In this document: positions 1 through 62,178 of the stretch, in pieces
How the letters are laid out: each line of letters begins with the position of its first letter
Numbering within the stretch: position 1 is the stretch's first letter
From: an uncultured Desulfobacterales bacterium
Lineage (GTDB): Bacteria > Desulfobacterota > Desulfobacteria > Desulfobacterales > B30-G6
Assembly (NCBI GenBank): GCA_964435695.1
Contig: CAYTAQ010000003.1
Location: forward strand, 1-62,178
Reading direction: 5' to 3'
DNA length: 62,178 bases
The notes under the pieces: generated by a model
Told to the model about the DNA's origin: nothing
What the model saw: only the letters and a program-made list of their open reading frames with translations
Databases searched by the model: none
Made by a program: the position numbers and the translations under genes

Positions 1-2
1 AG

Positions 3-107
3 GGTGAAAAGACCATCCGGCACGATTGGATAATCTTTGACTCCGTTGATGAGGCAATGGAATTTTTCAATGATAGTTGCGGAGAGTTCGTGGGATGTTA
101 TGCTTGA
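3..107 (+). CDS. C-terminal end of a hypothetical protein entering from the left edge
   Basis: Frame 3 open from position 3 (GEKTIRHDWIIFDSVDEAMEFFNDSCGEFVGCYA*); no family recognised. Confidence 0.3.
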   Translation, partial: GEKTIRHDWIIFDSVDEAMEFFNDSCGEFVGCYA

Positions 108-204
108 ACAATATGGGGGTAATGATATGTTTGGAAAACTGGAAATCAGGATAGCTGCCGTTAGACTTATCTGAGGTCTGCAGTTATGAAATGGAGTGGA
201 AAGA

Positions 205-250
205 GACTGAAAATCCCCGTGTCGGCAGTTCGATTCTGTCACTCGGCACC
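205..250 (+). mobile_element. tRNA-Phe(GAA) 3' fragment, probable att site of an integrative element
   Basis: GACTGAAAATCCCCGTGTCGGCAGTTCGATTCTGTCACTCGGCACC gives anticodon loop CTGAAAA, variable loop, T arm GGCAG-TTCGATT-CTGTC and acceptor 3' strand; upstream sequence has no D arm and AGAGA does not pair fully with TCCCC. Confidence 0.8.
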
Positions 251-259
251 TATAAAATC

Positions 260-295
260 AAGGGTTTAGCCACATCGGTTAAGCCCTTTATTTTT
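260..295 (+). terminator. Intrinsic terminator after the tRNA fragment
   Basis: AAGGGTTTAGC-cacatcg-GTTAAGCCCTT, 11-bp stem with 2 G-U pairs, followed by TATTTTT. Confidence 0.65.
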
Positions 296-309
296 GCCTA
301 TCTGGAAAA

Positions 310-353
310 TACCCCTCATATACCCCTCATTTGAAAGGACAATAAGGGACAAT
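310..353 (+). repeat. Two tandem direct-repeat pairs, candidate integrase arm-type sites
   Basis: TACCCCTCAT at 310 and 321; GGACAAT at 337 and 347; 10-11 bp periods, 60-100 bp from the tRNA fragment. Confidence 0.55.
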
Positions 354-376
354 CTTTGCAAGCGGATTCAAAGCTA

Positions 377-919
377 TTATAAAAATAATCGCATAAGAGA
401 CCTGGCTGGATAAGGCCCTCTTGGGTTTATAAGCCCGATAGTTTTTTTGTGTTGTCTTTTAATAATTTTTAAAGATTCCTCTAAGTCGCTATCATTGGAG
501 ACCACAACGGCGCAATCAAAGACATTTAACCATGAATCATTCAAGAGGTGTACCGCAAGATTTACATCGGACCCCTTTTCTTCGGTTTTAATTATTGGAA
601 CAAAAAATCGCCTATCTTTAAAATTGGGATTATAGCTTGCCAATGGAGCGATGACGTCATGCGTGCTGAAATGGCCCAAGTGAATTTCTATTTCCGGGAT
701 GTACGCCTTGAGAGCATTTAAATATGTTTTCTGCCTGAGAGGCTGGCCGGGATCAATTCTACCGGTTACGTGGGCTGAAAAATATTTTATTGAAATGATT
801 TGATGTTTTGGATCAAGTAGTTTCTGAAACAATGACTTGAAATCAAGCCATTTATAAGGGGTGCCTTTTATCGCGCCATAATAAAAATTAAAGCCATCGA
901 CGTAAATATAGGTTCGCAT
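377..919 (-). CDS. NYN domain (LabA/DUF88, PIN-fold) ribonuclease, possibly C-terminally shortened
   Basis: IYVDGFNFYY, EEKGSDVNLAVHLLND and VVSNDSDL acidic motifs of NYN proteins. Confidence 0.88.
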   Translation of the reverse strand: MRTYIYVDGFNFYYGAIKGTPYKWLDFKSLFQKLLDPKHQIISIKYFSAHVTGRIDPGQPLRQKTYLNALKAYIPEIEIHLGHFSTHDVIAPLASYNPNFKDRRFFVPIIKTEEKGSDVNLAVHLLNDSWLNVFDCAVVVSNDSDLEESLKIIKRQHKKTIGLINPRGPYPARSLMRLFL

Positions 920-1008
920 TTAGGCCACCCCAAAAAAAGCAGGGGCCTCAAGGTTGCCCAAGAGGCCCCGCGCCCTGAGACGAAGCTGCAGGGGTTGTTT
1001 ATCGTGGC
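920..1008 (-). ncRNA. Structured leader RNA or attenuator upstream of the NYN gene
   Basis: Minus strand: CCCTG/CAGGG hairpin (973-993), GGGGCCTC/GAGGCCCC hairpin with inner GG-GCAA-CC (942-969), then U7 (932-938) ending 12 nt before the ATG. Confidence 0.6.
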
Positions 1009-1012
1009 TAAT

Positions 1013-1041
1013 ATGGTAGGACTTATTGCCCAACATGTCAA
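1013..1041 (-). promoter_or_regulatory. Sigma70 promoter of the NYN leader
   Basis: TTGACA (1041-1036), 17 nt, TACCAT (1018-1013); CAACATGT repeated at 1031 and 1052 around the -35. Confidence 0.7.
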
Positions 1042-1385
1042 GCAAAAACCGCAACATGTTAAACATATCGATATATATTGATATATTGCAAAAACTTTAA
1101 TTACTCGAAATGCGCGCCGGGTTCGGAACGGTTTTTTTTATCCTCAATCAGGATCCCTTCCCGATCTTCGAAGCGCCTCCCTGATATCGCTATCATCTGA
1201 CACGGCCGAAATTATGCGATCTTTCTCGGGCTCCAAAGATATAGAATGTTCAACCGTTAATCGATCGAAAAGTTTATAGTAGGCCCACATGAGATCATAC
1301 CTTGGATGTGAAGGAAGGTATTTTTTAACATAGTTGATTGTGGTTTATTTCCCGTTGAAGGTCAATTGATAGACAATCGTATCTA

Positions 1386-1571
1386 TTAAGAGCCCTCTGG
1401 ATATTTATAAACGTTTAAACCAATAACGGCATCAGTCCCCTCGATCTTCTGGTTGCCCTTTGTACTGGCGATAGTTATTGTTTTCCCGGATTTCGAGAGC
1501 CCGCTTTCTAATGATAAATCAACTTCGATAATCAGTTTGTTGTCTTTAACTTCCCATTTCACATTCTCCAT
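1386..1571 (-). CDS. Small conserved hypothetical protein (61 aa)
   Basis: SD GGAGGAATC-ATG; SKSGKTITIAST-GN...IGLNVY pattern recalled from a widespread uncharacterised small-protein family. Confidence 0.75.
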   Translation of the reverse strand: MENVKWEVKDNKLIIEVDLSLESGLSKSGKTITIASTKGNQKIEGTDAVIGLNVYKYPEGS

Positions 1572-1780
1572 GATTCCTCCTATAATTCATATTTGATTCG
1601 TATCAACTTCGCTTCCACAATAAATCTTTTAATACCATTAATGGGTTAAAATGCAATGCACATGGTCATCGAAAAGTGCCCATTTGCTTGATCGAGCTGT
1701 AATGTCTTTTTTTCAAATGTATTCTCGGGGCCACAATTCCTCCGTGAGGCGGGACGAGTAGCATATATTGATAAAATTAC

Positions 1781-1905
1781 TTGACAATATACGATATATA
1801 GTATAACTATATATCTGAGGGTTTACTCTTTTCTTTTCGCCCTCCAAACCTCCTTTCTCGTATTTTGTGGCCTCGGGACTGGCACCACCGGGGCCACAAA
1901 AGTTA
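1781..1905 (+). ncRNA. Candidate small RNA
   Basis: TTGACA at 1781 and TATAAC at 1802 (15-nt spacer); GAGGG/CCCTC hairpin; CCTCCTTTCTC anti-SD-like tract; 14-bp hairpin TTTTGTGGCCTCGG/CCGGGGCCACAAAA. Confidence 0.35.
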
Positions 1906-2343
1906 TAACCACGGCTTTTCATCATAGAATCTCAGCAAAAAAACTATTCTCGTTCTTAACCAACAGTGTTAGGCCACCAGTACATCAGCCAGGTCATTGT
2001 TTCCTCACGGTAGATGATCGACGATTCATGGAAATCATATTTTGTGGGGTTTCAAGACGTAAACTATGAAGGCAAAAAGTACAACATATTGATTTTTTTA
2101 TCCCGCGGTCCAACCTGGAATATTAACGGAATGGCCCTTTTACTCCGCAAAACGCTCGATAGCATTGCAACTCCCTGCTCGGTACGTTCATTTACTCTAT
2201 TCCCTTATCATTATTTATTCCTTCTCACGACAACATCAACGAGACCATCGACCGGTTTTTTTAGCTGAAACGGCATGCCTTGGGTGTATTGATCGAGCGA
2301 ACGTTTCAGGTCTGACTGCACCATCCACCGCAACTCTTAGGTG

Positions 2344-3273
2344 TCAAAAAATGTCCGTATCTGTTTCCCGGAACAGATATCCTTTCCCATCCTCAATAAA
2401 AATAATTTCTGTTACCCCATTTTTTTGTGAATAGAAAATGATTGTGCTGAAGCCGGTGGCATTGGCACTGCTCGTCGGCACACGATTTTTCAGGCGCAAT
2501 GTTTTCACGGATGCATAGTTTCCCTCTGCAAGGTCAGCAGCACTGATGGCTTTCTCCTCTTTCATTATGCTGACCAGCACTTCATCTGCGGAGGACAGGT
2601 CTTCGATACGCATCGAACCTGTTTTTATTGAAATCCTGTTCGATCCGGATTGCACCACGACAATGTCGCTTCTGTTTAGTATCTGTTCAATCTTGTTTTT
2701 AACAGATGAAAGATCGGCCACAGCACCTGATTTAACGGCACGTGAAAATCTTTTCTGTGCTTCTTGATTGTATTTTTCACATGCCCTGCAATTGTTCAGA
2801 TAGTGATAATAGCCGACAGCATCATGGCGTTTCAACGCCCTGCCCCATTCGAGATATTCAATCCTCTCCAAACAATCGGGCAAATAGCCACTTTTGGGAT
2901 ACGTTATCATGTAATGGTCGTAGGCTTCGACAGAGTCGATCTCTTTTACTTTTAAATATTCATCTCTATAAATCATTTGAATATGCTGGACCGCATAACT
3001 TTTAAACAGATCGCTTTTGGATGAAAGCATAAAGCTTTCATAGGCATCCACAGAATTGACCGCTTGGGCTTTTTCAAAATTAAGCGCCTCAATTCTGGTT
3101 TGAGCCAGCTTGGCATATTCGCCCGATGGGTATTTGCTGAGAAATTCTTGATAAGCTGAAATTGTGTTGATTTTCCGAACATCCGCATATTGCGATTTGG
3201 CTGTTGCGCATGCAAACAATAAAACCGCAACGAACAATAGAATAACAGTTGACGCAATTTTCTTCGTTTTCAT
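2344..3273 (-). CDS. Lipoprotein with four ~37-aa helical repeats
   Basis: Signal peptide ending LLFAC; repeats of type N(T/S)xxAYxxFLxxYPxGxYxxxAxxRIE. Confidence 0.8.
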   Translation of the reverse strand: MKTKKIASTVILLFVAVLLFACATAKSQYADVRKINTISAYQEFLSKYPSGEYAKLAQTRIEALNFEKAQAVNSVDAYESFMLSSKSDLFKSYAVQHIQMIYRDEYLKVKEIDSVEAYDHYMITYPKSGYLPDCLERIEYLEWGRALKRHDAVGYYHYLNNCRACEKYNQEAQKRFSRAVKSGAVADLSSVKNKIEQILNRSDIVVVQSGSNRISIKTGSMRIEDLSSADEVLVSIMKEEKAISAADLAEGNYASVKTLRLKNRVPTSSANATGFSTIIFYSQKNGVTEIIFIEDGKGYLFRETDTDIF

Positions 3274-3298
3274 GAAGTTCTCCTGTTTGTTGCTTTAG

Positions 3299-3316
3299 GG
3301 AGACGGCACGTCTCCG
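3299..3316. repeat. REP-like palindrome, copy 1
   Basis: GGAGACG-GCA-CGTCTCC-G; identical 18-mer at 62161-62178. Confidence 0.7.
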
Positions 3317-3431
3317 TAAGTTTCAGTATTGATCCGTGCATCCTCCGATAAACTTTTCATACGGCAATAGCGCCTGTCATCTTTGTTCCGCGAGCGAATC
3401 CGACAACTACCCTAAGGGAATGTGCAGGGAT

Positions 3432-3668
3432 TTATAGTTTCCGCAATGGTTTGAAAAGATATTCCAATCCATTTATTTTAATTTCATAAACCATGCGCAG
3501 CATATCGCCCAATTCTCCGGTCGGAAACCCTTTCCGGGCAAACCAGGCCACATAAGGTTCGGGAAGATCGATCAAACGCCGCTCCTTGTATTTGCCAAAC
3601 GGCATCCGCATCCGGGCCAGTTTAAGCAGGATTGCCGCATCCGGCGTGCATTTATTTTCTTCCTTCAT
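3432..3668 (-). CDS. DUF3820 family protein
   Basis: MPFGKYK-RRLIDLPEPYVAWF-RKGFP-GELG motif. Confidence 0.85.
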   Translation of the reverse strand: MKEENKCTPDAAILLKLARMRMPFGKYKERRLIDLPEPYVAWFARKGFPTGELGDMLRMVYEIKINGLEYLFKPLRKL

Positions 3669-3705
3669 TTAGACTTCCCGGAAATCTAAGGGAAAATACA
3701 TCATT

Positions 3706-4020
3706 TTAGGGCGATCCTGACATGAGAATGGCTTCGAAGCTTAGCTTTGAAAAATCATATTTTTCAAAATTGCCTTCAATGATTTCACAGTCTGCATATT
3801 TTCTTGCCAGAGCCGCAAGACCTTCAGAGCGTTCGAATCCCACGACCCTGAAGCCCCGTTCCTTGAGCCAGCAAAGATCCCGACCACTGCCGCATCCCAC
3901 ATCGAGTATCCCTGCCCCGGGTTTCAAATATCTGATAAGCGGTTCCAGGAACGATGCAGGGTCGATATGAAATGTCTTTTCATGATATGCGTTGTAATGT
4001 CTTTGATAAAAATTCTGCAT
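3706..4020 (-). pseudogene. Truncated class I SAM-dependent methyltransferase
   Basis: Motif I ILDVGCGSGRD present; stop at aa 104 just after strand 4 (AILMSGSP*), about half the usual length. Confidence 0.65.
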
Positions 4021-4138
4021 CTATGATTTGTGCTTATTTGATTTTGTGATATCGCGACATATCCTTTTGGAGCTCTGGAGGTAAAAGAACGGTATTTATT
4101 TTCAAAAACATTAATGAATGAAGAATAAGTGAAGTTGT

Positions 4139-4513
4139 TCAGGATTCTTCGAGCCATTGGCAGGCTTCGTCTGTGCTGCGGAATACCATGATGGAGTAAG
4201 ACGCTTCGTGAAACCTGCTTTGTATTTCAAAAATCCTCAATAACCCGAAAAAAATATCTTTCTGAGCCACAAAAGCTGTCTTGCCTGGTGCCATTTTCCC
4301 TTCAAACAACAGCCTGAAATTGGAAATTGCTTCCACTTCTTCTGAAGTAAGCTGTACATCTGTTGTGTCGAGAAAATCCCATAGCACATGCTTTGTAGGG
4401 TCGCCATCATAAAAAGTCTTGACCACGGGCAATACCTTATCAAAGCTGAGTACGCCGGTGACCTTAAAAACAGTTAAATCTTTGGCTTTGTCTACGTAGG
4501 CTGTAATTGACAT
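4139..4513 (-). CDS. STAS/SEC14 (SpoIIAA)-like hypothetical protein
   Basis: 124 aa with VLWDF, KTAFVA, FGLLRIFE and VFRS-DEA-QWL pattern. Confidence 0.65.
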   Translation of the reverse strand: MSITAYVDKAKDLTVFKVTGVLSFDKVLPVVKTFYDGDPTKHVLWDFLDTTDVQLTSEEVEAISNFRLLFEGKMAPGKTAFVAQKDIFFGLLRIFEIQSRFHEASYSIMVFRSTDEACQWLEES

Positions 4514-4580
4514 TTAATAATTCGGTATCAGATCAAGGTTAGTTTCAGCGAGCTATCAGAAATATACTGTATCGTGGGGG

Positions 4581-4841
4581 TTAGGTCAAGAAATTGTGTG
4601 AATACGCTTCAAGTTTTTCCATAATCGGCAAATAAACGTTAAAAATGGTTCCATCACCCACCTTGCTTTCGACTGCAATTTCTCCGCCACAGCCTTTTAC
4701 GATACCGTGAATCATGGCAAGTCCCATGCCGGTATTCAAAGAAAGAGAAGTTTTTCCGATAACGTCTTCACGGGTGTATTCCGTGAGACTGGTGAATCCT
4801 TCGTTGATATCAATAAACATCCCGTCGGAAAGGCCTAACAA
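4581..4841 (-). pseudogene. Internally deleted PAS histidine kinase remnant
   Basis: PAS N-half (SDGMFIDINEGFTSLTEYTREDVIGKTSL) fused in frame to the HATPase G2/G3 end (TGMGLAMIHGIVKGCGGEIAVESKVGDGTIFNVYLP). Confidence 0.75.
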
Positions 4842-4882
4842 TTTATTTCATACATGCATCCCAAAAGATAACTACTTCACTT

Positions 4883-5980
4883 CTAAACCGCTTTCATCGC
4901 GGTCCTGCTGTTTTCATGCTGAATCTGCTGCACCTTGTCAATATTGTTGACAAATGCATCAATGATTTCGGGATCAAAATGCCTGCCGCTGTCCGCTATC
5001 ATGATTTGCAGCGCCTTTTTGTTTGAAAAAGCGCTTTTGTAGGGGCGATTGCTTATAAGTGCATCATAAACGTCCGCTACACAGCAGATCCTGCCCCACA
5101 ACGGGATCTTTTCCCCTTTCAAGCCATTGGGATACCCACTGCCATCCCATTTTTCATGGTGAGACATAGCAATGATTTTTCCGGCCTGCATCACTTTTGA
5201 TGTTGAGCCATCCAGAATGCGCTCCCCGATGGTGGTGTGCCCCCTCATCACCTCCCACTCGGAGTCATTCAATGCATCGGGTTTAAACAGAATGTTGTCC
5301 GGAATGCCGATTTTGCCCACATCATGCATCAGGCTGGCATGCGATATGATTTCAACTTCGCTCTGGGGCAGATTTAAACCCCGGGCGATGAGTGCCGCAT
5401 AACGACTCATGCGATGAATGTGCGCTGCCGTTTCATCATCCTTGTATTCGGCGGCAATGGACAGGCGGCGGATGGTCTCAATATGCGCTTCCTGTGTGCT
5501 TCGCCGGGCGGCCGACATGTCTTCCAGGGCTTTGATTAAGTCAGCTGTTCGTTTACCAACGATTTCTTCCATCTTTGCCTTGTGTTCTTTGAAGGTATCC
5601 TGAATCTGTTTCATCCGCAAGAGCGATGCCGAACGCACCTGCAGCGCCATTTCATCAACCGGCTTGGTGATAAAATCCGTGGCCCCCGCTTTGATCGCAC
5701 GCAAACAATTCTGCCTGTCCGTCGCATCGCACACGACAAGGATGGGAACATCTTTGTACACAACATCGTTTCGAATATGTTGGACCAGTTCTAAACCATC
5801 CATACCGGGCAATTTTATATCAAGCAGGACAAGATCAACATCCAGTTTTATTTTCGCCAATGCTTCGATGCCGTCCCTTGCTTTTTCACAACTGTACCCG
5901 AATGATCTCAGTAAAACGGCCATTGATTCAAGATGCTTTTCTTTATCGTCCACCATTAAAATCCGTCTTGACAACTCCAT
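4883..5980 (-). CDS. RpfG-like response regulator, REC + HD-GYP c-di-GMP phosphodiesterase
   Basis: REC (ILMVDD, LLDIKLP, FITKP), HDVGKIG, HHEKWDGSGYP; start moved to ATG 5980 after SD GGAGGAG. Confidence 0.92.
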   Translation of the reverse strand: MELSRRILMVDDKEKHLESMAVLLRSFGYSCEKARDGIEALAKIKLDVDLVLLDIKLPGMDGLELVQHIRNDVVYKDVPILVVCDATDRQNCLRAIKAGATDFITKPVDEMALQVRSASLLRMKQIQDTFKEHKAKMEEIVGKRTADLIKALEDMSAARRSTQEAHIETIRRLSIAAEYKDDETAAHIHRMSRYAALIARGLNLPQSEVEIISHASLMHDVGKIGIPDNILFKPDALNDSEWEVMRGHTTIGERILDGSTSKVMQAGKIIAMSHHEKWDGSGYPNGLKGEKIPLWGRICCVADVYDALISNRPYKSAFSNKKALQIMIADSGRHFDPEIIDAFVNNIDKVQQIQHENSRTAMKAV

Positions 5981-6031
5981 TGAATATGCTCCTCCAGAAT
6001 GTTTGCCTTCGAATCTGTAAATCTTCATCCG

Positions 6032-6232
6032 CTACCCGGAAATATGAGATCCGTGTTGCACGCCCTTTTCAATTAATAGTCTGTAAATGCTGCACTCATA
6101 GAAACTGCCCCGGCAGTAAAAAAGCGCGTTGATAATGCTGCTGCTGTTCCAATTCGCACAAAAACAGTCTTCACAAGGCTCTGCCACAAAAGGGCAGATC
6201 TCCGTGGTCTTTTCATGCTCTCTTCTTTTCAT
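6032..6232 (-). CDS. Small cysteine-rich protein (six Cys)
   Basis: CPF-x4-CEDCFC...YC-x5-EC; start taken at ATG 6232; lies between a sigma54 promoter and the HD-GYP gene. Confidence 0.65.
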   Translation of the reverse strand: MKRREHEKTTEICPFVAEPCEDCFCANWNSSSIINALFYCRGSFYECSIYRLLIEKGVQHGSHISG

Positions 6233-6380
6233 GGTATTTTTATCTCCCGGGTTATTGAAGATTTCCCGCAGCAAGACTTCGGCGAGCTCATTCGAGCCGC
6301 CGCGGGAATGCGCTCGCTGTTGCGGTTCATAAAATATCGGGGTTACAATGGTTAAACCATTGTCGAACTACTTATGTATA

Positions 6381-6395
6381 ACAAAAATTATGCCA
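6381..6395 (-). promoter_or_regulatory. Sigma54 -24/-12 promoter
   Basis: TGGCAT-AATTT-TTGT (GT variant at -12). Confidence 0.6.
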
Positions 6396-6484
6396 ATCGA
6401 AAAATAAAATAGGTATATTTAAGCTTTTCGGTAGGTTAAAAATATTTTATGGGGGACAATGATCGTCGTGAGGACAAACACGGC

Positions 6485-6521
6485 TGTAACATGTTACGTA
6501 TTTTTCCTGTAATATGTTACA
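6485..6521. promoter_or_regulatory. Paired enhancer sites for a sigma54 activator
   Basis: TGTAACATGTTACG (6485) and TGTAATATGTTACA (6508), 23 bp apart, 90-125 bp upstream of the -24. Confidence 0.6.
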
Positions 6522-8223
6522 GCTTTTTAATCTTTCGATAGATCGTCTGCCTGCTGATTCCTAAACGACGGGCGGCTTCGGATTTATTGCCCTGGGATTC
6601 CTCAAGCGCTTTCGAGATGTGTTGAGGATCGATCAGCGGCTCTGTAACTGCGGATTGAAAAAGCTTTTTTGCATCATCCACGATTTCCAAAGGCAGATGG
6701 TCGAGGGTGATCTGCCGGTCATGACAGACGATGAATGCATGCTCAATGGCGTGCTTCAATTCCCGAACATTACCCGGCCATGCATATGCCATCAGTTTGT
6801 GGACGGCTTTGTCGGAAATACCGTCAATCGATTTCCCAAATTGTTTTCGAAAGGTATTGCAAAAGTGCTCAATTAAAAGCGGTATATCCTGGCGTCTTTC
6901 CCGAAGCGGCGGCAGGGGTATTTCCAAAACTTTCAAACGGTAATACAGATCTTTGCGGAACTCACCTTTTTCGGTTTTTTCAGTCAAATCACTGTTGGTG
7001 GAGGCAATAATGCGGATATCCGCCTTTATGGCATTCGAATCGCCAACCGGCTCAAAAGTCTTTTCTTCAAGCACCCTTAGCAGCTTAACCTGCGTGGTTA
7101 AAGGCATTTCACCTATTTCATCTAAAAATATCGTACCCCCTTCCGCCAGCTGAAAGCGACCGGCCCGATCCTTGACAGCGCCGGTGAATGCGCCTTTCAC
7201 ATGCCCGAAAAGTTCGCTTTCCAGCAGGTTCTCGGTTAAGGCGGCACAGTTGACTTTGATAAGATGCCTTGCTGAGCGGTTGCCGCTGTAATGAATCGCT
7301 TCGGCAATGAGCTCTTTTCCGGTACCGCTTTCACCTTGGATCAACACCGTTGTCTCCACATCCGAAAGATCTTCTATCAATTGATATATTTTCTGCATCC
7401 TGCGGCTTTTGCCGATGATATTGTGGAACTTCCCACGCTCCTCCAATTCCCGTTCCAATTCCGTCAAGCGCGTTTTATCCTTCAATACAAGCACGGCACC
7501 TAAAAAATTATCATTCGAATCCCTGAGTCTTGTTCCGGTCAGTGCCACCACCTGGTTAGGGCGATGGCGATGCCCGCATAGGATGTTCGGGTCTTCAACG
7601 GCTTCCTTGGTGAGCAGAATCTGCTCAAGCGCTTTCCGGCATGCTTTTTGACAGAGGTTGAACGACGACTCGAACCTCCTGCCGACCGCCATTTCCGGAT
7701 CCAGGCCGCAAATATTTCTGGTGGATTCATTGGTACCGGTTACAATCATGTCCTTATCCACCGTAATAATGGCGTCCGTAACACTTCTGAATACCGCCTC
7801 TAAATAGCGTCTGGTGTCTTCTTGTTTGGTTTCTGCAAGTTTTCTTTGATCCAAAGCCTGTTTGTGATTGAGGGCCATTTGTGTTGCGCGAAGAATCTGC
7901 TCTTTTCTGACCGGCTTCGCCAGGTAGTCGAATGCCCCCAGACGCAACGCTTCGGATCCGGTCTCTAAATTCGGGAAACCCGTGATCATGATCACGGGAC
8001 AGGTTAAACCGCGCTCTTTTACAACTCTTAAAATGTCAACACCCGTCCGGTCGCCAAGGATGATGTCCGCAAAAATCAAATCCAACACCTCACCGGAGAT
8101 CGCCTTTAACGCTGCCGCGTGGTCGCCAACGGTTAAAACATCGTGGCCTTCTTTCAATAGAAATTGCTTAAGGGTAAAGCGGATACTCTCTTCATCGTCG
8201 ACAACGAGTATTCTTGCGCTCAT
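6517..8223 (-). CDS. Sigma54-dependent response regulator REC-PAS-AAA+-HTH
   Basis: GESGTGKE, GAFTGA, FLDEIGE, WPGNVREL, C-terminal HTH. Confidence 0.95.
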   Translation of the reverse strand: MSARILVVDDEESIRFTLKQFLLKEGHDVLTVGDHAAALKAISGEVLDLIFADIILGDRTGVDILRVVKERGLTCPVIMITGFPNLETGSEALRLGAFDYLAKPVRKEQILRATQMALNHKQALDQRKLAETKQEDTRRYLEAVFRSVTDAIITVDKDMIVTGTNESTRNICGLDPEMAVGRRFESSFNLCQKACRKALEQILLTKEAVEDPNILCGHRHRPNQVVALTGTRLRDSNDNFLGAVLVLKDKTRLTELERELEERGKFHNIIGKSRRMQKIYQLIEDLSDVETTVLIQGESGTGKELIAEAIHYSGNRSARHLIKVNCAALTENLLESELFGHVKGAFTGAVKDRAGRFQLAEGGTIFLDEIGEMPLTTQVKLLRVLEEKTFEPVGDSNAIKADIRIIASTNSDLTEKTEKGEFRKDLYYRLKVLEIPLPPLRERRQDIPLLIEHFCNTFRKQFGKSIDGISDKAVHKLMAYAWPGNVRELKHAIEHAFIVCHDRQITLDHLPLEIVDDAKKLFQSAVTEPLIDPQHISKALEESQGNKSEAARRLGISRQTIYRKIKKL

Positions 8224-10694
8224 TTTTTATCTCCATATGCCTGAAGATCAATCATCACTTTGGTAAATTCACCTTCCCCGCTTTCAATCGAGAGCATCCC
8301 GCCATGATCTTTAATGATGCCGTGTGAGATACTCAGTCCCAAGCCGGTACCCTGACCTGATGGTTTGGTGGAAAAAAACGGGTTGCAAACCTTGGAAAGC
8401 ATTTCTTTTTCAATACCGATACCGTTATCGAAAAATACCATGCGAACACATTCAATATCCTTGATGGTCATTTTTCGAACGTCGATGCTGAATTTTTTCC
8501 CATCGGACAGGGCGAGTGATTTCTGATTCAAGGCGTATTGTGCATTGCTCATAATATTCAGAAAAACCTGTTGAATTTCCTGTGCGTTGACCATAACATC
8601 CGGCAGATCATCCGGGATATCAAAGGTCAGGGCAATACCTCCTTTCCTGAACTGGGGCTCGATCAGCGCCAGCGACTCCGAAAGAAGATCCTTCACGTTG
8701 GCGGAGAATCGCTCTCCTTTGGAAGTCCGGGCAATGGACAAGAGATTTTTTACGATGACGGCAATCCGTTCACCTTCATTGATGATGCGTTGAGGTAATT
8801 CAGCGCTTTCAGCCCGCGCTTCTCCCTGATCGATCATCAACTGGGCATAATTGATAATACCGGTAATCGGATTGTTGATTTCATGCGCAACGCCCGCCAC
8901 CAAGGTCCCCAGGGCTTCCATTTTTTGCGCTTGCAGGAGTTGCTCCTCGAGTCTCTTTTTTTCCGATATATCACGGATGATAAACAGTACGCCGGCGGGA
9001 TCCCCTTCATGATCATCAAAACGAGAAGCACTGATGCTGACATCTAAAAGGTCCCCGTTCTTGGTTCGCTGTTTCGTTTCAAAATTAATATAAGTTTTTT
9101 TTCGTCCGATCATATCCTTTATTTGGGAAAAGATATTTTTCTTTCCCTGCTTAAAATCGATATCGAAAACCATTGTTTCCGCTTCCGCCAAGGACCAGCC
9201 GAATATTCTTGTAAATGCAGGGTTTAGATATCGGATCTTCCCATCCGGGTCATATACGCCGATGGCATCGGGTGATGAAAAAAGCAGGGAGCTGTAAAGC
9301 TGTTCTGCTTTTTTGGTCGATTCATATAACTGTCTTAATTTTTCTTCCTTTTCCTGTATGCTCTTAAATGCATTTGCGTTGGCGACACCGATGGCGACCT
9401 GGGATGCAATGGCTTTCAGAATATTCAGGTCACTTTTGGTCAAGGCTTTTCTTGAAAAAAGATTATCCACGGCGATCAATCCGGATGTTTTTTTCTTGTA
9501 TACAACCGGAACACAAATAAATGATTTTGAGCCGATCCTTTCTGCAAAAATTTTACTGTGATCTGAGATGGAAGACGTTATCTCATGGACATCTTCCACC
9601 AGAAATGATTCCTGCTCTTTGAATGCCTTTACAAACAAACCGGTAGAATCCGGATTTTCCAGATTAAACGATGTCTCCCGTAATAGTCTTTTTTGTTCGG
9701 GAGTGTGGCCATAACTGGCTGCGTAGCTGAGCATTCCTTTACCTTTATGGTCGTCTTTTACCAGCATAATCAGACCGCGGTCAAAATCGAGCCTTTTCTC
9801 CAGAACCTGCATAACCGCATCGATGTATTGATCCTGATCCAAAATAGTGGCTGCCGCATGACCGATCTCCTGCATTAACAGGGCGTTGCTGTACCGATCA
9901 TTGAGCGCATCTAAAAGCTCATTGGCTATGTTTCCCTGGGACTCCACTGCGTCAGAAAGTTCTTTTTGTTTATAGTGAAATGAAAAGCAGCAAAAAGCCT
10001 GCGTCGTAATGATCGATATCAGGAAGCTGATGAACCAGATGTTCAGCGGTACGATGAGGTGAAAGAGAAAAAAGATGAGCGCTGTAAGAAAAATCGAGAT
10101 ATTGCGTCTTCTTTCCCAAAGAGCGGATTTGGTTAGTATCCAGGAGACGATATAACAACAGCTGCTGTCCCCGAGATGAAAGCATTGTGGGTGCTCCACC
10201 TTGGCAAAGTCTTTCGTAAAGAGCTTGGCAAGCGATTCGAACGTTCCAATCCGGTTTTTACATTGAAACAGCTCTTCTTTCACGCCCGGTTTCGGTGTGA
10301 CAATCACTTTCACCTTGTTGGCACTGAGCCGTTTTGTTGTGACCGAAGCACCTCTGCTCATGGTGTTATAAAGTTTGCCCGACATCATGTAGACCGATGC
10401 AGGGCTCATCAAGCCAAGTGTATACTGTTTGAGGGCGCCGATCTTTTTCGTTAAAACGGTAAACCGTCCGGCCTCCTGTGCCAGATCAGGATTATGTGTC
10501 TTTTCAAATAATATCTCCTGGAACCGGTTAACCTGTTCCTGGCTGAACCAGTGAGCGAAATCCTCCACCTCGTAAGATTTCATGCCGGCATATTCCAAAA
10601 TCATATCGATAGAGATGTCAGGATAATATTCGGCCAAATATTCCAGGTACGTGTTGATGATACGGCTGTTGTAAAGCAGTATGTCGTCCTTCAT
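8220..10694 (-). CDS. Sensor histidine kinase: N-terminal V4R/H-NOX-like domain, TM hairpin, GAF, PAS, HisKA, HATPase
   Basis: AHEINNP H box, NAQYA N box, GTGLGLS; EHPQCFHLGDSSCCY V4R-like motif; overlaps the start of the regulator gene. Confidence 0.9.
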   Translation of the reverse strand: MKDDILLYNSRIINTYLEYLAEYYPDISIDMILEYAGMKSYEVEDFAHWFSQEQVNRFQEILFEKTHNPDLAQEAGRFTVLTKKIGALKQYTLGLMSPASVYMMSGKLYNTMSRGASVTTKRLSANKVKVIVTPKPGVKEELFQCKNRIGTFESLAKLFTKDFAKVEHPQCFHLGDSSCCYIVSWILTKSALWERRRNISIFLTALIFFLFHLIVPLNIWFISFLISIITTQAFCCFSFHYKQKELSDAVESQGNIANELLDALNDRYSNALLMQEIGHAAATILDQDQYIDAVMQVLEKRLDFDRGLIMLVKDDHKGKGMLSYAASYGHTPEQKRLLRETSFNLENPDSTGLFVKAFKEQESFLVEDVHEITSSISDHSKIFAERIGSKSFICVPVVYKKKTSGLIAVDNLFSRKALTKSDLNILKAIASQVAIGVANANAFKSIQEKEEKLRQLYESTKKAEQLYSSLLFSSPDAIGVYDPDGKIRYLNPAFTRIFGWSLAEAETMVFDIDFKQGKKNIFSQIKDMIGRKKTYINFETKQRTKNGDLLDVSISASRFDDHEGDPAGVLFIIRDISEKKRLEEQLLQAQKMEALGTLVAGVAHEINNPITGIINYAQLMIDQGEARAESAELPQRIINEGERIAVIVKNLLSIARTSKGERFSANVKDLLSESLALIEPQFRKGGIALTFDIPDDLPDVMVNAQEIQQVFLNIMSNAQYALNQKSLALSDGKKFSIDVRKMTIKDIECVRMVFFDNGIGIEKEMLSKVCNPFFSTKPSGQGTGLGLSISHGIIKDHGGMLSIESGEGEFTKVMIDLQAYGDKK

Positions 10695-11108
10695 GTTTCA
10701 GAAGCACCCCGGTTGAGCGTCACAACCAGCGAACGATAGGTCCGGTGGATTCGCCTTTACCCTTCCCCTGGAAGGGGAGTCTATTCAATTCAACATCCGA
10801 ATATCAAGTATTCAAATTTCCCAAACGTATCGGATAGCTTGATGGATAATATCTAAATAAACAACTGTCTGTCAACATAGCTCCCATAAAGAACATATTA
10901 ACAGCAATTCTTAATTGATATGTATTGCCTCCACTATTCAGGTATACTATATTCCATCTAACCACAGCCATCGTTATTATCATATAAACGTTCAGATCGG
11001 TGTTTGGGTTCCCTGTTTTTTCAAAAAGACATACAAAAAAACACGGCCGTGTGCACGCCGGATTAATGATGAAGATAGGCCGGAGGGTAATAAATAAGGG
11101 GAATTGAT

Positions 11109-12614
11109 ATGGCGTTTTCATTCGCTGAGTATCTCCTGCAAAAACGCAAGGACATTATAGAAGTGTGGGCCGGCCGTTTAAAAAACGAGGCAGGAGAACA
11201 ATATGCCCGCAGACCCCTGGAAGAGTTGTTGGGCACGGTTACCGAAGCTTTTGATGCCAATTATCATCTCATCATTCATAACAACTACCGCCAGATCAAC
11301 ATTTTTATAAATAAAATTACGAAAATGCGCCTGGAGGCAGGCTTTCTGCTGTCGGACGTACAAAAAGCCTTTGAATTTTTCAGAACCATTGTCGTTCCTA
11401 TGTTGTTTACGGAAGCCACTCTCGAAGAGATTGCAGATGCGGTCATTCGAATCAACCAATGCCTGTATTACACCATCCATCGCTTCAGCGACCATTTTCA
11501 ATCCATGCATGAAAAAGAAATTCTTGCCCACAACCGGCGATTGGAAGCGGAAGTCAAGGCGCGTACAGCTGATTTGAAATCTTCTGAATTGAAATACAAA
11601 ACCCTGGTGGAAGAAATAAACGACGGCTATTTTGTCGTTCAAAACGAGGTAATTGTTTTTGCCAACCAAGCTTTTTGCCAGATGCACGGCTACTGCCTGG
11701 AAGATGTCATCGGTAAAAAATTCTTTGCATTCGTGGCACCGGAGAGCCGCAGGCAGGTCATGGAAATCTACCACAAGGGCATTGAGAAAATGGGAAAATC
11801 CCGGTCCTTCGAATACCTGCGGATTACCAGCAGCCAAGAGACGTTTCCCACTGAAATTCTATCAAAGACCGCGCAATATGACTATAAACTTTCCAATATC
11901 GGTATCTGCCGGGACATTACCGAACGCGTTAAAATGGAGAACAAAATTCGGGAAAGCGAACGCATGGCTTATATAGGCCAAATTACAACCTCCCTTTCGC
12001 ATGAAATTCGGAACCCACTCTCGGCCGTAATGATGAACCTGCAAATTCTAAAGAAAAATAAGCAAATTAAAGGCAATGACCAGCGCCGCATCGACATCTC
12101 GACACGCGAGGTGAATCGACTGGAAGGCATCCTGAAAGAACTGCTTGACTTCGCCAAACCGCTGACGCTAAAGCGTAACAAGGCACAGATAAACAGCATT
12201 CTGTCAACATCGATCGATCTCCTGGAAATGAAATTCCGGGAAGAAAACATAACGATTTGCACATATCTTGATCCGAATATTCCAGGGCTGATGATTGATC
12301 GTGAAAAACTGGAACAGGCCTTTATCAATATACTGCTCAATTCGCTGGAGGCCTCATCCGGCGGCACAACCATCGAAATCACCAGTACATTCGAATCAAA
12401 TAAGCACAAAGCGGTATCAGTCGTCATTGCTGACCAGGGCTCCGGTGTTCCTGAAAAGTATCTTCCCGATATTTTTAAGCCTTTTTTCACAACGAAAAGC
12501 AAGGGAACCGGATTGGGTTTGAGCAATGCCCATCGAATTTTAGAGGCCCACGGCGGAAGCATTGAAGTTGAGAATCGCCGCCCCAAAGGGACGTATTTCA
12601 AGATCATGTTATGA
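11109..12614 (+). CDS. Soluble sensor histidine kinase (RsbRD-N-like globin fold, PAS, HisKA, HATPase)
   Basis: SHEIRNPL, NSLEA, GTGLGLS; no TM segment. Confidence 0.9.
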   Translation: MAFSFAEYLLQKRKDIIEVWAGRLKNEAGEQYARRPLEELLGTVTEAFDANYHLIIHNNYRQINIFINKITKMRLEAGFLLSDVQKAFEFFRTIVVPMLFTEATLEEIADAVIRINQCLYYTIHRFSDHFQSMHEKEILAHNRRLEAEVKARTADLKSSELKYKTLVEEINDGYFVVQNEVIVFANQAFCQMHGYCLEDVIGKKFFAFVAPESRRQVMEIYHKGIEKMGKSRSFEYLRITSSQETFPTEILSKTAQYDYKLSNIGICRDITERVKMENKIRESERMAYIGQITTSLSHEIRNPLSAVMMNLQILKKNKQIKGNDQRRIDISTREVNRLEGILKELLDFAKPLTLKRNKAQINSILSTSIDLLEMKFREENITICTYLDPNIPGLMIDREKLEQAFINILLNSLEASSGGTTIEITSTFESNKHKAVSVVIADQGSGVPEKYLPDIFKPFFTTKSKGTGLGLSNAHRILEAHGGSIEVENRRPKGTYFKIML

Positions 12615-13969
12615 ACAAAATTCTCGTCATAGATGATGAGCACTCCATTCTTGAAACTCTGGAAATGTTTCTTGCTGAAAAGGGACATAGAGTTTACAGC
12701 GCCGATTCAGGCGGGAAAGGACTGGATTTGTATCATCAGCAGAGGCCCGATGTGGTTATTCTTGATATCCGCCTGCCGGATGCCGATGGGTTTGAATTGC
12801 TCCGGAATATCCAGGCTCAGGAGAATCCGGCTAAGGTCATTATGATTACGGCCTTCCAGGATATGGAAACCACGATCAAAGCTATGAAGCTGGGGGCTTA
12901 CGACTACATTCACAAACCCCTGGATGCCGACAAGGTCGAAAAGGCTCTCAACCGTGCATTGCATACGCTGAAAGTCGATCGAGAAACCCCGTTGTTGAAG
13001 GAGCTGACCCAGCCTCCGAATCCTGAAGTCATTATCGGCAAAAGCGATCAAATGCGAAAAATATTTAAAATGATCGGGCTGTTGTCTCAAAATCGCGCTC
13101 CGGTGCTTATCCAAGGTCAAACCGGTACGGGTAAAGAACTCACGGCCCGGGTGATTCACCGCAACAGCCTGTTTGGTAAAGAACCCTTCATAACGTTTGA
13201 TTGTTCCGCCATGGTTGAATCATTATTGGAAAGTGAACTGTTCGGTCATGAAAAAGGAGCCTTTACCGGCGCAACCCATACCAAGGAGGGTAAAATCCAA
13301 CTCGCCGGAAACGGAACGCTCTTTCTGGATGAAGTCGGAGAACTGCCGTTGGCCATGCAGGGCAAATTTCTTGGTTTCCTGCAGCGCCACGAGTATATGC
13401 GGGTCGGCGGCAATCAATCTCTGGCCTCCAGCTGCCGCATCATTGCAGCCACCAACCGAAACCTGGCAGCCATGGTTCAGAAAGGAACATTCCGGCGGGA
13501 TCTTTATTTCAGACTCAAAGTTGTGACCCTGTATGTTCCACCGCTGGTGGATCGTCTGTCCGATATCCCCGATCTTGTGAGTCATTTTCTTCAAAAAATC
13601 AACTGGGAACAGTGTACGGACATCTCAAGGCTTCAAAAAGGTGCATTGGACCGGCTGGCAGCACATACATGGCCCGGTAATGTACGCGAACTTGAAAACG
13701 TTTTAGTAGAAGCAGTGGTCCGCGCCAGGGGAAAAGTCATCCTTCTTGAAGAAATCGAAGATATTCTTTCTGCCGGCCACCCCATCGAAGATGAAAATCC
13801 CGTCTCATATTCTCTGCCTCACATGGAAAAGGAGCACATTCAACACACCCTGAACGTGCTTAACTGGAATCGTTCGGAAACTGCCCGGATGCTGGGCATA
13901 ACACTGCCTACCCTGCGAAGCAAAATAAGGAAATACGGGATTCTTCCGCCTGATGAAAGCAGCAACTAG
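12611..13969 (+). CDS. Sigma54-dependent response regulator (NtrC/AtoC family)
   Basis: REC, GQTGTGKE, GAFTGA, WPGNVREL, HTH; ATGA overlap with the kinase gene. Confidence 0.95.
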   Translation: MNKILVIDDEHSILETLEMFLAEKGHRVYSADSGGKGLDLYHQQRPDVVILDIRLPDADGFELLRNIQAQENPAKVIMITAFQDMETTIKAMKLGAYDYIHKPLDADKVEKALNRALHTLKVDRETPLLKELTQPPNPEVIIGKSDQMRKIFKMIGLLSQNRAPVLIQGQTGTGKELTARVIHRNSLFGKEPFITFDCSAMVESLLESELFGHEKGAFTGATHTKEGKIQLAGNGTLFLDEVGELPLAMQGKFLGFLQRHEYMRVGGNQSLASSCRIIAATNRNLAAMVQKGTFRRDLYFRLKVVTLYVPPLVDRLSDIPDLVSHFLQKINWEQCTDISRLQKGALDRLAAHTWPGNVRELENVLVEAVVRARGKVILLEEIEDILSAGHPIEDENPVSYSLPHMEKEHIQHTLNVLNWNRSETARMLGITLPTLRSKIRKYGILPPDESSN

Positions 13970-13983
13970 AGCACAGGCTTTAT

Positions 13984-14018
13984 GGAAAATTTTTTTCTAG
14001 CCCTGAAAATATTTTTCA
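13984..14018. promoter_or_regulatory. Paired enhancer sites
   Basis: GGAAAATTTTTTTCT (13984) and TGAAAATATTTTTCA (14004), 20 bp apart, 100-135 bp upstream of the -24. Confidence 0.6.
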
Positions 14019-14117
14019 TTTCCTGCGCGAATCTCTGCCAGACGTCCTGCGCGATCCCGTAATAATTTCTATTTCCGATCAATTGCTTAGGCATCATTTT
14101 TTTTCACGCTGATTACT

Positions 14118-14132
14118 TGGCATATCTTTTGC
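14118..14132 (+). promoter_or_regulatory. Sigma54 -24/-12 promoter
   Basis: TGGCAT-ATCTT-TTGC, near consensus. Confidence 0.85.
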
Positions 14133-14225
14133 TGCGTTAATTTTCTTAATTTGATTCACCGAATAAATGCGCTTTACCTTTTTATCAACATCAGACATCC
14201 CAATTACGCGTGTCCCATGAATTCC

Positions 14226-14402
14226 ATGACGGAAATCAAAACCCTGAGAGACAGGGAAAAGGAACTTCTTCAAAAGGTGCTGGCAAAAACCGAGTGGAAC
14301 CTGGAAAAAGCCTCGCATCTCCTGCAGATTCCCCTTTCAAAGGTCAGGCAAAAGGTCAGTGAACATGGGTTGAAACAAAACCCTGTTGACGGATGCGTTT
14401 AA
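14226..14402 (+). CDS. Stand-alone Fis-type (HTH_8) protein
   Basis: EKELLQKVLAKTEWNLEKASHLLQIPLSKVRQKVSEHGL; start at 14226 or 14217. Confidence 0.75.
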   Translation: MTEIKTLRDREKELLQKVLAKTEWNLEKASHLLQIPLSKVRQKVSEHGLKQNPVDGCV

Positions 14403-14443
14403 CTTAAAACCGATTGTGACAAAATCAAAGGAGGGACAACAAA

Positions 14444-15709
14444 ATGAAAAAGTCAAAGATGCTGCTGGTATTGCTCGGGGTTCTTTTATTGATTCTGCCC
14501 GGCACGCCTGCATTGGCCGAAAAACCGATTATCATCGGCTGTCCGCTTTCAACGGCTTTTCTTTATGGCTGGGATGCGGAAAGAGGCGTAAAACTGGCTG
14601 TTGAAGAAATCAATGCCGCGGGAGGGGTAAATGTTAAAGGCAAAATGCGCCCTTTTGAAGTGGAAGTGATCGACACCCGGGACCTGGAGCCCGGTGTCCC
14701 GGTGAGCGAAGCACTTCTGGCGGTTGAAAAACTGATCCTGGACAAAAAATCCGATTTTCTTATCGGCGGTCCGGTCCGGTCCGAAGCAGCCCTGGCAGCC
14801 ATGCCATTGCTGTCAAAATACAAAAAGGTATCCATTCTCACAACCGGCGTGCTGACACCCAAATACCATGCCATGGTGGCTGAGCAGTATGACAAGTTCA
14901 AGTACTGTTTCCGCATCCACGGTGAAGCCGGAAACCTGGTAGGCGAAATGTTCGCCAATTTTGCTGAACTGAAAGAAAAATACGGCTTCAACAATCTCTT
15001 TATCATTGCGCAGGATGTCTCCCACGCCCGCGGTGCAGGTGAAATCATGCAAAAAGTCGCCACCAAAAAAGGGTGGAATGTGACCGGCCTTGAAATCTAT
15101 CCCACCGGCGCCACCGATTTTTCCATGGGCCTTTTGAAAGCCAAAAAGACAAATACGGAAATTATCAACATCTGGATGGACATGCCGGAGAGTGCCATTC
15201 TCCTGAAGCAATGGTATGAAATGAAGATTCCCGCCCTGCCTTTCGGGTCCACCCTGGCAGCCGCGGAGCAGCCCGGTTTCTGGAAGGCCACCGATGGCAA
15301 AGGAGAGTATACCCTGTGCAACGTGGTCAACGCCGGCAATGCGCCTTCCAACGCAACGCCGTGGACCATGAAATTCTATAATGCATATGCCGCGAGATGG
15401 GGTGTTGAACCCGAAGGACTGGGGACTTCCAGCAGCTACATGGCCGTGTATGTGCTGAAAGACGCCATCGAGCGGGCCGCCACCCTGGATTCCGATAAAG
15501 TGGTGACCGAGCTGGAAAAAACCGACATCATGGGTGTTTACGGAAGACTTCGGTTTAACCCCAAGAATCACCAGGTCATCCCCTCCACCGATCCCAAAGA
15601 AGGTGCGGTGGGTAGTATCCTGCAGTGGCAGGCCGGTAAACGCGTGGTGGTTTATCCCAAGAGTATTGCCATGGGCACGATTCAGCTCCCGCCATGGATG
15701 GGGAAATAA
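14444..15709 (+). CDS. ABC substrate-binding protein, Liv/HAAT family
   Basis: Signal peptide, GVKLAVEEINAAGG, AIERAATLDSDKV; strong SD. Confidence 0.92.
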   Translation: MKKSKMLLVLLGVLLLILPGTPALAEKPIIIGCPLSTAFLYGWDAERGVKLAVEEINAAGGVNVKGKMRPFEVEVIDTRDLEPGVPVSEALLAVEKLILDKKSDFLIGGPVRSEAALAAMPLLSKYKKVSILTTGVLTPKYHAMVAEQYDKFKYCFRIHGEAGNLVGEMFANFAELKEKYGFNNLFIIAQDVSHARGAGEIMQKVATKKGWNVTGLEIYPTGATDFSMGLLKAKKTNTEIINIWMDMPESAILLKQWYEMKIPALPFGSTLAAAEQPGFWKATDGKGEYTLCNVVNAGNAPSNATPWTMKFYNAYAARWGVEPEGLGTSSSYMAVYVLKDAIERAATLDSDKVVTELEKTDIMGVYGRLRFNPKNHQVIPSTDPKEGAVGSILQWQAGKRVVVYPKSIAMGTIQLPPWMGK

Positions 15710-15710
15710 A

Positions 15711-15786
15711 AGAATACAGTAGTCAGAAAACAGGAGACAGAAGAAACAACCGTATTCTGAATTCTGTCTCCTGTATTCTGTATTCT
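15711..15786. repeat. Heptamer-based inverted repeat hairpin
   Basis: ACAGGAGACAGAA/TTCTGTCTCCTGT (13 bp perfect) inside AGAATACAG/CTGTATTCT. Confidence 0.75.
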
Positions 15787-15863
15787 TATCTGTCCTTTCA
15801 TCTCATAGCCAATGAACTCTGACAATCGATATGTTTTCAACATTGATTTAAACGGATCATAAC

Positions 15864-16730
15864 ATGGAAATTCTCATATACGGTACCATCAACAGCGCTG
15901 CGCTTGCCCTTTATGCACTAGGCTTTGCGCTGGTATACGGCACCAGCCGCCTGCCGAATTTCGCTCACGGCGCACTCTATGTGCTCAGCGGATTTATTGT
16001 ATGGAGTGCCCTGAATCTTTTCGGAATCAATTATCTTCTCAGCATTGTTTTGGCCCTGATCATCACGGCCATCATCGGAGCGGCGATCTATCAGTTTTTC
16101 CTGATTCGTGTCAGGGGCATGGAAATTTCCGAGATCATCGCTTCTTATGCCATTGCCCTGGCGATTCTCGAAGGCTTGAGATGGGGAGGCTTCAAGGGTA
16201 TGACCTATACCTTGCCCGCATTTATCGAAGGCAGCACAACTATTGCAGGCGTCTCGGTGGATTATCAGCGCCTGCTGGTCGTGATTATCGGCGCGGCACT
16301 GGTGGCAGGTTTATGGCTGTTTACCCGTTACACCCGCATTGGTCTTGCCCTGAAAGGCATGGCCCAGGATGAACGGGCGGCACTCATGCTGGGGATCGAC
16401 TCGGACCTGATGGCGGTGGTCGCCATGGGCATCGGGTCCATGCTGGCAGCCTTTGCTGCGATTCTGCTGCTGCCCCTGGGAAATATCGTGGTGGAATCCG
16501 GCTACAATGTATTGATTCTGGCCATCGCCGTTTGCATCGTCGGCGGCATTGGAAGCTGGATGGGCGCTGTGCTGGCGGCTTTTCTTATCGGGTTCGCCCA
16601 GATTCTGACCGTCGTATATCTGGGATCTCATTACCAGATGATGGTGGCGCTTCTCGCCATTATCCTGACACTGATCCTTAAACCGTCCGGCCTGTTCGGG
16701 CAGCAGAAAGAATTGGAGGAACGCGTTTGA
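15864..16730 (+). CDS. livH: LivH-type ABC permease
   Basis: NFAHGALY, TRIGLALKGMAQD, VGGIGSWMGA. Confidence 0.88.
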   Translation: MEILIYGTINSAALALYALGFALVYGTSRLPNFAHGALYVLSGFIVWSALNLFGINYLLSIVLALIITAIIGAAIYQFFLIRVRGMEISEIIASYAIALAILEGLRWGGFKGMTYTLPAFIEGSTTIAGVSVDYQRLLVVIIGAALVAGLWLFTRYTRIGLALKGMAQDERAALMLGIDSDLMAVVAMGIGSMLAAFAAILLLPLGNIVVESGYNVLILAIAVCIVGGIGSWMGAVLAAFLIGFAQILTVVYLGSHYQMMVALLAIILTLILKPSGLFGQQKELEERV

Positions 16731-17746
16731 AAGCAGGAACACAACAACGTCGTAAAGAGAGAATCGATCGGGGTATCAAAGTTCGCACCGATGGTCTCTA
16801 CGCATTGATGTCCTGGCGGGAGATGGCGTACCTGATCGCCCCCCGGTTTGTTCTGATTGCAGGAATGCTTGTGCTGCCTCTGGTAATGCCGGGGATGTAC
16901 TGGCAACGGGTCATTTCCATTGTCTGCATCTATGCCCTGCTGGCCATAAGCTTTGATTTTCTGGCCCATTACGTCGGGCTGGTTTCCCTGGGCGGTGCAT
17001 TTTTTGTGGGAATCGGCGGGTATCTAACGGCACTGCTCAATACCGGTCTGGGCATGAACCCCCTATTAGCCATTGTCTGCGCAACGCTGCTCGGCGGTAT
17101 GTTGTGCACCCTGCTGCTGTTGCCCTGCCTGCCCTTGCGGGGTGTTTACTTCGCCATCGTCACCCTGATGTACCCCTTGTTTTCGGCCCGTGTTATTGAA
17201 GCCTTGAATATCCTGGGCGGAACAGACGGCATTCTGGGCATCGACAGTTTCCCCAATGCCTGGTTGGAGCAGTACTGGGTCATCGTCGTTGTACTCCTCT
17301 CTCTTTTCGCTGTGCGCCGGCTCGTTAATATGGATCTAGGGCTCGTTTTACGGGCCGTAAAAGACAACGACCAGGCCGTTCGGGCCTCGGGTATGAACAT
17401 CACCCATTACAAAGCCCTGGCCGTGCTCATCGCCTCTTCCATCGGCTGCATGGCCGGCGCCTGCCTCATCCACATTTATATGTGGGCCGGCATCTCGACC
17501 TTTGCGCTCGATTTCTCGGTGCTCCCCATTGCAGCCACCGTCATCGGCGGCAGCGGCACTCTGGTGGGGCCGGTGCTCGGATGCCTCATACTGGTGCCGA
17601 TTTCCGAACTTCTGCGGGATTTCGGTACCCTGCGCATCGTTTTTTATTCCCTGATCCTGCTGGGTTTTATCGTTTTTCGCAGCGAAGGTCTGATGATTTA
17701 TGGACAGCGGAAATATCAGCAATTGGAAAGGTGGACCAACATATGA
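16727..17746 (+). CDS. livM: LivM-type ABC permease
   Basis: LRGVYFAIVTL, LRAVKDNDQAVRASG, IGGSGTLVGP. Confidence 0.88.
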   Translation: MKAGTQQRRKERIDRGIKVRTDGLYALMSWREMAYLIAPRFVLIAGMLVLPLVMPGMYWQRVISIVCIYALLAISFDFLAHYVGLVSLGGAFFVGIGGYLTALLNTGLGMNPLLAIVCATLLGGMLCTLLLLPCLPLRGVYFAIVTLMYPLFSARVIEALNILGGTDGILGIDSFPNAWLEQYWVIVVVLLSLFAVRRLVNMDLGLVLRAVKDNDQAVRASGMNITHYKALAVLIASSIGCMAGACLIHIYMWAGISTFALDFSVLPIAATVIGGSGTLVGPVLGCLILVPISELLRDFGTLRIVFYSLILLGFIVFRSEGLMIYGQRKYQQLERWTNI

Positions 17747-18531
17747 CGGGAGAGCCGATTCTTGAAGTAAAGGAAATCACCAAAACTTTCGGCGGTATCA
17801 TCGCACTCAACCGTGTCAGTTTTGACGTCAACCAAGGAGAAATCCTGGGCATCATCGGCCCCAACGGCTCCGGTAAAACGACCATCGTGAACTGCATTAC
17901 CGGGTTTGTTAAGGTTTCCTCGGGCACCATCCTGTTTCATGGTAAAAATATCACCGCTAAGCCACCCCATAAAATTGCTGATATCGGCATCACCCGGACA
18001 TTCCAGATCATGCGTCCCTATTACAGCCTGCCGGCCTATAAGAATCTGGTGATTCCCCTCTTCTCTCCACGGGCAAGACGCACAGGCGGCTGGCGGGGCG
18101 GCGGCAAGCTGGGTGACCGCAACACGGTTGGTATCGACATCCTAGAGGAGATCGGTTTTGAGCGTGACTCATACGTACCGTACAAAACGACCTCCACCCT
18201 GCCCACCGGTTATCTCAAGCGGCTGGAACTGGCCAGATGTCTGGCATTGAAGCCCGAATTGATCATATGCGACGAGGTGTTCTCGGGTCTGAGCATGAGT
18301 GAAATCGCCAGCATGGTACCATTGATCGAACGTCTTCAAATGGAAGGCATCACCCTGATTATGATCGAACACAGGCTGAGGGAGCTGTTTCAGGTGGCCA
18401 ACCGGATCATGGTGCTTAACTTCGGTGAAAAGCTGGTGGAAGGAACCGCCGAAGCGGTAATGGCGGACCCACGCGTCCGGGAGGCCTATTTTGGGTCGGA
18501 AGAAGTCGAGGAGGTGATGAGCCATGCTTGA
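17743..18531 (+). CDS. livG: LivG-type ABC ATPase
   Basis: GPNGSGKTT, RTFQI, IEH; true start ATG 17743 overlapping the livM stop. Confidence 0.88.
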   Translation: MTGEPILEVKEITKTFGGIIALNRVSFDVNQGEILGIIGPNGSGKTTIVNCITGFVKVSSGTILFHGKNITAKPPHKIADIGITRTFQIMRPYYSLPAYKNLVIPLFSPRARRTGGWRGGGKLGDRNTVGIDILEEIGFERDSYVPYKTTSTLPTGYLKRLELARCLALKPELIICDEVFSGLSMSEIASMVPLIERLQMEGITLIMIEHRLRELFQVANRIMVLNFGEKLVEGTAEAVMADPRVREAYFGSEEVEEVMSHA

Positions 18532-19270
18532 AGCAACCGACCTGATGGTCTTTTACGAAAACATGCTGGCCTTGAACAATGTCAGTATCCGTTGCAAAAA
18601 GAACCAGATTGTCGGCGTATTCGGAGCCAACAGCGCCGGAAAATCGACCCTGATGTATGCCCTTTCCGGCATCATGCTCGATATCCGCAAAAAAGAGGAA
18701 ATGGCCGGCGGTGAGCGGATCACGCTGACCGGAAGTATTCGTTACCGGAATCAGGAAATGATCAACACCAAACCCAGCCGCAGGGCAAAGATGGGTATCG
18801 TCCTGTGTCCGGAACGGCGCCGGATTTTCAGTGAAAGTACGGTACTCGAAAACCTGAGAATCGGCGGGTATCTTGCGAGCCCCTCCCAGGCCAGGGAAAC
18901 ACTGGATTATGTTTTCACTGTTTTTCCGGCGTTGAAAAAGCTCAAAAAGAGGCTGGGAGGATTTTTAAGCGGGGGCGAGCAGCAGATGCTGGCCATCGGC
19001 CGTGCCCTCATGGCCCAGCCGAAGTTACTGCTTCTGGACGAACCCCTGATGGGACTCAGCCCCCTGATGCAGGCCATGCTCATGCGCACCACACGGGAAA
19101 TCCGGGATGAACGGAACATTTCCATCATCGTTACCGAACAATATGCCCGCCCGGTGCTTCCCATCGTTGACTATGCGTTTATTCTCGAAAACGGCTCCGC
19201 CGTCATGGAGGGCAGCCGCGAAGAATTGATGGATAATCCGGATGTAAGGGCAGCCTATTTCGGCGTCTAG
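18524..19270 (+). CDS. livF: LivF-type ABC ATPase
   Basis: GANSAGKST, LSGGEQQML, LLDEP. Confidence 0.88.
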   Translation: MLEATDLMVFYENMLALNNVSIRCKKNQIVGVFGANSAGKSTLMYALSGIMLDIRKKEEMAGGERITLTGSIRYRNQEMINTKPSRRAKMGIVLCPERRRIFSESTVLENLRIGGYLASPSQARETLDYVFTVFPALKKLKKRLGGFLSGGEQQMLAIGRALMAQPKLLLLDEPLMGLSPLMQAMLMRTTREIRDERNISIIVTEQYARPVLPIVDYAFILENGSAVMEGSREELMDNPDVRAAYFGV

Positions 19271-19397
19271 TTTGCATAATTTTGGGAATCACGGGGCTAT
19301 GATTTCAATATAGACGAATCATACGGATACCGGCTGAGTTAGCTGGAACGAAGGACAAGGTTTTACATACTGAATTATCCATTGGAGCCTGATTTAA

Positions 19398-21077
19398 ATG
19401 ATCACCGACGTTGACGCACTGAAAAAAGAACTGACATTCACCCGTTTTGATCAGATGAGTCAAAAATATCCGAACAGGACCGCTCTGGTTTACCTGGGAG
19501 AACATTTTAGCTATCGCCACCTGAAAAATTTAAGCGAGCGCTTTGCCGGCGCCCTGTCTGCCATGGGTGTGCGTAAAGGTGACCGGGTGATGATCTATAT
19601 CCCGAATTCCGTCCAATGGGTCATCGCCTTTTTGGGTATACAGAAAATCGGTGCCGTCATCGTGCCGGTTGCGCCCATCTACACCTCCCATGAAATCATC
19701 TATATGATAAAAGATGCCGGCGTCAGCTCGATCATCTGCACAGACACCAATTTCTGCTATGTCAAGGAAGCACTGTCTCAAACCGATCTCAAACAGGTTA
19801 TCGTAACCAATATGGCGGATCTGTTGCCGGTCTGGAAGCGTTATCTGGGAATTCTGTTCGATAAAATCCCCAGCGGAAAAGTCGATCGAGATGATCGTGT
19901 ATATCCGTTTCGCTCCCTTCTCAGGCACGCTCCCATCCAGAAGCCCGCGGACATCGACCCCCTGAGCGACCTGTCCTACATCCTCTATACCGGCGGCACC
20001 ACAGGATTTCCAAAAGGTGTTCCCGGTACACATATCGGTATGACCTCCTATGTGAATGACGTCACGGAGGATGTCGTCGGAGACCACCTCAAGGAAGGCG
20101 AGGATACCTATATCGCCATTAACCCGCTGTTTCACATCATGGCACTGGGATTGTTCATGTCGGTGGGATTGAATAAAGGAAATACCACCTTGCTCATGCC
20201 GATTCCCCAGGTGGATGCCATTCTGGAATCCATTCAACGATACCGCGTTCGATGGTTGCTCGGCGTACCGGCCTTGTACCGGATGATCCTGGAAAACGAC
20301 AGGCTGGATCGATACGACATAAGTTCCCTGACCTATTGTTACTGCGGCGGCGATGTCCTGCCGGAAGAGGTTAAGGACCGCTGGCATAAGCACTGCGGCA
20401 TTCCCATTTATCAGGTTTATGGTTCCACCGAGGTCGGGCATGTGGCTTACAGCAAAATAGGTGCCGAACCGAGTCCGAGAGCTATCGGTTTCCCGTTAAA
20501 AAGCAGGGAGTGCATGATTGTCGACCCTGAAACGTTGGAACCGGTTTCCGAAAACCGAAGCGGAGAACTTCTGGTCTTCTCCCCCTATACGCTTAAAGAA
20601 TACTATAAAAAACCCGAGGAGACGCGCAAAGCCTATATCGATCTTCAGGGCAAGATATGGTGCCGCATGGGTGATTTTGTGAGTGCGCTGCCGACGGGTG
20701 AGCTGATCTACGTGGAGCGCTCGGCCGATATCATCAAGCATAAGGCATATCGTGTTTCGGCTTCCGAAGTGGAAGCTGTGCTGCAGGATCATCCCACGGT
20801 TATCGGTGCCTGTGTGGTGGGCATTCCGGATCCCAAAGTGGGTGAACGGATCAAAGCCATCGTCGTACTGAAAGAGGATGCCAGAGGTGTGGGCGGAACT
20901 GAATTGGTCACATTTTGCCGTGAACGGCTGGCGCCCTACAAAGTACCATCCTACATAGAATTCAGAGACATGCTGCCCAAATCGAAGGTTGGGAAACTTT
21001 TGCGGCGGGAGGTCAGAGATGACGAAATTCGGCGTATGTCTAAAGACAATAAAACATTTGGTTCCAAAGGAGCATGA
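19398..21077 (+). CDS. Acyl-CoA synthetase (FadD-like ANL family)
   Basis: YTGGTTGFPKG, VYGSTE, RMGD, KSKVGKLLRR. Confidence 0.9.
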   Translation: MITDVDALKKELTFTRFDQMSQKYPNRTALVYLGEHFSYRHLKNLSERFAGALSAMGVRKGDRVMIYIPNSVQWVIAFLGIQKIGAVIVPVAPIYTSHEIIYMIKDAGVSSIICTDTNFCYVKEALSQTDLKQVIVTNMADLLPVWKRYLGILFDKIPSGKVDRDDRVYPFRSLLRHAPIQKPADIDPLSDLSYILYTGGTTGFPKGVPGTHIGMTSYVNDVTEDVVGDHLKEGEDTYIAINPLFHIMALGLFMSVGLNKGNTTLLMPIPQVDAILESIQRYRVRWLLGVPALYRMILENDRLDRYDISSLTYCYCGGDVLPEEVKDRWHKHCGIPIYQVYGSTEVGHVAYSKIGAEPSPRAIGFPLKSRECMIVDPETLEPVSENRSGELLVFSPYTLKEYYKKPEETRKAYIDLQGKIWCRMGDFVSALPTGELIYVERSADIIKHKAYRVSASEVEAVLQDHPTVIGACVVGIPDPKVGERIKAIVVLKEDARGVGGTELVTFCRERLAPYKVPSYIEFRDMLPKSKVGKLLRREVRDDEIRRMSKDNKTFGSKGA

Positions 21078-21078
21078 T

Positions 21079-21657
21079 ATGGATCTATTCACCGCAATCG
21101 AAAACAGAAGAAGCTGTAGAAACTTTTTAGATGAAAAGTTAAGCAGCGATACCATCGGGCAGATACTCAAGGCGGCCGCCCGAGCCCCGTCTCCTCTCAA
21201 CATGCAGCCATGGCAGTTCATCGTTATTACCAGCGAGAGCAAAAAAGAAGAAATTTTCTCCGAAGCTGAAAGATGCTGCAAATGGGCCGTTGAAGCAAGC
21301 GGGTGGAAATGGCTTAACAGCTACGAGGTTGATTTTCTCAAGCAGGCACCGGTGATAATCGCCGTTGTGGGCGATCCCAAGAAAACCGGGGTGGATATGT
21401 TCCAGGAAGAAGGGAGTGTCGGTTACCAGCTGGCCTGCGCGGCTGCCATTCAAAATATCCTTTTAGCATCCCATGCCCTGGGTTTGGGCAGTCTCTGGTT
21501 TACCTTTTTCGACAAACAGGAAATCAGAAGGATTCTCGATATCCCTGACAGCAAAACGCCCATTTCCCTGGTTTGCATCGGCAAGGCTATAAGCGAACCG
21601 GTGGCCACGCCCAGAAAAGACGCAAAGGAGAAAGTTAGATATATAGGGAACGAGTAA
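21079..21657 (+). CDS. Nitroreductase family protein
   Basis: AIENRRSCRNF, APSPLNMQPWQF, QNILLASHALGLGSLW; start ATG 21079 after AAGGAG. Confidence 0.9.
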   Translation: MDLFTAIENRRSCRNFLDEKLSSDTIGQILKAAARAPSPLNMQPWQFIVITSESKKEEIFSEAERCCKWAVEASGWKWLNSYEVDFLKQAPVIIAVVGDPKKTGVDMFQEEGSVGYQLACAAAIQNILLASHALGLGSLWFTFFDKQEIRRILDIPDSKTPISLVCIGKAISEPVATPRKDAKEKVRYIGNE

Positions 21658-21695
21658 CGTAGGATATGAAAAGTTTCTTAAATAAAGAGGCAAAA

Positions 21696-22226
21696 ATGTC
21701 ACAAAGCATTTTGAATGGAAAACGGATACTGGCTGTCGATGATGAACCTGATATCCTGGATACGCTGGCGGACCTTCTCGAGGATTATGAAGGTCTCATT
21801 TTCGACCGGGCAACGGATTATGAAACCGGCTACCATTTACTCAGGTCATGGACTTATGACGCCGTTATTTTGGATATCATGGGCGTCCGCGGATTTAATC
21901 TTCTCAACGCATCGGTGCACCTGGGCTTTCCCACCATCATGCTCACCGCCCATGCATTCTCCGTTCAGGACCTGAAACGTTCCATTGAAATGGGGGCGCG
22001 GGCTTATATTCCAAAAGAGAAGATGACGGACATTCCCGATTTTCTGGAAGATGTCCTGACGCTGGGACATCGATCAGGATTGAAGCGCATGTTCCAGCGC
22101 TTGGGCAATTTATTCAATAAAAAATTCGGTTCCCGCTGGATGGAGGATGAAAAGACGTTTTGGAACCGGGTAACTTCCGGCGACTACAAACCGGAGCCGG
22201 TTATATTAAAAAATAAATTATTCTGA
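21696..22226 (+). CDS. Response regulator receiver protein with C-terminal extension
   Basis: ILAVDDE, ILDIMG, MLTAH, YIPK. Confidence 0.85.
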   Translation: MSQSILNGKRILAVDDEPDILDTLADLLEDYEGLIFDRATDYETGYHLLRSWTYDAVILDIMGVRGFNLLNASVHLGFPTIMLTAHAFSVQDLKRSIEMGARAYIPKEKMTDIPDFLEDVLTLGHRSGLKRMFQRLGNLFNKKFGSRWMEDEKTFWNRVTSGDYKPEPVILKNKLF

Positions 22227-22263
22227 TCCTGATTCTGAAAATCATAATCAGGATAATTTTTAT

Positions 22264-22293
22264 GGGGTTATGAAATTTCATAACCTCTTTTTT
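22264..22293 (+). terminator. Intrinsic terminator of the transport/CoA-ligase operon
   Basis: GGGGTTATGA-aatt-TCATAACCTC followed by T6. Confidence 0.7.
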
Positions 22294-22430
22294 ATGGAAT
22301 ACCGGTTTCCCATCAAAAACCGCTGGTCGGGGGTCACCTTTCTGGCGGCCGGAGATGTGTTTCGCGATGGGGAAAATTGAACAGATACCGGATGCCGGCC
22401 GCTGGATACTTGATAAAAGAAAGAGGATTC

Positions 22431-22537
22431 TCATTGACAATTATTCATTTATAATTGATAATTAATATAATATGTTAGCTAACAGCATGACGCTTGGCTG
22501 TTTCAATTGTCAATTGTTAACTTTCAATTGTTAATGA
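22431..22537. repeat. Heptamer (CAATTGT-type) inverted repeat
   Basis: CAATTGT-type units at 22504-22537 complementary to TCATTGACAATT...ATAATTGATAATTAA at 22431-22465. Confidence 0.6.
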
Positions 22538-22555
22538 AGACAGGACTTCATTCAT

Positions 22556-23407
22556 ATGATAGGATTTAATTTTGGGGGCAAGGCCAAACGGGTTATAGGC
22601 TTCTGCCTGTGCCTCATGCTGTTTTTCCTTCATCCGCCAATCGCTCGGGCGTTAACGATTGCCCTTCCGGAAACAGCGTATCAGGGTGATCTGATTCTCG
22701 GAAACGTTCCTCCGGGTGCACGTGTCCAGTTCAAGGATCAGTTGCTGCCGGTGGGGCCCGGGGGACATTTTGTGATTGCCGTTCCACGGGATCAAAAAAA
22801 AGATCTCTCGGTGACGGCGCTGCACAATGGTCAAAAAGCATCCCATGTCATACGCACTTGGGCCTACCCCTGGGAAATTCAGCATGTTGACGGCTTGCCG
22901 AAACACTATGTTACCCCGAATGCCGAACAGCAAAGACAGATTCGGGAGGATGCTCGAAAAATTCAAACTATCCGGAGCAGCCTGCCCTACCCGGTTCCCC
23001 TTTTTATCAAAAGGGGATTTGTTAAGCCGCTAACAGGAAAGGTAACCAGCCCATTCGGCAACCAGAGAATATTGAACGGTCTGCCGCGAAGCCCCCATTC
23101 AGGAATCGATATTGCCGCTCCCATCGGGAAACCCGTACACAGCCCTGCCGACGGTATTGTCCGATTAACGGCTGAAAACATGTTTTTAATGGGCAACACA
23201 CTTTTAATGGATCATGGTCTTGGGGTATTCTCAATTTTCATCCATCTCGAACGCATCCACGTTCATGTCGGAGATGTTGTCCGTCAGGGGGATGTCATTG
23301 CCGAAGTCGGAAAAACTGGTCGTGCCACCGGGCCCCATCTTCACTGGGGGGTCTACGTAGGATCGACTGCGGTCGATCCACTGAGGGTGCTCAAAAATCG
23401 GTTTTAA
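22556..23407 (+). CDS. M23 family metallopeptidase
   Basis: HSGID and HLH zinc motifs, TGRATGPHLHWG. Confidence 0.92.
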   Translation: MIGFNFGGKAKRVIGFCLCLMLFFLHPPIARALTIALPETAYQGDLILGNVPPGARVQFKDQLLPVGPGGHFVIAVPRDQKKDLSVTALHNGQKASHVIRTWAYPWEIQHVDGLPKHYVTPNAEQQRQIREDARKIQTIRSSLPYPVPLFIKRGFVKPLTGKVTSPFGNQRILNGLPRSPHSGIDIAAPIGKPVHSPADGIVRLTAENMFLMGNTLLMDHGLGVFSIFIHLERIHVHVGDVVRQGDVIAEVGKTGRATGPHLHWGVYVGSTAVDPLRVLKNRF

Positions 23408-23430
23408 TTTTAAGATGAAAAGAACGAAAA

Positions 23431-23503
23431 AGCTCATAGCTCACAGCTGATAGGGGACAGGAAAAAGATTCCGTTACCATGACCTATGAGCTATCGGCTA
23501 TCG
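23431..23503. repeat. Heptamer (AGCTSAT-type) inverted repeat
   Basis: AGCTCAT-AGCTCAC-AGCTGAT-AG versus CTATGAGCTATCGGCTATCG. Confidence 0.65.
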
Positions 23504-23562
23504 TCTAATTTAAAATCCACAATTATCATTTAACTCATTAAGCTCAACAGCAGGTAAACATT

Positions 23563-23877
23563 ATGCCGGTTTATGAATATGAACACACAGGCGATGCCTG
23601 CTCGCTGGGCATTCGATTTGAAATAGTGCAGTCCATCGCCGATAAACCATTCTCAAGGTGCCCGGGCTGCGGCCGACCTGTAAGAAAGCTCATTTCCCTT
23701 GTGGGTATCAGCGTTCCAAAAACAAACAGCGAACTGCGAGACTTGGGATTTACCAAGCTGGTGAGGCGTGATGACGGCGTCTATGAAAATGTCACTGCCC
23801 GTGATCATGAAAGCAAGCATATGATCCGGGACAAACCCGAAACCATGCCGGATCTAAGCAAAACCATAAAAGATTGA
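23563..23877 (+). CDS. FmdB family zinc-ribbon protein
   Basis: MPVYEY...C...RFEIVQSI...CPGCG. Confidence 0.85.
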
Positions 23878-24674
23878 AATCAAGAATGCAACCGATTGAA
23901 CGGCAAATCGAAGCGGTAGCCGAAATTATCTGCTCCGCCGAAAAAGTTTTGGTCTTCACAGGCGCAGGCGTCAGCACGGAATCCGGCATACCTGATTTTC
24001 GAGGAACTGACGGCATCTGGCGCAAATACAACCCCGAAGATTTTACGATTCAAAAATTTCTTTCAGACAAGAGAGCCCGAAAAATGCAGTGGGAATTGCT
24101 ATCCGGCGGTGATCTGTCCATGGCAAAGGTCCAGCCCAACCCAGCCCATTATGCCATTACCGAACTCGAAAAATTAGGAAAACTCTATGCCGTGGTAACC
24201 CAAAATGTGGATGGACTTCATCAGAAAGCCGGTGTTTCCGAAGATCGGGTATTCCAGCTCCACGGCGACCTGAGCCACGCGATTTGTTTGAACTGCGGGA
24301 AACGATACCCCATGGAAACGATTGCGGAATGGCTGAAATCCGGTATGGATGAACCGGAATGCCAAAGCTGCAAAGGCATGCTCAAGCCGGATGCCGTGTT
24401 GTTCGGCGAACAGCTTCCGGTTCAAACGCTTATGGAAGCGGAACGCCGCTCCAGGGCCTGCGATATCTGCATCGTCCTGGGATCAACATTGACAGTCTAT
24501 CCGGCCGCTCTCATCCCCCAGTACGCGGCTCAAACGGGTGCCAAACTCGTAATCATCAACATGGGGCCCACGGAGTTGGACCGCATGGCGGATATTCGTA
24601 TCGAAGGCAAAGCCGGCGTCATTGCGCCTAAAATAGTGAATCGTGTCAAAACAAAGCTTGGGATAACATCATGA
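23874..24674 (+). CDS. cobB: NAD-dependent protein deacylase (sirtuin)
   Basis: [25 protein letters not shown], two CxxC pairs; alternative start 23886. Confidence 0.92.
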
Positions 24675-25144
24675 AAGACGAATGGATTCCAGTACTCGGA
24701 AGTCTGACCTGTGGCATTTATGTGCTGACAGTTTCATATGAAGAAAAAATAAACGGTATGATCGCTTCATGGGTGTCGCAGGTCTCCTATGATCCGCTGT
24801 TGGTCATGGTTGCGGTTCATCCCAACCGGTATAGCCATCAGCTTATTGACAAAAGCGGCTGCTTTGCTCTTCATGTTTTATTGAAAGAGCAGAAAGATTT
24901 CCTGAAACGCTTTAAAGGACCGGATCCTGCATCTAAATTTCTTTCTCTTGCGTGGAAGAGAGGTCATAATGGGTCCCCTATTCTTAAAGAATGCGCCGCG
25001 TATCTGGAATGCCGCGTTATAGAACGTTTAACGCCCGGAAATCATACCCTTTTTATAGGGGAGGTAACCGATGCAGTCAAAATATCTGACGGCGCATGTT
25101 TAAATACAAGCCATTACGAAGGCGTTTATCTTGGGAAAAAGTGA
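24671..25144 (+). CDS. Flavin reductase family protein
   Basis: NGMIASWVSQVSYDP, GNHTLFIGEV. Confidence 0.88.
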   Translation: MKDEWIPVLGSLTCGIYVLTVSYEEKINGMIASWVSQVSYDPLLVMVAVHPNRYSHQLIDKSGCFALHVLLKEQKDFLKRFKGPDPASKFLSLAWKRGHNGSPILKECAAYLECRVIERLTPGNHTLFIGEVTDAVKISDGACLNTSHYEGVYLGKK

Positions 25145-25158
25145 GGGCAGGGAACGGA

Positions 25159-25410
25159 GGTCAGAGGTCGGAAGTCAGAGATCAGAGACCGGAAGTCAGA
25201 GATCGGAGACCAGAAGAAAGGAGAAAGAAAGACACATTCAACTTCCAAGAGGGAACACTGTCGGTATTTATGTTTCCTATCTTCCATGCAGCATATAAAG
25301 ATATAAATTGCTGGAGCGAAGCTACATCATTCTTGGACGTTGAAAGTTGAACATTCGATGGTGGATGTTATTTTTACTGACTTCTGTCCCCTGTGTTCTG
25401 TATTCTTTTC
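25159..25410. repeat. Nested heptamer inverted-repeat element
   Basis: Eight (G/A)(G/A)(T/C)C(A/G)GA units at 25159-25214 complementary to TCTG-rich units at 25378-25410; inner pair ACATTCAACTTCCAAGA / TCTTGGACGTTGAAAGT. Confidence 0.7.
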
Positions 25411-25450
25411 TGCCTTTTTAGCGGATAAACTTGAGAGGTGAAACGTTCTC

Positions 25451-26026
25451 ATGCTCAACATCATCGCAATCGCCATCGCCCTTGCCATGGATGCGTTTGC
25501 AGTGGCCATCGCCGCCGGCGTAACACTGAAGCACGTCAGCTTTCGACAGAATTTTCGCCTGGCATGGCACTTCGGGCTGTTTCAGGCTCTGATGCCGATC
25601 TTGGGTTGGAGCGCCGGCATCACCGTCATGGATCTGATCGAGGCTTACGACCACTGGATTGCCTTCGGCCTTCTCGCGTTCGTTGCCCAAGGGATGTTGC
25701 GGGGAGCGTTTCGAAAAGAAAAGGAAGAACAAGACAAAAAGGATCCCACCCGGGGCATGACCATGGTGCTGCTGTCGGTGGCCACCAGCATCGATGCACT
25801 GGCCGTCGGCTTCAGCCTCGCTGTCATCAACGTTTCCATATGGATGCCCGCTCTCATTATCGGCATCGTGGCCGGCGCCTTCACGACAGCCGGATTGCAT
25901 CTTGGGAAGGCCATCGGCACGACACCCCGCCTGAGCCGCTATGCGGAAGCCCTTGGCGGTATTGTCCTCCTGCTCATCGGTCTCAACATCCTCCGGGAGC
26001 ATCAGGCGCTGGCGTTTATCTTTTGA
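25451..26026 (+). CDS. mntP: Manganese efflux pump MntP
   Basis: LAMDAFAVA and ATSIDALAVG repeats, FGLFQALMP. Confidence 0.92.
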   Translation: MLNIIAIAIALAMDAFAVAIAAGVTLKHVSFRQNFRLAWHFGLFQALMPILGWSAGITVMDLIEAYDHWIAFGLLAFVAQGMLRGAFRKEKEEQDKKDPTRGMTMVLLSVATSIDALAVGFSLAVINVSIWMPALIIGIVAGAFTTAGLHLGKAIGTTPRLSRYAEALGGIVLLLIGLNILREHQALAFIF

Positions 26027-26123
26027 GGAACACTGCAAAAAGTGCGTGCGGAGATTAGAAATTAACCGTATAGGATAACCGGATTGATTTCATTTTCCAT
26101 GTTGCTTATCGTAAGAGCAGATT

Positions 26124-27269
26124 TTATAAATCGGCGTCAAACGCTTGCGCATAGCCCGTCAATTCGACATATCCCGATCCTTTGATGGGACGCGTTTTTC
26201 GTTTCCCCCGGCATGATACACTCCCCTCCCAGTAGGTGATGCCCGTGCTCTCCATTGTTTGCATTTCCTGGTCCGCCAGATTGGATGATACCTCCAGAGA
26301 AATGGATAAAGGGGATATTGTCATTTCCCATTTAGAAGGGTAGACCGCTTTGGACTTTTTGCTTTGCCAGGTTTGACGTACGCTGATTTTGAAATCGTCA
26401 GCGGACAAATGACGTGTTCGGCCATCGGACGCCACAAACGTTCCGCTGGATGCTTTATGCAAAATACCGCCCGGTTCCCGCAATAAAAAAATCATTATTT
26501 CCGTCTGATCCGAAAGCTGAAGACTGAACCAGTCCCATCCGACAATACCGGGCTCCAGGGGTGCAGTACTGAACTCATGATCCATCCAGCTAAGACCTTT
26601 TACCGGAAATGTTTTGCCTTTTAGCGTCAGGGTTCCTTCTGAATTGAGGCGGGTAAATGAATAATAGCAACTGCCCCTTTCGGCAGTGGACCCTTTCCGG
26701 CTGTATCCACCCAGTCCATGAAAAACCGGCTGTTTCGCAGGGAACAGGTTGAGTTGATAAGCAAATTTATCGGTTTTGGCTTGAATAACATGCAGATTGG
26801 CCGCAATACCTGCAGACCAGTTTTTTAAATAAATGACGGTCTTTTCCTTTTCCTGAATCACGCCTGCCATGCCCAGCGCATTCCGTGCAACATCTTCAGC
26901 CTGCAGATGTATTTTGCCGGACATGTCGGTGACGGCGGCATGCCCCACATATATTTGCTGCGTCCGCCAGGCTGAATGGGGAACCGGCCATCCGTTTCTA
27001 TCTTCCAATGGGCTGATCTGACTTCTGAAGAATGTCAACTGAAAGCCGAAACGCCGCCCATCGTTTCCCGCGAGATTTCCGGTATAGTACCACCACTCCG
27101 TTCGATATCCCGCATGCGCGCCATGATCCCTTGGGAATGAAAAATTACAGGGAGCCGTTACCGACAGGAAACCATTATCCGTCTCTGCGTTCACGAATCC
27201 GCGCAGAACAATCAACCCCATCAGCAGTGCAAATAGTTTTAACCGTATATGTTTCGTATGGATTTTCAT
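26124..27269 (-). CDS. Lipocalin-like AttH/CrtC family protein
   Basis: FPRDHGAH...EWWYYTGNL, WMDHEF, GWDWFSLQL, YWEG. Confidence 0.88.
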   Translation of the reverse strand: MKIHTKHIRLKLFALLMGLIVLRGFVNAETDNGFLSVTAPCNFSFPRDHGAHAGYRTEWWYYTGNLAGNDGRRFGFQLTFFRSQISPLEDRNGWPVPHSAWRTQQIYVGHAAVTDMSGKIHLQAEDVARNALGMAGVIQEKEKTVIYLKNWSAGIAANLHVIQAKTDKFAYQLNLFPAKQPVFHGLGGYSRKGSTAERGSCYYSFTRLNSEGTLTLKGKTFPVKGLSWMDHEFSTAPLEPGIVGWDWFSLQLSDQTEIMIFLLREPGGILHKASSGTFVASDGRTRHLSADDFKISVRQTWQSKKSKAVYPSKWEMTISPLSISLEVSSNLADQEMQTMESTGITYWEGSVSCRGKRKTRPIKGSGYVELTGYAQAFDADL

Positions 27270-27364
27270 TCAGTTTCGTTACAATCGTTTTTCGGTTTGA
27301 TAATTATAACGGCCGTCAACGTATCGTCGCTTTCGCGAACGCAAACCATATTTTTTTAAAAAAG

Positions 27365-29959
27365 TTACCACTCCCGAAGCAGTGTTGCCGGAGGTTCGCG
27401 AAAAACCAGTTTTACCGCCGGCAATGCGGCAGCCAATGCGACCAGCGCAATTAAGGGACCAGACAACATGAATGCTCCCCAGTCGATTCCATAGAGAAAT
27501 GTCCAGCCAAACGATTGCCGGTTGATTACAAAAATTAAAATATGCGACAGGGCAAATCCGCACATAGCGCCAAACAGTTCACCCAGTACCACCAGAAAGG
27601 CGGCTTCCCAAAAAATGATGGCGCGGATTTGATTAAAATCGGCGCCAATGGCAAACAGTGTATTGAGCTGTCTTGACCGTTCAAGCACCAATACAGCCAA
27701 TGTTGTTGCAATACCCAACGCCGCAATCATCAACGCAATCAATAAAAGTACTGAAGTGACGGCAAAGGTTTCGTCAAAAATCCTCAGGATGGCCCCCCTG
27801 AGACGACTCCCAACAATAATATCAATTTGATCACCGAATCGCTGAATCATGTCGTTGCGCAATTCAGATGCGGCAATATCAAGAGCGTCTCTTTTCTCCT
27901 TAAAGAAAATCCGCATACCGGACCACTGAACAGGGTGGTACTGTTTGCCAAAGTGAATCAGGCTGAAAAAAACCGCCCCGCCCCGGGTGCGGTAGTCTCG
28001 AACAATACCCAGAATCGGCAAGCTCACCTTTGAACCCTCAACCTGCGCCTCAAAAATATCGCCGATGCTCAAACCGGTTCGGTTGGAAAACACCTCTGAT
28101 ACGACGACACCCTCACCATCCACCAATTTTTGTTGGATGATTTTTGGATTTCCCTCCAGCCATAAAAAAGAGCCATAACGCATAAATCCTACCATATCCG
28201 TGAGATCAAATTCATAAGGGAGATTTTGATACATCAGGCTAAACCGTCTGTTGGGAACGATATCGATAAGGGACCCGTATGTTTTCAGTCCCTGGATAAT
28301 TTGATCCGGAATCGGATATCGGAACTGGTTGACATCTCCCATTTTTGCCGTTATGAACAAATCCCCCTGAATGGTCTGGTAGGTCCACGATTCTACGGTT
28401 TGACGGAAACTATATATCATGATGACCAAAGAGACAAAAAGAGCAACGGCGGTTAAAAGCGCGCCAACGGATACAGCTGTTCTCTTCCCGCTGTCCCTGA
28501 CATATCGGCCGGCAAGATAAGCGGAAATCCCGAACCGTTTAAGCAGTATGGGTGAAAATACCTGCCCTGCTTTTTTGAGCGCCCAAGGCACATTGAGTGA
28601 AAAACCTGCAAAAAGCAGCATAATTGAAAAATACCCCGCCAAAGGCATATTCAATACGGCAGGGAGCCGCGACAATGGAAAGACCAGAAGAATGCACAAT
28701 AAACCCAAGGTTGCGGAATGAGTTGCGGACATATGAAGTCGCGTACCGATCTGTGAAATCTCCAATGCCTCCTTCGGCGAAACATTCATGGCTTCTTTAG
28801 CGGGCTGATAAGCTGCCAGTACGGAAACGAAAAGCGTTACACCAAAACTTAACAGAAGTTCCCATAAATCAAGAGAAAGGCGCTCCGCCTGGACCCGGAC
28901 AAAAAGCGTTGCAATGGTTTGGCTGACCCCCCCAATCAGATATTTGATCAACGAACCGCTGATGGGAATAGCCAACAACCAACCAACCACACCGAAAAAA
29001 GCGCCTTCGACCAGGAAAATAAAAAATACATGGGCGCGAGACGCTCCAGTTGAAAGTAATACGGCCAACTCATGGCGACGGGCAGCCGCATTAAAAGCCA
29101 CAAGGCTATAAACCAAAAACATGCCCACAAAAAGAGATGCAAAACTCAAAACAGAAAGATTGAGTTGATAGGAGCGGATCATCATACGACCGCTTTCCTT
29201 ACTTGCATCCGGGGAATTTAAGACGATGCTTTCCGGCAGTATCTCCCGGAGGGCCGTCATGTCTTTTGAAGAGAATTCGGGACTGAACCTCAGATCGATA
29301 CGGTCGACCTTTCCAATCAACCCTGTAAATTCCTGGAATGTTGCAATGTCGGCAATGGCTATTCGCCCTCCTTCCACCAGGGATAGGCCCTCGCGATTCA
29401 TGATTCCGACGATTTTAAATTTCGCATTTTGGAATGTATGTTCGAATATGAAACTCTCACCCAAAGCACCTTTGATTTCATCGGTCAGGGTTTTTCCCAT
29501 TATCACGGTATATGGTGTTTTCAGCAGTTCCATCCATGCTGCGGCGTCCTGATCATCTCCGGATGTTTTTTGAACGGTCCAGTTTCGAAAAGGACGATCC
29601 AGGATAGGATCGAAACCGATTAATAAAAAAGGTGCCATGTCCCTGGATGCGATTTTTGTATAGGTGGTGAGTAAGGGTGAAGCATGCTGTATTTCGGCCT
29701 GTTGCAGCAGTTGGGCAATCAAATCTTCAGGAACATACCCGCCCGGTTGCGTTAACACCTTGTCCGCCTTGCCGGCGATCATGTCCATGCTTTTGGTAAA
29801 CGATTCGAGGGATGCACTGACGGAAAACCGAATACTGGTAAACACGGCCGTTCCCAAAGCAATCCCCAGCAAAACCGTTAAGGCTCGTCCGCTGTGCTTT
29901 CGCATATTTCTCAAACTGAACCATACAAAGAGCCTAAAAAAGAAAATCACATGTCTCAT
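27365..29959 (-). CDS. FtsX/MacB-like ABC permease (AttF/G-like)
   Basis: Duplicated permease halves with a periplasmic MacB-type region; operonic with the ATPase and lipocalin genes. Confidence 0.88.
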   Translation of the reverse strand: MRHVIFFFRLFVWFSLRNMRKHSGRALTVLLGIALGTAVFTSIRFSVSASLESFTKSMDMIAGKADKVLTQPGGYVPEDLIAQLLQQAEIQHASPLLTTYTKIASRDMAPFLLIGFDPILDRPFRNWTVQKTSGDDQDAAAWMELLKTPYTVIMGKTLTDEIKGALGESFIFEHTFQNAKFKIVGIMNREGLSLVEGGRIAIADIATFQEFTGLIGKVDRIDLRFSPEFSSKDMTALREILPESIVLNSPDASKESGRMMIRSYQLNLSVLSFASLFVGMFLVYSLVAFNAAARRHELAVLLSTGASRAHVFFIFLVEGAFFGVVGWLLAIPISGSLIKYLIGGVSQTIATLFVRVQAERLSLDLWELLLSFGVTLFVSVLAAYQPAKEAMNVSPKEALEISQIGTRLHMSATHSATLGLLCILLVFPLSRLPAVLNMPLAGYFSIMLLFAGFSLNVPWALKKAGQVFSPILLKRFGISAYLAGRYVRDSGKRTAVSVGALLTAVALFVSLVIMIYSFRQTVESWTYQTIQGDLFITAKMGDVNQFRYPIPDQIIQGLKTYGSLIDIVPNRRFSLMYQNLPYEFDLTDMVGFMRYGSFLWLEGNPKIIQQKLVDGEGVVVSEVFSNRTGLSIGDIFEAQVEGSKVSLPILGIVRDYRTRGGAVFFSLIHFGKQYHPVQWSGMRIFFKEKRDALDIAASELRNDMIQRFGDQIDIIVGSRLRGAILRIFDETFAVTSVLLLIALMIAALGIATTLAVLVLERSRQLNTLFAIGADFNQIRAIIFWEAAFLVVLGELFGAMCGFALSHILIFVINRQSFGWTFLYGIDWGAFMLSGPLIALVALAAALPAVKLVFREPPATLLREW

Positions 29960-30660
29960 ACCGGACCTGCAATCAAGCCGTCTTTTAGCAAAATGATTGC
30001 CGTTGCCATACCATCGGCAAGGGCGCTGTGAGTTGCGATAACAATGGTTCGCCGCATCTCCCGGTTGAGCTTCCCGAATAATTCAATAACAATTTGCCCA
30101 TTTCGGGAGTCGAGATTGCCGGTGGGCTCATCTGCCAGTATAATTTCAGGATCATTAATGAGGGCGCGCGCGATGGCGGTTCGCTGCATCTCACCGCCTG
30201 AAAGCTGAGCCGGTAGGTGTTCGAGGCGATTGCCGAGACCGAGCCATTCCAAAAGGCCGGCGCCCTTGGCACGGCTTTTCTGCAGGTCTTTGCCGGCCAG
30301 AAGTGCCGGAAGACACGCATTTTCAATCACGCTCAACGTCGGAAGCAAATTAAACGATTGGAATACCATGCTTACCACTTCCCGGCGGAAACGCGTAAGG
30401 TCTTTATCCGGAGTTTTCACAAGATCGTAGTTCGCGACATGCAATTCACCACCGGTGGGTCGATCCAAACCGGCCAGGAGGGACAACAACGTGCTCTTTC
30501 CTGAACCGCTGTTGCCTTTCAACACCACCAGTTCCCCGGCTTGAATCTCCAAATCAACGTCTTTGACACCGACAACCTCGCTTCTTCCCATGGCGTACAT
30601 GCGGCTGAGTCCACTGGCTGAAATTACAACGGGCGCTTTCCTGTGATCCTTATTCATCAT
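29956..30660 (-). CDS. ABC ATPase (LolD/AttE-like)
   Basis: GNSGSGKST, LSGGEMQR, LADEPTGNLD; start 30660 overlapping the antiporter stop. Confidence 0.9.
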   Translation of the reverse strand: MMNKDHRKAPVVISASGLSRMYAMGRSEVVGVKDVDLEIQAGELVVLKGNSGSGKSTLLSLLAGLDRPTGGELHVANYDLVKTPDKDLTRFRREVVSMVFQSFNLLPTLSVIENACLPALLAGKDLQKSRAKGAGLLEWLGLGNRLEHLPAQLSGGEMQRTAIARALINDPEIILADEPTGNLDSRNGQIVIELFGKLNREMRRTIVIATHSALADGMATAIILLKDGLIAGPV

Positions 30661-32330
30661 TACACCTCTAAACTTCCGCTCATTCGGCAAGCCAGAATTT
30701 GACCGGTTTCATCCGCCAGATATTCGGCAGCTCGTTGAGAAATGGAGTCTCCTACGACATATTCCTCATCCACGATAACATCCGCGCCCGCTTTTTCAAG
30801 CTCCCAATAGGAACGGTGATATCGGCAACGGGAAATGATGCCGAGCTGAGGCGCCAGATGACGCATGGCGGTAATGACACGTCGGGAAGTCCCCGGGTCC
30901 GGAATCGTAATAACCGCAAGACATGACCTGAGAATCCCGCTGTGCAGCAACACGTCCTCCTGTGAAGCATCCCCGATATGAACAGTGAAGCCTTCTTTTC
31001 TGGCCGCTTTTATACTCTCGGGGTTTATCTCGAGAATGGACGGCATGATCGATTTTGCCTTTAAGACATGCGCCACGCTTTGACCTGCCGGTCCGAAACC
31101 GACGATCAGCGGATGGAGTTTCCCGTCATCGATGCCCTGCATTTCCTGATCGGCCATTTTCGACTTAAAAAATAACGTTCTGACAATGAAATCGGCCAGG
31201 GGCTGCGCATAACTCACCATGTAAGGTGCAAAAAACATCAGACCGATGATGATGGATATCATCAAATTGGACATATTTTCATTCATCAGGCCTATATTTT
31301 TGGCTGCCGCTGCCAGGACAAAAGAAAATTCACCCACCTGTCCCAGGGTAATGGCGGAAGAAAGAGAATGGCGGGCATCAAACCTGAATAAACGGCAGAC
31401 ACCGAACGTCACAATAACCTTGATGATGAATATGCCGCACATACCGAGAAGGATCAAGTGAACATGGGTGAACATCCAGGCAGGTTTGGCAAGCATGCCG
31501 ATGGATGTAAAAAAGAGCGTCACCATGATAATCCGTAATGAACCGATGTCCGCACTGATTTGCGTTGCAAAGGGGGATTCTCCCAGGATAATCCCGGCAA
31601 TAAATGCGCCCAATGCCGGCGATATGCCCAGCTGGTGAGAAAACCAGGCTGAACCTAAAGCAATACTTACAGCCAGCAGAACCGTCAATTCTCGATTCGG
31701 GAAAACGCCCTTGGTATAAAGGATTTTGGGAATGACATGGTACAGGAGAACATAAAGAACCAGCGCCAGTCCCACAGAAGCTGCTGCAAGTTTCAACAGA
31801 TGAATGCCGATACTTCCCGGCTGAATCCCCGGAGCTAAAAGTGTGACCAGTATCACCAGCGGGACAATGGCAATGTCCTGGAGCAATAGTATACCCAGGG
31901 ATGTCCGGCCCCTTATCGAGTCGATTTCAGAACGATCAACCAGGATACGAAGCACGATGGCGGTGGAGCTCAATGCTACCAAAGCACCCAGTGTAAGGGC
32001 TTCCCTCCAGGAAGCAAAGCGGCTTGTCACGGCCATCACAAGGACAATGGTGGCGACAACCTGGAGGCTGCCGCCTCCCAGGGCCATAACACCTAGTCGT
32101 CGCAGGCGCTGGAAAGAAAATTCCAGCCCAATGGAGAAAAGAAGCAGTGACACGCCGATCTCGGCAGTATTGGCCACTGCACTGGCGTTGAACAGCATGG
32201 GGCCGAGTATGGCACCGGCTAAAAGGTATCCGATAATATTGCTCTGCCGAAACCTTTGGGCCACCGAGCCCAACAAAAAAGCGATCCCCAGCAGCAGAAA
32301 TATCTCCATTATAAAATACCATAAGTTCAT
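30660..32330 (-). CDS. CPA2 cation:proton antiporter with TrkA-N (KTN) domain, KefC-like
   Basis: ALSSTAIV, LLLQDIA, C-terminal IVGFGPAG. Confidence 0.88.
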   Translation of the reverse strand: MNLWYFIMEIFLLLGIAFLLGSVAQRFRQSNIIGYLLAGAILGPMLFNASAVANTAEIGVSLLLFSIGLEFSFQRLRRLGVMALGGGSLQVVATIVLVMAVTSRFASWREALTLGALVALSSTAIVLRILVDRSEIDSIRGRTSLGILLLQDIAIVPLVILVTLLAPGIQPGSIGIHLLKLAAASVGLALVLYVLLYHVIPKILYTKGVFPNRELTVLLAVSIALGSAWFSHQLGISPALGAFIAGIILGESPFATQISADIGSLRIIMVTLFFTSIGMLAKPAWMFTHVHLILLGMCGIFIIKVIVTFGVCRLFRFDARHSLSSAITLGQVGEFSFVLAAAAKNIGLMNENMSNLMISIIIGLMFFAPYMVSYAQPLADFIVRTLFFKSKMADQEMQGIDDGKLHPLIVGFGPAGQSVAHVLKAKSIMPSILEINPESIKAARKEGFTVHIGDASQEDVLLHSGILRSCLAVITIPDPGTSRRVITAMRHLAPQLGIISRCRYHRSYWELEKAGADVIVDEEYVVGDSISQRAAEYLADETGQILACRMSGSLEV

Positions 32331-32473
32331 GACGATTCCTTTTTAATCGTGAGGTTATTACCTGGATCATGAACTTATTATTTTATCATTTTTATTTTCC
32401 TGCTGAAAGGAATTTAATATAAACATTTGACTGCCATCCTGTTTAAAACCAGGACGCTGGCAAATGTTTATTT

Positions 32474-33766
32474 TTACATCTCAAAACCTCTTTCTCCGTG
32501 AATGGCGTTGTCAAGTCCTTGAACCTCGCTGTCCGGATCCACCCGAAGACCGTTGGTGACAGCGCGTGTGATAAAAACAATGATGAGCGTTCCAACAGCC
32601 GAAAAAGCCGCCGTCCCCATGATCGAAACAATCTGTATCCAAAGCTGACCCGGATTTCCGTGAATGAGACCCTTTGCGCCTTCAGTGACGGCCGGATTTG
32701 CAAAGATACCGGTTGCAAGCGCACCCCAACAACCACAAACACCATGTACGCCAAAGGCATCCAGCGAATCATCATAGCCCATTTTTTGTTTTAGAACGGC
32801 AACACTGAAAAATCCAATGATCCCCGCCAGCAGACCGATGACCAATGACGCCGGCAGTGTTACAAAGCCGGCCGCCGGCGTAATGGCAACCAGTCCTGCG
32901 ACAGCACCCGACGCTATACCGAGAACCGTCGGCTTTTTATTTACTACCCAGTCTGTAAACATCCATGCCATGGCAGCCATGGCAGCCGATGTGTTCGTTA
33001 CAAGAAATGCGGACCCGGCAATACCGTCGGCAGCCAGCTCACTTCCTGCATTAAACCCGAACCAGCCGAACCATAACAAGGCCGCACCCAGACTTGTCAG
33101 CGCGATACTTGATGGAAACATGGCCTCTTTCCCATATCCTTTACGTTTACCCAAAACCAGCGCCAGCACAAGACCGGCAACACCTGCATTGATATGGACC
33201 ACGGTTCCACCTGCAAAGTCAAGCGCTCCCATGCCGCCCATCCAGCCGCCGCCCCACGCCCAATGAGCAACGGGTGAATAAATAAACGTCACCCACAATA
33301 TTGTAAAAACCACCCACGATGAAAATTTCATCCGGTCGACAATGGAACCGATCACCAGCGCAACGGTTATGCCGGCGAAAGTCATCTGAAACAATACAAA
33401 AACATAGGTGGGAATGGTTCCGGAAACACTGTTTACGCTGATGCCGGATAGAAAAAAGTGTTCCAACCCGCCGATAATGCCTGCATGGGATGAACCAAAG
33501 GCCAGTGAATAGCCCCACATCATCCATACAATGCTCGCGAGACAATATGACACAAATGTCATGGCGATGGTATTCAGCAGATTTTTTGAGCGGGACATCC
33601 CCCCGTAAAAAAGCGCAAGCCCCGCAGGCGTCATCATCATCACAAGCGCCGTAGCAACAATGATCCATGCTGTATCACCGGTATCGATGGCGCCCCCCCC
33701 TGCAACAGCAGACCCGACAGAAAGGAAAAATATGCCGACTGAAACCAAACTCGTTCGTAGCTTCAT
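32474..33766 (-). CDS. amtB: Ammonium transporter
   Basis: FQMTFA, DFAGGTVVHINAG, WFGWFGFNAGS, DDSLDAFGVHG. Confidence 0.97.
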   Translation of the reverse strand: MKLRTSLVSVGIFFLSVGSAVAGGGAIDTGDTAWIIVATALVMMMTPAGLALFYGGMSRSKNLLNTIAMTFVSYCLASIVWMMWGYSLAFGSSHAGIIGGLEHFFLSGISVNSVSGTIPTYVFVLFQMTFAGITVALVIGSIVDRMKFSSWVVFTILWVTFIYSPVAHWAWGGGWMGGMGALDFAGGTVVHINAGVAGLVLALVLGKRKGYGKEAMFPSSIALTSLGAALLWFGWFGFNAGSELAADGIAGSAFLVTNTSAAMAAMAWMFTDWVVNKKPTVLGIASGAVAGLVAITPAAGFVTLPASLVIGLLAGIIGFFSVAVLKQKMGYDDSLDAFGVHGVCGCWGALATGIFANPAVTEGAKGLIHGNPGQLWIQIVSIMGTAAFSAVGTLIIVFITRAVTNGLRVDPDSEVQGLDNAIHGERGFEM

Positions 33767-33825
33767 GAAATACTGCCTCCTTTATCCAGCTCAAGTTGCG
33801 TGAATCGATAATTATACAGCTCATC

Positions 33826-33840
33826 GCAAATGGTGTGCCA
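33826..33840 (-). promoter_or_regulatory. Sigma54 promoter of amtB
   Basis: TGGCAC-ACCAT-TTGC, consensus. Confidence 0.88.
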
Positions 33841-34048
33841 TAACCAGCCGGTTTCAATGAAATCGGCAGCATTCAATTGATATCATAAGCTATTTTTCCT
33901 GTGGAAAATACATAGTCTTGCTCACAAATATGTCTTGCACATCGCATTTATGACATTTTTGTAGTATAAATATTATCAATATACATATTTGTTATATTAA
34001 TGCCGATAAGTTCGTAAAATTGCGCTCACTGTTGCGGTTCAAGTTCTG

Positions 34049-34090
34049 AAAAAAATAAAGCCCTTCAAACTCGAATAAGTCTGAAGGGCT
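34049..34090 (-). terminator. Intrinsic terminator, likely riboswitch expression platform
   Basis: AGCCCTTCA/TGAAGGGCT stem followed on the minus strand by TTATTTTTTT. Confidence 0.75.
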
Positions 34091-34160
34091 GCACCCTGTT
34101 TACTTGGCCCCTTGAAAACACCGTATGATCCGTTCAACGCAGATATTTCGGTTATGTATC

Positions 34161-34345
34161 CAGGGGCAGGTCTTCTGGCTCCCCAGCCCTTTCAGCAGCC
34201 TTCCCATTTCGCTTTTGCAAAACAGTGGCTTAGGTCGGCTGAAAAGGTTCTCCCCCGGCGTTCACCGGGAAAAGCAGGGTTACAGCGGCGGGACCGCTCC
34301 CGATTTGCACGGGATTCCCTATTAAGCCGTAACGGCACCTAACAT
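34161..34345 (-). ncRNA. Cobalamin (AdoCbl) riboswitch
   Basis: Minus strand AGGTGCC...AATAGGGAATCCCGTGCAAATCGGGAGCGGTCCCGCCGCTGTAA...GCCACTG...GGGAAGG...GAGCCAGAAGACCTGCC (B12 box). Confidence 0.93.
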
Positions 34346-34415
34346 GCTGCAACCATAGAAGGAATGGATAATGCAGAAATAATCTTCTGAAAAAATTTGG
34401 ATGAACTGCTGATCC

Positions 34416-34769
34416 CTACGCTTGTTCATCCGGAGCGGTAGGTGGCGCTTTCTTTTTTTCTTTCTTTTCCTTCTTTGCGGAAGCACCCTTGGCGATCTTT
34501 GCTGGCGCCTTATCAGGGGCGTTCTTTTTGGCAGCCAGTTTTTCTGTTTTGGTTTGGACTTTATCAGCATTCAGCTTCTCCTGAGCGGCAATACAGGATA
34601 GGCGGTAATTTGCTTTGCGGATGTTGCCCCTCATTTTTTTGACCAAGCTGTCGCGATTAATCGCGACGACGTCCAAACCTTTCTCTTTGAAAAAGGATAT
34701 ACGGGCTGCAAGTTTATCACCGGTGGCTTCCTTCTGACTTTCCAAATATCTCTTTGCTTTGAGATTCAT
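34416..34769 (-). CDS. Basic hypothetical protein with Lys/Ala-rich tail
   Basis: 117 aa, SD GGAGGAAA; no family recognised. Confidence 0.7.
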   Translation of the reverse strand: MNLKAKRYLESQKEATGDKLAARISFFKEKGLDVVAINRDSLVKKMRGNIRKANYRLSCIAAQEKLNADKVQTKTEKLAAKKNAPDKAPAKIAKGASAKKEKKEKKKAPPTAPDEQA

Positions 34770-34877
34770 TGTAAATTTTCCTCCTGCTTCATAGTATAAG
34801 CTTGTTTACATATCGAGAACGGCATTCAACTCTAAATCGTAGCAGCTGTCAAATAGAATATAATAAAAAGAAAAGCA

Positions 34878-36242
34878 TCACGACGGGATGCCGTATCTTT
34901 TCAATTTACGCCAGAGTGAAACCCGGTCGATACCCATACCGGCAGCGGCCCTGGTCTTATTCCCGTCGTATTTTTCAAGCATCCACCGGATATAACGCAT
35001 TTCTTGCTGTTCGAGGGTCGGGACGTCCGATGAATTGAAGCGGTAGGTTTCGATGGACAAATTTCTCAGATAATCCGGCAGCGTTGCGCTGCTGATGGAA
35101 GGGCCGTTCTCCAGTGCAACGGACCGCTCCATGACATTTTCCAGCTCGCGCACATTTCCCGGCCAACTGTAGGCTCGCAGCAGGTCCATCGCATCCGGAT
35201 CGATTCCGCTGATCTCTTTGTGCATCGCCTTGCGTTTCAATGCCAAAAAGAAATTGGCCAACAGCGGGATATCGCCTTCACGCTCGATCAGCGGCGGCAA
35301 CCGCACGGTGATCACGTTGAGCCGGTAATACAGGTCTTGACGAAACTGCTTGCGTTCAACTTCTTCTTTCAAGTCGCGATGGGTCGCGGAGATAAAACGG
35401 ACGTCCGTCGGTCGCGGGGTTACGCCGCCGACCCGCAGTACTTCCCGGTCCTGTATGACCCGGAGCATTTTGAGCTGCATGGACCGGGGCATGTCGCCGA
35501 CTTCATCTAAAAACACCGTACCGCCTGCCGCCGTTTCCAGCAGCCCCGGTTTCTCCCTGCTGGCACCGGTAAAAGCCCCCTCCTCGTGACCGAAGAGTTC
35601 GTTGGCCATCAGCTCCTCGGTAAAGGAGCCGCAGTTGAAAGCTACAAAACGTTTGCCGGACCGGCTGCTCAACTGATGGATGGTCCGTGCCACAAGCTCC
35701 TTGCCGGTACCGCTCTCCCCCAGAATGAGCACGTTGCTGTCGGCTGGAGCAATTTGCCGTACGGTTTTCAGCACATTTTTGACGGCCTGGCTTTCCCCGA
35801 TGATAATCGGGGCGGTTCCGGCCTCTCTGAGCGTTTCCCTGAGTTGCATGTTTTCGAGTTGCAAGCGCCGTTTGAGAAGGGCCTCGGCCGCCACTCGGCG
35901 TACCATATCTATCTTGAACGGCTTTGCGATGTAATGATAGGCGCCGGCCTGCATGGCGTTGACCGCCGAATCGACGGTTGCGTATCCGGTGATCATGATG
36001 ACTTCGGTCAGCGGGAGGTGTTTGCGACTCTGAACCAGCAGGGTCATGCCGTCGACGCCTTTCATCCTCAAATCGGTAATCACCAGATCAAAGCTTTTGC
36101 TTTTGATCAGATCCAGTGCCTCCGCACCCCCGGAAGCCGCTGTGACGACGTACCCCTCTTTTTCCAGGATATGGACAAGATTTTTGCGGGCGATATCTTC
36201 ATCTTCAACAACGAGTATGCTTTCTTCAGACTGTTGCGGCAT
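34878..36242 (-). CDS. Sigma54-dependent response regulator
   Basis: REC, GESGTGKE, GAFTGA, WPGNVREL; start ATG 36242 overlapping the kinase end. Confidence 0.95.
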   Translation of the reverse strand: MPQQSEESILVVEDEDIARKNLVHILEKEGYVVTAASGGAEALDLIKSKSFDLVITDLRMKGVDGMTLLVQSRKHLPLTEVIMITGYATVDSAVNAMQAGAYHYIAKPFKIDMVRRVAAEALLKRRLQLENMQLRETLREAGTAPIIIGESQAVKNVLKTVRQIAPADSNVLILGESGTGKELVARTIHQLSSRSGKRFVAFNCGSFTEELMANELFGHEEGAFTGASREKPGLLETAAGGTVFLDEVGDMPRSMQLKMLRVIQDREVLRVGGVTPRPTDVRFISATHRDLKEEVERKQFRQDLYYRLNVITVRLPPLIEREGDIPLLANFFLALKRKAMHKEISGIDPDAMDLLRAYSWPGNVRELENVMERSVALENGPSISSATLPDYLRNLSIETYRFNSSDVPTLEQQEMRYIRWMLEKYDGNKTRAAAGMGIDRVSLWRKLKRYGIPS

Positions 36243-37722
36243 CACAGACTCCGACCGGTAGATAGACGGTAAAGGTTGTGCCTTCATTCAGCTTGCTTTC
36301 CGCTTCGATCCGTCCGTTATGTTTTTGCACAATCCCATGACAGATGGCCAGCCCCAGCCCTGTGCCCTCCTGATCGAGAATGCCTTCGTACGTTCGCATC
36401 TGGCCTTTGGTATCACTGGAAATTTCCTTGGTTGAAAAAAAAGGATCGAAAATTTTGGAGATATATGCTTCGGGGATACCCTTGCCCGTATCGCGAACCT
36501 GAAAACAAAACTCCCGCGGGTTGTGCGGGAAAGCCTTGATGGTAATCTTCCCGCCGTTTTCAATGGCATGCAGGGCGTTTAGAATCAGGTTCAGCAGCAC
36601 CTGCTGGATTCGGCGGGAATCAATTTCTCCGCAGATTTCGTCGGGGATGTCGGCAACCAGGGTAACGTTGGCGGGTATTTCGCCTTTAATGAGTTTGAGG
36701 GTGTCCTCTACCAGTTGTTTGAACAAAACCGGTTTGACGCTGAAATTGCGCTGGCGGGAAAATTCCAGCAGCGCCCGGACGATGTCGCGCGCACGTTCCA
36801 CCTGTTTTTCGGCGTCCGTCAGGAGTTCCCGCTTGTAAGTCAGATCGTCATCTTCCAGTTCTTCCAGTAGGATCTGTACGGAGGTGTAAATGTTGTTGAG
36901 TGGGTTGTTCAGCTCGTGGGCCACTCCGGAGGTCAGGGTCCCCAAAGCAGCCAGTTTTTTTGCCTGGATAAGCTGTTCGCTGCGCTGATTCAACATCTTG
37001 ATCATGTTGTTCAGACTGCCGACCAGAGATTCGAACTCGACACCTGCGGCAATGGCCGGGATATTATCATAATTGCCTGAAGCGATATCGCTGACGGCGT
37101 TTTCAAGCGTTTTCAACGGTCTGTTTACATTCAGCATAAAAAAAAGAATCGCAATCACAAACAGCAGAAAAATGCCGCCCAAAGCGGCAAATTGATAGAT
37201 TTTGGAATCGTAAATGAGCCGGTTGATGGTTAGGCGTTCATTTTTGACCATCTTTTCGGTTTCTTCGGTAATTTTGCGGCCCAGAACCGGAATCATCTGC
37301 TGGTCGCGGGCCACGGCTGCGGATTTCTCCGGCGCTTGCGGCAGCGGGTTGCTCTCTTGATAGACGCGCAAGAGATGCAAAAGCGAATGCTCGTAATTCC
37401 CCAGGTTTTTGAGCCTGTCATGGAGGTCGGTGGCCGCAGTGTACGCGGCGTCGTTGGCAATAACTTCCTCGAGCTTTTTTTGGGCCTGGTGGATAAAAGT
37501 AATGGCATTCTCAAGGTGCTCGCTGTTGAGGGTCAGAAAGTAGTTTTTTTCAAAGCGACGGGCTTCCAGAATAACGTTCAGCAGATCTTCCTTTTTTTCG
37601 ATGATGCGCAGCTTGTGATTGATGAGATTGCTGTTGTAGTAATTCAAAAGCCAGATAATGCCGCCGGCCAGCATATATGCCGTGAAAATGAGGATGATTT
37701 TTTTTCGAATGCTTATGCGCAT
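36226..37722 (-). CDS. Membrane sensor histidine kinase (2 TM, HAMP)
   Basis: AHELNNPL, NALHA, GTGLGLA. Confidence 0.92.
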   Translation of the reverse strand: MRISIRKKIILIFTAYMLAGGIIWLLNYYNSNLINHKLRIIEKKEDLLNVILEARRFEKNYFLTLNSEHLENAITFIHQAQKKLEEVIANDAAYTAATDLHDRLKNLGNYEHSLLHLLRVYQESNPLPQAPEKSAAVARDQQMIPVLGRKITEETEKMVKNERLTINRLIYDSKIYQFAALGGIFLLFVIAILFFMLNVNRPLKTLENAVSDIASGNYDNIPAIAAGVEFESLVGSLNNMIKMLNQRSEQLIQAKKLAALGTLTSGVAHELNNPLNNIYTSVQILLEELEDDDLTYKRELLTDAEKQVERARDIVRALLEFSRQRNFSVKPVLFKQLVEDTLKLIKGEIPANVTLVADIPDEICGEIDSRRIQQVLLNLILNALHAIENGGKITIKAFPHNPREFCFQVRDTGKGIPEAYISKIFDPFFSTKEISSDTKGQMRTYEGILDQEGTGLGLAICHGIVQKHNGRIEAESKLNEGTTFTVYLPVGVCDAATV

Positions 37723-37777
37723 ATTTCAACAAATGCCGTTACGGCGGCTTTGACGATGGGAAAAGGCGGCTTTTTTC

Positions 37778-38632
37778 TCAAACATAGTAAGGCACCTCGA
37801 TGTCACAGATGATCTCCTTTACATCGGGAATTTTCTTCACTGCAGACGTGATCTCCCGATATAAATCGTTCCGGATTTGCGTTTGAATCTGCTGCTGCAT
37901 CTCCGGGCTGGTAAAATCCGTGATCTTGATCTTCTGGCCCTTGACTTTGATATGAACGCTGCCGTCCCTGCAGGTGACTTCGTCGGCGCTGCAGATCCCG
38001 TTGATGACGGCACTGACATGGCTGCACAGGGCCAGGTCGTACAGCGCGGTCCTGGACACAGTCGTCGCTTTGAACGTGTCGCTCTTGGCCGCCGTGCAAA
38101 TAACGTCACAGGCGTCCTGAATCCTCAACCGGCCGATATGCAGTACCATATCATAAAACTGCGGATTGCTCATGTCTTTTTTGTAAATGTAGTGATACCA
38201 TTCAGCCCGTTCATTGTCCTCCTGTTCGATGAGGTGCAGCGCGACATCCCGGGAAACCTTTTTCTGGCGTTGAAGGAAGGTCACGCGATCTTCCATGTCG
38301 GCCATTACCCGGATCTTCAACACGTGCGAAATACCGGGCAGCAGAATGTGACCGGCATAACCGTGATAGACGATATTATCCTTTTTGGCATGTTCCATCA
38401 GGGCGGTACGGATGAAATCGAGAAAGTGTCGCCGGGCGTGGGTAATACGTTCGATCAGACCGGGGGCGCCGTGGAGAGTCTCCGCCAGCTTTTTCTCGGG
38501 GATGTTGAAGGATTCGGATGCCTCCAGGAGCACTTCCTGGCTGATGCATTCATAACCGAGTGCCGCCGCCACCCGCTCGGCAATTTCTCTGCCGTGGCTG
38601 AAGCACCCTCTTGAAATTGTAATAATTGCCAT
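37778..38632 (-). CDS. Cytidylate kinase-like family protein with C-terminal BON-like domain
   Basis: IITISRGCFSHG-EIAERVA, VYHGYAGH, LKIRVMAD; start ATG 38632. Confidence 0.8.
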   Translation of the reverse strand: MAIITISRGCFSHGREIAERVAAALGYECISQEVLLEASESFNIPEKKLAETLHGAPGLIERITHARRHFLDFIRTALMEHAKKDNIVYHGYAGHILLPGISHVLKIRVMADMEDRVTFLQRQKKVSRDVALHLIEQEDNERAEWYHYIYKKDMSNPQFYDMVLHIGRLRIQDACDVICTAAKSDTFKATTVSRTALYDLALCSHVSAVINGICSADEVTCRDGSVHIKVKGQKIKITDFTSPEMQQQIQTQIRNDLYREITSAVKKIPDVKEIICDIEVPYYV

Positions 38633-38655
38633 GTGAAAAAAACCTCTCTTTTCAT

Positions 38656-38710
38656 ACCACCGCAACCCCGCGCAGCCCTGGACGGCAAGGCTGCGCGGGG
38701 TTGCGGTGGT
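38656..38710. other. 22-bp perfect intergenic hairpin
   Basis: ACCACCGCAACCCCGCGCAGCC / GGCTGCGCGGGGTTGCGGTGGT, 11-nt loop, no U tract. Confidence 0.8.
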
Positions 38711-38717
38711 TGATCTA

Positions 38718-40529
38718 TTAAATTCCGTAAAAGAAGTAAAGGATTGACAGTTCGACGCTCAAAAAAATAACGGTCATGATCAGGCCGGCTTTGGCATAAT
38801 CCAGGGTTCGATAACCGCCGGGCCGCATGACCAGGGCGTTGACCTGATGCGTGGGCAGCACGAAGGTGTTGGACGCCGACAACCCGACCACCAGGGCCGC
38901 CATGCGCGGATCAGCTCCGGCAATGACCGCCATGTTCATGCACAGGGGCACCAGCAGCACGGTTGCGCCCACGTTTGAAATCACCAGGGTAAAAAAGGAG
39001 GTCATGATGCCTACAGCGGTCAACAGCAAGATGGGAGACGGCTGTCCCAGCAGCCCCAGTATCTGGTTGGCGATAAAGGCCGCGGTGCCGGTTTTTTCAA
39101 AGGCCATGCCAAGCGGAATGAGACCCGCCAGCAGAAATACGGTCATCCAGTCGACCGCCCGGTAGGCCTCGTCGATGTTGAGCACCCCACTGATGATCAT
39201 TCCCAGGGCGCCCGACATGAGGGCCACCGAAAGCTGAATCTTGAAAAAAATGATCTGGGCAAGTGAGACCGCCAGCCATAAAATGGCCAGTTTTGCTTTC
39301 TGGGGCCGCATGATTTCGCCTTCGAGCGGCGTCGCGAAGGTCAGCGCTCGTGGCTGCGGCCTGTTCTTGAGAATATGAAACCGCTCCCAGGGCCCCTGCA
39401 GAAGCAGGGTATCACCCATCTGGAGCTGAATGTGGGTCAGACCGCTGTAATAGATGCGTTTGCCTTTGAACAGGGCGACTGGATTGAGCTGGTAAAGATC
39501 CTTGAAGTTGACTTCGTTCATGGTTTTGCCGACCAGCTCCGACCGGGGTGAAACCACGGTTTCAGCCATGCCCGCATTGGTTCGGGAAAGGCTTTCGCCA
39601 AATGTATTCAGGCTTTCTTTGAGCGTCCAGCCATACTCCGATGCGAGCTGCCTTACATTTTTTTCCCTGCCCACCACGGCGATGTCGTCATTGGCGGCAA
39701 TGGGGCTGTAGCTTCTGGGAACGAAATTTTTTTCCTTTTTGTCCGCGTGGTAGACGGCTACGACGGTGACGAGAAATTTTGTCCTTATGTCAAGTTCGGA
39801 GAGTGTGCGCGGACCGTTGAAGTTTTCCGGCACCAGCAGTTCGAAGGTGCTGCCCAGCGCCTTATACTCTTCCATCAGCGAAGCCGTTACGCCCTTGTCA
39901 GCCTCCCCCTTGGCGGCCGGCAGGACAAAACGGCCGAACAAAACGAAATAGAGGATGGCGCTTCCCAGCAGACAGATTCCGATGGGCGTCTGGGTGAAGA
40001 GACCGAAGGGTTCCAGCTTTTCACCGCCGAGAACCATCAGGTCGTTCAGCAGAATCGTGGGGCTGGCGCCGACAAGCGTGATGGTCCCGCCGATAATTGC
40101 GCAAAATCCCATGGGCATGAGGATACGCGAAACCGGGACATTCATCCTTTTTGCGATCCGCTGTGCGGCCGGTAAAAAAAGCGCGGCCGCGCCGATATTC
40201 TGCATCATGCTCGAAATGATGCCCACAGCACCTGAAATCAGCGTAATGACGCGTTTTTCGCTTTTGCCGGCAAAGCGAATTATCGGGCCGGCAACTTGAT
40301 TCATCACGCCCGTTTTGTCCAGTCCGGCGCCGATGATGATCACGGCGATGATGGAGCAGACCGCATTGCTGCTAAGCCCCACAAAGGCGTCTTTAGGTGA
40401 AACGAGGCCGATTAGAGGAAGCAGCACCATCATGATAATGCCGACGACGTCAACCCTCACCCATTCAAAAACAAAGAGAACGATTACAAAAACAAGCACG
40501 ATCATAGTTAAAATCATGTCAGGTGCCAT
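38718..40529 (-). CDS. SLC13/DASS family permease with TrkA-C domains
   Basis: IIGAGLDKTG, MMQNIGAAA, GGTITLVGAS, SNVGATVLLVP, PTHQVNALV. Confidence 0.9.
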   Translation of the reverse strand: MAPDMILTMIVLVFVIVLFVFEWVRVDVVGIIMMVLLPLIGLVSPKDAFVGLSSNAVCSIIAVIIIGAGLDKTGVMNQVAGPIIRFAGKSEKRVITLISGAVGIISSMMQNIGAAALFLPAAQRIAKRMNVPVSRILMPMGFCAIIGGTITLVGASPTILLNDLMVLGGEKLEPFGLFTQTPIGICLLGSAILYFVLFGRFVLPAAKGEADKGVTASLMEEYKALGSTFELLVPENFNGPRTLSELDIRTKFLVTVVAVYHADKKEKNFVPRSYSPIAANDDIAVVGREKNVRQLASEYGWTLKESLNTFGESLSRTNAGMAETVVSPRSELVGKTMNEVNFKDLYQLNPVALFKGKRIYYSGLTHIQLQMGDTLLLQGPWERFHILKNRPQPRALTFATPLEGEIMRPQKAKLAILWLAVSLAQIIFFKIQLSVALMSGALGMIISGVLNIDEAYRAVDWMTVFLLAGLIPLGMAFEKTGTAAFIANQILGLLGQPSPILLLTAVGIMTSFFTLVISNVGATVLLVPLCMNMAVIAGADPRMAALVVGLSASNTFVLPTHQVNALVMRPGGYRTLDYAKAGLIMTVIFLSVELSILYFFYGI

Positions 40530-40551
40530 CCATGAAGCTCCTTATTAATTA

Positions 40552-40626
40552 TTATTTCCTGAAAGTGTAGCAGAGGCCTGCGGCAATCAGGACAAGCGCA
40601 ACAGACATAAAAAAATGTGCATCCAT
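40552..40626 (-). CDS. Candidate 24-aa single-TM peptide
   Basis: MDAHFFMSVALVLIAAGLCYTFRK*, preceded by purine-rich AGGAAAGGATGATGAG; below the ORF-track length cut-off. Confidence 0.45.
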   Translation of the reverse strand: MDAHFFMSVALVLIAAGLCYTFRK

Positions 40627-40646
40627 CTCATCATCCTTTCCTGAGA

Positions 40647-40725
40647 GCAACACACGGCCGGATATCCGCCGGTCGACCCCGTTTCGCAAGGGCATCGCAC
40701 CGGTGAATGTCCGGCCGTGTGTTGC
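40647..40725. other. Long intergenic hairpin
   Basis: GCAACACACGGCCGGATAT / ATGTCCGGCCGTGTGTTGC (19 bp, one G-U), continued by CGCCGGT/ACCGGTG. Confidence 0.75.
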
Positions 40726-40748
40726 TTCATCAGCTCAGTGCTTGCTCA

Positions 40749-41309
40749 TCAGTGCATTGAATAGACAAAGACTTCTCTGCGCGGGCGATTGTCCTTGGCG
40801 ATACGATCGACCGCTTCCGCGGGCTGTACATCGGATATGACAAACTCGATATCCGCGTATTCCCGCTGTATTTCTTCCAGGGCCTGGTCCGGCTCGCTGA
40901 AACGGACCAAATGGGTAAAATGGATACCCGTTTTTTCCGCGGCCCGTTGAAATTCTGCAACATTTTCCCGGGCCAGGCTTTCGAATTGCTCACAGAGTTT
41001 ATTCTGGGAAGCGGAAAAAAGCCTAAACGTGTCGCAGGAGAGCGGCGCCGTGCTCAAAGCCAGGATCTCGTAAGACATCCGCTGGGCCATTTCGAGGGCA
41101 TAATCGACAATTTTGGGGGAAAAGGTGCTTTCCCTCCCCATGACCAAAAGCCTGGCGGAAGTTTCCGCAGCGCTTTCAGCAGGTGCAAACACCGCCTGAA
41201 GCGGAGCCGGCTGACCTGCCTGTGCATAGGTAATGGCCTCCTGATATTGGTCCATACGACCGGCAAAATGCCGTGCCCGGTCTTTGATCCTCCCGAAAAT
41301 GTTCGCCAT
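40749..41309 (-). CDS. Hypothetical protein, USP-like fold suspected
   Basis: LLVMGRESTFS-KIVDYALEMAQRM-YEILAL, IEFVISD. Confidence 0.7.
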   Translation of the reverse strand: MANIFGRIKDRARHFAGRMDQYQEAITYAQAGQPAPLQAVFAPAESAAETSARLLVMGRESTFSPKIVDYALEMAQRMSYEILALSTAPLSCDTFRLFSASQNKLCEQFESLARENVAEFQRAAEKTGIHFTHLVRFSEPDQALEEIQREYADIEFVISDVQPAEAVDRIAKDNRPRREVFVYSMH

Positions 41310-41346
41310 TTCAAACCTCCTTCTCGCCTAAATGTATTTTGAGCAT

Positions 41347-41856
41347 TCAGCCCCTCACGAATACGAGGGGTGTTGCCAGCTTGCTCCCGATACGGCGGGC
41401 CAATGCCCGCTGCTGGTTATCGGCTGACCACCGCAACCCGCCGGATGCAGGCGGCGTGTCGTAGATGGTTAAAACCACGTCAGGATGCTTCTCCACGTAT
41501 CGAATGATTTCTTCTTCCGGATCGCCCGGCGTGACCACAAAATGATAGTCGATAGGCGTGCGCGCCAGGTTCGGACCGGGGTCCTTGAAATTGTTTCCTG
41601 CAAAATCTCTCAACGCTTCGGCCATATCGTGCTCCCCGGCCTCGGAAAACGTCACCGAGACCATGGCGTCTTCGAATAAGCTATTCATCTGCCGCAGGCC
41701 TGTTTTGATTTTTTTAAGATATCTTCGATAGCCTCGCTGCCGGATAATATGGACAACATCCAGCCCGGCACGAATAGGTCTGCAAAACTTGAGCGCAAAT
41801 TGGAGCGCCTTTTGGTCCGGTGGCATGCTGCCAATGGCCAGTAGTATCTTTTTCAT
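41347..41856 (-). CDS. Universal stress protein-like protein
   Basis: KKILLAI...KALQFAL, GDPEEEIIRYV, KLATPLVFV. Confidence 0.75.
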   Translation of the reverse strand: MKKILLAIGSMPPDQKALQFALKFCRPIRAGLDVVHIIRQRGYRRYLKKIKTGLRQMNSLFEDAMVSVTFSEAGEHDMAEALRDFAGNNFKDPGPNLARTPIDYHFVVTPGDPEEEIIRYVEKHPDVVLTIYDTPPASGGLRWSADNQQRALARRIGSKLATPLVFVRG

Positions 41857-41890
41857 GATTTTGGCTCGGCAATTTCTGTTTGAATTTGGA

Positions 41891-42073
41891 TCAAATCCTC
41901 ATCACGGGCCGCGAAGCGACCTGCTGCCGGATCTTCTCTGCCGTAATCCGGGATCGTCGCAAAGGTGTTTCACTCATGATGGTGCGGGCCGTTTTCCAGT
42001 CGTTCGCTTCGGCGAAGGCCACCGCCACCATCAACCGCTCAAAGGCATCCATCATTTTTTTTATCGCAAACAT
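41891..42073 (-). CDS. Small hypothetical protein (60 aa)
   Basis: SD GAGGAGGAG; FERLMVAVAFAEANDWKTARTIM. Confidence 0.7.
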   Translation of the reverse strand: MFAIKKMMDAFERLMVAVAFAEANDWKTARTIMSETPLRRSRITAEKIRQQVASRPVMRI

Positions 42074-42129
42074 GTCAAATCTCCTCCTCGATATTGGGTG
42101 TTTTAAATTTATTTTTACCGCCCTAATAA

Positions 42130-42144
42130 TCAAAGTTCGTGCCA
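42130..42144 (-). promoter_or_regulatory. Sigma54 promoter of the SLC13 operon
   Basis: TGGCAC-GAACT-TTGA. Confidence 0.7.
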
Positions 42145-42223
42145 CATGCGGAAAAAAGTATATAACTAATTGATATATATTATTATTATATGAGTGTTAG
42201 TGGTATTTCAAAAATTTAAAAAC

Positions 42224-42327
42224 CGTTACAATTTGCAATGGTATTATCCGCCATGTCAAATAAGCATTGATTAACAGGTAGTTATGTACTGTTGCCGGAG
42301 AAGCGAACAGCGTTGCAGATCGCAACG
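42224..42327. promoter_or_regulatory. Candidate enhancer sites
   Basis: CGTTAC-N5-GCAATG (42224-42240) and perfect CGTTGC-N5-GCAACG (42311-42327). Confidence 0.5.
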
Positions 42328-42460
42328 AAATCCAGGCAAACCAACACGTCGAAACAATTTTGCATCGGCCGGTTATTTGTGGTATTCAGTCTTTGGTGTG
42401 TCTTGCAGCCGATGTTTTTCCTGGCGCGACCATGCCCTTCGGGTAAAAGAAAGGGTAATC

Positions 42461-44461
42461 ATGCGAATTTTCAAAAAAGAAGACGTGCAGGGGGCAGGAA
42501 GCAGCGAACTCGATGAGCTGCGCAGGACGGTTGGCGATGCCGGTCTGCCCGGGGATGTTGAAAAGGCTGCCCAAAAGGAACTCGACCGGATCGAGAAAAT
42601 GGGGCCGGCCAGCGCCGAATACACGATAGGTATCAACTATATTGATTTTGTGGCCAGTCTGCCCTGGCTCAAATCCACCGAGGACCGGCTGGACCTCAAA
42701 TCGGCGGAAGCGATTCTGGATGCCGAGCACTTCGGCCTTACGGAAATAAAAAACCGCATTCTGGAACACCTGGCCGTCAGGATACTGCAAACGTCACACC
42801 GCGAAAAGATGCTGGTGGTGGACGACGAAAAAATCACGCGTATGAATCTTGAGCATGTCCTTTCAAAGGAGGGCTACGATGTCGTGGTTGCCGCCGATGG
42901 ATCCGATGCGCTGGCGCTTTTGGAAAAAAACAGATTCGACGTTATCCTCACCGATTTAAAAATGGAAAAAGTCGACGGTATGGAGGTGCTCGGGAAGGCC
43001 AAGGAGAAAGATCCGTCCACGGAGGTCATCATTATCACCGGATATGCCACGGTGCCTACGGCGGTCGAGGCCATGCAGAAGGGATCGTATCACTTTCTGG
43101 CCAAGCCGTTGAAACTGAATGAAATCAGGTCCACCGTCCAGCAGGCATTATCCCGCAAACACGGCCGGTTCGAATCCCGCGGTTCGGTGCTTTGTTTTGC
43201 CGGGCCGCCCGGAACGGGAAAAACCTCGCTGGGGATGTCCATCGCCAGGAGCATGCACCGCAAATTTACGCGAATCTCTTTGGCGGGCATGAAGGATGAA
43301 GCCCAGCTCAGAGGGCATCGGCGAAGCTATGTAGGCGCTCTGCCCGGAAGAATCATTCAGGAAATCAGGCGCTGTGATACCCGCAACCCGGTCTTCATGC
43401 TGGACGAGTTGGACAAGATCGGCCAGGATTTCAAGGGCGATTCGGCTGCCGCCCTTCTGGAAATCCTGGACCCGGAACAGAACACCCATTTCATGGACCA
43501 CTATCTGGACATTCCTTTTGATCTGTCAAAAGTCATGTTTATCGCCACCGCCAATGCAGTGGACACAATTCCCGGCCCCCTGCTGGACCGTCTGGAGGTT
43601 TTGTGGCTTTCAGGGTATACGGACGTGGAAAAAACGCAAATCGCCTTCAATTATCTGATACCCAGAGAAAACCGCGCCGCAGGGCTTACCGATCCACCGG
43701 TCCGGTTTACCCCGGAAGCGGTGCGCAAGATAATTCGCGAATACACCCGGGAGGCCGGTCTGCGCGATCTGCAGCGACAGATTGCTTCGCTGTGCAGAAA
43801 AATAGCCCGCAACAAGCTGGATCCAAAAATAGGAATTGAGGATCTCCTGATTACCGAACAGCATGTTGAGACCCTTCTGGGACCCTGCCGGTTTTTCGTT
43901 GAGGTCGCGCATGCCAAAGACCGCATCGGCGTAGCGACCGCCCTTGCATGGACGGATGCCGGCGGAGAAATCGTTTTTATCGAAGCAACCAAAATGAAGG
44001 GTCGCAATCACCTTATCCTGACCGGATCGCTGGGCACGGTAATGAAGGAATCCGCCCAGGCGGCGTTGAGCTATATCCGCAGTCATGTCGAAGATTATGG
44101 AATAGCGGAGGACTTTTTCGAACAGCACGACATCCACATCCATATCCCGGCCGGTGCGATTCCTAAAGACGGCCCGTCGGCAGGTCTGCCGATCGCCATG
44201 GCGCTGTTGTCCCTGATTACCGGGCGGCCCTGCCGCCGCGATGTGGCCCTTAGCGGTGAGCTGACCTTGACCGGGCGCATACTGCCGGTGGGCGGTGTAA
44301 AGGAAAAGGTGCTGGCCGCCCATCGGGCCGGTGTAAAAACGGTTATATTTCCAGCCAAAAACAGTGCCAATCTGCAGGATATCCCCATCGAGATCGAAAA
44401 TGAACTCACCATCTCTTCGGTCGAAGAATTGTACCAGGCAGTCGATCTGGTCTTAAAATAG
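42461..44461 (+). CDS. lon: Lon protease lacking the N domain, with a receiver domain inserted before Walker A
   Basis: GPPGTGKTS, LDELDK, REAGLRDL, PKDGPSAG (catalytic Ser), GGVKEK (catalytic Lys); REC MLVVDD...TDLKM...AKP; start ATG 42461. Confidence 0.9.
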   Translation: MRIFKKEDVQGAGSSELDELRRTVGDAGLPGDVEKAAQKELDRIEKMGPASAEYTIGINYIDFVASLPWLKSTEDRLDLKSAEAILDAEHFGLTEIKNRILEHLAVRILQTSHREKMLVVDDEKITRMNLEHVLSKEGYDVVVAADGSDALALLEKNRFDVILTDLKMEKVDGMEVLGKAKEKDPSTEVIIITGYATVPTAVEAMQKGSYHFLAKPLKLNEIRSTVQQALSRKHGRFESRGSVLCFAGPPGTGKTSLGMSIARSMHRKFTRISLAGMKDEAQLRGHRRSYVGALPGRIIQEIRRCDTRNPVFMLDELDKIGQDFKGDSAAALLEILDPEQNTHFMDHYLDIPFDLSKVMFIATANAVDTIPGPLLDRLEVLWLSGYTDVEKTQIAFNYLIPRENRAAGLTDPPVRFTPEAVRKIIREYTREAGLRDLQRQIASLCRKIARNKLDPKIGIEDLLITEQHVETLLGPCRFFVEVAHAKDRIGVATALAWTDAGGEIVFIEATKMKGRNHLILTGSLGTVMKESAQAALSYIRSHVEDYGIAEDFFEQHDIHIHIPAGAIPKDGPSAGLPIAMALLSLITGRPCRRDVALSGELTLTGRILPVGGVKEKVLAAHRAGVKTVIFPAKNSANLQDIPIEIENELTISSVEELYQAVDLVLK

Positions 44462-44532
44462 CATTCCGCGTGCCCAGCGAAGCATGAAACTGTTTTTTTC
44501 TTTGGAACATGCTTTTGTTATGAAGAAATCCT

Positions 44533-45621
44533 TTAGCCGTTCTTTTGTTCGAAGTCCTTCATAAACTGACAGAGCTTCTCAACCGCTTCAATGGGTGTGG
44601 GATTGTAAATAGACGCCCGGCAACCGCCCACGGAGCGATGGCCCTTCAAACCGCCCATTTTATTTTCAAGGGCCTGCTGCACAAAGGCTTTTTCCAGATC
44701 TTCGCTGGGAAGGCGAAATGTGACGTTCATCATGGAACGGCTGGCGACTTCCGCCGTCCCCCTGTAAAAATCACTGTCATCAATCGTCTTGTAAAGCATA
44801 CCGGCCTTTTTCAGATTGACTTCCTTCATTTTCTCCAATCCGCCGATGGTTTCTTCCAGCCACTTTAAAACCAGCTGAACCGTATAGACGGCAAAACACG
44901 GCGGCGTATTAAACATGGAATTCTTTGCTGCAAAGGTGGTGTATTTCAGGATGGTAGGCAGATCATCCGGCACCATTTTTAAGAAATCATCCCGAATGAC
45001 GACAACACATACGCCGGCAGGTCCCATGTTTTTCTGCGCACCGGCATAAAACATTCCGAACCGGCCCGCATCAAACGGCCGGCTCAATATGTCCGAAGAC
45101 ATGTCCGCAATCAGCGGCACGCCGCCGGTATCGGGAAATTCAGCCCACTGGGTTCCTTTGATGGTGTTGTTCGACGTGATATGGGCATAGACCGCATCCC
45201 TGCTGAAGGGGATGTTCCTGGGTATATAAGAAAAATTCTTGTCTTCCGAAGACGCAACGACCTTGATTTGCTTGCCCTGAATTTCAGCCTCTTTAATGGC
45301 CTTGGTCGACCAGGTACCGGTGTTGACATAATCCGCTGACGCATCAGCGGCTAAAAAATTCATCGGTACCATGCAAAACTGTATGCTGGCGCCCCCCTGT
45401 AGAAACAGGACATGAAAGGTATCATCCAACCCTAAAAGACGCTTCAACCTTGCAACGGCATCGTTTATGACATCATCAAACCATTTTGACCTGTGACTGA
45501 CTTCGGTAATAGACATGCCCGATCCCCTGAAATCAAGAAAGGACGCTTGAATTTCTTCCAAAACGCTTAAAGGCAGCGCAGCCGGACCCGCATTAAAGTT
45601 GTAGATTCGATTTGTCGTCAT
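44533..45621 (-). CDS. serC: Phosphoserine aminotransferase
   Basis: NFNAGPAALP, DMSSD, YAGAQKN, GHRSVGGCRASIYN. Confidence 0.97.
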   Translation of the reverse strand: MTTNRIYNFNAGPAALPLSVLEEIQASFLDFRGSGMSITEVSHRSKWFDDVINDAVARLKRLLGLDDTFHVLFLQGGASIQFCMVPMNFLAADASADYVNTGTWSTKAIKEAEIQGKQIKVVASSEDKNFSYIPRNIPFSRDAVYAHITSNNTIKGTQWAEFPDTGGVPLIADMSSDILSRPFDAGRFGMFYAGAQKNMGPAGVCVVVIRDDFLKMVPDDLPTILKYTTFAAKNSMFNTPPCFAVYTVQLVLKWLEETIGGLEKMKEVNLKKAGMLYKTIDDSDFYRGTAEVASRSMMNVTFRLPSEDLEKAFVQQALENKMGGLKGHRSVGGCRASIYNPTPIEAVEKLCQFMKDFEQKNG

Positions 45622-45723
45622 TTGAATGCCTCCATTTATTATTGAGAGTTAAGCTATCTTTTAGCGCTTATTAATATATTCTTCTTTTATTTGCACAGAA
45701 AGAAATCAAGATGTCAATCGGAA

Positions 45724-45820
45724 ATAAATTTTCATGCTTCCTTTTTTGAAACTATCTATCGAATTATAATATTAGGGGGTGTTGCATGCCTCGTTGTGCT
45801 TTGGAGGCATGAAAATTTAT
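45724..45820. mobile_element. MITE-like element, copy 1 (97 bp)
   Basis: 14-bp perfect terminal inverted repeats ATAAATTTTCATGC/GCATGAAAATTTAT; interior homologous to the reverse complement of 51729-51826. Confidence 0.8.
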
Positions 45821-45950
45821 GATAAATTGAGACGTATTGACAAAAGATATGATTCACCTTAATTGAAGAAGATGATAAAATAAATCCTAAAGCTTAAAAC
45901 CGGATGAATTCGATTTTTTACGAATTCATCGGCAAGAGGAAATAGCCGAC

Positions 45951-47267
45951 ATGAACATATACCGATATCCATCCCTACGAGCGAACAAAAAAATCGCCGC
46001 CATTGAAAACAGGGCCATCGGATTCAAAAAGAAAGACATCAACGCTGTTTCACGCATACTGGAAAACGTCAGAAGAAAAGGCGATCGGGCACTGATTGAA
46101 TACACCCATCGCTTTGACGATGCTGATTTAAGCGCTGATTCCATTCAGGTAACCCGCAAGGAGATGGAAACAGCCGCTGCGCAGGTGGATCGATCATTTA
46201 TTCGCGCCTTGAATCGTGCTGCAAAGCAGATCAAGCAGTTCCATCAGCAGCAGGTGCAGGCATCCTGGATCAAAACGGATCGACCCGGCACACTGGTCGG
46301 GCAAATGGTATCACCGGTGGAAGCCGCGGGCATTTACGTTCCCGGCGGCAGAGGTGGAAAAACCCCATTGGTATCTTCGGTTTTGATGTGTGCGATTCCC
46401 GCAACCATCGCCGGCGTCAAAAAAATTGTCATGGTAACCCCGCCCACGCAAAACGGTTCCGTGGATCCGCATTTGCTCGTCGCTGCAAAAAAGGCGGGCG
46501 TTCACGAGGTTTATAAGATTGGAAGCGCCTGGGCTGTCGCGGCTTTGGCTTATGGCACGGAAACGGTTCCCAAAACCAATGTCATCGTCGGACCGGGAAA
46601 TATGTATGTCACGCTTGCTAAAAAAATCGTTGCAGGCAACGTGGGTATCGATATGATCGCAGGCCCCAGTGAAATATTGATTGTCGCCGATGATGATGCA
46701 GTGCCTGAATATATTGCGGCCGATCTTCTTTCCCAGGCGGAGCATGATCCTTTGGCTTCTTCCATCCTGGTGACGACCTCGGAGCGGATTGCTGCCGACG
46801 TATCAACGGTTCTGAAAAACCAGCTGCGCAATCTCTCACGAAAGGATATCGTAGAAGCATCCCTGCGCAAGTATGGGACTATTCTGGTTGTTCCGGATAT
46901 CTCAACAGCCATCGATGTTGCCAATCGCGTTGCGCCGGAACACCTGGAATTGCAGGTTCAAGACCCTTTCAGCTTGATCGGGTTGATTCAAAATGCCGGC
47001 GCCGTATTTATCGGTGATTATACACCCGAACCGGTGGGCGATTACATGGCCGGGCCAAATCATGTCCTCCCCACAGCCGGTACGGCACGCTATGCTTCCG
47101 CGCTCTCCGTCGATAACTTTGTCAAGAAAACCAGCCTGCTTCACTATTCAGCCGCTGCTTTTCGAAAAGAAGCAGCCGATATCATTCGCATCGCGGAAGT
47201 CGAAGGACTGGACGCTCATGCCCATGCGGTGAAGATCCGCTTAAAGAACGATCAGCATCACAAATAA
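45951..47267 (+). CDS. hisD: Histidinol dehydrogenase
   Basis: GIYVPGG, IVGPGNMYV, IAGPSEI, LSQAEHD, APEHLE, GPNHVLPT. Confidence 0.97.
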   Translation: MNIYRYPSLRANKKIAAIENRAIGFKKKDINAVSRILENVRRKGDRALIEYTHRFDDADLSADSIQVTRKEMETAAAQVDRSFIRALNRAAKQIKQFHQQQVQASWIKTDRPGTLVGQMVSPVEAAGIYVPGGRGGKTPLVSSVLMCAIPATIAGVKKIVMVTPPTQNGSVDPHLLVAAKKAGVHEVYKIGSAWAVAALAYGTETVPKTNVIVGPGNMYVTLAKKIVAGNVGIDMIAGPSEILIVADDDAVPEYIAADLLSQAEHDPLASSILVTTSERIAADVSTVLKNQLRNLSRKDIVEASLRKYGTILVVPDISTAIDVANRVAPEHLELQVQDPFSLIGLIQNAGAVFIGDYTPEPVGDYMAGPNHVLPTAGTARYASALSVDNFVKKTSLLHYSAAAFRKEAADIIRIAEVEGLDAHAHAVKIRLKNDQHHK

Positions 47268-47295
47268 AACTCTTTGCCCGGGGGGTAGCGCATAC

Positions 47296-48306
47296 ATGGC
47301 AGCGGAGCGATTGATTATAAACAACCTGTTGTCAAAGGTAAAACAGGGAAACAAAAAAAGCGCCTCGTGGTTGATGCGGATGATTGAAGACGGCGGTCCC
47401 CAGGCAGGCGCCATCCTATCCCGTCTCTATGACTTCTCTGCAACGGCACATCGTATCGGTATTACAGGATGGCCCGGGGTCGGTAAATCAACCCTGGTGA
47501 ATGCCTTGGCAAAGGCATATCTGGATGAGGGAAGACGTGTGGGGATTGTTGCTGTGGATCCCACCAGCCCTTACTCCGGAGGCAGCCTGCTTGGCGACCG
47601 CGACCGTTTCAGGGATGTGGACGGCCATCCCGATCTCTTCATCCGGTCCATGGCAACGCGAGGGTACGGCGGGGGCGTCGGTAAAGCCACCCGTGGAATC
47701 GTCAAAGTCATGGAAGCCATGGGTCAAGACGTGGTCCTGCTTGAAACCGTGGGAGTCGGCCAGGATCAGGTGGGTGTTTCCGCTATTGTGGATACCACCA
47801 TCATGGTGACGGCGCCCGGCCTCGGCGATTTCCTGCAATCCCTTAAAGCAGGCGTTCTCGAAGCCGGCGAAATCCTGGTGGTGAATAAAGCGGACAACCC
47901 GAATGCCGAACAGACCGCGGCGGATTTAACGGCATTGATCGAAATGGGACGTCACCCGGACGGGTGGAAACCCAGACTGGTATTAACCGTGGCCACCCGG
48001 GGAACAGGTATCGATGATTTACTGAAATCCATCCGGGATCACCGTCTTTTCCGGCAACAAAAGGGCGGCGTGAATCCCCGGCACAAAATAGCCGCGCGCC
48101 AGGAAATCCTGGATATGATCCGTGAACAGTGCCTCAATGCGGTAGCATGCCGCACCGGTCTCTACACTCGTTTGCCGGATCTGGTCGACCAGGTCTTTCA
48201 GGGCAGGCAGGACCCGTTGCGTATTGCGCAGGCATTGTTGAAAGAATGCAATTTATGTGACGATCCATCAGAAGATCCATCCATAGAAGACCCCTCAGGA
48301 GAATAA
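47296..48306 (+). CDS. meaB: MeaB/ArgK GTPase chaperone of B12 mutases
   Basis: GWPGVGKST, DPTSPYSGGSLLGDR, FIRSMATRG, ETVGVGQD, NKAD. Confidence 0.93.
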   Translation: MAAERLIINNLLSKVKQGNKKSASWLMRMIEDGGPQAGAILSRLYDFSATAHRIGITGWPGVGKSTLVNALAKAYLDEGRRVGIVAVDPTSPYSGGSLLGDRDRFRDVDGHPDLFIRSMATRGYGGGVGKATRGIVKVMEAMGQDVVLLETVGVGQDQVGVSAIVDTTIMVTAPGLGDFLQSLKAGVLEAGEILVVNKADNPNAEQTAADLTALIEMGRHPDGWKPRLVLTVATRGTGIDDLLKSIRDHRLFRQQKGGVNPRHKIAARQEILDMIREQCLNAVACRTGLYTRLPDLVDQVFQGRQDPLRIAQALLKECNLCDDPSEDPSIEDPSGE

Positions 48307-48308
48307 AT

Positions 48309-49937
48309 ATGCGTGAAGAACAAGTAAAGAGTACGTATCTTAGCGGCGAAAAATTACCCAATTTTGATTCTCTCTCCGGATTCCCTTATCAGGAGGTATA
48401 CCGCAAATCGGATTGGAATGAAAACCTGCCGGACCCCGGCCAATACCCTTACACCCGAGGCATCCATAAAAACATGTACCGGGGACGTTTGTGGACCCGC
48501 CGGCAGCAAAGCGGATTCGGCAGCCCGGAAGAAAGCAACGAGCGCTTAAAATATCTGCTCAACGTGGGCCAAACCGGTATTAATATGGATGCGGACATCG
48601 TGACAAAATTGGGACTGGACCCTGACCACCCGCTGGCCCGGGGCGATGTGGGTCTTACAGGAACCTCTTTGTTTTGCTATGAAGACATGCAGGCGCTCTT
48701 TAAAGGAATACCGCTCGATGAAGTCAGTTCAACACTGATCGTTCAACCACCGTACTCCGCCGTTATTATGTGCCACTATCTTCTGCTGGCTAAAGAGCGC
48801 GGCATTCCCTGGGAAAAACTTGTGGGAACCATTATGAATTGCGCCTTTACGCAGTTCGTGGGCCCCACGTTCCAATCCGCCACAACATTTTTTCCCCTGG
48901 ATCTGTCGGTAAAAATCGGTCTGGATGTCATGGAATACATGCTCCCCCGTTCGCCGCGCTGGAACATCCTAAATCTGAACGCCTACAATGTGCGCGAAAC
49001 CGGCGTAAATGCGGTACAGGAAGCAGCCTTTTCCATGTCACTGGCCTCCGACTATATCAAAGCCCTCATAAACCGCGGCCATGACGTGGACACATTTGCC
49101 AGACGCATGGCTTTTTTTACCGCCGCCCACCTCGACCTCTTTGAAGAAATTGCAAAACTCCGGGCCATGCGACGCATCTGGGCACGGATGCTAAAAGAAA
49201 AATTCAAGGCCAAGGATGAACGCTCCATGTACTGGCGAACGGCCATCCAAACCGCCGCTCTGCCGCTGACCGCCCAGGAGCCGTTGAACAATATTGTCAG
49301 AGCCACAATTCAGACCCTGGCTGCAGTGCTGGCGGGAACCCAGTCGATTCATACCACAGGCTATGACGAAGCCTACTCTCTGCCGACCGAAGAGAGTCAC
49401 AAGCTCTCGGTCCGTACCCAACAGATTATCGCCTACGAAAGCAAAGCAGCCAACACCGTCGATCCTTTGGGCGGTTCCTACATGATTGAGAAACTCACCG
49501 ACCGGATGGAGGAAGAAATCTGGGAATTGATGCAAACGCTGGAAGACAAAGGCGGTTTCATCGCGTGTTTCAAACAAGGTTGGATAGAGGAACAGATCAA
49601 TCAGGCCCGCTACAGCATGGCCGATGACATTGAGTCCGGCAAGCAGTCTGTGATCGGGGTAAACCTGTTCCACACGCAACAGGAAGCGCCGAAGATCAAT
49701 ATTTTCCGCACCGCTCCGGACATGCAGGATAGACGCATCGCTTACGCCCGCCTTTACAAAACCAAGCGTGATTCTGAGGCGGCCAAAACTGCAACCGGCA
49801 ACCTCGGAGATCTCGTGGCCACGAACACCAATATCAATTATATGGACAGCATCATGGAAGCGGTCAAATCCAGGGCCACTCTACAGGAAATATGCGATGC
49901 CATGCGACAGGCTTCCAACTTTACAATCCCTAAATAG
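48309..49937 (+). CDS. B12-dependent acyl-CoA mutase large (TIM-barrel) subunit, non-canonical active site
   Basis: PGQYPYTRGI, EEIAKLRAMRRIWA, EPLNNIVR, YDEA, DPLGGSYMIE; canonical substrate motifs altered. Confidence 0.9.
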   Translation: MREEQVKSTYLSGEKLPNFDSLSGFPYQEVYRKSDWNENLPDPGQYPYTRGIHKNMYRGRLWTRRQQSGFGSPEESNERLKYLLNVGQTGINMDADIVTKLGLDPDHPLARGDVGLTGTSLFCYEDMQALFKGIPLDEVSSTLIVQPPYSAVIMCHYLLLAKERGIPWEKLVGTIMNCAFTQFVGPTFQSATTFFPLDLSVKIGLDVMEYMLPRSPRWNILNLNAYNVRETGVNAVQEAAFSMSLASDYIKALINRGHDVDTFARRMAFFTAAHLDLFEEIAKLRAMRRIWARMLKEKFKAKDERSMYWRTAIQTAALPLTAQEPLNNIVRATIQTLAAVLAGTQSIHTTGYDEAYSLPTEESHKLSVRTQQIIAYESKAANTVDPLGGSYMIEKLTDRMEEEIWELMQTLEDKGGFIACFKQGWIEEQINQARYSMADDIESGKQSVIGVNLFHTQQEAPKINIFRTAPDMQDRRIAYARLYKTKRDSEAAKTATGNLGDLVATNTNINYMDSIMEAVKSRATLQEICDAMRQASNFTIPK

Positions 49938-49948
49938 GAGTTAAAGAC

Positions 49949-50347
49949 ATGTCAGCAAGAAAAAAACGAATCGTCATAGGCAAAATCGGTTTGGATTCCC
50001 ATGACAACGGCATTCGCATCGTCAGTAAATGGTATATGGATCATGGTTATGAGGTCATCTATTCCGGTCTGTACAATACCTCGGAACGAATCGTGCAAAT
50101 TGCCATCGAAGAATCGGCGGACGCCCTGGGAGTCAGTTTCCTTGGGGCCGAGCACCTGCATTACGGCCGCGAGCTTTCAGAATTGGTCAAAGCAAAGGGG
50201 TTGAACGATCTCAAACTTATTATCGGCGGAGTCATCCCTCCCGAGGATGTCAAGGAACTTGCCGACATGGGGTTTCAAGCGATCTTTACACCGGGGACCC
50301 GTCGCAAGACGATTCTTGACACAACCGATCAGATACTGAATATGTAA
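49949..50347 (+). CDS. B12-binding small subunit of the acyl-CoA mutase
   Basis: DSHDNG (DxHxxG), GVSFL, IIGGVIP, IFTPGT. Confidence 0.92.
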   Translation: MSARKKRIVIGKIGLDSHDNGIRIVSKWYMDHGYEVIYSGLYNTSERIVQIAIEESADALGVSFLGAEHLHYGRELSELVKAKGLNDLKLIIGGVIPPEDVKELADMGFQAIFTPGTRRKTILDTTDQILNM

Positions 50348-50373
50348 ACCTGAAACAATATGGAGCAGTTTTT

Positions 50374-51732
50374 ATGGAAATAGAAAACAAGCTGGTGCAA
50401 TTTGTAAAAGCCCTTCGTTTCCAGGAAATTCCCTCCCGGACTCTGGCTACTGTGAAAAACATGTTGATGACTGTAGCAGGCACCACCATTGCCGGAGCGG
50501 AGGCGGAAGGTTGTTCGGAAATAAGGGAGCTGTATGTCGCGTTGGGAGGTCGGGCCGAGGCCACGATTCTGGTTCACGGCGGCAAGCTGCCCGCACAACA
50601 CGCTGCGCTTGTCAACGGTGTAATGGCCCGGGCTCTGGATTATTGCGATGCCATGGCGCCCGGCCTGCACATTGGTTCGTCACTCGTCCCTGCGACCCTT
50701 GCCGCTGTCGATTTGCGCGGCGGTTGCAGCGGTGAAGAATTTTTAACCGCTCTCACCGCGGGCGCTGAGCTGAGTTCGCGTTTGAATCTCAGTGAATCTG
50801 CTTACAACGGCTTTGATCCAACCGGTGTTGCCGGCGTTTTCTCCGGCACCGCAGCAGCCTCTCGTATACTGGGTCTTGATGATTCACAACTTTGGAATGC
50901 ATTGGCGCTTGCCGGCAACCGCAGCGGTGCAACCTTTCAGAGCAACATCGACGGTTCGCTGGCCGTACGGCTGATTCAGGGATGGGTTGCTGCTACAGGC
51001 ATAGAATGCGCCCGCCTTGCCCAAAAGGGAATTACCGGACCCAAAAACTTTCTCGAGGGAGTCTACGGTTACTTCCACCTGTTTGCCAAGGATCAATACG
51101 ATCCTGAAACGGTGACCGGCCGCCTGGGCCAGGAATTTCAGCTCAACAAAATCGTTTTTAAGAAATTTCCGAGCTGCGGGCTGACACAGGGCGTCACTGA
51201 GCTGGCCCTTTCTTTAACCGCAGAACATGACTTAAAACCGCAGGAAATCAGCTCTGTGGAAGTTTTGGTGCCGCCCTATGCGCATAAGTTGGTCGGACAT
51301 AACTTTCAAATCGGGGACAATCCGAAGGTCAACGCCCAGTTCAGTATTCAATACTGTGTGGCCAGCGCCATTGTCCGGAATGGATCTCAGCTGCAGCACT
51401 TTGAAAAGGAAGCAATCACGGATCCTGAAGTTGCATCTCTAATCAAAAAAATCAAGGTCATTCCCGACCCCGGGATGGATATTCGGGGGCATACTTCCGT
51501 GGATCTTCGCGTGACCACCATACACGGCCGGGAATTTTTTACCCGGCTCGATCATGCACCGGGCTTCCCGGAAAATCCCCTTTCAGACCGGGAACATCTG
51601 CGCAGGTTTCGGGATTGCGTCCACTTTGCTGCTCGGCCGCCATCCAAAAGCAAGACCGAAGAATTGATCGATACCGTGCAAACCATTGAAAAACTGCATG
51701 ATGTCCGTGGTTTCATTTCATTAATGACATAA
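50374..51732 (+). CDS. MmgE/PrpD family protein
   Basis: AALVNGVMARALDYCD...H, GFDPT, KKFPSC, AQFSIQY, GFPENPLS. Confidence 0.9.
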   Translation: MEIENKLVQFVKALRFQEIPSRTLATVKNMLMTVAGTTIAGAEAEGCSEIRELYVALGGRAEATILVHGGKLPAQHAALVNGVMARALDYCDAMAPGLHIGSSLVPATLAAVDLRGGCSGEEFLTALTAGAELSSRLNLSESAYNGFDPTGVAGVFSGTAAASRILGLDDSQLWNALALAGNRSGATFQSNIDGSLAVRLIQGWVAATGIECARLAQKGITGPKNFLEGVYGYFHLFAKDQYDPETVTGRLGQEFQLNKIVFKKFPSCGLTQGVTELALSLTAEHDLKPQEISSVEVLVPPYAHKLVGHNFQIGDNPKVNAQFSIQYCVASAIVRNGSQLQHFEKEAITDPEVASLIKKIKVIPDPGMDIRGHTSVDLRVTTIHGREFFTRLDHAPGFPENPLSDREHLRRFRDCVHFAARPPSKSKTEELIDTVQTIEKLHDVRGFISLMT

Positions 51733-51826
51733 ATTTTCATGCCCATACGCGCACAACGAAGCATGAAACAAACCTTAATATCGAAATGCAATCGCCGGTC
51801 TTCAAAAAGAAAGCATGAAAATTTAT
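51729..51826. mobile_element. MITE-like element, copy 2 (98 bp, opposite orientation)
   Basis: Same 14-bp terminal inverted repeats; the left repeat supplies the TAA stop of the MmgE/PrpD gene. Confidence 0.8.
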
Positions 51827-51860
51827 TTAAAATGAATACATATTAAACAGGAGATAGGCC

Positions 51861-53423
51861 ATGAATCTGTTGGATATTTTGGTAAAATACAACCGGCTCT
51901 CGCCCAAAGCCACAGCCCTGGTGGAGATCAGGCCGCTTTCCGGAAAACGGCATGAAATTACATGGGAATCCTTGTACGAGCGCACCAATCGCCTGGCCAA
52001 CACGCTGTTATTGCAGGGTATCGGTAAGGGCGATACCGTCTTTTTATACGCCCACAATTCAATCGCCTGGCTGGAGGTGTATTTCGGTGTCATGAAAACC
52101 GGAGCATGCGTGGTGCCGCTCAATTACCGTTTCACGGATAAGGAATTGATGTATTGCCGGGAAATCGCTCATCCCAAGGCTTTCTTTTTCGGACCGCAGT
52201 TTGGCAGTCGGATTTCAGCCCTTCAATGCGAGCTGACCGGCGTCCGTCAATACGCATGCCTTGATTCGGAAGTTACCCCTTTTGACAGCCTGGATGAATT
52301 GATCAGCAGGGGAGGACCGTCGGATCCGAATACAGAGCTGTTCGACGACGGTGCAGCCGGACTTTATTTCACCAGCGGCACCACAGGCAATCCCAAACCA
52401 GTGCTGATGACGCACAAGAACCTTTTTTCCGCGGCAATCATCGAAGCGTTCAATCACCGGCTGTTATCGAGCGACGCCCTGCTGATGATGCCACCGTTCT
52501 ATCATCTGGCCATCGGCCATCTTACCGGCAATATGCTGGTGGGCGGAAGAAGTGTTCTGCTCACCGAAAAGATCAGCCCGCAAACCATCATTCAGACCAT
52601 GTCCGACGAGAAGATCAGCGTCGTATTCCTCCTGGTTCCCTGGGCGGTGGACATCCTGGAAGCGCTTGACAAGGGCCGATTGTCCCCTTCCGATTTTGAC
52701 CTGGATGCATGGCGGCTCACCCACATGGGCGCCCAGCCCATCCCGCCGGTACTGGTGCAAAGGCTCAAGCAATACTTCCCCGGCATGTTGTACGACACCT
52801 GTTACGGTCTCAGCGAAGCCGCCGGCCCGGGTGTGTTAAATCTGGGAATTGAAAATGAGCATAAGATCGGGGCGACCGGAAAGGCCGGACTCCTATGGGA
52901 TACCCGTATCGTGGACCACGAGGGACGCGATGTTGCCAAGGGAGAAGTCGGTGAACTGATCGTCAAGGGTCCGGGTGTGATGCGGGAGTATTATGACAAT
53001 CCTGAACTCACCGCCGAAACCGTAAGAGACGGCTGGCTTTTCACCGGCGACCTGGCGCGATTCGATGCAGACGACTTCATCTGGGTGGTGGACCGCAAAA
53101 AAGACCTGGTGATCAGCGGCGGAGAAAATATTTTCCCGGTGGAAATCGAAAAGACAATTATACAGCATCCAAAAGTGCACGACGTGGCCGTTATCGGCAC
53201 CCCGGATAATCGATTGGGCGAGATTGTCACGGCCGTGATACAGGTTGTGGAGGGAGAAAAGCTCCTTGAAGAGGAGATATCGGTATTCTGTGAGGCGTGC
53301 CTGCCGCGCTACAAACGCCCACGCTGCATTATTTTTGACAAGGTACCGCGGAATCCCACCGGAAAACTTAACAAACCGCTGTTGCGGCAAAAGTTCGCCG
53401 CTCCAAAAAAAGAAGGGATATAA
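51861..53423 (+). CDS. Acyl-CoA synthetase (ANL family)
   Basis: FTSGTTGNPK, CYGLSE, TGDL, SGGENIFP, NPTGKLNK. Confidence 0.92.
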   Translation: MNLLDILVKYNRLSPKATALVEIRPLSGKRHEITWESLYERTNRLANTLLLQGIGKGDTVFLYAHNSIAWLEVYFGVMKTGACVVPLNYRFTDKELMYCREIAHPKAFFFGPQFGSRISALQCELTGVRQYACLDSEVTPFDSLDELISRGGPSDPNTELFDDGAAGLYFTSGTTGNPKPVLMTHKNLFSAAIIEAFNHRLLSSDALLMMPPFYHLAIGHLTGNMLVGGRSVLLTEKISPQTIIQTMSDEKISVVFLLVPWAVDILEALDKGRLSPSDFDLDAWRLTHMGAQPIPPVLVQRLKQYFPGMLYDTCYGLSEAAGPGVLNLGIENEHKIGATGKAGLLWDTRIVDHEGRDVAKGEVGELIVKGPGVMREYYDNPELTAETVRDGWLFTGDLARFDADDFIWVVDRKKDLVISGGENIFPVEIEKTIIQHPKVHDVAVIGTPDNRLGEIVTAVIQVVEGEKLLEEEISVFCEACLPRYKRPRCIIFDKVPRNPTGKLNKPLLRQKFAAPKKEGI

Positions 53424-55516
53424 TGGCTAAAAAAATTGTGCGCAGCGCTTGCCGGGCCTGTCACGGCGGATGCGGTGTGTTGGTCACCGTGGAAGACAAC
53501 CGTGTCACCAACATCAAAGGCGACCCAGACTGCCCGGTGAACCGGGGATGGCTTTGCATCAAGGGTAAGAAATATCACACCATCACCCACCACCCGGATC
53601 GCCTCACCCACCCGATGAGCAAAGCCGACGGTTCATGGAAAAAGATATCCTGGGACGAAGCGTTCGATCTTGTCAGTGAGCGCTTTCTGTCCTACAAACG
53701 TGACTACGGCGCCGAATCCGTGGTTTTGGGGTACGGCACCGGCCGGGACATCGAATCCTTTATCTACCGCTTTGCGCACACCTTTGGCACGCCCAACGTG
53801 CTCACCGCCGGCCACATGTGTTACGGCCCCCGCATCGTAACCGGCATTTCCCTTTGCGGCAATCTGCCGGTGGTGGATTACGAAGGCCATCCTTCCTGCG
53901 TCGTGGTATGGGGCTGCAATCCCCTGGTTTCCAATCCCGACGAATACAAGGGCATCTACCTGGCCCGGGCCATTCAGCACGGAGCCAAGATTATCTGTAT
54001 TGATCCCAGACGCACGATCATCGCCAGGCAGGCCGATATCTGGCTGCAAATCCGGCCCGGCACGGATGGTGCGCTTGCCTGGGGCATGATCAACCACATC
54101 ATCGAAAATAACCTGTATGACGCGGATTTTGTGGAAAATCAGATTCACGGCTGGGATGCGTTTCGCGAACGGGCCAGAGAGTATCCCCTGGACTGGGCGG
54201 CTGAGAAAACCGGTCTGGATGCAGGTGATATCGCCGCAGCCGCTGAAATGTATGCTACCGCGGGACCGGCAGGAATACACTGGGGTGTGGCCCTGGAACA
54301 GACCCAAAACTGTATCAACAACATCAGGCTGTTGATCGGCCTGATGGCCGTCACCGGCAATCTGGATCGCCCCGGCGGCCAGGTCTTCTATCCCAACCCG
54401 CCGGTGGTCAATGCCTCGCAATTGGGCATGCATCGCGGCCTGACTCCGGATATGCTGAAAAAAAGACTTGGCGCGGAGCGCTTCCGCCTGGCGGCCCGCA
54501 TTGCGGTAATCAATCCCAAGGCGGTCTGGGACGCTATTTTAACTCAGACCCCCTACCCGGTCAAAGCCGTGTATCTCATCAGCACCAATCCCGTCATCAC
54601 ACGGGCCAACGCCAGGCAGGTGCACCAGGCCCTTTCCGCCGTGGACTTTCTTGTAGTCCAGGACTTCTTTATGACGCCCAGCGCATCATTGGCGGATGTG
54701 GTGCTGCCGGCAGCCACCTGGCTGGAAATCGACTACGTGGGAGATCTATGGAAGCGTCACGGATGGATAGTGGCCCGCAACAAGGCGGTAACGGTGGGTC
54801 AGGCCCGTTCGGACTATGACATTATCAACGAGTTGGGCAAGCGCTGCACGGATCCTCGTAACTGGTGGCCTACCCTGACAGACGCCTTCAACGACATCCT
54901 CTCTCCGGCCGGCATGACCTGGGAACAGTTCTCGCAGCGAGGATATCTGCAAGGCGAACGCAGATTCAGAAAATATAAGCGGGACGGCTTTCGTACCCCC
55001 ACCCGTAAAGTGGAGCTCTACTCAACCGTAATGGAACGGCTGGGATATGACCCCCTGCCCGGCTTTTCAGACCCGCCTGAAACTCCCTGGAGCAACCCCG
55101 AGATCGCCAAAGAATTCCCTTACCAGCTCATCACCGGGGCGCGTATACCGTTCTTTTTTCACAGCGAGAACCGGCAACCAGGCTTTCTGCGCTCCAGACG
55201 GCCCGATCCCATCGTGGAAATCCATCCCAAATTGGCGGCGGCCAAGGGGATAACCGAGGGCGACTGGGTTCGCATCGCATCCCCCCGGGGCAGCGTGGTG
55301 CAAAAGGCATTGATCACCGACCGCGTGCCGGAAAATGTGGTTTCCGCCGACCACGGCTGGTGGTTTCCGGAAGATCAGAATACCCAGGGGTGGGACCGCT
55401 CCAATATCGATGTCCTCACCGACAATGCCTATGAGAGTTGCGACCCGGCCATGGGCGCCACCAACCTGCGCACCTGCCTGTGCGATGTGACCCGAGCCGA
55501 AAGTCCCTATCCGTGA
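53423..55516 (+). CDS. Mo/W-bisPGD oxidoreductase, acetylene-hydratase-like subfamily
   Basis: N-terminal CxxCxxxC...C [4Fe-4S] motif, GHMCYG metal-ligand Cys, IDPR, RPGTDGAL, HGWW; no TAT signal. Confidence 0.88.
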   Translation: MAKKIVRSACRACHGGCGVLVTVEDNRVTNIKGDPDCPVNRGWLCIKGKKYHTITHHPDRLTHPMSKADGSWKKISWDEAFDLVSERFLSYKRDYGAESVVLGYGTGRDIESFIYRFAHTFGTPNVLTAGHMCYGPRIVTGISLCGNLPVVDYEGHPSCVVVWGCNPLVSNPDEYKGIYLARAIQHGAKIICIDPRRTIIARQADIWLQIRPGTDGALAWGMINHIIENNLYDADFVENQIHGWDAFRERAREYPLDWAAEKTGLDAGDIAAAAEMYATAGPAGIHWGVALEQTQNCINNIRLLIGLMAVTGNLDRPGGQVFYPNPPVVNASQLGMHRGLTPDMLKKRLGAERFRLAARIAVINPKAVWDAILTQTPYPVKAVYLISTNPVITRANARQVHQALSAVDFLVVQDFFMTPSASLADVVLPAATWLEIDYVGDLWKRHGWIVARNKAVTVGQARSDYDIINELGKRCTDPRNWWPTLTDAFNDILSPAGMTWEQFSQRGYLQGERRFRKYKRDGFRTPTRKVELYSTVMERLGYDPLPGFSDPPETPWSNPEIAKEFPYQLITGARIPFFFHSENRQPGFLRSRRPDPIVEIHPKLAAAKGITEGDWVRIASPRGSVVQKALITDRVPENVVSADHGWWFPEDQNTQGWDRSNIDVLTDNAYESCDPAMGATNLRTCLCDVTRAESPYP

Positions 55517-55573
55517 TATGAAATAACAACCATCGGGATTTCCCCAAGATTTGGTGCTTGAGAGACTGAATCA

Positions 55574-56173
55574 TCACAGATCATCCATCCAATCTCTTTT
55601 AAGCTCCTCTCTTCGAAAAGGCTCATAAATCTTATACAAAAAATTTCTGTAATTTTCGTACAAAAGTTTGCTCACATAAACGAGCCGCGCCTGGTGGGGA
55701 CCGTATTGCTGAAGCTCGATATACAAATTGCCATGCTCAAACAGCACGTGCGGGTAATGCTCCGTAAAGAACTCGCCCGATAATTTTTTTTCCGTGATGG
55801 TATATTTCGCAGTTAAGTTATCCATGACCGCTGCAAACAGATTGGGTTCAAAGCTGACAAGAACTGCATCCAGCATGGATTCACTGCTGAAAAACATGAG
55901 AATCCCCTTTATCCCCGGTGTATGTTTGGGGGTTACCTTAAAGAAGGTGTTTTTCCCCTTGCGGGAATCATTTTCTTTAATTTCCTCAAACTGCTTTTTT
56001 TCATACTCAATATATTCCCATCCTTTTGCATTCAAGGCGGTCTGAGCTTCCTGGTAGCCGGTTTTGTCAATTTGAAATCCAAAAGGACCGGATTCGCCGG
56101 TCTCCAGAGCAAGCGCGCCTCCGCAAACCAGCAGGATAAAAATGATGACAGCCGCGAATTCCGATCGTTTCAT
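55574..56173 (-). CDS. Exported hypothetical protein
   Basis: Signal peptide ending GALA; 199 aa. Confidence 0.7.
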   Translation of the reverse strand: MKRSEFAAVIIFILLVCGGALALETGESGPFGFQIDKTGYQEAQTALNAKGWEYIEYEKKQFEEIKENDSRKGKNTFFKVTPKHTPGIKGILMFFSSESMLDAVLVSFEPNLFAAVMDNLTAKYTITEKKLSGEFFTEHYPHVLFEHGNLYIELQQYGPHQARLVYVSKLLYENYRNFLYKIYEPFRREELKRDWMDDL

Positions 56174-56416
56174 ATCTGCCTCCTTTGAAATCAGATTACA
56201 TTCCGATTCTGATGTTGGGATTGAAGATTCAAAAAGCTTAAAACCTTCGTATACAGAATATATCCGTTTTCTATAAAAAATGCAAAAATTGAAAATTTGT
56301 ATGCCATGAACAAAATAGATGGTCGATCCAACAAACCGGGGAATATTCAGTTGACAACTTTCATGTAATAATAAATATTGTTAGGATTAAATTCATGCTT
56401 GGAGGAAATAACAACC

Positions 56417-56599
56417 ATGCAACAGCGGACGACAAATCAACTCGATTATTCGGATATCGGATATAAAGGGAAACCCATCGATACATTAACGAAAGAAGAA
56501 CTCCTCGAAGCCTTCCTAGAATTGGCGCAGAAAGTGTATGAATGCGCCAGCCAAGACAATCCTTGCAAGGATGTTTTTCTAATAAATGCAAAAGGGTGA
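56417..56599 (+). CDS. Small hypothetical protein (60 aa)
   Basis: SD GGAGG before ATG 56417; YKGKPIDTLTKEELLEAFLEL helix. Confidence 0.55.
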   Translation: MQQRTTNQLDYSDIGYKGKPIDTLTKEELLEAFLELAQKVYECASQDNPCKDVFLINAKG

Positions 56600-56686
56600 A
56601 CGTCGCACAATGATTCAATCATATTTAAAAAGGAAACGATACATCGACAGCGACCCTCAACACGCAAATCGGCCATAAGGATCACC

Positions 56687-57718
56687 ATGCCGGAATTCGA
56701 CTTTTTACTGGACATTGATCTGTTTAAAAAAAGTCTATCAGAGCAACAGGTGGTCATCGAGCTTTTCTGGGAAAAAGCCCGGCTCCTGCTGAACGGTTCG
56801 GGAATTCAATTAACCCCCCTGCCAAAATCGTGGACCACCTTGCGGCAAAATCATTTTTCCGTATTATTTATCGCTATTTTTTTCATCCTAAAAATCCCGT
56901 TGGACCGACTCAGACTTTATGCCCGTCTGAATCATTGCCTCAGGTCCTGGGTCACGGCATGCGACAATCTGCTCGATAACGAACTGAAAGAAATGATTAT
57001 CACGGACTTGCCTGAAAATGCCCGCACATTTAAATCGGTACATACGCTGCTCGTCACGGATCGTATCTTTTTTTCCTTTCTTATGGATGCCGTCCACGCC
57101 AAAATTATTTCTGAAAAGGAAATGATGCGATTGTTGGCTGTGTCTTTGTCTTCCATCTCCGCCAGCGGCAGAGAAGAAGCCGAAGAAGAGGAAGGGATTG
57201 ATCACACGCTGCCACCGGAAGATGTTCTTAACAAGATTCATTCAGCCAAGACAGGCCGGTTGTTCATATCGCCCTTATGCGCACCCGCCGCTCTCCACGA
57301 TATCAATAGTGAGGACCCGCAGGTTGCCGGCGTTCGGGAAGGACTCATGGCATTCGGACTTGGATGCCAGGTTCTGGATGATTTGAGCGACCTCGGCATG
57401 GATCTCTACGACAACAAATACAACTATCTGGCGGCATTGATCGTTCACGGTAACGATATGAAAGAAAAAGAGCTTTTGCTGGCATTAGCGTCCAAGGGCT
57501 TAACTCCTGGCATACGCAATGATTTTCAACTCTATCAAAAATTTCCGCACGCTTCAAAAAACGCCATGGACATGGCGGTATCCCAGCTGCATCGAGCCTT
57601 GACGCATCTTTCTCAGTCAGGCTTGCCGTTGACCGCCATTAACAGAGAATCGTTTATCAAGGTTTTGATCAAGGTCTTCCGTCACCCCAATCGCCTGTTG
57701 AATATAAGGGAGCGATAA
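56687..57718 (+). CDS. Class I isoprenoid-synthase-fold protein
   Basis: DNLLD first motif, KTGRLF, FGLGCQVLDDLSD second aspartate-rich motif. Confidence 0.7.
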   Translation: MPEFDFLLDIDLFKKSLSEQQVVIELFWEKARLLLNGSGIQLTPLPKSWTTLRQNHFSVLFIAIFFILKIPLDRLRLYARLNHCLRSWVTACDNLLDNELKEMIITDLPENARTFKSVHTLLVTDRIFFSFLMDAVHAKIISEKEMMRLLAVSLSSISASGREEAEEEEGIDHTLPPEDVLNKIHSAKTGRLFISPLCAPAALHDINSEDPQVAGVREGLMAFGLGCQVLDDLSDLGMDLYDNKYNYLAALIVHGNDMKEKELLLALASKGLTPGIRNDFQLYQKFPHASKNAMDMAVSQLHRALTHLSQSGLPLTAINRESFIKVLIKVFRHPNRLLNIRER

Positions 57719-58914
57719 TGCCGTCGCGATCACTTCAAATCTGGGCATATATGGCCGCGCGGTTTATTTTGCGGCATCGTAGAAAAACCATCGCAACAGC
57801 AAGTTTTATCATCCTTGGAACCGGTATACTGGTTTTTTTGCACGCACTCACCGTGGGTATCAATGATACCATGGTGTTGAATACAACACGCCTGCACTAC
57901 GGGGATATATTCATAGAAATACCGGCCGCGTTCCATCATCCCGAGTCGATCGCTCAAAGCATCTCAGCGGAAAAAGGGGTTGAATCGACCCTCTTCCGAT
58001 ACCGCCTTTCAGGCCTGTTAACCAACAACTCGGTTTCGGCGCCGGCTGTTTTATATGCCGTAAACCCGAAAATGGAGGCAGCCGGAACAGCTATCGCGCT
58101 GCGCATGTCCTCCGGAAGATATCCGGGGATCCTCAGTCATGAGATCCTTTTGGGCCAAACCATCGCTGAAAAAATTAAGGTAATCGCAGGCGATACACTG
58201 TCGATCGTCGAAAGCTCAGGAAAATATCTCGGCGAATTCAGGGTGAGTGGTACGTATCAGACTGAAATCCCTAACTTCGACAACATGGTCGCCTATGTGC
58301 CCCTTCAGGCAATCGACCCCACGATCCGCCGACTCAACCCTTCTGAAATTTCAATTTTTTTAGACAAGGATAAAAATTATCAAAAAATCAAAACCCGCCT
58401 GAAAACGCTGATTCCGATAAATCTCAAACTGCAAACCTGGGAAGAACTTATGCCGGACCTGCTTCAGCTTATCGAGATGAACGAAGTGGCCATGCGAATC
58501 CTGATCCTGTTTATTTTCATCCTTGTGGGATTCGGCATCAGCAATAGCTTTGTTTTAACGATTGTAGAAAGATTCAGAGAATTCGGAATCCTGAAAGCCA
58601 TGGGCGTCACCCCGAAAGAGCTGGTGGGCCTCGTGTTCCTTGAAAGCTTTATGGTCTGTTTTGCGGCGACGCTGATCGGGCTGCTCATGGGGTGGGTATT
58701 GACGCTGACGGTTGCCTGTGTGGGTATTGATTTCAGCAGCCTGACATCTCACAACCGCTACTTCATCGTGACCGGTTTGGTACGTCCGCGGGCAACGCTG
58801 GAAAGCTTTTACTGGCCAGGGATCCTTTCGCTGGCGGCTTCGGTCGTATCATCCTATCTGCCCACCCGCATCGCCGCCAAGAAAACCACCTCCGAAACAC
58901 TCAGGTTTGCCTAA
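57718..58914 (+). CDS. LolC/E-like ABC permease
   Basis: N-terminal TM, periplasmic domain, ERFREFGILKAMG; TAATG coupling. Confidence 0.88.
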   Translation: MPSRSLQIWAYMAARFILRHRRKTIATASFIILGTGILVFLHALTVGINDTMVLNTTRLHYGDIFIEIPAAFHHPESIAQSISAEKGVESTLFRYRLSGLLTNNSVSAPAVLYAVNPKMEAAGTAIALRMSSGRYPGILSHEILLGQTIAEKIKVIAGDTLSIVESSGKYLGEFRVSGTYQTEIPNFDNMVAYVPLQAIDPTIRRLNPSEISIFLDKDKNYQKIKTRLKTLIPINLKLQTWEELMPDLLQLIEMNEVAMRILILFIFILVGFGISNSFVLTIVERFREFGILKAMGVTPKELVGLVFLESFMVCFAATLIGLLMGWVLTLTVACVGIDFSSLTSHNRYFIVTGLVRPRATLESFYWPGILSLAASVVSSYLPTRIAAKKTTSETLRFA

Positions 58915-59582
58915 TGGATATCGCCGTCTCTTTAATAAACGCGAGCAAAGTATTTATGACCGGCAGTGCGCAGGTAAAGGCGATTTCCGATGTTTCATTC
59001 GATATACCCGATGGATCATTTTGGGTCATTGCCGGTCCTTCCGGATCAGGCAAAACAACCCTTTTAAACCTCATCGGCGGACTGGATCGCGCAACATCCG
59101 GTGAGGTTGTCATAGGAACGATGAAGCTGAGCCGTATGGATGAGCAGGGCCTTGCGCTCTACAGAAGAAGCCGGGTGGGATTCATCTTCCAGGGAAACAA
59201 TTTAATAACCAGCCTCACCGCATTTGAAAACATCGAGATTCCCCTGATTTTGACCGGCGCGTCCCATAGAAAAAGCAAAGTCCGGGCCATTCTGGAAGAA
59301 ATCGGGTTGAGCGACAAGCACCGCATGTTCCCGCAATTCTTATCGGCAGGAGAACAGCAGCGGATTGCCGTAGCCCGAGCGGTGGTGCATTCCCCGAAAA
59401 TCGTGCTGGCGGATGAACCCACGGCGAACCTCGATGCCAAGACCGGCTCTGAAATTCTGATCCTGCTTCAGCGATTGAATCGCAAACTCAAAAGAACCAT
59501 TCTGCTTTCGACCCATGATCCAAGAATCATCGAAAACAGTGAAAATGTGTTGCAACTGTCGGACGGCAAACTCCAGTTGTAA
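58914..59582 (+). CDS. LolD-like ABC ATPase
   Basis: GPSGSGKTT, LSAGEQQR, ADEPTANLD, STHD. Confidence 0.9.
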   Translation: MDIAVSLINASKVFMTGSAQVKAISDVSFDIPDGSFWVIAGPSGSGKTTLLNLIGGLDRATSGEVVIGTMKLSRMDEQGLALYRRSRVGFIFQGNNLITSLTAFENIEIPLILTGASHRKSKVRAILEEIGLSDKHRMFPQFLSAGEQQRIAVARAVVHSPKIVLADEPTANLDAKTGSEILILLQRLNRKLKRTILLSTHDPRIIENSENVLQLSDGKLQL

Positions 59583-59710
59583 AAGAAAAAGCTGAAAAAG
59601 AATGCTGATCCACAAAACCTTATCTTGACAAAATGAATGTTATACCGTTTGTTAGCAATGAAAAAATTGGGGCCAACCGTTTGTCTCACAACTGCTTAAA
59701 AGCCGTCATT

Positions 59711-59748
59711 CCGGATATCATCTCGCCCCGTGGCGAGATGATATCCGG
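59711..59748. repeat. 17-bp perfect palindrome, REP-like
   Basis: CCGGATATCATCTCGCC-ccgt-GGCGAGATGATATCCGG, preceded by GTCATT. Confidence 0.8.
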
Positions 59749-59806
59749 GCAGGAAGTGAAACTTTTGCGCAATCCAGGATAGACATTGAGAGAGAAAGGC
59801 TTTCAG

Positions 59807-60463
59807 ATGAAAAAATCAGGATTTGTTTTTTTTGTTTTTGTGCTCATCATGGGTTTGTTTTTTCCCGGGTGGGCTATGGCCAGCTGGACCATTCAGCTGT
59901 CAACAGGTTCTTCCTACAGTTTCCCCTCTCCTTTGACCATCCGGCAGGACGGTGAAAAAGATATCCATCTGACCGCAGAATACGAAACAAAAGCGTGGGC
60001 GACCCAGGCCCCCTATTATGACCTGAGAATCGGAAGATGGAAAGACGGCACGGCATGGGAATTCGAATCACTGCATCAGAAATTGTATCTCAAGAACAAA
60101 CCGGATGAGGTGCAAAAATTTTCCATATCCCACGGGTACAATATCAACACGCTGAACTTTGCCTTGTCCAAATACGGTTTCATATACCGGGCAGGGGTCG
60201 GCTTTGTCATGACGCATCCCGAAACCAAGGTCCGGGGAAAACGATGGGAAGATGACGGCGGGCTTAACGGATTCTACATCAGCGGCGCCGGCGGTCAGCT
60301 GGCGGTTGAAAAACGATATTATACATCTGAAAAATTATCCCTCTCTCTTGAAGTAAAATTTACGGCGGCCTATGCGGAAATTCCCATTGCCGACGGCACG
60401 GCCACCGTGCCCAATTATGCAACCCACGCTCTTATCGGCATCGGTTTTGACTTCTGGGAATAA
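59807..60463 (+). CDS. Outer-membrane beta-barrel protein (putative)
   Basis: Signal peptide ending AMA, alternating beta strands, aromatic C terminus GIGFDFWE. Confidence 0.7.
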   Translation: MKKSGFVFFVFVLIMGLFFPGWAMASWTIQLSTGSSYSFPSPLTIRQDGEKDIHLTAEYETKAWATQAPYYDLRIGRWKDGTAWEFESLHQKLYLKNKPDEVQKFSISHGYNINTLNFALSKYGFIYRAGVGFVMTHPETKVRGKRWEDDGGLNGFYISGAGGQLAVEKRYYTSEKLSLSLEVKFTAAYAEIPIADGTATVPNYATHALIGIGFDFWE

Positions 60464-60568
60464 CAAACCGCTCATCTGTATCCTTTGCCTATCTTCCAAG
60501 CCTTCGCCACTGGTACAACAATTATCCGTCACCATACATCTCTTCTTTCATTTGGCCTTGCTCAGTCA

Positions 60569-60805
60569 CTACTTGATCCAGGCCAGGACCTCTTCCTTCT
60601 TGGGAATCTTGCCCACGGATTTCACCTCACCGTCCACAACCACAGCCGGCGTGCCGAACACACCATAACCGGCAATTTTCATTACATCCGTAACTTTTTC
60701 TATATGAGCGGCTATATCGGCCTCGACCACTGCCTCGCGTACGATCTTCTCCGTCTGCAGGCATTTGGCACAGCCAGGACCCAACACTTTGATTTCCATT
60801 TTCAT
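60569..60805 (-). CDS. Small redox-active disulfide protein (thioredoxin_3 type)
   Basis: IKVLGPGCAKC, YGVFGTPAVVVDG. Confidence 0.9.
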   Translation of the reverse strand: MKMEIKVLGPGCAKCLQTEKIVREAVVEADIAAHIEKVTDVMKIAGYGVFGTPAVVVDGEVKSVGKIPKKEEVLAWIK

Positions 60806-60871
60806 TTCCTCCGGTTATGATTTTATTTTATTTCTCCTGCTTTGCGCTTTTTGCGCCTCTGCCGACAAAAT

Positions 60872-62083
60872 TTAGCCTACGATCCTTCCATATATCATGC
60901 CGGCGATGGTGGACATAATCACGATGATGCCGCAAAAAGTTACCGTCTTTTTCACACCCATAACGCTACCGATCACCAACATATTGGGCAGGGAAAGCGC
61001 CGGGCCGGCCAGCAGCAACGCCAGGGCCGGTCCCTTGCCCATACCGGCCCCCAAGAGCCCCTGCAGAATGGGCACCTCCGTCAGCGTTGCGAAGTACATT
61101 AAGGCCCCGCTTACTGAGGCGATCAGGTTGGCCCAGAGGGAGTTGCCGCCCAGAAGTGACTGGACCCATTGTTCGGGAATCAGCGCTGAATGACCGGGAC
61201 GACCCAGCATGAAACCGGCAACCAGAACGCCGCCGGCCAGGAGCGGAAAAATCTGCTTCATAAAACCCCAGGTGGATTCCACCCAGCTCTTGCATTCATC
61301 CCTGGTGAACCATGCTTTGAGCATGAAGCTCAGCACGATCAGCAATGCCACGGTAATGTACCATTTGGCGGCAAAGATGGCCGGCCATAACCCGGTTGAT
61401 CCGGAAACAGGCTTGGCAAAGGCGGCAAACACCAGGATCAGGACCATGGTCAAAATGTACAGGGTGTCCTGCAGCAGGCTGCGCTCCTTGGCCCCAGCAT
61501 CAGGCACATAGATTTGGCCGGCGGTGCGCGCTGCATCATCCCTGCGAAAGATCAAGGCCATCAGCAGACCGGTGATCACAGCAAACAAGACCGCACCCAC
61601 GGCCCTGGCCAGACCTAGCTGCCAGCCCAGAATTTTGGCAGTCAACGTGATGGCCAATACGTTGATGGCCGGACCGGAATAGAGAAAGGCTGTGGCCGGA
61701 CCTATGCCGGCTCCGCGGGTGTAGATACCGGCAAACAGCGGCAGCACCGTGCAGGAGCACACTGCCAATATGGTCCCGGACACCGATGCCACTGAGTAGG
61801 ATAAAATTTTACTTGCCTGGGCGCCAAAGTACTTCAGCACTGATGCCTGGGACACAAACACGGCAATGGCTCCGGCAATGAAGAAGGCCGGAACCAGGCA
61901 AGTCAGGACATGTTCCCGTGCATATTCCTGCAACATCATGAAGGCTTCCAGCCCGGATTGCCGGATGACAGGTTGAGCCCAAGGGATATAATAAGCGGCG
62001 GCAAAAATCCCCGCGATCAAAAACAGCTTGGTACGTTCTTTCACAGCTTGTGCTCCTATGAGACGGCCTGCTACGGCGGTCAT
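60872..62083 (-). CDS. DUF318/ArsP-type permease
   Basis: VCSCTVLPLF, FLYSGPAIN, MYFATLTEVPI, AGPALSLP; start may be GTG 62044. Confidence 0.88.
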   Translation of the reverse strand: MTAVAGRLIGAQAVKERTKLFLIAGIFAAAYYIPWAQPVIRQSGLEAFMMLQEYAREHVLTCLVPAFFIAGAIAVFVSQASVLKYFGAQASKILSYSVASVSGTILAVCSCTVLPLFAGIYTRGAGIGPATAFLYSGPAINVLAITLTAKILGWQLGLARAVGAVLFAVITGLLMALIFRRDDAARTAGQIYVPDAGAKERSLLQDTLYILTMVLILVFAAFAKPVSGSTGLWPAIFAAKWYITVALLIVLSFMLKAWFTRDECKSWVESTWGFMKQIFPLLAGGVLVAGFMLGRPGHSALIPEQWVQSLLGGNSLWANLIASVSGALMYFATLTEVPILQGLLGAGMGKGPALALLLAGPALSLPNMLVIGSVMGVKKTVTFCGIIVIMSTIAGMIYGRIVG

Positions 62084-62160
62084 TTAGGGCTTGAAGCCCC
62101 AGTAAACTGCCACCCGTGAAACAGGTGGCTTTCATTTTTCCGCAAAGCGGAAAATGAAAA

Positions 62161-62178
62161 GGAGACGGCACGTCTCCG
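62161..62178. repeat. REP-like palindrome, copy 2
   Basis: GGAGACGGCACGTCTCCG, identical to 3299-3316. Confidence 0.7.

Follow-up and report, generated by a model that had tools for sequence, protein, structure and literature searches.

The window analysed here is a 62,178-nt stretch of DNA from an uncultured Desulfobacterales bacterium (contig CAYTAQ010000003.1, positions 1 to 62,178). Near its left end, on the minus strand, it carries a gene for an NYN-domain protein that is preceded by a promoter, a structured leader and an intrinsic terminator. The features are listed below in the direction of transcription, followed by those to the left of the gene.

1013-1041, minus strand: sigma-70-type promoter, with TTGACA at 1041-1036, a 17-nt spacer and TACCAT at 1018-1013 (10/12 consensus matches)
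About 1006 to 920, minus strand: leader of roughly 87 nt, predicted to start near 1006-1005
930-1003, minus strand: conserved RNA unit, matched by the covariance model R1 (67.9 bits, E 6.8e-20)
973-993, minus strand: hairpin P1, CCCUG(C)AG - CUUCGU - CUCAGGG (7 bp with one bulged C; RNAfold)
939-971, minus strand: hairpin P2, the stem of the intrinsic terminator, GC-GGGGCCUC-UU-GG-GCAA-CC-UU-GAGGCCCC-U-GC (RNAfold)
932-938, minus strand: U7 run of the terminator
920-931, minus strand: 12-nt spacer GGGGUGGCCUAA with the ribosome-binding site, between U7 and the ATG at 919-917
377-919, minus strand: NYN-domain gene of 180 codons, PADLOC HEC-09 family (PF01936, E 3.7e-9)
390-391, no strand: truncation breakpoint, whose left side runs towards the tRNA-Phe 3' fragment and not into the last ~33 NYN codons
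309-330: tandem 11-nt repeat
About 208-252: tRNA-Phe 3' fragment adjoining the NYN gene, placed by alignment to tRNA-Phe

A preliminary description of this DNA had proposed a near-consensus sigma70 promoter, an ~88-nt leader with two hairpins, and a second hairpin with an 8-bp G+C stem and an inner GNRA loop that is followed by U7 and stops 12 nt before the ATG. All of these elements are present on the minus strand at the positions given above. The RNA unit reads, in order, a 5' flank (AAACAAC), hairpin P1, the linker CGC, hairpin P2 and the U-run. P2 is made up of the 8-bp G+C stem, a UU/UU internal loop, 2 bp, a GCAA loop and two closing pairs with a bulged U, and together with U7 it places an intrinsic terminator (971-932) between the RNA and the NYN gene that is conserved in the family. 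Taken alone, the window does not lift these features beyond chance: 12 promoter-like sites were counted in 2.5 kb versus 6.8 +/- 2.6 expected, and the leader folds with z = -1.52, 19 of 200 shuffles folding equally well. Since the significance of the leader does not come from the window sequence alone, it was settled by comparison with homologs.

One further proposal concerned a pairing between a 5' GCCAC and the GUGGC that covers the ribosome site. This duplex can form in the window (z -1.4), but it is not conserved over 79 leaders, where the mean z is +0.18 and only one leader falls below -2. A conserved 5' GCCAC/ribosome-site pairing was consequently rejected as being at chance level. Transcription is predicted to start near 1006, so that GCCAC would be only partly transcribed.

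Homologs were sampled as 80 loci on contigs from one genome per species, spanning at least 15 phyla. The sampled taxa comprise Desulfobacterota, Bacteroidota, Ignavibacteria, Planctomycetes, Alpha-, Beta- and Gammaproteobacteria, Atribacterota, Nitrospirae, Gemmatimonadales, Zixiibacteriota, Terriglobales, Sumerlaeia, Chloroflexi, Armatimonadetes, Leptospirales, Verrucomicrobia and Kiritimatiellia. Within the 140 nt upstream of the homologous NYN genes, the two-hairpin sequence recurs almost everywhere, with the consensus AACUNCCCCUGNGGUUUCGACCNCAGGG-YGC-RRGGCC...GGCCYY-UGC-UUUUU. The covariance-model check suggested in the preliminary description was run, and the R1 model matched directly upstream of NYN and on the same strand in 78/80 loci as well as in the window. 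Of the two loci without a match, one (L079) offers only 48 nt of sequence ahead of the NYN gene. In most homologs, 6-18 nt separate the model match from the start codon, and no further R1 copies were found away from the NYN leaders in the 630 kb scanned.

In order to evaluate covariation, 43 leaders were aligned with MAFFT (alignment A2) and an 18-pair structure was derived with RNAalifold. Compensatory changes were observed in 16 of the 18 pairs, and 96.8% of the cells were paired. Changes on both sides of a pair occurred in 136 cells, versus 36 +/- 6 in shuffles, and none of 500 shuffles reached any of the covariation measures. When the 3' partners were slid as a control, pairing dropped to 35-57%. 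The second helix (P2) is 99.8% paired, 9 of its 10 pairs being changed on both sides, and its closing GC...UGC with one bulged U is conserved. Because 78/80 homologs carry the RNA and the covariation exceeds all 500 shuffles, the leader features are highly significant. One refuting condition named in the preliminary description, the lack of a conserved leader structure among homologs, is thereby clearly contradicted.

Conservation is highest at the CCCC/GGGG base of P1 and in the 5' flank, and extends to the base of P2 and the 3-nt linker. Both hairpins are capped by UUCG or GNRA loops, which differ from member to member; a reading of the P1 loop as a T-loop or tRNA mimic was dropped, since this loop is one of the variable UUCG-type caps. 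The promoter is conserved in position: a promoter-like site (at least 9/12) was found at the equivalent place in 38/79 leaders versus 2/79 control segments, its -10 element ending 12-19 nt ahead of the first P1 pair. Bacteroidota-type members carry TAnnTTTG-like motifs instead of a sigma-70-like promoter. The RNA thus lies beside NYN with a promoter upstream at a fixed distance, as in the layout of type III antitoxins.

The protein encoded in the window matches PF01936 with 37.7 bits (cut-off 24.2) and the PADLOC HEC-09 model with E 1.7e-33; a full-length homolog (P0036) matches the latter over its full length with E 5.2e-37. At 90% identity, its relatives fall into at least 7,988 clusters; at 50% identity there are 5,795 with E <= 1e-3. 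Most relatives have 206-212 aa. Throughout the family, the acidic residues of the motifs YxDGFN, EEKGSD and SNDSD do not vary, and the window copy retains the catalytic motifs (D8, E113-D118 and N142-D145). A sequence search of solved structures returned nothing. The AlphaFold model of P0036 adopts an NYN fold (pLDDT 84, pTM 0.85), and its top Foldseek matches are 2QIP (E 1.9e-8) and the NYN domains of MARF1.

The preliminary description had suspected that the protein lacks ~25 C-terminal residues. The shortening is real and amounts to about 33 residues relative to the 206-212-aa homologs. Family homology ends at residue ~177 (389-391), and the last four codons and the stop are unrelated. A contig from run X1 spans 211-1163, which supports the truncation junction as real. 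In run X4, a contig that agrees with the window at every position of 391-775 departs from it to the left of 391, where its reading frame goes on as ...M-QYANFSKTI and fits the C-terminal family consensus ELMQYANFNKRIRKG; a sister population thus has a full-length allele. Residues 175-212 of the P0036 model form a helix, a core strand (183-187) and a helix, all at high confidence. The loss of homology at residue ~177 thus means that the window protein is without an integral part of the NYN domain (strand and helix). Judged against this model, the truncated allele is probably inactive, which would make the module in the window a disarmed remnant; its RNA and promoter are intact.

The tRNA-Phe fragment beyond the breakpoint reaches a depth of 100-600x with many different flanks, which served together with the alignment to identify it. 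It was not recognised by Rfam, and ARAGORN reported no tRNA there. The suggestion that the gene lies in an island was not borne out: the locus abuts the tRNA-Phe 3' fragment, but its other neighbours are ordinary.

Tandem direct repeats, absent from the window and from most homologs, which have a single unit, were found in relatives only. The mobilizable E. coli plasmid NZ_CP145651.1 (4.6 kb) carries a 33-nt unit repeated 3.5 times in tandem, then a terminator and NYN; a near-identical plasmid bears one extra copy (4.5 units). WP_001399740.1 is an example of a full-length NYN protein from an E. coli plasmid. The E. coli array unit reads CCUGUGGCGUGCCGCAGG-CGAAGAAACAACCC. P1 is homologous to the array unit (AAACAACCC-CCUGUGGCGUGCCGCAGG), which matches the flank and P1 of the window (AAACAACC-CCUGCAG...CUCAGGG), and R1 aligns the last array copy together with the terminator. 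Two complete units were detected in Desulfonema limicola (L019), in L210 and in a 3.5-kb plasmid (L261). The first unit in these three loci keeps both hairpins and has lost the U-run, which the last unit retains. The two P2 copies of L019 differ by a compensatory A-U/G-C change.

Three GC-rich proviral contigs (L226-L228) are arranged differently: the RNA (47-49 bits) is encoded downstream of NYN, on the opposite strand. It is preceded by a promoter of its own, TTGACA-17-TAGCCT, and its terminator directly adjoins the stop codon of NYN. The same convergent layout was observed in the metagenome contigs L126 and L145. The downstream position, opposite strand and own promoter in these five loci show that the RNA is a separate gene.

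Metagenomes were also scanned with a pattern for the RNA only, which gave 71 true motif matches, 53 of them with at least 720 nt downstream. Among these 53 RNA-selected loci, NYN was intact in 26, fragmentary or disrupted in 13 (three of which may be start-codon artefacts) and absent from 14. The linkage is therefore asymmetric: it is near-obligate for the protein, an intact NYN being accompanied by the RNA in 78/79 genome loci, and about half of the RNA copies lack an intact NYN. The NYN remnants beside orphan RNAs end after residues ~9 to 43, and these variable end points indicate independent deletions. A site-specific insertion that would cut NYN genes after the YVDGF motif was rejected for the same reason. 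Orphan RNAs neighbour type II toxin-antitoxin pairs, prophage genes or housekeeping genes, and 32% of them have a sigma-70-like promoter versus 50% of intact modules; instead of antitoxins that have been retained, they could be what is left of recently decayed modules. The asymmetry of the linkage and the separate-gene layout would suit an obligatory RNA cofactor equally well.

More distant NYN clades, at 27-37% identity, preserve the order promoter - hairpin(s) - terminator - gene with other hairpin sequences. They are found on Klebsiella, Xanthomonas, Thiothrix and Pseudomonas plasmids and on Bacteroidota-type proviral contigs; the GCGAUUAAGUUACGC hairpin class is present twice in a 5.7-kb Klebsiella plasmid. 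The same layout with different hairpins suggests, from sequence comparison, that RNA and NYN protein change together across clades.

Homologs are present in 437 plasmid records, which include small Klebsiella, E. coli and Salmonella plasmids as well as Leptospira and Xanthomonas plasmids, and they are the main cargo on some plasmids of 3.5-5.7 kb. Only 10 of 5,426 complete E. coli genomes carry a homolog, always on small plasmids. GenBank phage records contain three, versus 51 IMG/VR loci, and one NYN/RNA copy sits between the Mod and Res genes of a type III restriction system. When all neighbouring ORFs were clustered, only antisense artefacts and small clusters were obtained and no conserved protein partner emerged.

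At the gathering threshold of Rfam 15, no family was assigned to the leader in the window or in 27 homologous loci. The best match is RF02353 BjrC68, a Bradyrhizobiaceae sRNA, with 24.7 bits against a gathering threshold of 39 bits; it extends mostly over the terminator hairpin and an AACUAC 5' flank. Identity with BjrC68 was rejected, the score being below threshold, the P1 region unaligned and the 27 homologous loci without a gathering-level match; publications that mention BjrC68 gave no further information. An E-value scan of the leader with Rfam revealed no ToxI or abiF-type family, and Pfam assigned the window protein to NYN only, with no similarity to ToxN, CptN or TenpN. A literature search for NYN proteins with type III systems, an RNA antitoxin or an RNA motif gave nothing relevant. 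The earlier remark that such an arrangement had not been characterised for NYN proteins thus agrees with Rfam and the literature searched, and the RNA class appears to be undescribed. In a 2017 classification of the PIN superfamily, bacterial NYN (COG1432-type) proteins are listed as of unknown function. HEC-09, the PADLOC family to which the window NYN belongs, was put forward by Payne et al. as an NYN candidate embedded in defence systems (bioRxiv 10.1101/2024.01.29.577857). In the only published test of the family, described in the main text of that preprint, a HEC-09 clone that included the native promoter region did not protect against the coliphages used; the passages on HEC-09 make no mention of toxicity, and the words "non-coding" and "ncRNA" are absent from the main text, so that the associated RNA appears to be undescribed there.

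The order promoter - structured RNA - terminator - RNase, which had been likened to type III toxin-antitoxin systems, is conserved across the NYN (HEC-09) family, with ToxI-like arrays in relatives. Like VapBC systems (type II), the module has a small, single-domain and often plasmid-borne putative toxin of the PIN-like nuclease superfamily. VapC is neutralised by the protein VapB, whereas the NYN module is without a conserved protein partner and has a conserved RNA in that position. Closer in layout are ToxIN, CptIN and TenpIN (Blower et al. 2012, PMC3401426), which share the promoter, the non-coding RNA, the intrinsic terminator and a gene for an endoribonuclease, predicted in the case of NYN, as well as the plasmid and defence contexts and the lack of a protein antitoxin; the 36-nt repeats of ToxI have a counterpart in the ~33-nt tandem direct repeats of some NYN-module members. 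The NYN/PIN-like metal-dependent fold is, however, unrelated to that of ToxN/AbiQ, and most members have one two-hairpin unit whose second hairpin is the terminator, unlike ToxI, CptI and TenpI. The RNA is without similarity to any Rfam family. In C. difficile, the abiF RNA motif (RCd22) associated with AbiF (Abi_2) lowers transcription in cis and binds the protein directly in trans (bioRxiv 10.1101/2025.04.15.648962). Both systems place a structured non-coding RNA of one or two motif units next to a nuclease-like protein, toxic in the case of AbiF; they differ in the protein (HEPN/Cas13-like versus NYN) and in the RNA motif, which is unrelated. The AbiF pairing is supported by experiment, whereas the NYN module is known here from sequence. 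Among the observations that speak against a type III-like reading are the lack of coliphage protection given for HEC-09 in the preprint's main text, the mostly single RNA units, and an NYN fold unrelated to that of ToxN.

The explanation we favour, at about an even chance, is a two-gene module in which a structured RNA and an NYN endoribonuclease form a type III-like toxin-antitoxin or abortive-defence pair. A constitutive promoter would start transcription 5-8 nt before P1. The P2/U-run terminator would end most transcripts, yielding an abundant RNA of some 70 nt, while a minority would read through and allow NYN to be made from its own ribosome site. The RNA would bind NYN and keep it inactive, its contact surface being probably the conserved 5' flank, the P1 and P2 bases and the 3-nt linker. 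A drop in RNA supply, upon loss of the plasmid or locus or upon shut-off of transcription on infection, would leave free NYN to cut cellular or invader RNA. We infer the abundance of the RNA, its binding and inhibition of NYN, the toxicity of NYN and the trigger. The arrays, the crippled upstream terminators, the separate-gene layout, the cargo role on tiny plasmids and the frequent disarming of NYN fit this type III-like pair and argue against a purely cis-acting attenuator, but they distinguish only incompletely between an inhibiting RNA and one that is an obligatory cofactor.

The main rival, which we regard as somewhat unlikely, is that the RNA is not an inhibitor but an obligatory subunit, scaffold or processed substrate of an NYN ribonucleoprotein. 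NYN would then be inactive or unstable without the RNA, the working enzyme being the complex, which could serve, for instance, as a sensor/effector in defence or RNA processing. That NYN almost never occurs without the RNA would be expected from such a complex, as would the independence of the RNA gene in the convergent loci and the joint change of RNA and protein subfamilies. The location of the conserved positions at the helix junction, and not in the UUCG/GNRA loops, also favours it, and the missing phage defence of HEC-09, as given in the main text of the preprint, does not oppose it. Against it, units repeated identically in tandem and a built-in terminator by which more RNA than mRNA is made are hallmarks of stoichiometric antidotes and not of cofactors, the frequent disruption of NYN beside an intact RNA points to a costly protein, and the role of main cargo on tiny plasmids better suits an addiction module. 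That the RNA is an integral subunit of a new small ribonucleoprotein nuclease, in which it positions, licenses or senses for the NYN active site, is in our view unlikely; if it were so, NYN-RNA pairs would be a widespread class of RNA-dependent effectors, distinct from toxin-antitoxin and guide-RNA systems.

It is quite unlikely that the RNA is a cis-acting 5' leader only, that is, a transcription attenuator that keeps NYN low, perhaps one that NYN itself binds or cuts, and has no function in trans. Such a role would agree with the usual place of the RNA between promoter and NYN start, with the terminator 6-18 nt before the gene, and with RNA-derived contigs that run from P2 into NYN. It is at odds with the convergent RNA gene and its separate promoter in five loci, with the first unit of two-unit loci, which keeps its hairpins yet cannot terminate, and with the 3.5-4.5 P1 repeats in E. 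coli plasmids, which have no obvious attenuator role. A conserved antiterminator pairing was not seen, the 5'/ribosome-site pairing is not conserved either, and high-scoring orphan RNA copies persist without NYN. Finally, a locus with no functional RNA, in which a chance promoter adjoins the terminator of an upstream gene or the sequence acts at the DNA level, for example as an attachment site, is effectively refuted. The weak single-sequence statistics (fold z and promoter-like sites that are not enriched) and the prophage genes adjoining some orphan copies would have been in keeping with it. Compensatory changes across at least 15 phyla nevertheless exceed every shuffle, the promoter position is conserved and the orientation to NYN is fixed in the R1-matched genome loci; the varying end points of the orphan deletions, moreover, leave no site-specific junction.

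If the type III-like pair is true, it would be a new and very widespread family with an RNA antitoxin, the first with a PIN-like/NYN toxin. It would give the bacterial NYN (COG1432-type) family a partner and a testable role, and Rfam a new class of structured RNA. If the native region cloned for HEC-09 carried its own RNA antidote, the absence of an effect would be less informative. Whatever the mechanism, the RNA model lets annotators find modules and decayed remnants.

Transcription of the module is documented by metatranscriptome contigs that span it entirely. RNA-derived contigs of two loci (L217 and L213) show transcription through P2 and NYN, not transcript ends; read-through transcripts from P2 into NYN therefore exist. 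One RNA contig from L217, a Leptospira-like locus, extends through NYN and has its start precisely at the P1/P2 junction; with regard to RNA processing, this start point is no more than suggestive.

The 3' flank of the truncated NYN gene in the window contains three features, which are placed as follows:

Window 208-252, plus strand: 3' portion (anticodon loop to acceptor end) of a tRNA-Phe(GAA)-like gene whose 5' half is absent
Window 260-288, plus strand: terminator-like hairpin
Window 309-330, plus strand: perfect tandem direct repeat (ATACCCCTCAT twice), flanked by the tRNA fragment on one side and the truncated end of the NYN gene on the other

The tRNA-Phe-like fragment, which is convergent with the NYN gene, was called neither by ARAGORN nor by Rfam. 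In four metagenome runs it was covered at a depth of 100-600x and was joined to many different flanks. It is probably an attachment-site copy left by an integrated element. The tandem repeat could represent either an arm-type site for a recombinase or a scar left when a rearrangement truncated the NYN gene. In two homologous loci, tRNA genes were found 50-220 nt 5' of the RNA-NYN module and on the same strand (L023, 3617-3873; L019, 3633-3703). Together with the tRNA fragment of the window, these upstream tRNA genes suggest that the module often resides at tRNA-linked integration hot spots.

In L034 (691-7728), the module is flanked on one side by the methylase gene (N6_N4_Mtase) of a type III restriction-modification system and on the other by a gene for a ResIII helicase/nuclease, and a gene similar to the upstream one of this locus is present in five loci. 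High-scoring orphan RNAs, i.e. copies of the conserved RNA devoid of an NYN gene, were detected in the metagenome loci L106, L109, L144, L157, L119, L135 and L082; they are accompanied by a GNAT/DUF1778-like pair, a VapBC-like pair, RHH or ParD-like antitoxins, phage terminase genes or sdhB.

Two further layouts of RNA and NYN gene were observed. In five loci (L227, L226, L228, L126 and L145), the RNA gene lies 3' of the NYN gene, is encoded on the other strand and has a promoter of its own; its terminator adjoins the NYN stop codon. Three of these convergent RNA genes are positioned as follows:

L227 2016-2091, minus strand: RNA gene, convergent layout
L226 2450-2525, minus strand: RNA gene, convergent layout
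L228 1149-1224, minus strand: RNA gene, convergent layout

On two small ColE1-type E. coli plasmids of 4.6 and 9.3 kb (L201, 1081-1193; L260, 225-374), the NYN gene is preceded by 3.5 or about 4.5 tandem 33-nt hairpin units and then a terminator. The number of units varies between near-identical E. coli plasmids.

At the locus L217, a contig assembled from the RNA-seq run X21 (depth 57) starts at position 2955, which is the exact junction between the two hairpins P1 and P2, and runs on through the NYN gene, leaving the promoter and P1 without coverage. This start could correspond to a processing site or to an assembly end.

In the plasmid records CP027479.1, OW967205.1 and OW959920.1, NYN homologs are labelled [quoted passage not shown]. 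This label was probably transferred from Pseudomonas putida S16 and is at odds with the NYN nuclease fold.

More distant NYN genes are preceded by other RNAs. In the plasmid loci L203, L204, L205 and L207, a second leader RNA class with a conserved core like GCGAUUAAGUUACGC, followed by a terminator, was found about 100-200 nt 5' of the NYN gene; it occurs in two copies in a 5.7-kb Klebsiella plasmid, and single copies are present in plasmids of Xanthomonas and Thiothrix and in large Klebsiella plasmids. In Bacteroidota-type homologs from IMG/VR (L233-L259; 27-36% identity), a two-hairpin RNA of another kind, e.g. CGCCAUACUUUCUUGUAUGG, and a terminator lie behind TAnnTTTG-like promoters, about 60-120 nt 5' of the NYN gene. 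As to the window itself, it also carries, at 34148-34359 on the minus strand, a full-length cobalamin riboswitch aptamer (RF00174, 84.1 bits) that bears no relation to the RNA-NYN module.

Follow-up and report, generated by a model that had tools for sequence, protein, structure and literature searches.

The locus poses the question of what a Lon protease does with a two-component receiver domain built into its ATPase module, and from which kinase that receiver might take its phosphate. The protein, here termed REC-Lon, is encoded in a 62,178-nucleotide stretch of contig CAYTAQ010000003.1 from an uncultured Desulfobacterales bacterium (the window), beside genes for a sensor kinase, a sigma-54 regulator and a putative anion transporter.

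A LonA core with a receiver inserted in the nucleotide-binding domain

The gene and its parts are laid out as follows:

42461..44461, plus strand: REC-Lon gene, 666 aa, apparently monocistronic; the gene downstream is convergent
42500..42727, plus strand: retained LonA three-helix bundle (helices 16-26, 31-45, 52-65) and linker helix 79-89 (PDB alignment, AF2 secondary structure; helix names from PMC6722904)
42740..42796, plus strand: first helix of the nucleotide-binding domain (residues 94-112, ...ILEHLAVRILQ), with 3 residues to receiver beta1 (PDB alignment, AF2)
42800..43177, plus strand: inserted receiver (residues 114-239) with D121/D122, phospho-acceptor D165, T193, aromatic switch F212 and K215 (Pfam, family alignment, AF2)
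43178..43846, plus strand: AAA+ module with beta1 243-247, Walker A 248-255, pore-loop Y290, Walker B D315/E316, sensor-1 N365, Arg finger R377 and lid (Pfam, family alignment)
43850..44455, plus strand: Lon_C protease domain with the S573-K616 dyad (Pfam, family alignment)

The start at 42461 is conserved (M1 in at least 90% of the rows of the family alignment, F4 invariant), whereas the alternative start at 42284 adds 59 non-conserved residues. The Pfam search of the 666-aa protein recovered Response_reg (118-226; 6e-29), AAA (244-380), Lon_lid (406-453) and Lon_C (PF05362; 464-665; 1e-81) and returned no match to the N-terminal LON_substr_bdg domain (PF02190), whose loss the original prediction had noted; the NCBIfam model TIGR00763 ('endopeptidase La') matches in two stretches and, at 698 bits, exceeds its cut-off of 608. 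In phmmer alignments to PDB sequences, residues 14-111 correspond to 7-104 of Bacillus subtilis Lon (3m6a) and 248-344 of T. thermophilus Lon, with the N-terminus at the equivalent of residue 248 of the latter, and residues 240-657 correspond to the AAA+ and protease parts of Lon structures. As the segments on both flanks align with Lon structures, the receiver is a clean insert, and the insertion point holds 125-127 residues in REC-Lon versus 2 in canonical Lons. By the boundaries of E. coli Lon (PMC6722904), it lies inside the nucleotide-binding domain, after the first helix and before strand beta1.

The motifs are all in place: D165 in TDLKM, T193 in ITGY and K215 in AKP, which bears out the claim of a full receiver between LEHLAVR and the Walker A motif, together with Walker A GPPGTGKT at 248, Walker B at 311-316, S573 in PKDGPSAG and K616 in GGVKEK. 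Across 58 family members, these residues are invariant or nearly so: D122, D165 and K215 do not vary, T193 is Thr or Ser and position 212 is F/Y, which completes the CheY-like set of acidic pair, Asp, Thr/Ser, aromatic switch and Lys. S573 and K616, the Ser-Lys dyad predicted to be intact, are likewise invariant, and the ATPase and protease residues are all invariant across two phyla. Judged by these motifs, REC-Lon is a core derived from LonA (endopeptidase La, MEROPS S16) without the N domain, with intact ATPase and protease sites and a catalytically complete receiver.

Over the AAA+ and protease parts it shares about 57-59% identity and all motifs with canonical LonA (E. coli, B. subtilis 3m6a, M. 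taiwanensis 4ypl/7yuh), from which it differs in lacking the PUA-like N domain and the long coiled-coil helix and in carrying the insert. The losses are limited to the globular N domain and the long coiled coil, the three-helix bundle being retained, and REC-Lon begins where crystallised truncations such as the 'AAAP' construct (residues 242-793) begin. The genome has three ordinary full-length LonA genes elsewhere, and a genome-wide profile search for PF02190 gave three matches, all in these other Lons; the substrate-recognising N domain was thus found neither in cis in REC-Lon nor as a free gene. N-truncated MtaLon retains ATPase activity and casein degradation and loses the degradation of damaged proteins. 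Without an N domain, REC-Lon should have no role in general quality control.

An AF2 monomer model of REC-Lon superposes on 7yuh_A with a TM-score of up to 0.92 (Foldseek). In it, the long receiver helix alpha5 (219-239) runs straight into AAA+ beta1 with almost no linker. The modelled receiver is joined rigidly at either end: before it lies the first helix of the nucleotide-binding domain, and after it alpha5 connects to the Walker A strand. At the alpha5/beta1 junction the pLDDT drops to 59 in this model, which is of the monomer and not the hexamer.

One family in two phyla and its Desulfovibrio precedent

REC-Lon is present in 44 of 340 high-quality genomes of the phylum (about 13%), spread over 35 of 255 genera, at one copy per genome save for a single genome with two, and it likewise occurs in Nitrospirota; the original prediction had expected it in other deltaproteobacteria. 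The architecture is common to more than 120 protein clusters, each about 665 aa long, and open frames with a contiguously matched junction were found in 45 genomes; at the level of sequence, the gene is real and conserved. A tree built on the columns outside the receiver unites the family in a single clade (SH-aLRT 100), which points to a single origin of the architecture.

Neither the architecture nor the idea of a combined system is new, both having been published in 2011, when DVU3303-DVU3304-DVU3305 of Desulfovibrio vulgaris Hildenborough was proposed as a 'three-component system' and DAP-chip placed a binding site in the region between DVU3301/2 and DVU3303 (Rajeev et al. 2011, PMC3333781). 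By homology, the window gene is a further member of this DVU3303-type family, with probable orthology drawn from the single REC-Lon clade, which includes Desulfomicrobium, and from the shared binding motif. Thus, the genomic observation stands in the literature and the window instance contributes detail on a kind already known; what is new here is the exact insertion site, the single origin, the sister receivers and the FAEAGE motif in three neighbouring genes (see below). Our literature searches found no biochemical study of a receiver-fused Lon, in keeping with the original remark that none was known.

The two loci (for D. vulgaris, PMC3333781; Kazakov 2015, PMC4641369; PMC10102598) have in common a receiver-bearing Lon without the N domain, a linked sensor kinase and sigma-54 regulator, GTTGCR-N3-YGCAAC palindromes in the divergent region and a regulon of USP-type proteins, hypothetical proteins and an anion transporter. 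They differ in that the window REC-Lon stands alone on its strand while the kinase and regulator end the divergent transporter gene string, in that the window transporter is a CitMHS/SLC13-like permease with TrkA_C as against the anion transporter DVU3299, and in an extra cytidylate-kinase-like gene in the window. A DASS sulfate-transporter cluster of Desulfosarcina variabilis (PMC11887813), which features Cache-domain kinases and WalR-type regulators, was considered and is not the same module; a survey of sulfate transporters (PMC5840216) says nothing of Lon, USP or two-component genes.

A divergent sigma-54 locus and a probable shared kinase

The genes and sites upstream of REC-Lon are, in order of coordinates:

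34878..36287, minus strand: sigma-54-dependent response regulator of the DVU3305 type, with REC, Sigma54_activat with GAFTGA, and Fis-type HTH (HTH_8)
36226..37722, minus strand: sensor histidine kinase with TM 7-28, periplasmic segment of about 145 aa, TM 173-204, HAMP, HisKA and HATPase_c
37778..38665, minus strand: cytidylate-kinase-like protein
38718..40529, minus strand: CitMHS/SLC13-like permease with two TrkA_C domains, putative anion transporter
40749..41309, minus strand: 186-aa protein of no known family, with an N-terminal FAEAGE-type motif (ITYAQAGQ)
41347..41856, minus strand: USP-family protein with an internal FAEAGE-type motif (TFSEAGEHDMAEAL)
41891..42073, minus strand: short ORF of 60 aa, under the listing threshold, with a FAEAGE-type motif (AFAEANDWKTAR) and preceded by a strong ribosome-binding site; first gene after the sigma-54 promoter-like site
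42130..42144, minus strand: sigma-54 promoter-like site TGGCACGAACTTTGA, pointing away from REC-Lon, at distances of 81 and 168 bp to the palindromes
42225..42239, strand-neutral: second predicted DVU3305-type palindrome GTTACAATTTGCAAT, 2 mismatches, 87 bp from the first
42312..42326, strand-neutral: predicted DVU3305-type regulator palindrome GTTGCAGATCGCAAC, 1 mismatch, 149 bp upstream of REC-Lon

The palindromes were compared with the published DVU3305 motif, a set of 15-mers with a 3-bp spacer (GTTGCR-N3-YGCAAC; Table S9, PMC3333781). GTTGCA-N3-TGCAAC has four matches in the whole window, two of them within 316 bp upstream of REC-Lon. Across the family, such palindromes reach 3.3 per kb upstream of the gene versus 0.09 per kb elsewhere, are mostly paired about 87 bp apart and number at least one in 46 of 56 loci; the one at -57 in a Desulfomicrobium locus (L060) coincides with the position given for Dbac_2668 in Table S9 of PMC3333781. 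A comparable minus-strand sigma-54 site is present in 36 of 56 sources (55 loci and the window). No sigma-54 promoter was found directly before REC-Lon in the window, and sites on the REC-Lon strand are confined to some Desulfobacter, Desulfobacula and Nitrospirota loci.

Among the conserved neighbours, the cytidylate-kinase-like gene belongs mainly to Desulfobacterales loci, and TauE/SafE replaces the permease in Nitrospirota and Desulfomonilales. The FAEAGE-type motif, 30 aa long, recurs in the 60-aa ORF, the USP and the 186-aa protein; as a label peculiar to REC-Lon systems it was rejected, since it also occurs in 34 of 356 genomes without REC-Lon.

Orthologues of the kinase and regulator lie within 10 kb of REC-Lon in most loci with enough flank, in two phyla. 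In the window, REC-Lon is on the opposite strand from the kinase and transcribed separately; in Desulfomicrobium (L059 and L060) and a further locus (L058), the order on one strand is REC-Lon, kinase, regulator, with overlapping frames in L060. In a few fully flanked loci (L009, L045), neither kinase nor regulator was found near REC-Lon. The two receivers are 49% identical over 123 residues (E 3e-40), close to the half estimated by eye in the original prediction, and no other of the genome's 72 receivers is as close a paralogue of the Lon receiver as the regulator's (122 bits versus 95 for the next). The Lon and regulator receiver families group together to the exclusion of 28 other NtrC-like receivers of the genome (SH-aLRT 94). 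At eight kinase-contact positions the pair scores 28 versus at most 11 for other receivers, and the signature x-[AT]-N-H-[VI]-[FYL]-K-[LI] is common to both in nearly all of 36 pairs; within-genome covariation at these residues gave no signal (28.2 vs. 27.5), as they scarcely vary. Also common to both families are surface residues on beta5/alpha5 that are rare otherwise (H211, K218, R223).

The prediction that one kinase serves both REC-Lon and the sigma-54 regulator is therefore supported by synteny in two phyla, sister receivers, common kinase-contact residues and candidate regulator-binding sites beside the gene. The published cofitness of DVU3303-3305 in D. vulgaris, above 0.9 (Trotter 2023, PMC10102598), points the same way; it could partly reflect polar insertions, as DVU3303 heads its operon.

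A proposed phospho-switched protease and its alternatives

Taken as a whole, the locus is probably best explained by a shared kinase, a divergent sigma-54 regulon and a phospho-switched REC-Lon with dedicated clients; REC-Lon would then be a DVU3303-type Lon paralogue with a dedicated regulatory role. The kinase (36226-37722) would pass phosphate to D165 of REC-Lon as well as to the sigma-54 regulator, which would bind the two palindromes at 42225-42326 and fire the divergent sigma-54 promoter. This promoter would drive the genes for the small FAEAGE protein, the USP, the 186-aa protein and the anion permease, and possibly also those for the kinase and regulator. Six phosphorylated receivers on the Lon ring may alter assembly or ATPase activity and so switch proteolysis, by analogy with NtrC1/DctD-type activators. 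The clients would be few and dedicated, most plausibly products of the co-regulated operon.

The NtrC1/DctD/AtoC-type sigma-54 activators have the same receiver sequence type (best PDB receiver matches 4l4u, 1zy2 and 1ny5) and likewise have it immediately N-terminal to the Walker A strand of their AAA+ ring, which makes receiver control of ring assembly a natural analogy. Unlike them, REC-Lon has a Lon-clade unfoldase fused to a protease rather than a sigma-54 remodeller, a helical bundle before the receiver, and an alpha5 that enters beta1 almost without a linker. RssB and CpdR, which act with ClpXP, are separate response-regulator proteins that deliver or prime substrates in trans. They too place proteolysis under a two-component receiver and are among the weaker NCBIfam receiver matches of REC-Lon, whose receiver, in contrast, is within every protease subunit.

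More tentatively, and at a clearly lower probability, the circuit may be an incoherent feed-forward loop: the kinase would induce the FAEAGE proteins and the anion permease via the regulator and, via D165, switch a dedicated Lon ring whose clients or adaptors are these very proteins with their FAEAGE hairpin, the motif serving as address label and six receivers replacing the N-domain crown and gating assembly. In the D. vulgaris chlorate data, mutants in the signalling genes gain fitness and the transporter mutant loses it, a pattern that fits a negative, protease-type output and that a pure activator cannot explain.

A somewhat less probable reading takes the receiver as a recognition module in place of the N domain, which pairs with the regulator's receiver and delivers the regulator for feedback degradation, phosphorylation setting the form taken. 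NtrC1/DctD-type receivers dimerise through alpha4-beta5-alpha5, and the sister receiver families with their rare beta5/alpha5 residues in common, the N domain missing in cis and as a free gene, and the tight co-inheritance of REC-Lon and regulator genes would all suit such a hypothetical heterodimer. Yet a shared kinase explains the common residues equally well, and in D. vulgaris the fitness pattern of the Lon mutants matches that of the regulator mutants instead of opposing it, a comparison clouded by polarity.

We regard it as improbable that the main role of REC-Lon is that of a phosphate sink or competitor, dampening the signal to the sigma-54 regulator, with a constitutive protease independent of phosphorylation. 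Branched pathways with a second receiver as sink are well known (e.g., CheY paralogues), and the common kinase-contact signature agrees with one, but a sink needs no AAA+ protease, whereas the ATPase and protease residues are invariant across two phyla; the rigid two-sided coupling in the model argues for allostery, and a sink mutant should oppose the kinase and regulator mutants instead of showing cofitness above 0.9. Equally improbable is phosphorylation by another kinase or acetyl phosphate, with the linkage reflecting co-regulation only: the separate transcription in the window and the loci without a nearby pair (L009, L045) speak for it, and against it stand the two-phylum synteny, one-operon arrangements included, and the neighbouring regulator's place as closest of 72 receivers with the specificity signature in common. 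A decaying remnant or assembly chimera without function, recalling the first annotation of DVU3303 as 'ATP-dependent protease La, truncation', is refuted by family-wide conservation (more than 120 clusters, open frames in 45 genomes, a single clade, invariant active sites).

We know of no AAA+ protease for which biochemistry has shown direct switching through two-component phosphorylation of the protease subunits themselves. If the feed-forward reading is true, REC-Lon would be the first AAA+ protease with response regulators as its own subunits. The window layout, with REC-Lon as a single divergent gene, means that a knock-out would escape the polarity problem of the D. vulgaris cofitness. 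The family is widespread among sulfate reducers and related anaerobes, where stress proteins and anion transporters are its neighbours, and it provides a compact model for receiver control of an unfoldase ring.

Domain architecture of the receiver-bearing Lon

Translation of the open reading frame at 42461-44461 (+) yields a 666-residue Lon protease with an inserted receiver (REC-Lon); an alternative start at 42284, which would add 59 residues, was rejected, as the extra residues look like noise and the relatives begin at the MxIFKK start, of which M1 is present in at least 90% of the family alignment rows and F4 is invariant. A Pfam search of the 666-aa protein recovered no LON N-terminal domain and placed the following domains:

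Domains of REC-Lon (Pfam, residue numbers)
118-226, receiver
244-380, AAA domain
406-453, Lon lid
464-665, Lon_C

The NCBIfam endopeptidase La model scores above its cut-off on REC-Lon, with the match split in two pieces because a 127-residue receiver-like stretch separates the Lon-aligning parts. Sequence searches against the PDB align residues 14-111 with the B. subtilis Lon construct 7-104 and T. thermophilus Lon 248-344, and residues 240-657 with the AAA+ and protease parts of Lon; the 127 intervening residues match NtrC1-type receivers, not Lon. Among 22 canonical Lons aligned with REC-Lon, the receiver columns hold 2 residues in 19 and 16-20 residues in three Chloroflexi proteins (loci L082, L084 and L087; Ardenticatenaceae and Caldilineae). 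These 16-20 extra residues lie at the exact receiver site, and the loop therefore tolerates insertions. In the helix naming of Rotanova and colleagues for LonA (PMC6722904), REC-Lon retains helices α8-α10 and the α11 linker, together with the helix that opens the nucleotide-binding domain and that the receiver directly follows, in agreement with the original prediction of an insertion into the AAA+ module. The accompanying claim of a lost N domain applies to the globular domain and the long coiled coil and not to the three-helix bundle α8-α10, which is kept; the underlying sequence observation (a full receiver ahead of the Walker A motif, an intact Ser-Lys dyad) is correct in every detail.

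An AlphaFold2 model built from the 58-sequence family alignment (mean pLDDT 83.9, pTM 0.76) has three short helices (16-65) and the linker helix (79-89), followed by a further helix (94-112) that passes via three residues into receiver strand β1. The receiver adopts the standard fold of five strands and five helices, and three residues lead from its 21-residue α5 (219-239) to the AAA+ strand β1 and the Walker A loop. In the model, the receiver is complete and no flexible linker separates it from the preceding helix or from the following Walker A strand; the Lon parts match solved LonA chains with TM-scores of up to 0.92. When residue conservation is scored across 58 family members, the key positions of the receiver (D121/D122, D165, K215-P216 and the aromatic switch at 212), the ATPase (Walker A G248-T255, pore-loop Y290, Walker B D315/E316, N365 and R377) and the protease (S573 and K616) are invariant or nearly so, and position 193 is Thr in about four-fifths of the members and otherwise Ser. 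Judged from its sequence, REC-Lon is a working design rather than a remnant.

Distribution of the family and its linked kinase and regulator

The same length and domain set recur in more than 120 protein clusters of ≥69% identity, and those that are named are all 'endopeptidase La' or 'ATP-dependent Lon protease'. The architecture had been predicted to be present in other deltaproteobacteria, which is borne out by 57 loci with a receiver-bearing Lon in a scan of species-representative genomes, spanning Desulfobacterales (including Desulfosarcina variabilis, Desulfobacter and Desulfobacula), Desulfomonilales, Syntrophobacterales, Desulfarculales, Desulfobulbia, Desulfomicrobium and also Nitrospirota/Thermodesulfovibrionia. 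An even sample of the window's phylum has REC-Lon in 44 of 340 high-quality genomes (35 of 255 genera), as one copy per genome and two in one genome; all matches are unbroken over the junction, in open frames of ~670-860 aa (mostly 670-730). In a tree computed from the non-receiver columns only, a branch with SH-aLRT 100 separates all receiver-bearing Lons from the other Lons, which is consistent with a single origin. The window's own genome has an unusually large Lon set, with REC-Lon and three full-length LonA proteins of 819, 807 and 794 aa (contigs C9, C39 and C31), and its LON N domains are found only in these three ordinary LonA proteins.

Most loci with enough flank, Nitrospirota included, have orthologs of the window's sensor histidine kinase (36226-37722, minus strand) and sigma-54 response regulator (34878-36287, minus strand) at most 10 kb from REC-Lon. 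The order REC-Lon, kinase, regulator on one strand is seen in Desulfomicrobium (L059 and L060, with overlapping frames in the latter) and in an unclassified bacterium (L058). The window's genome has 72 receiver matches, of which that of the neighboring regulator is the nearest to the Lon receiver (122 bits, 50% identity); the next scores 95 bits. A tree of receivers unites those of the Lons with 34 of 37 partner-regulator receivers at SH-aLRT 94, and all 28 other NtrC-like receivers of the window's genome fall outside this group. At eight positions that we take to be kinase contacts from the Spo0F and RR468 interfaces (five in α1 and three in the β5-α5 loop), the window's pair reads ITNHVLKL and IANHIFKI, with a BLOSUM62 sum of 28 versus at most 11 for any other receiver, and, of the 36 pairs compared, nearly all have the signature in both receivers. 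It would fit either one kinase for both receivers or a duplication with specificity retained.

The published system, its promoter signature and the divergent genes

In D. vulgaris, DAP-chip located binding of the regulator DVU3305 between DVU3301/2 and DVU3303, the REC-Lon gene, with a motif of 15-mers of the form GTTGCR-N3-YGCAAC (Table S9) and a regulon, DVU3298-3302, of membrane, hypothetical and UspA-type proteins (Rajeev et al., PMC3333781); the same regulon is listed by Kazakov 2015 (PMC4641369). Each pair among DVU3303-3305 has a cofitness above 0.9; the three genes are detrimental in chlorate, in which the target anion transporter DVU3299 is needed (Trotter 2023, PMC10102598). The original prediction of one kinase acting on both receivers re-derived the three-component hypothesis for DVU3303-3305, published in 2011 and genetically supported in 2023. 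A literature search found no biochemical study of a receiver-fused Lon, as that prediction also stated, and no structural one. The window has the following features:

Features of the window near REC-Lon
37778-38665, minus strand, cytidylate-kinase-like (PF13189) gene between permease and kinase
41891-42073, minus strand, 60-aa ORF with a strong ribosome-binding site (GAGGAGG), directly downstream of the sigma-54 promoter-like site
42130-42144, minus strand, sigma-54 promoter-like site TGGCACGAACTTTGA, facing seven minus-strand genes
42225-42239, predicted DVU3305-type palindrome (motif search)
42312-42326, second such palindrome, 87 bp from the first

Matches to GTTGCA-N3-TGCAAC with at most two mismatches number four in the 62-kb window, as chance predicts; the two palindromes both fall inside the 316 bp between the sigma-54 promoter-like site and the REC-Lon start codon, for which our own arithmetic gives an expectation of ~0.016. 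Across 56 loci, palindromes are present at most 450 bp upstream of REC-Lon in 46, at 3.3 per kb versus 0.09 per kb elsewhere in the loci, and are mostly paired 86-88 bp apart; one of the L060 sites is at -57, the position given for Dbac_2668 in Table S9 (PMC3333781). A scan of 55 loci and the window found sigma-54 promoter-like sites on the divergent strand in 36 of these 56 sources and on the REC-Lon strand in 9, with none on the latter strand in the window. From the predicted palindromes and the divergent sigma-54 promoter-like site, we therefore take the window to hold the published circuit with REC-Lon rearranged to stand alone; compared to D. vulgaris, the operon is rearranged and the transporter is different. 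Further GTTGCA-N3-TGCAAC pairs ~87 bp apart lie several kb from REC-Lon in L011, L013, L024, L040, L041, L046 and L066; other promoters of this regulon probably lie at these pairs. Elsewhere in the window, a perfect sigma-54 consensus, TGGCACACCATTTGC (33826-33840, minus strand), is found 60 bp upstream of an ammonium transporter gene (32474-33766, minus strand), the usual NtrC-type arrangement, and weak terminator-like hairpins occur on both strands at 44465-44490, right after the REC-Lon stop codon.

The seven minus-strand genes code for the 60-aa ORF, a USP, a 186-aa protein, a CitMHS/SLC13-like permease with TrkA_C domains, the cytidylate-kinase-like protein, the kinase and the regulator; two transcription units are possible because a 219-bp gap precedes the permease. 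Conserved neighbors of REC-Lon are the kinase (38 loci), the regulator (31 loci), USP-type proteins, small proteins without a known family, the cytidylate-kinase-like gene (7 loci, mainly Desulfobacterales and one Syntrophobacterales) and an anion-type membrane transporter, which is of the TauE/SafE family in 24 loci (Nitrospirota, Desulfomonilales and relatives) and CitMHS/SLC13-like in 17 (Desulfobacterales). Gene neighborhoods thus indicate that the transporter family is swapped and the circuit kept.

Several otherwise unlike proteins of REC-Lon loci share a ~30-residue segment, the FAEAGE motif (consensus xxxxExxMxAxTFAEAGExxTAxEI), whose profile has only three matches among ~44,000 six-frame ORFs of the window's genome: the 60-aa ORF (E 2e-10), the USP (1e-6) and the 186-aa protein (1e-3), encoded consecutively at 40749-42073 (-) after the sigma-54 promoter-like site. 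From its ATG, the 60-aa ORF is below the 80-aa minimum of the ORF listing, where the frame appears as an 84-aa ORF with a GTG start; related loci have small motif-bearing ORFs (~54-63 aa) at the equivalent position. The motif occurs in 64 of 401 phylum-sample genomes, 30 of 45 with REC-Lon versus 34 of 356 without (odds ratio ~19, uncorrected for relatedness), and is thus associated with REC-Lon and not exclusive to it. Where both are present, coordinates often place a motif ORF within 1-2 kb of REC-Lon, and several Thermodesulfovibrionia loci have motif ORFs on both sides of it, on the same strand.

Proposed action of REC-Lon

The interpretation of the original prediction, namely a kinase that would couple transcription of the transporter operon to switchable proteolysis, is the best supported one, and the family-wide evidence strengthens it. 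In NtrC1/DctD-type activators, the receiver state decides AAA+ ring assembly. By analogy, we posit that the linked kinase would phosphorylate D165 and that the resulting change at α4-β5-α5 would reach the nucleotide-binding domain or the contacts between subunits via α5. Alignments show REC-Lon as a LonA core starting where experimental N-truncations start; one of these, M. taiwanensis 'AAAP' (242-793), has wild-type ATPase and peptidase activity and degrades casein but has lost the ability to degrade thermally damaged or scrambled proteins (PMC8087443). REC-Lon would then act on a few dedicated clients, and, purely as a hypothesis, the FAEAGE motif could be a docking or degradation label for it. 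In D. vulgaris on chlorate, mutants of the signaling genes gain fitness and the transporter mutant loses it (PMC10102598), with the caveat that insertions in DVU3303 may be polar because it is the first gene of its operon. A negative, protease-type output on the products of the divergent operon would fit the sign of these phenotypes.

Follow-up and report, generated by a model that had tools for sequence, protein, structure and literature searches.

Which carbon-skeleton rearrangement, and of what kind of acid, is encoded by a run of six genes that groups a B12-dependent acyl-CoA mutase with an MmgE/PrpD-like protein, an acyl-CoA ligase and a Mo/W enzyme? The run occupies positions 47296-55516 of a 62,178-nt stretch of DNA from an uncultured Desulfobacterales bacterium (GCA_964435695.1, CAYTAQ010000003.1:1-62178; the whole stretch is hereafter called the window), and a preliminary description had proposed it as a new six-gene B12 rearrangement pathway entered through the Mo/W enzyme. 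The core of that proposal and the non-canonical mutase have stood, but the six-gene unit, the Mo/W entry and the order of steps have not. With slightly better than even confidence, we read the locus as one version of an uncharacterised catabolic module that is widespread among anaerobes; its fixed core would be the PrpD-like enzyme and a B12 carbon-skeleton mutase, and it would follow the steps proposed below. The six genes are as follows.

47296..48306, + strand: MeaB-type G-protein chaperone (336 aa; Pfam MeaB, E = 3.9e-79)
48309..49937, + strand: acyl-CoA mutase large (substrate-binding) subunit, "type A" clade (542 aa; PF01642, MM_CoA_mutase, E = 1e-166)
49949..50347, + strand: small B12-binding mutase subunit (132 aa; PF02310)
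50374..51732, + strand: MmgE/PrpD-family enzyme (452 aa; MmgE_PrpD_N and MmgE_PrpD_C)
51861..53423, + strand: ANL-family acyl-CoA ligase (520 aa; AMP-binding and AMP-binding_C)
53423..55516, + strand: cytoplasmic Mo/W-bis-PGD enzyme with an N-terminal [4Fe-4S] motif (697 aa; Molybdop_Fe4S4, Molybdopterin and Molydop_binding)

Gene families and active sites

The ORF list reproduces the exact coordinates, the single direction and the mostly tight spacing described before: the MeaB gene ends 2 nt before the mutase gene, the following gaps are 11, 26 and 128 nt, the last of these (between the PrpD-like and ligase genes) being AT-rich, and the ligase stop and Mo/W start share 1 nt (TAATG). Pfam and NCBIfam likewise agree with the families given to all six genes. 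The 5′ flank carries hisD, serC and a Lon-receiver fusion, and the 3′ flank a convergent lipoprotein-like ORF followed by a MacB-type ABC system; among these annotated neighbours there is neither an epimerase nor a carboxyltransferase, in line with the reported lack of methylmalonyl-CoA epimerase and carboxylase. A scan for promoters and terminators around the cluster gave nothing above background. Two features of the locus weigh against the reading we favour, namely that hisD lies only 28 nt upstream of the run and that the window holds none of the TetR, TRAP, flavoprotein and crotonase genes seen at related loci.

The chaperone is a member of the MeaB/ArgK family (TIGR00750, 290.9 bits, cut-off 240.75) and is predicted to load and repair adenosylcobalamin on the mutase. 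The small subunit exceeds the cut-off of TIGR00640 (121.9 against 57.45 bits) and contains the DxHxxG (GLDSHDNG), SxL (SFL) and GG (IIGG) motifs, for which base-off/His-on cofactor binding is predicted. This motif-bearing domain and the MM_CoA_mutase domain of the large subunit (TIGR00641, 499 bits against a cut-off of 303.8) place the enzyme in the superfamily of B12-dependent acyl-CoA mutases.

The best solved relative of the large subunit is HcmA, a 2-hydroxyisobutyryl-CoA mutase (HCM; 4r3u, 39% identity, 393 bits), and the weakest mutase match in the PDB search is IcmF (165 bits). Residues were mapped by alignment to 1req (methylmalonyl-CoA mutase, MCM) and to 4r3u. In P. shermanii MCM, Tyr89 and Arg207 bind the carboxylate and His244 is catalytic, and in isobutyryl-CoA mutase (ICM) we take Phe80 and Gln198 to replace Tyr89 and Arg207. 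The mutase of the window has Gln67 for Tyr89, Met176 for Gln197, Ser190 for Arg207 after a four-residue insertion and Asn227 for His244, in addition to Asp94 and Arg229, and this type-A signature is invariant across 120 homologs. MCM was rejected on the replacement of Tyr89, Arg207 and His244 and on a score of 412.7 bits against the cut-off of 876 for NF006944, and ICM/IcmF on the presence of Gln67 and Ser190 instead of Phe80 and Gln198 and on 207 bits against 1500 for the IcmF equivalog. HCM is reportedly marked by Ile90, Asp117 and Gln208; Asp117 is retained as Asp94, but Ile90 has become Gln67, the stretch around Gln208 has been reshaped and the catalytic His is replaced by Asn227, so that HCM was rejected as well, which supports the earlier view that the locus is no ordinary mutase operon. 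RCM-type HCMs reportedly have Val at HCM position 117, where Asp is invariant in type A, which would argue against an RcmAB-type HCM or the acetone mutase of Desulfococcus biacutus. The active site of type-A mutases is non-canonical, and these enzymes would constitute a new clade.

The ligase belongs to the ANL family (PF00501, E = 5.6e-65; PF13193, E = 5.7e-13), reaches no NCBIfam cut-off for any specific model, and has no 2-HIBA-CoA ligase (HCL) among its best 60 solved relatives. It is very unlikely that the locus is an ordinary acyl-CoA mutase operon, acting on methylmalonyl-, isobutyryl- or 2-hydroxyisobutyryl-CoA as in degraders of acetone or 2-HIBA and standing beside unrelated genes: the defining residues of MCM, ICM (Phe80, Gln198) and HCM (Ile90, Gln208) are missing, Asp is invariant where RCM-type HCMs reportedly have Val, no HCL match is listed among the best 60 solved relatives of the ligase, and none of these pathways would explain why PrpD and ligase genes are so closely and repeatedly linked to the mutase. 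Such an operon would nonetheless agree with the closeness to HcmA and the kept Asp117, with 2-HIBA clusters, in which a mutase is likewise found with a ligase and a MeaB-like chaperone (PMC7176365), with the use of an RcmAB-like HCM for acetone by sulfate reducers (PMC7888143), and with those type-A loci whose neighbours are a class-IV aminotransferase and an oxidoreductase of the VOR/POR kind, as expected for the conversion of valine to isobutyryl-CoA.

The PrpD-like protein falls within the MmgE/PrpD superfamily (PF03972, E = 6.6e-49; PF19305, E = 1.1e-28), and its identity as 2-methylcitrate dehydratase PrpD was rejected on scores of 35.6 bits against 575 (NF006943) and 32.6 bits against 458 (TIGR02330). 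Its nearest solved structures are IDS epimerase, the closest, and CAD (E about 1e-28). The active site of CAD (IRG1) is said to consist of Asp93, Thr97, His103, His159, Lys207, Lys272, His277 and Tyr318; five of the eight are changed (Thr97 to Ala93, His159 to Asp148, Lys207 to Val198/Arg199, His277 to Cys268 and Tyr318 to Leu306) and only Asp93, His103 and Lys272 are kept, so CAD was rejected as well. Asp89, Asp92, His99 and Lys263 align with Asp93, Asp96, His103 and Lys272 of CAD, and Cys268 lies in a "PSC" motif common to IDS epimerase. To judge from these scores and alignments, the protein is no ortholog of PrpD, CAD or IDS epimerase, and it forms the hub of the conserved module.

Among PDB entries, the Mo/W enzyme is best matched by acetylene hydratase (2e7z, 2.6e-113), which reportedly has Cys141 as tungsten ligand, a catalytic Asp13 beside an FeS cysteine, and Ile142 as part of a hydrophobic ring. 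The metal-ligand Cys is kept (HMCYG), but Asp13 is replaced by His and Ile142 by Tyr, both fixed throughout the enzyme's family, in which the motifs CxxCHGGCG and GHxCYGPR are conserved; acetylene hydratase was rejected on these substitutions. Formate dehydrogenase alpha of the FdhF type was rejected on 313 bits against 666.25 (TIGR01591) and on a metal site of Cys-Tyr instead of Cys/Sec-His. Residue maps and sub-cut-off equivalog scores thus support the original observation that the catalytic genes deviate from their characterised relatives.

Gene neighbourhoods in other genomes

A survey centred on PrpD homologs compared 80 genome loci, of which 42 have a B12 mutase within 10 kb (type A at 10 loci, type B at 12 and Glm-like at 20); the remaining 38 loci had no mutase nearby, and they count against our favoured reading. 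A survey centred on the mutase considered 38 type-A loci that extend 2.5 kb or more downstream, and 24 of them have PrpD and the ligase together, usually accompanied by a TetR regulator and a TRAP transporter. A TetR regulator occurs at 35 of 80 mutase loci and a TRAP DctPQM transporter at about 15. Adjacency of mutase, PrpD and ligase recurs in dozens of independent contigs across phyla, with the order shuffled and the set kept, as in the order MutL-MutS-DUF169-Lig-PrpD-Mo-FeS at locus L001, and the hosts include Desulfobacteraceae, Desulfatiglandales, Syntrophorhabdales and Syntrophus. The conservation across anaerobes that the preliminary description called for is therefore seen for this three-gene core and not for six genes as one unit, as MeaB is a variable member (about 12 of 80 type-A mutase loci) and the Mo/W gene is present in about three module instances (the window, L001 and L028). 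Chance juxtaposition, or a mere operon shared with hisD and no common pathway, could appeal to the proximity of hisD without a clear promoter between, to the AT-rich gap of 128 nt, and to the location elsewhere of the closest Mo/W homologs; set against an adjacency repeated so widely in shuffled order, it is scarcely credible, and for the core genes close to refuted.

In a PrpD tree, sequences from all three kinds of locus (type A, type B, Glm-like) are intermixed and hence form one orthogroup with swapped mutases, which looks like non-orthologous displacement of mutases around one rearrangement step. At type B loci, a second acyl-CoA mutase lineage stands beside this orthogroup, and the ligase is again present; since Ile takes the position of Asp94 in these mutases, the argument that Asp binds a hydroxyl is not common to both types. 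At Glm-like loci, the partner is a divergent glutamate-mutase-like enzyme, never with a ligase. Glutamate mutase residues Arg149, Glu171 and Tyr181 have been lost from this enzyme, which for that reason also appears to have a new specificity, and its GlmE-like protein lies below the equivalog cut-off (330 against 390 bits). Orthologs of the ligase (50-60% identity) were found at 19 of 22 acyl-CoA-mutase/PrpD loci and at 0 of 20 Glm-type loci, a correlation that fits a ligase feeding the CoA-dependent mutase and a PrpD-like enzyme handling the free acid. The ligase is dedicated to the module and probably makes the substrate of the mutase.

Accessory genes at related loci encode flavoproteins resembling fumarate reductase and aspartate oxidase, crotonase, 3-hydroxyacyl-CoA dehydrogenase, an enzyme like 3-hydroxyisobutyrate dehydrogenase and corrinoid adenosyltransferases, which fits a route through organic acids and acyl-CoA. 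The type-A signature is also found in mutases that have no PrpD beside them; at some of these loci the neighbours are a class-IV aminotransferase and a 2-oxoacid:ferredoxin oxidoreductase of the POR/VOR type, at others a PaaK-like ligase. These contexts could point to a simpler acyl-CoA substrate, and they too were counted against the module as we read it.

Order of steps and candidate substrates

The order first put forward, in which the Mo/W enzyme oxidises or hydrates the substrate before CoA activation and rearrangement and the PrpD-like enzyme acts last, has become distinctly unlikely. Of 18 type-A loci that extend 6.5 kb or more downstream, just one was found to have a homolog of the Mo/W enzyme, and this homolog is distant (31%) and lies upstream of the mutase, so that the pathway would run without the enzyme; its nearest homologs, at 72-78% identity, have unrelated neighbours, namely IclR, ETF and a ligase, or an aldehyde dehydrogenase and an SDR. 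A PrpD-like enzyme acting last would, moreover, require a CoA-ester substrate or a thioesterase, neither of which is supported, and placing it on the free acid before the ligase is more parsimonious because the same orthogroup pairs at 20 loci with a ligase-free, free-acid Glm-like enzyme. What speaks for early action of the Mo/W enzyme is the translational coupling of its gene to the ligase gene through the 1-nt overlap, the recurrence of homologs near PrpD in three mutase backgrounds (adjoining it in L001 and L028, farther off in L009, L064 and L068), and a TtrB/DmsB-like FeS subunit in L001 that suggests redox chemistry. Being rare in the module and at home in other contexts, the enzyme would be accessory and not the entry step; it is probably a lineage-specific add-on, distinct from acetylene hydratase, that feeds a related compound in or drains a product.

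In the scheme we favour, the module probably breaks down an organic acid. The PrpD-like enzyme would convert the free acid, most likely by hydration or dehydration, as PrpD does on 2-methylcitrate, with epimerisation as the main alternative; the dedicated ANL ligase would form the CoA thioester of the resulting acid; the type-A mutase, composed of large and small subunits and loaded by MeaB, would interconvert a branched R-CH(CH3)-CO-SCoA and a linear R-CH2-CH2-CO-SCoA; and the product would pass into central metabolism or a route of the beta-oxidation type. Other genomes would pair this PrpD orthogroup with the second acyl-CoA mutase lineage and the same ligase, or with the Glm-like enzyme, which would need no ligase because it is proposed to act on the free acid. 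That R is a polar, carboxylate-bearing group is a guess by analogy and the weakest point of our proposal. Our best guess for the substrate is a substituted C5 dicarboxylate; for example, mesaconate or citraconate could be converted to 3-methylmalate by the PrpD-like enzyme, then to β-methylmalyl-CoA by the ligase and to 2-hydroxyglutaryl-CoA by the mutase, a skeleton change that can be written for both a CoA-ester mutase and a glutamate-mutase-type enzyme. To our knowledge, known MmgE/PrpD enzymes all act on tri- or tetracarboxylates and not on C5 dicarboxylates, which counts against this C5 scheme.

Alkyl- and aryl-substituted succinates are signature metabolites of anaerobic hydrocarbon degradation, and a module that scavenges them would have the ligase activate the acid, the mutase form a substituted malonyl-CoA, a conversion demonstrated for IaaGH and proposed for alkylsuccinyl-CoA, and a PrpD-like epimerase or free-acid decarboxylase supply the needed stereoisomer. 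IDS epimerase, to which the PrpD-like protein is closest among solved structures, epimerises a substituted succinate and shares the conserved Cys268 of the "PSC" motif, the host taxa are typical degraders of hydrocarbons and aromatics, the crotonase at some loci could decarboxylate, and ligase, mutase and decarboxylation make up the accepted scheme for alkylsuccinates (PMC8163825). We still regard this alternative as unlikely, since the annotated parts of the related loci and of the window beyond its first 26 kb contain no alkyl- or benzylsuccinate synthase and no carboxyltransferase, the carboxylate binders Tyr89/Arg207 expected for a succinyl-type substrate are missing, and, by our reasoning, an equivalent glutamate-mutase-like step on a free substituted succinate is not obvious.

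A wider claim, to which we give somewhat less than even chances, is that the type-A mutase carries out a never-described acyl-CoA rearrangement (the candidate being β-methylmalyl-CoA ↔ 2-hydroxyglutaryl-CoA, or that of another polar or carboxylated acyl-CoA) with Asn for an otherwise universal His, that three unrelated B12 mutases can stand in for one another beside a single PrpD-like enzyme of new function in a widespread anaerobic pathway, and that an acetylene-hydratase-like Mo/W enzyme of new function was added in a few lineages. Our literature search found no paper on the combination of mutase, PrpD and ligase, consistent with the earlier remark that no described pathway has this gene set.

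Comparison with known systems

The MCM/MeaB system (P. shermanii 1req; human MMUT/MMAA) resembles the present one in fold, in the small B12-binding domain with DxHxxG, in the MeaB chaperone and in the radical 1,2-shift of CO-SCoA, whereas the window mutase has other residues in place of the carboxylate clamp (Tyr89/Arg207) and of the general acid (His244), and the cluster has no epimerase or carboxyltransferase partner. HcmAB/MeaH and the 2-HIBA-CoA ligase of Aquincola tertiaricarbonis offer the parallel of a single cluster in which a two-subunit mutase is joined by a G-protein chaperone, encoded separately, and by an ANL ligase dedicated to it. They differ in that the window mutase carries Arg64 and Arg229, new with respect to HcmA, that relatives of the module use a TetR regulator instead of GntR, that a PrpD-like gene stands between mutase and ligase, and that the module ligase, judged from its best 60 solved relatives, is probably not HCL-like.

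IaaGH is a catabolic acyl-CoA mutase of anaerobic auxin degradation (PMC8360864), and it and the postulated alkylsuccinyl-CoA mutases of anaerobic alkane degradation likewise are substituted dicarboxyl-CoA mutases of anaerobes in substrate-specific gene clusters; compared by gene content, however, their pathways employ a CoA transferase or ligase and a decarboxylating dehydrogenase or carboxyltransferase, and no PrpD-like enzyme. The acetylene hydratase of Pelobacter acetylenicus (2e7z) is, like the Mo/W enzyme, a cytoplasmic monomer-type Mo/W-bis-PGD protein of about 700 residues with an N-terminal [4Fe-4S] Cys motif, but L001 adds a separate TtrB/DmsB-like FeS subunit, and the gene contexts concern organic acids and CoA ligases rather than acetylene. 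With the MmgE/PrpD family (PrpD, CAD, IDS epimerase) the PrpD-like protein has in common the two-domain fold signature; a link to a B12 mutase is not known for any of these enzymes.

Glutamate mutase (GlmES/GlmL) of the methylaspartate pathway differs in that a Glm-like system is absent from the window and in that the partner here is PrpD-like and not an enolase-type ammonia-lyase. On the other side, 20 related loci pair the PrpD orthogroup with GlmE/GlmS/GlmL-like genes, PrpD takes the place of methylaspartase downstream of the mutase in these loci, and both rearrangements, that of glutamate mutase and the one proposed here, would relate a linear to a branched dicarboxylate.

The gene cluster and its surroundings

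Six plus-strand open reading frames occupy positions 47296-55516, as the preliminary description had placed them, and their assignment to families is upheld by Pfam and NCBIfam.

Genes of the cluster
47296-48306, +, MeaB, 336 aa (TIGR00750 above cut-off)
48309-49937, +, acyl-CoA mutase large subunit (MutL), 542 aa (Pfam/NCBIfam)
49949-50347, +, B12-binding small subunit (MutS), 132 aa (Pfam/NCBIfam)
50374-51732, +, MmgE/PrpD-like protein (PrpD) with both domains, 452 aa (Pfam/NCBIfam)
51861-53423, +, ANL CoA ligase (Lig), 520 aa (Pfam/NCBIfam)
53423-55516, +, Mo/W-bis-PGD enzyme with N-terminal Fe4S4 domain, 697 aa (Pfam/NCBIfam)

The genes are separated in order by 2, 11, 26, and 128 nt, and the start codon of the Mo/W gene shares one base with the ligase stop (TAATG). 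On its upstream side are hisD, 28 nt off and co-oriented, serC on the opposite strand, and a Lon protease with a receiver domain; downstream come a convergent lipoprotein-like ORF and then a MacB-type ABC system. No epimerase or carboxyltransferase gene adjoins the cluster. Promoter and terminator scans of the region gave background levels, carrying no information on operon structure, and no B12 riboswitch precedes the cluster. A single one occurs in the window, as its only Rfam match (34148-34359, minus strand, 84 bits). It lies 13 kb off on the other strand and is followed after about 380 nt, with no convincing ORF between, by an ammonium-transporter gene (32474-33766, minus strand), which is an unusual target for such a riboswitch. 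Several other genes of the window deserve mention. The Lon protease (42284-44461, plus strand; AAA+ and S16 domains) carries its response-regulator receiver domain in the N-terminal region, at residues 177-285, and would be a phosphorylation-controlled Lon. At 26124-30690 (minus strand) a CrtC-like lipocalin protein adjoins a large FtsX-type permease (864 aa) and an ABC ATPase, and a second MacB-type ABC system is found at 57718-59582.

The mutase active site

Among solved structures, the window mutase comes closest to the large subunit of 2-hydroxyisobutyryl-CoA mutase (HCM; 4r3u, 393 bits, 39% identity), followed by human and Propionibacterium methylmalonyl-CoA mutase (MCM), with IcmF far behind. 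Specificity residues, whose roles we take to be those given in the literature on MCM, HCM, and isobutyryl-CoA mutase (ICM), were read off HMMER alignments with 1req and 4r3u.

Specificity positions of characterised mutases and the window mutase
MCM Tyr89 (ICM Phe80, HCM Ile90): Gln67
MCM Gln197: Met176
MCM Arg207 (ICM Gln198, HCM Gln208): Ser190, behind a 4-residue insertion
MCM His244 (catalytic): Asn227
HCM Asp117: Asp94 (retained)

The MCM and HCM sequences in these alignments share His244, and its replacement by Asn227 means that the site has been rebuilt without the canonical catalytic histidine; arginines at positions 64 and 229 have no counterpart in MCM or HCM. The resulting signature, RRQQSGFG ... 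NMD ... GTIMNC..GPTFQS ... AYN(V/I)RE(T/C)G, is essentially invariant in the closest 120 database homologs (69-75% identity, mainly Desulfobacterota metagenomes), and the small subunit has all of the cobalamin motifs DxHxxG/SxL/GG. Its sequence thus places the window mutase in the acyl-CoA mutase superfamily, but the residue mapping sets it outside MCM, ICM, and HCM. We refer to this putative clade, defined by residues and pairwise matches, as type A.

A conserved module with exchanged mutases

An alignment of PrpD homologs led to 80 genome loci, which were analyzed by tblastn and ORF clustering. A B12-dependent mutase lies within 10 kb of PrpD in 42 of them, being type A in 10 (59-73% identity to the window mutase), a second acyl-CoA mutase lineage, type B, in 12, and a glutamate-mutase-like GlmE/GlmS/GlmL set in the other 20. 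Type B shares 33-34% identity with type A, is likewise non-canonical in its active site but in its own way, with Ile at the position of Asp94, and is usually accompanied by MeaB. The PrpD proteins of the three backgrounds are interspersed in a distance tree, which groups them as a single orthogroup and indicates that the mutase has been exchanged around it, a rare and clean case of non-orthologous displacement involving three B12 mutase types. A ligase ortholog (at least 45% identity to the window ligase) is found in 19/22 acyl-CoA-mutase loci of this survey versus 0/20 Glm-type loci.

The GlmE-like protein scores under the glutamate-mutase equivalog cut-off, and because it has lost Arg149, Glu171, and Tyr181, of which Glu171 is the amino-group ligand in glutamate mutase, it is predicted not to be a glutamate mutase, so that it is better regarded as a putative free-acid B12 mutase of other specificity. 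Its cluster, IclR-GlmE-GlmS-GlmL-PrpD(-CobO), is available in a cultured isolate, Geobacter argillaceus ATCC BAA-1139 (L025:6389-11144), and occurs in 19 further loci, e.g., L022, L023, L026, L061, and L068. Recurrent additional neighbors of the PrpD/mutase loci are a TetR regulator, the TRAP genes DctPQM, fumarate-reductase/aspartate-oxidase-like flavoproteins, crotonase, 3-hydroxyacyl-CoA and 3-hydroxyisobutyrate-type dehydrogenases, and corrinoid adenosyltransferases. None of the genes that typically mark the module (TetR, TRAP, flavoprotein, crotonase, and CobO) occurs in the window, and since it has no TRAP transporter, uptake might be served by a CitMHS/Na-sulfate-symporter (DASS-type) protein with a TrkA_C domain encoded 7 kb upstream of the cluster (38718-40529, minus strand). 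Similar transporter families are found near a type-A mutase in locus L004 and near a Mo/W homolog in L087.

From the mutase side, 80 loci were retrieved when metagenome contigs were scanned with an alignment of type-A mutases. The clade is large and environmentally common, occurring in sediments, peat, wetlands, and digesters. Among the 38 loci with at least 2.5 kb downstream, PrpD and the ligase are each present in 24, and the commonest order is TetR-MutL-MutS-PrpD-Lig-(TRAP). MeaB accompanies 12/80 type-A loci and a Mo/W homolog at most 1 of 80, hence the six genes, previously taken as one unit, reduce to a core of mutase, PrpD, and ligase.

Type-A mutases lacking PrpD adjoin a PaaK-like ligase, occur as tandem duplicates, or keep company with a 2-oxoacid:ferredoxin oxidoreductase of POR/VOR type, which has an NAD(P)-binding subunit, and with a class-IV aminotransferase. 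In the last context (L002/L003:8061-17407; L098 and L107 as well), the mutase carries the type-A active-site signature and is accompanied by TetR and MeaB, with neither PrpD nor ligase; behind it come the oxidoreductase with its NAD(P)-binding subunit, which is GltD-like, then a peptide-type binding protein, an amidohydrolase, and the aminotransferase. A reading of the oxidoreductase as a 2-oxoglutarate enzyme was rejected, as NCBIfam assigns it to the POR/VOR group. At L065:4236-9590, and in L131, L132, L158, and L159, two type-A gene pairs (55-64% identical to that of the window) stand in tandem within one module, which hints at two successive rearrangements or two substrate isomers.

The Mo/W enzyme clearly resembles acetylene hydratase, its best match among solved structures (2e7z, 2.6e-113). 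It retains the Cys metal ligand, and the replacements of catalytic Asp13 by His and of Ile142 by Tyr are fixed across 120 homologs (motifs CxxCHGGCG and GHxCYGPR); having no Tat signal, it is probably cytoplasmic. Its gene stands behind the module in the window, in L001 (MutL-MutS-DUF169-Lig-PrpD-Mo-FeS subunit; Mo enzyme 54% identical to that of the window), and in L028 (55%). In L009, L050, L064, and L068, PrpD has a more distant member of the family (34-38%) nearby; L064 and L068 are Actinomycetota loci in which the mutase is Glm-type and a DUF169 gene is present. Such recurrence, and the single base that the gene shares with the ligase gene in the window, speak for a functional link to the module. 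Core membership was nonetheless rejected, because the closest homologs (72-78%) sit in unrelated contexts (an IclR gene; ETF/FeS/ligase genes; aldehyde dehydrogenase and SDR) and most instances of the module have no Mo/W gene. The enzyme is accordingly best seen as a peripheral, lineage-specific addition, and its earlier casting as the entry step is abandoned. DUF169 proteins recur with the acetylene-hydratase-like enzyme and PrpD in both Desulfobacterota and Actinomycetota (L001:12099-12887, L068:6210-7016, L064:12541-13353), a TtrB/DmsB-like four-cluster FeS subunit follows the Mo/W gene of L001, and proteins of Amidohydro_2, the family of LigJ-type hydratases and non-oxidative decarboxylases, are encoded near PrpD and Mo/W-like genes at L009:18472-19593 and L050:9463-10650.

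Proposed route and comparison with known systems

The PrpD-like protein is only remotely similar to true PrpD (35.6 bits, where the cut-off is 575), and its nearest structures, iminodisuccinate epimerase and cis-aconitate decarboxylase (CAD), match only at about 1e-28; the ligase scores under all curated NCBIfam cut-offs. A route from cis-aconitate through itaconate and itaconyl-CoA to the mutase was rejected, as only 3/8 CAD active-site residues (Asp, His, Lys) are retained and 5/8 are replaced, and itaconyl-CoA offers no sp3 neighbor for a 1,2-shift.

Going beyond the directly observed gene families, conserved trio, non-canonical active sites, and correlation of ligase with CoA-type mutase, we lean slightly towards a general model in which the PrpD-like enzyme would act on a free acid, the ligase would activate the product to a CoA thioester, and the mutase would rearrange the thioester. 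The preliminary description had put activation and rearrangement ahead of PrpD, an order that finds no support: PrpD acting on the free acid is simpler, because a single orthogroup works with CoA-dependent as well as free-acid mutases and no conserved thioesterase or CoA transferase occurs in the module. The presence of the ligase with CoA-type mutases and its absence from free-acid-type loci directly constrain the chemistry and make it testable.

For a 2-substituted glutarate, a glutamate-mutase-type enzyme moves the C1-C2 fragment and an acyl-CoA mutase, given the C5 thioester of that acid, moves the CO-SCoA group, and by our reasoning both shifts would yield the same skeleton, 2-substituted 3-methylsuccinate. 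With a hydroxyl substituent, 2-hydroxyglutaryl-CoA would interconvert with β-methylmalyl-CoA, or 2-hydroxyglutarate with 3-methylmalate in the free-acid version. PrpD-type (de)hydration of 3-methylmalate to mesaconate or citraconate would be the most conservative chemistry, as 3-methylmalate is 2-methylcitrate minus the carboxymethyl arm, and the flavoproteins of related loci would link methylsuccinate to mesaconate. We regard this specific scheme as rather unlikely. The type-B Ile at the Asp94 position is a caveat to a hydroxylated substrate, the POR/VOR context of some type-A mutases might indicate a simpler acyl group, and the MmgE/PrpD enzymes known to us act on tri- or tetracarboxylates, a caveat to any C5 dicarboxylate.

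To our knowledge, only a handful of acyl-CoA mutase reactions have been described (MCM, ICM, ECM, HCM/RCM, PCM, and IaaGH), each new one having so far opened a pathway and a biocatalytic tool. Tied as it is to the PrpD-like enzyme and the ligase, the type-A mutase very probably marks an undescribed organic-acid degradation route in sulfate reducers and syntrophs, and functional work would also assign, for the first time, functions within a new MmgE/PrpD subfamily and an acetylene-hydratase-like Mo/W subfamily. Full-text searches of the literature yielded no description of the mutase-PrpD-ligase module or of any of its hypothetical reactions, one text match (PMC8163825) arising through "mmgenome" only. 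The acetone/2-hydroxyisobutyrate route of Desulfococcus and Desulfosarcina, whose mutase is described as RcmAB-like (PMC7888143), was set aside by description, its cluster containing a TDP enzyme and an SDR and neither PrpD nor ligase. With its non-canonical site and conserved trio, the candidate new B12-dependent pathway stands. The cluster shares with HCM/HCL/MeaH and MCM/MeaB a layout of ligase or CoA supply, two-subunit mutase, and chaperone, yet appears to belong to none of the characterised specificity groups, and we rate its mutase as a putative new acyl-CoA mutase clade with a new pathway context.

Follow-up and report, generated by a model that had tools for sequence, protein, structure and literature searches.

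A two-subunit acyl-CoA mutase with an atypical substrate pocket in an uncultured Desulfobacterales bacterium, and its recurring gene neighbourhood

To our knowledge, only a handful of specificities are known among acyl-CoA mutases (MCM, ECM, ICM/IcmF, PCM, HCM, RCM, IaaGH and a few alkylsuccinyl types). Each new specificity has opened a pathway, such as the ethylmalonyl-CoA, the MTBE/2-HIBA or the acetone degradation pathway, or has given a biocatalyst. The solved structure closest to the enzyme described here is that of the 2-hydroxyisobutyryl-CoA mutase HcmAB from Aquincola tertiaricarbonis (4R3U), which is the best match in sequence as well as in fold. HcmAB also consists of separate large and small subunits and is served by a MeaB-type chaperone, although the identity is only 38%. 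The fold (TM 0.90-0.91) and the logic of cofactor binding are shared with MCM (P. freudenreichii 1REQ, human 2XIJ; 30-33% identity), and ICM, IcmF and pivalyl-CoA mutase belong to the same superfamily (IcmF: 24-26% identity, TM 0.77-0.83). Two subunits and a MeaB-like chaperone are further found in the (R)-specific 2-hydroxyisobutyryl-CoA mutase RcmAB of Kyrpidia tusciae and Bacillus massiliosenegalensis and in the RcmAB-like enzymes of Desulfococcus biacutus and Desulfosarcina cetonica, so that a member of this group occurs in the Desulfobacteraceae. Finally, IaaGH of Aromatoleum aromaticum, the phenylsuccinyl/benzylmalonyl-CoA mutase of anaerobic indoleacetate degradation, may be likened to our system by its description: it is a B12 mutase from an anaerobic catabolic operon with a CoA ligase and a molybdenum enzyme. 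The latter belongs to another family than the acetylene-hydratase-like enzyme encoded near the mutase described below.

The mutase and its cofactor partners

The window, i.e. the whole analysed stretch of 62,178 nt from the genome of an uncultured Desulfobacterales bacterium, contains the following genes and motifs, all on the plus strand:

45951..47267, +, histidinol dehydrogenase (hisD), ending 28 nt upstream of meaB
47296..48306, +, MeaB-type G-protein chaperone for the mutase
47467-93 and 47884-95, +, MeaB motifs: P-loop GWPGVGKST and NKAD
48309..49937, +, acyl-CoA mutase large (substrate-binding, TIM-barrel) subunit, 542 aa, 61.4 kDa
49242-50 and 49356-70, +, further signature motifs of the large subunit: AIQ and TGYDE
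49949..50347, +, B12-binding small subunit, 132 aa
49994-50011, 50135-43 and 50225-30, +, base-off/His-on motif of the small subunit (DxHxxG...SxL...GG): DSHDNG, SFL and GG
50374..51732, +, MmgE/PrpD-family protein of a distinct subgroup (Pfam match, PDB alignments)
51861..53423, +, FadD/MenE-type AMP-forming acyl-CoA ligase
53423..55516, +, cytoplasmic Mo/W-bis-PGD enzyme, closest to acetylene hydratase; its start overlaps the stop codon of the ligase gene

The ORF 48309-49937 is intact and is preceded by an AGGAG Shine-Dalgarno sequence 8 nt upstream. Residues 22-535 of its product match positions 3-510 of the 512 in the Pfam profile MM_CoA_mutase (E 1.2e-166). In HMMER searches it matched HCM 4R3U_A with an E value of 1.2e-116, human MCM with 2e-95 and P. 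freudenreichii MCM with 4e-83. The AlphaFold2 (AF2) model of the large subunit, which was built from a 107-sequence alignment, has a pLDDT of 95.1 and superposes on 4R3U with a TM score of 0.92, while an input of 20 close homologues resulted in a poor model (pLDDT 64.6). The product of the ORF is the substrate-binding part of an adenosylcobalamin-dependent acyl-CoA mutase with two subunits.

The genes for the cofactor partners flank the ORF on both sides, and the genes of the mutase module are translationally coupled; the stop codon of meaB lies 2 nt upstream of the ATG of the mutase gene. MeaB was assigned by Pfam (E 3.9e-79) and by TIGR00750 (290.9, cut-off 240.75). The small subunit matches Pfam B12-binding (E 1e-17) and the NCBIfam profile acid_CoA_mut_C (121.9, cut-off 57.45), and the elements of its base-off/His-on motif are spaced by 41 and 27 residues, as is canonical. 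Scans for promoters and terminators gave a signal no better than that of shuffled sequence, and a search of metatranscriptomes did not find RNA runs with the mutase gene.

Active-site residues and the clade that shares them

Pairwise residue readings were taken from the alignments to HCM 4R3U_A and human MCM and are given in P. freudenreichii MCM numbering. The motif RQ[Y/I]AGF is replaced by RQQSGF (nt 48501-18), with Gln67 in place of Tyr89, and SVAFD/STDFD by NMDAD (nt 48582-96), in which D94 aligns with Asp117 of HcmA and A95 with Phe117. Instead of TIQNDILKE...R we found TIMNCAFTQFVGPTFQS (nt 48828-78), where M176 takes the position of Gln197 and S190 that of Arg207, the latter adjoining a net insertion of four residues in the loop. 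SGYH is replaced by NAYN (nt 48978-89), with N227 at the position of His244. A reading of the sequence alone (hereafter the sequence-only reading) had already listed these exchanges, including the apparent loss of Arg207, and both HMMER and MAFFT reproduce all of them. Its further statement that the equivalents of Tyr243, Gln330 and Glu370 are kept also holds in the alignments: Y226, Q314 and E354 of the adenosyl/ribose site are invariant in the clade described below. The MAFFT alignment of 140 sequences agrees with the pairwise HMMER readings and revealed additional substitutions that had been missed (A90S, S114N, D199C, E203Q, G242A, H328A and N366T). Two of these, His328 to Ala and Asn366 to Thr, are neighbours of the retained adenosyl-site residues. 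Misalignment as the source of the odd residues was rejected, since the pairwise HMMER alignments and two MAFFT alignments concur, and the canonical residues do not reappear when the sequences are properly aligned.

The resulting pocket matches none of those of MCM, ICM and HCM, as had been proposed from the sequence, nor that of RCM. The carboxylate clamp of MCM (Tyr89 and Arg207) is absent together with Gln197, and Gln67, Ser190 and Met176 are found instead. Reportedly, from the work of Erb et al. 2008, ECM keeps the Tyr, Arg and His. The ICM signature is missing too, with Gln67 for Phe, no Gln aligned at the position of Arg207 and Asn227 for His244. For RcmA of B. massiliosenegalensis, the pocket residues are Ile95 and Val122 (Supplementary Fig. 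6 source data, PMC11599936). They would correspond to Gln67 and Asp94 of our protein if, as we assume from the residue list, they are equivalent to Ile90 and Asp117 of HcmA. An additional Arg in WTRRQQ (Arg64) was considered as a new carboxylate clamp and rejected, because it is not specific for the clade and the same Arg is present in ICM- and HCM-like representatives.

Our protein could also be a hydroxyacyl-CoA mutase of the HCM type whose substrate range has shifted, with Asp94 binding the hydroxyl group like Asp117 of HCM; it would then interconvert 2-hydroxy-2-alkylacyl-CoA and 3-hydroxyacyl-CoA or, as another option, 3-hydroxyisobutyryl-CoA and 4-hydroxybutyryl-CoA. The closeness to 4R3U in sequence (E 1.2e-116) and fold (TM 0.92, 38% identity), the HCM-specific Asp, which is invariant in the clade, and the polar nature of the pocket are in line with this. 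However, Ile90, Gln197 (HcmA 198) and the catalytic His244 (HcmA 245) of HCM are all replaced (by Gln, Met and Asn, respectively), Phe is exchanged for Ala, and the loop with Gln208 is remodelled by the four-residue insertion. Since only one residue that defines HCM is present and the others are gone, we did not file the protein as an HCM, and together with the gene context discussed below we regard this explanation as unlikely.

The unusual signature is not restricted to our genome. It is invariant in more than 100 homologues with 59-75% identity from metagenome-assembled genomes of Desulfobacteraceae, Desulfatiglandales and Syntrophorhabdales. The signature motifs are unchanged in 112-120 of the best 120 homologues, and in the MAFFT alignment the signature was present in all 116 full-length clade members, with 48 canonical SGYH representatives as the contrast set. 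This argues against chance and against misalignment, and invariance down to 59% identity points to selection rather than drift. Relatives with the patterns RLWTRRQQ or IHTT[GS]YDE are encoded on 274 metagenome stretches, while a search of genome contigs with peptide patterns found three clade members, the patterns being too specific. When clustered at 50% identity, the clade collapses to one full-length representative (842 bits), and the next best representative follows at 480 bits and 42% identity. HCM and MCM fall outside the clade in a neighbour-joining tree. The mutase is a member of a tight and conserved clade, as yet uncharacterised, whose hosts are strictly anaerobic Desulfobacterota and Syntrophorhabdia living in sediments, marshes and peat; anoxic sediments of marshes, peat, lakes and the sea harbour the clade in abundance. 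The possibility that the sequence falls within a characterised group was considered, and no characterised member was found. Likewise, a literature search, which did not reach several subscription papers, found no paper on the clade. The residue at clade position 95 (NMDxD) showed no clean correlation with the operon type.

These data also bear on the simplest explanation, according to which we are dealing with an ordinary isobutyryl-CoA/butyryl-CoA or methylmalonyl-CoA mutase whose odd residues reflect an alignment artefact or neutral drift. Database names of the cluster members, which come from metagenome-assembled genomes, are generic ("methylmalonyl-CoA mutase") and would agree with it, as would the location of some loci near genes for a branched-chain aminotransferase and 2-oxoacid oxidoreductase. 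Yet three independent alignments concur on the substitutions, which do not vary down to 59% identity, and the scores against the NCBIfam equivalogs are far under the cut-offs (MCM 412.7 versus 876; IcmF 207 versus 1500). Moreover, a canonical ICM with the Phe/Gln/His signature and accompanying beta-oxidation genes exists separately in the Desulfobacteraceae (locus L012), on which ground an ICM identity was rejected. This explanation is therefore already contradicted by the data, and we consider it hardly tenable.

The substitutions near the thioester and the adenosyl group are more difficult to judge. In MCM, we take His244 to be the general acid which helps the migration of the thioester and is hydrogen-bonded to its carbonyl, presumably contacted by Gln197 as well. 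Every clade member has Asn at the position of His244, as do the sister representatives P0122, P0124 and P0126. Because Gln197, His328 and Asn366 are replaced in addition, the rate or even the chemistry could differ. On the other hand, the B12 motif of the small subunit, the adjoining MeaB and the equivalents of Tyr243, Gln330 and Glu370 are conserved, and the radical machinery looks intact. The claim of the sequence-only reading that the radical chemistry is preserved is supported for the cofactor machinery and goes too far for the residues around the thioester. In the extreme case the clade could comprise catalytically divergent proteins, in which the CoA ester is a mere handle and another group migrates or is eliminated, or poorly active or regulatory paralogues. 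The four losses and the great diversity of residues at the thioester- and adenosyl-site positions in the wider neighbourhood, comprising approximately 31 representative clusters, could be read in this way. With the B12 motif, MeaB and the three adenosyl-site residues strictly conserved, the pocket under strong purifying selection and an operon that combines ligase and mutase as in classical acyl-CoA mutase pathways, we find it very improbable.

Gene neighbourhood

The mutase gene belongs to a recurring operon in which TetR, MeaB, the mutase, an MmgE/PrpD-like protein and an acyl-CoA ligase are encoded and, in many cases, a TRAP transporter as well; the full archetype was seen in locus L107. 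Of 30 distinct loci for which the sequence extended far enough, 20 have the PrpD-like gene and the ligase gene directly downstream of the mutase, and TRAP DctQM was detected in 8/30. Upstream of the mutase, TetR is encoded in 19/33 and MeaB in 11/33 loci. The remaining 10/30 loci have neither the PrpD-like gene nor the ligase gene; in their place some carry genes for 2-oxoacid:ferredoxin oxidoreductase or a PaaK-like ligase, and in others no obvious substitute was seen. In the sister lineage P0126, a PrpD-family gene also adjoins the mutase gene. No decarboxylase or beta-oxidation genes were found in the core module.

The PrpD-like protein keeps the equivalents of Asp93, His103 and Lys272 of human CAD (D88 region, H99 and K265). 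His159 is replaced by Asp148 and Lys207 by Val198 with Arg199 adjoining, so that two cationic carboxylate ligands are missing, and His277 corresponds to Cys268, as in iminodisuccinate (IDS) epimerase. This pattern is conserved in 31 orthologues. All known substrates of the MmgE/PrpD family are free acids with a C4-dicarboxylate unit, and its members include a methylsuccinate (S)-(R) isomerase (PMC12290011). The protein is probably an isomerase/epimerase or a (de)hydratase of a free acid, and its presence suggests that the substrate is a substituted, succinate-like acid or another polar one.

The ligase (Pfam AMP-binding, E 5.6e-65) has generic NCBIfam matches below the cut-offs, and its top PDB matches are FadD5, FadD13 and feruloyl-CoA synthetase. 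Presumably it makes the CoA-thioester substrate of the mutase. Neither partner fits the HCM-type explanation well: the ligase is not HCL-like, and a PrpD-family protein has no role in known 2-HIBA pathways. A linked thiamine-dependent lyase or 3-hydroxybutyryl-CoA dehydrogenase, as in the acetone cluster of Desulfococcus/Desulfosarcina, is also missing. An identity with the RcmAB-like mutase of this acetone pathway was rejected on the basis of the RCM pocket residues, the missing partner genes, the gene order (reductase-MeaB-small-large in D. cetonica) and the size of the large subunit (64.7 kDa versus 61.4 kDa here).

The Mo/W enzyme was found only here and in locus L022 and is accessory to the mutase module. 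Its metal-ligand Cys is kept (GHMCYG, 53810-27), while His is found at the position of the catalytic Asp13 in acetylene hydratase (CRACHGGC, 53450-73). The hisD gene is a bona fide one (TIGR00069 542, cut-off 243.8) and, since it is absent from every other clade locus, it is probably a bystander housekeeping gene; on these grounds its membership in the pathway was rejected as unlikely.

The gene context also raises the question whether the clade could act on arylsuccinyl-CoA or other aryl-substituted acyl-CoA esters, as a functional analogue of IaaGH in the use of aromatic acids derived from plants or amino acids. Syntrophorhabdales, Desulfatiglandales and Desulfobacteraceae, the host lineages, are typical anaerobic degraders of aromatic compounds; in part of the clade, a gene for a PaaK-type (arylacetate) CoA ligase comes after the mutase, or genes for 2-oxoacid:ferredoxin oxidoreductase and an aminotransferase lie around it. 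In addition, small residues at Phe117 would give more room, a PrpD-type racemase for a substituted succinate would fit, and IaaGH itself is a precedent for a B12 mutase acting on arylsuccinyl-CoA. The TRAP binding protein of L107 (17061-18092 of that locus) resembles a solved Desulfovibrio protein (E 5e-45), the ligand of which is presumably a D-amino acid and the family of which presumably includes a binder of indole-3-acetate. Against this, the pocket residues are polar and neither aromatic nor hydrophobic, there is no carboxylate clamp, the hydantoinase-like gene and the rest of the iaa set are lacking here, and no iaa-type neighbours were seen in the surveyed loci. We therefore give little credence to an aryl substrate.

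Proposed function and substrate

Based on these observations, we favour the view, with somewhat better than even confidence, that the clade comprises real mutases at the core of a catabolic pathway for an imported carboxylic acid, the rearranged compound being a polar succinate-like or beta-substituted branched acyl-CoA. Judged from the gene context, TetR, MeaB, both mutase subunits, the PrpD-like protein, the acyl-CoA ligase and, in some loci, TRAP DctPQM would form a self-contained catabolic module. The imported acid, while still free, would be conditioned first by the PrpD-like enzyme, for which an inversion of configuration at the carbon adjoining a carboxylate is the most likely reaction, and then be thioesterified by the ligase. 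Subsequently the mutase would rearrange the carbon skeleton, and ordinary decarboxylation or beta-oxidation enzymes would complete the breakdown. This context of a substituted succinate-type acid, a ligase and a mutase resembles the succinyl/methylsuccinyl-CoA chemistry of MCM and ethylmalonyl-CoA mutase, and IaaGH likewise uses a substituted succinyl-CoA, as we propose here.

In the standard scheme for acyl-CoA mutases, which we expect to apply, homolysis of AdoCbl would generate the 5'-deoxyadenosyl radical that takes a hydrogen from the substrate, the -C(O)SCoA group would move to the neighbouring carbon and the hydrogen would be given back. Asn227 and the remodelled loop 181-190 may substitute for His244, Gln197 and Arg207 in this reaction.

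As to the identity of the substrate, almost all positions that determine specificity in the known mutases carry other residues, so that it is probably a compound handled by no characterised mutase. The sequence-only reading had deduced a roomier pocket without the carboxylate clamp and, from this, a novel substrate. The replacement of the clamp residues is confirmed, no cationic residue able to hold a free carboxylate is evident in the aligned pocket positions, and Asp94 would repel such a group. However, the PrpD-like partner in 20/30 loci, the ligase and the frequent TRAP transporter qualify the idea of a substrate without a carboxylate. A second carboxylate or a different polar group may well be present on the substrate and be bound by the neutral or acidic residues Gln67, Asn92, Asp94 and Asn227, which would take over recognition from the Tyr/Arg clamp. 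A polar-substituted, succinate-like (C4-dicarboxylate-derived) or beta-substituted branched acyl-CoA is the most likely class.

It is tempting to speculate, although we consider it rather unlikely, that the clade and its NAYN sisters represent a new class of B12 mutases working without the general acid His244 and defining an unrecognised anaerobic pathway. In such a pathway, a widespread polar branched acid would be taken up by TRAP, racemised as free acid by the PrpD-type enzyme, ligated to CoA and rearranged in its skeleton by radical chemistry. Candidate substrates would be acids of the beta-amino- or beta-hydroxy-isobutyrate type or an amino- or hydroxy-substituted succinate, because in both the mutase (Asp94) and the PrpD-like protein (His159 to Asp, Lys207 to Val) acidic ligands have taken the place of cationic or neutral ones.

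The clade combines a fully re-tooled pocket under strong selection with a compact operon. The latter makes its function directly testable, as it encodes a binding protein that can be used for ligand fishing, a ligase for making the substrate and the PrpD-type enzyme. One would also learn from the clade how a natural mutase manages without the His244/Gln197 pair, the role of which in the rearrangement mechanism has long been discussed. According to the representative search, it is one among many non-canonical mutase lineages in metagenomes.

Active site of the mutase

The mutase ORF spans the Pfam domain MM_CoA_mutase entirely (E 1.2e-166) and scores 499 bits against the generic NCBIfam acyl-CoA mutase N-terminal model (cut-off 303.8), while it stays far under the NCBIfam equivalogs for methylmalonyl-CoA mutase (412.7 vs a cut-off of 876) and IcmF (207 vs 1500). 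Among proteins of solved structure, HMMER matched it to HCM (4R3U_A, E 1.2e-116), to human MCM (E 2e-95) and to P. freudenreichii MCM (E 4e-83), the residue numbering of which is used here. The residues were placed by inspecting the alignments to HCM and human MCM and by a MAFFT alignment of approximately 140 sequences.

Active-site residues of the mutase according to the HMMER and MAFFT alignments
Tyr89 (Ile90 in HCM): Gln67
SVAFD or STDFD: NMDAD, with Asp94 in the HCM Asp117 column and Ala95 in the Phe117 column
Gln197: Met176
Arg207: Ser190, adjoining a net four-residue insertion (VGPT)
His244: Asn227
Tyr243, Gln330 and Glu370: retained as Y226, Q314 and E354

The changes at Tyr89, Phe117, Gln197, Arg207 and His244 and the HCM-type Asp, all claimed in the sequence-only reading, were reproduced exactly, as was the retention of Tyr243, Gln330 and Glu370, and no canonical residue was restored in either alignment. 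The AlphaFold2 model, based on an alignment of 107 sequences, is of high confidence (pLDDT 95.1, pTM 0.94) except for the inserted loop 181-190 (pLDDT 69), and superposes on HCM with a TM of 0.92 (38% identity) and on MCM with a TM of about 0.90 (30-33% identity). Since both alignments agree and the model superposes on HCM and MCM, an alignment artefact is ruled out and the residue changes are real.

Further changes emerged when 116 members of the clade, which carries the signature RQQSG / NMDxD / NAYN, were systematically set against 48 canonical "SGYH" representatives. They include Ala90 to Ser, Ser114 to Asn, Asp199 to Cys, Glu203 to Gln, Gly242 to Ala, His328 to Ala and Asn366 to Thr. Losing His244, Gln197, His328 and Asn366 could result in slower or altered chemistry.

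Distribution and relation to characterised mutases

Of the 120 top-ranking homologues in the database (69-75% identity), 112 to 120 keep the four motifs. Metagenomes scanned with the patterns RLWTRRQQ and IHTT[GS]YDE as seeds revealed 274 stretches encoding relatives, down to 59% identity. One subgroup has RQQSGY and NMDPD, yet retains Gln, Asp and NAYN. At about 62% identity, it is found as tandem mutase gene pairs in four loci (L094, L095, L067 and L068), with a family III CoA-transferase or a TAXI-type TRAP receptor gene in between; the PrpD-like gene and the ligase are absent there.

When 1.84 billion representatives clustered at 50% identity were searched exhaustively with HMMER, the clade yielded a lone full-length member (P0121; 68% identity, 842 bits), followed by a sharp fall to 480 bits at 42% identity. 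The nearest neighbours (P0124, P0122 and P0126) also have the His-to-Asn change and a loop insertion, and carry yet different residues in place of Tyr89 and Asp117. A neighbour-joining tree puts HCM and MCM outside this group. All named clade members are metagenome-assembled genomes (Desulfobacteraceae, Desulfatiglandales, Syntrophorhabdales and unclassified Thermodesulfobacteriota), and neither an isolate nor a specific product name was found among them.

Very many residue combinations occur at the Tyr89, Asp117, Gln197, Arg207 and His244 positions in the representatives P0122-P0270, and only about one in three of the 150 best representatives (50% identity) has the canonical SGYH. This points to many acyl-CoA mutase-like specificities still to be explored in metagenomes. 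The clade is one among many non-canonical metagenomic lineages, which makes it less surprising but no less testable.

Direct alignment ruled out identity with MCM and ICM/IcmF and spoke against HCM, of whose defining residues only Asp117 has its equivalent (Asp94). Since the acetone-pathway mutase of Desulfococcus biacutus was described as RcmAB-like (PMC7176365), RCM had to be considered too. According to the supplementary data of PMC11599936, the pocket of B. massiliosenegalensis RcmA comprises Ile95, Val122, Val172, His174, Tyr252 and Phe296; where Ile95 and Val122 are taken to correspond, the window mutase carries Gln and Asp. Further, the Desulfosarcina cetonica enzyme has 64.7 kDa and the gene order reductase-MeaB-small-large (PMC7888143), in contrast to 61.4 kDa and MeaB-large-small in the window. 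Together with a separate canonical ICM (Phe/Gln/His signature) within a butyrate beta-oxidation cluster of a Desulfobacteraceae genome (L012), these differences exclude RCM. In that genome (JAUWZC010000086.1, 520-7489), the genes for the ICM (RMFAGL / STAFD / AQK / SGYH), its small subunit and MeaB directly follow those for thiolase, enoyl-CoA hydratase and butyryl-CoA dehydrogenase, forming a tidy isobutyrate/butyrate isomerisation cluster.

ECM retains Tyr/Arg/His. No description of the clade was found in the literature searched. As far as the alignments to MCM, ICM/IcmF and HCM and the published features of RCM reach, the mutase appears to be a conserved, novel form of acyl-CoA mutase, encoded in an undescribed but recognisable operon.

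Operon and PrpD-like partner

The window is a contig of 62 kb that was encountered repeatedly among salt-marsh metagenomes and carries genes typical of Desulfobacterota (sigma-54 regulators, Lon-type protease, ABC/FtsX systems). The neighbours of the mutase gene are closely packed on the same strand (47296-55516).

Genes of the mutase region
45951-47267 (+), hisD (histidinol dehydrogenase), 28 nt upstream of meaB
47296-48306 (+), MeaB G-protein chaperone, 2 nt upstream of the mutase
48309-49937 (+), mutase large subunit, 542 aa, preceded by an AGGAG ribosome-binding site
49949-50347 (+), B12-binding subunit, 132 aa, 11 nt after the mutase, canonical DSHDNG...SFL...GG
50374-51732 (+), MmgE/PrpD-family protein, downstream of the B12-binding subunit
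51861-53423 (+), AMP-forming acyl-CoA ligase, downstream of the PrpD-like gene
53423-55516 (+), cytoplasmic Mo/W-bis-PGD enzyme, overlapping the ligase stop codon

Conservation was analyzed by calling and clustering ORFs in 105 sequences (104 fetched loci and the window operon region), which comprise 62 distinct loci with the signature; downstream counts rely on the 30 in which the sequence continues for 3.5 kb or more past the mutase genes. The same PrpD-like gene and the same FadD-type ligase gene directly follow the mutase genes in 20 of these 30, and TRAP DctQ/DctM come next in eight. Upstream, TetR is found in 19 and MeaB in 11 of 33 loci. The full archetype, TetR-TetR-MeaB-L-S-PrpD-ligase-DctQ-DctM-DctP, is present on a 5.5-Mb contig (L107). 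In a minority of loci a PaaK-type ligase replaces the PrpD-like gene and the ligase, and others adjoin 2-oxoacid:ferredoxin oxidoreductase and aminotransferase genes.

In the sister lineage P0126, from a Clostridia genome, a PrpD-family gene adjoins the mutase gene along with acyl-CoA dehydrogenase, hydratase and thiolase genes. The large cluster around this mutase (RLGC/SISCD/NAYN; L105, SLTJ01000023.1, genes 259-16604) encodes two ADP-forming acyl-CoA synthetases, an Amidohydro_2 protein, nitrogenase-like Oxidored_nitro and NifH-like proteins, a thiolase with a DUF35-like partner, acyl-CoA dehydrogenase, enoyl-CoA hydratase, the PrpD-family protein and an aldehyde:ferredoxin oxidoreductase.

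In itaconate clusters, the MmgE/PrpD protein was recently (2025) shown to be an (S)-(R)-methylsuccinate isomerase acting on the free acid only; a C4-dicarboxylate unit is common to every substrate known for the family (PMC12290011). The window protein matches only PrpD equivalogs in NCBIfam, far under their cut-offs (35.6 vs 575). It retains the equivalents of Asp93, His103 and Lys272 of human cis-aconitate decarboxylase, and has Asp at His159, Val at Lys207 (with an adjoining Arg) and, like iminodisuccinate epimerase, Cys at His277. All these residues are conserved in 31 orthologues from related loci. With two cationic substrate ligands of the family altered (His159 and Lys207), the protein belongs to an unusual subgroup.

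Co-transcription of hisD with the module is conceivable, as both share a strand and the gap to meaB is short. Among the surveyed loci hisD lies beside the module in the window only, and it is probably a bystander. A divergent class-V aminotransferase gene (44533-45621, -) is located upstream of it.

The Mo/W-bis-PGD enzyme is nearest to acetylene hydratase (2E7Z, matched over the full length with E 2.6e-113). It retains the metal-ligand Cys (GHMCYG) but has His in place of the catalytic Asp13 (CRACHGGC). Its gene is translationally coupled to the ligase gene and is linked to the module only in the window and in L022, where a 4Fe-4S ferredoxin gene follows. Elsewhere in the window, the Lon-type protease (42284-44461, +; AAA+, Lon lid and Lon_C domains) has an uncommon architecture, with an inserted response-regulator receiver domain (residues 177-285) instead of the usual N-terminal domain. 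A CrtC-like lipocalin-domain protein is encoded beside an 864-aa FtsX-type permease and an ABC ATPase (26124-30690, -), and a further MacB/FtsX-ABC pair lies at 57718-59582 (+).

Proposed pathway and substrate

The operon reads as a self-contained catabolic module: a carboxylic acid would be taken up, conditioned as the free acid, most plausibly by stereo-inversion, ligated to CoA and subjected to a radical 1,2-rearrangement by the mutase, and generic enzymes would finish the route. The inferred substrate class is a polar-substituted acid that either resembles a substituted succinate or is branched and beta-substituted; it would fit the family of the PrpD-like partner, the polarity of the pocket (Gln67, Asn92, Asp94, Asn227), the HCM-type Asp, which is conserved in the clade, and the enlarged space at position 117. 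The sequence-only reading had proposed a roomier pocket without a carboxylate clamp. A cationic clamp is indeed not visible, but the "no carboxylate" interpretation is only partly borne out: the chemistry suggested by the operon partners is di-acid-like.

An aromatic variant of the substrate is a lead worth testing. The host lineages of the clade typically degrade aromatics, PaaK-type ligases are encoded in some loci, and a TRAP binding protein (that of L107) resembles, with E 5e-45, a Desulfovibrio protein whose structure was determined with a D-amino acid and whose ligands are of the indole type.

Two loci without TRAP genes have, some 6-8 kb upstream of the mutase gene, a gene for a DASS-family (CitMHS/Na_sulph_symp) anion permease: the window (38718-40529, -; with TrkA_C domains) and L006 (1686-3296, -). 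The permease might import di- or tricarboxylates in place of the TRAP system, or its position may be coincidental.
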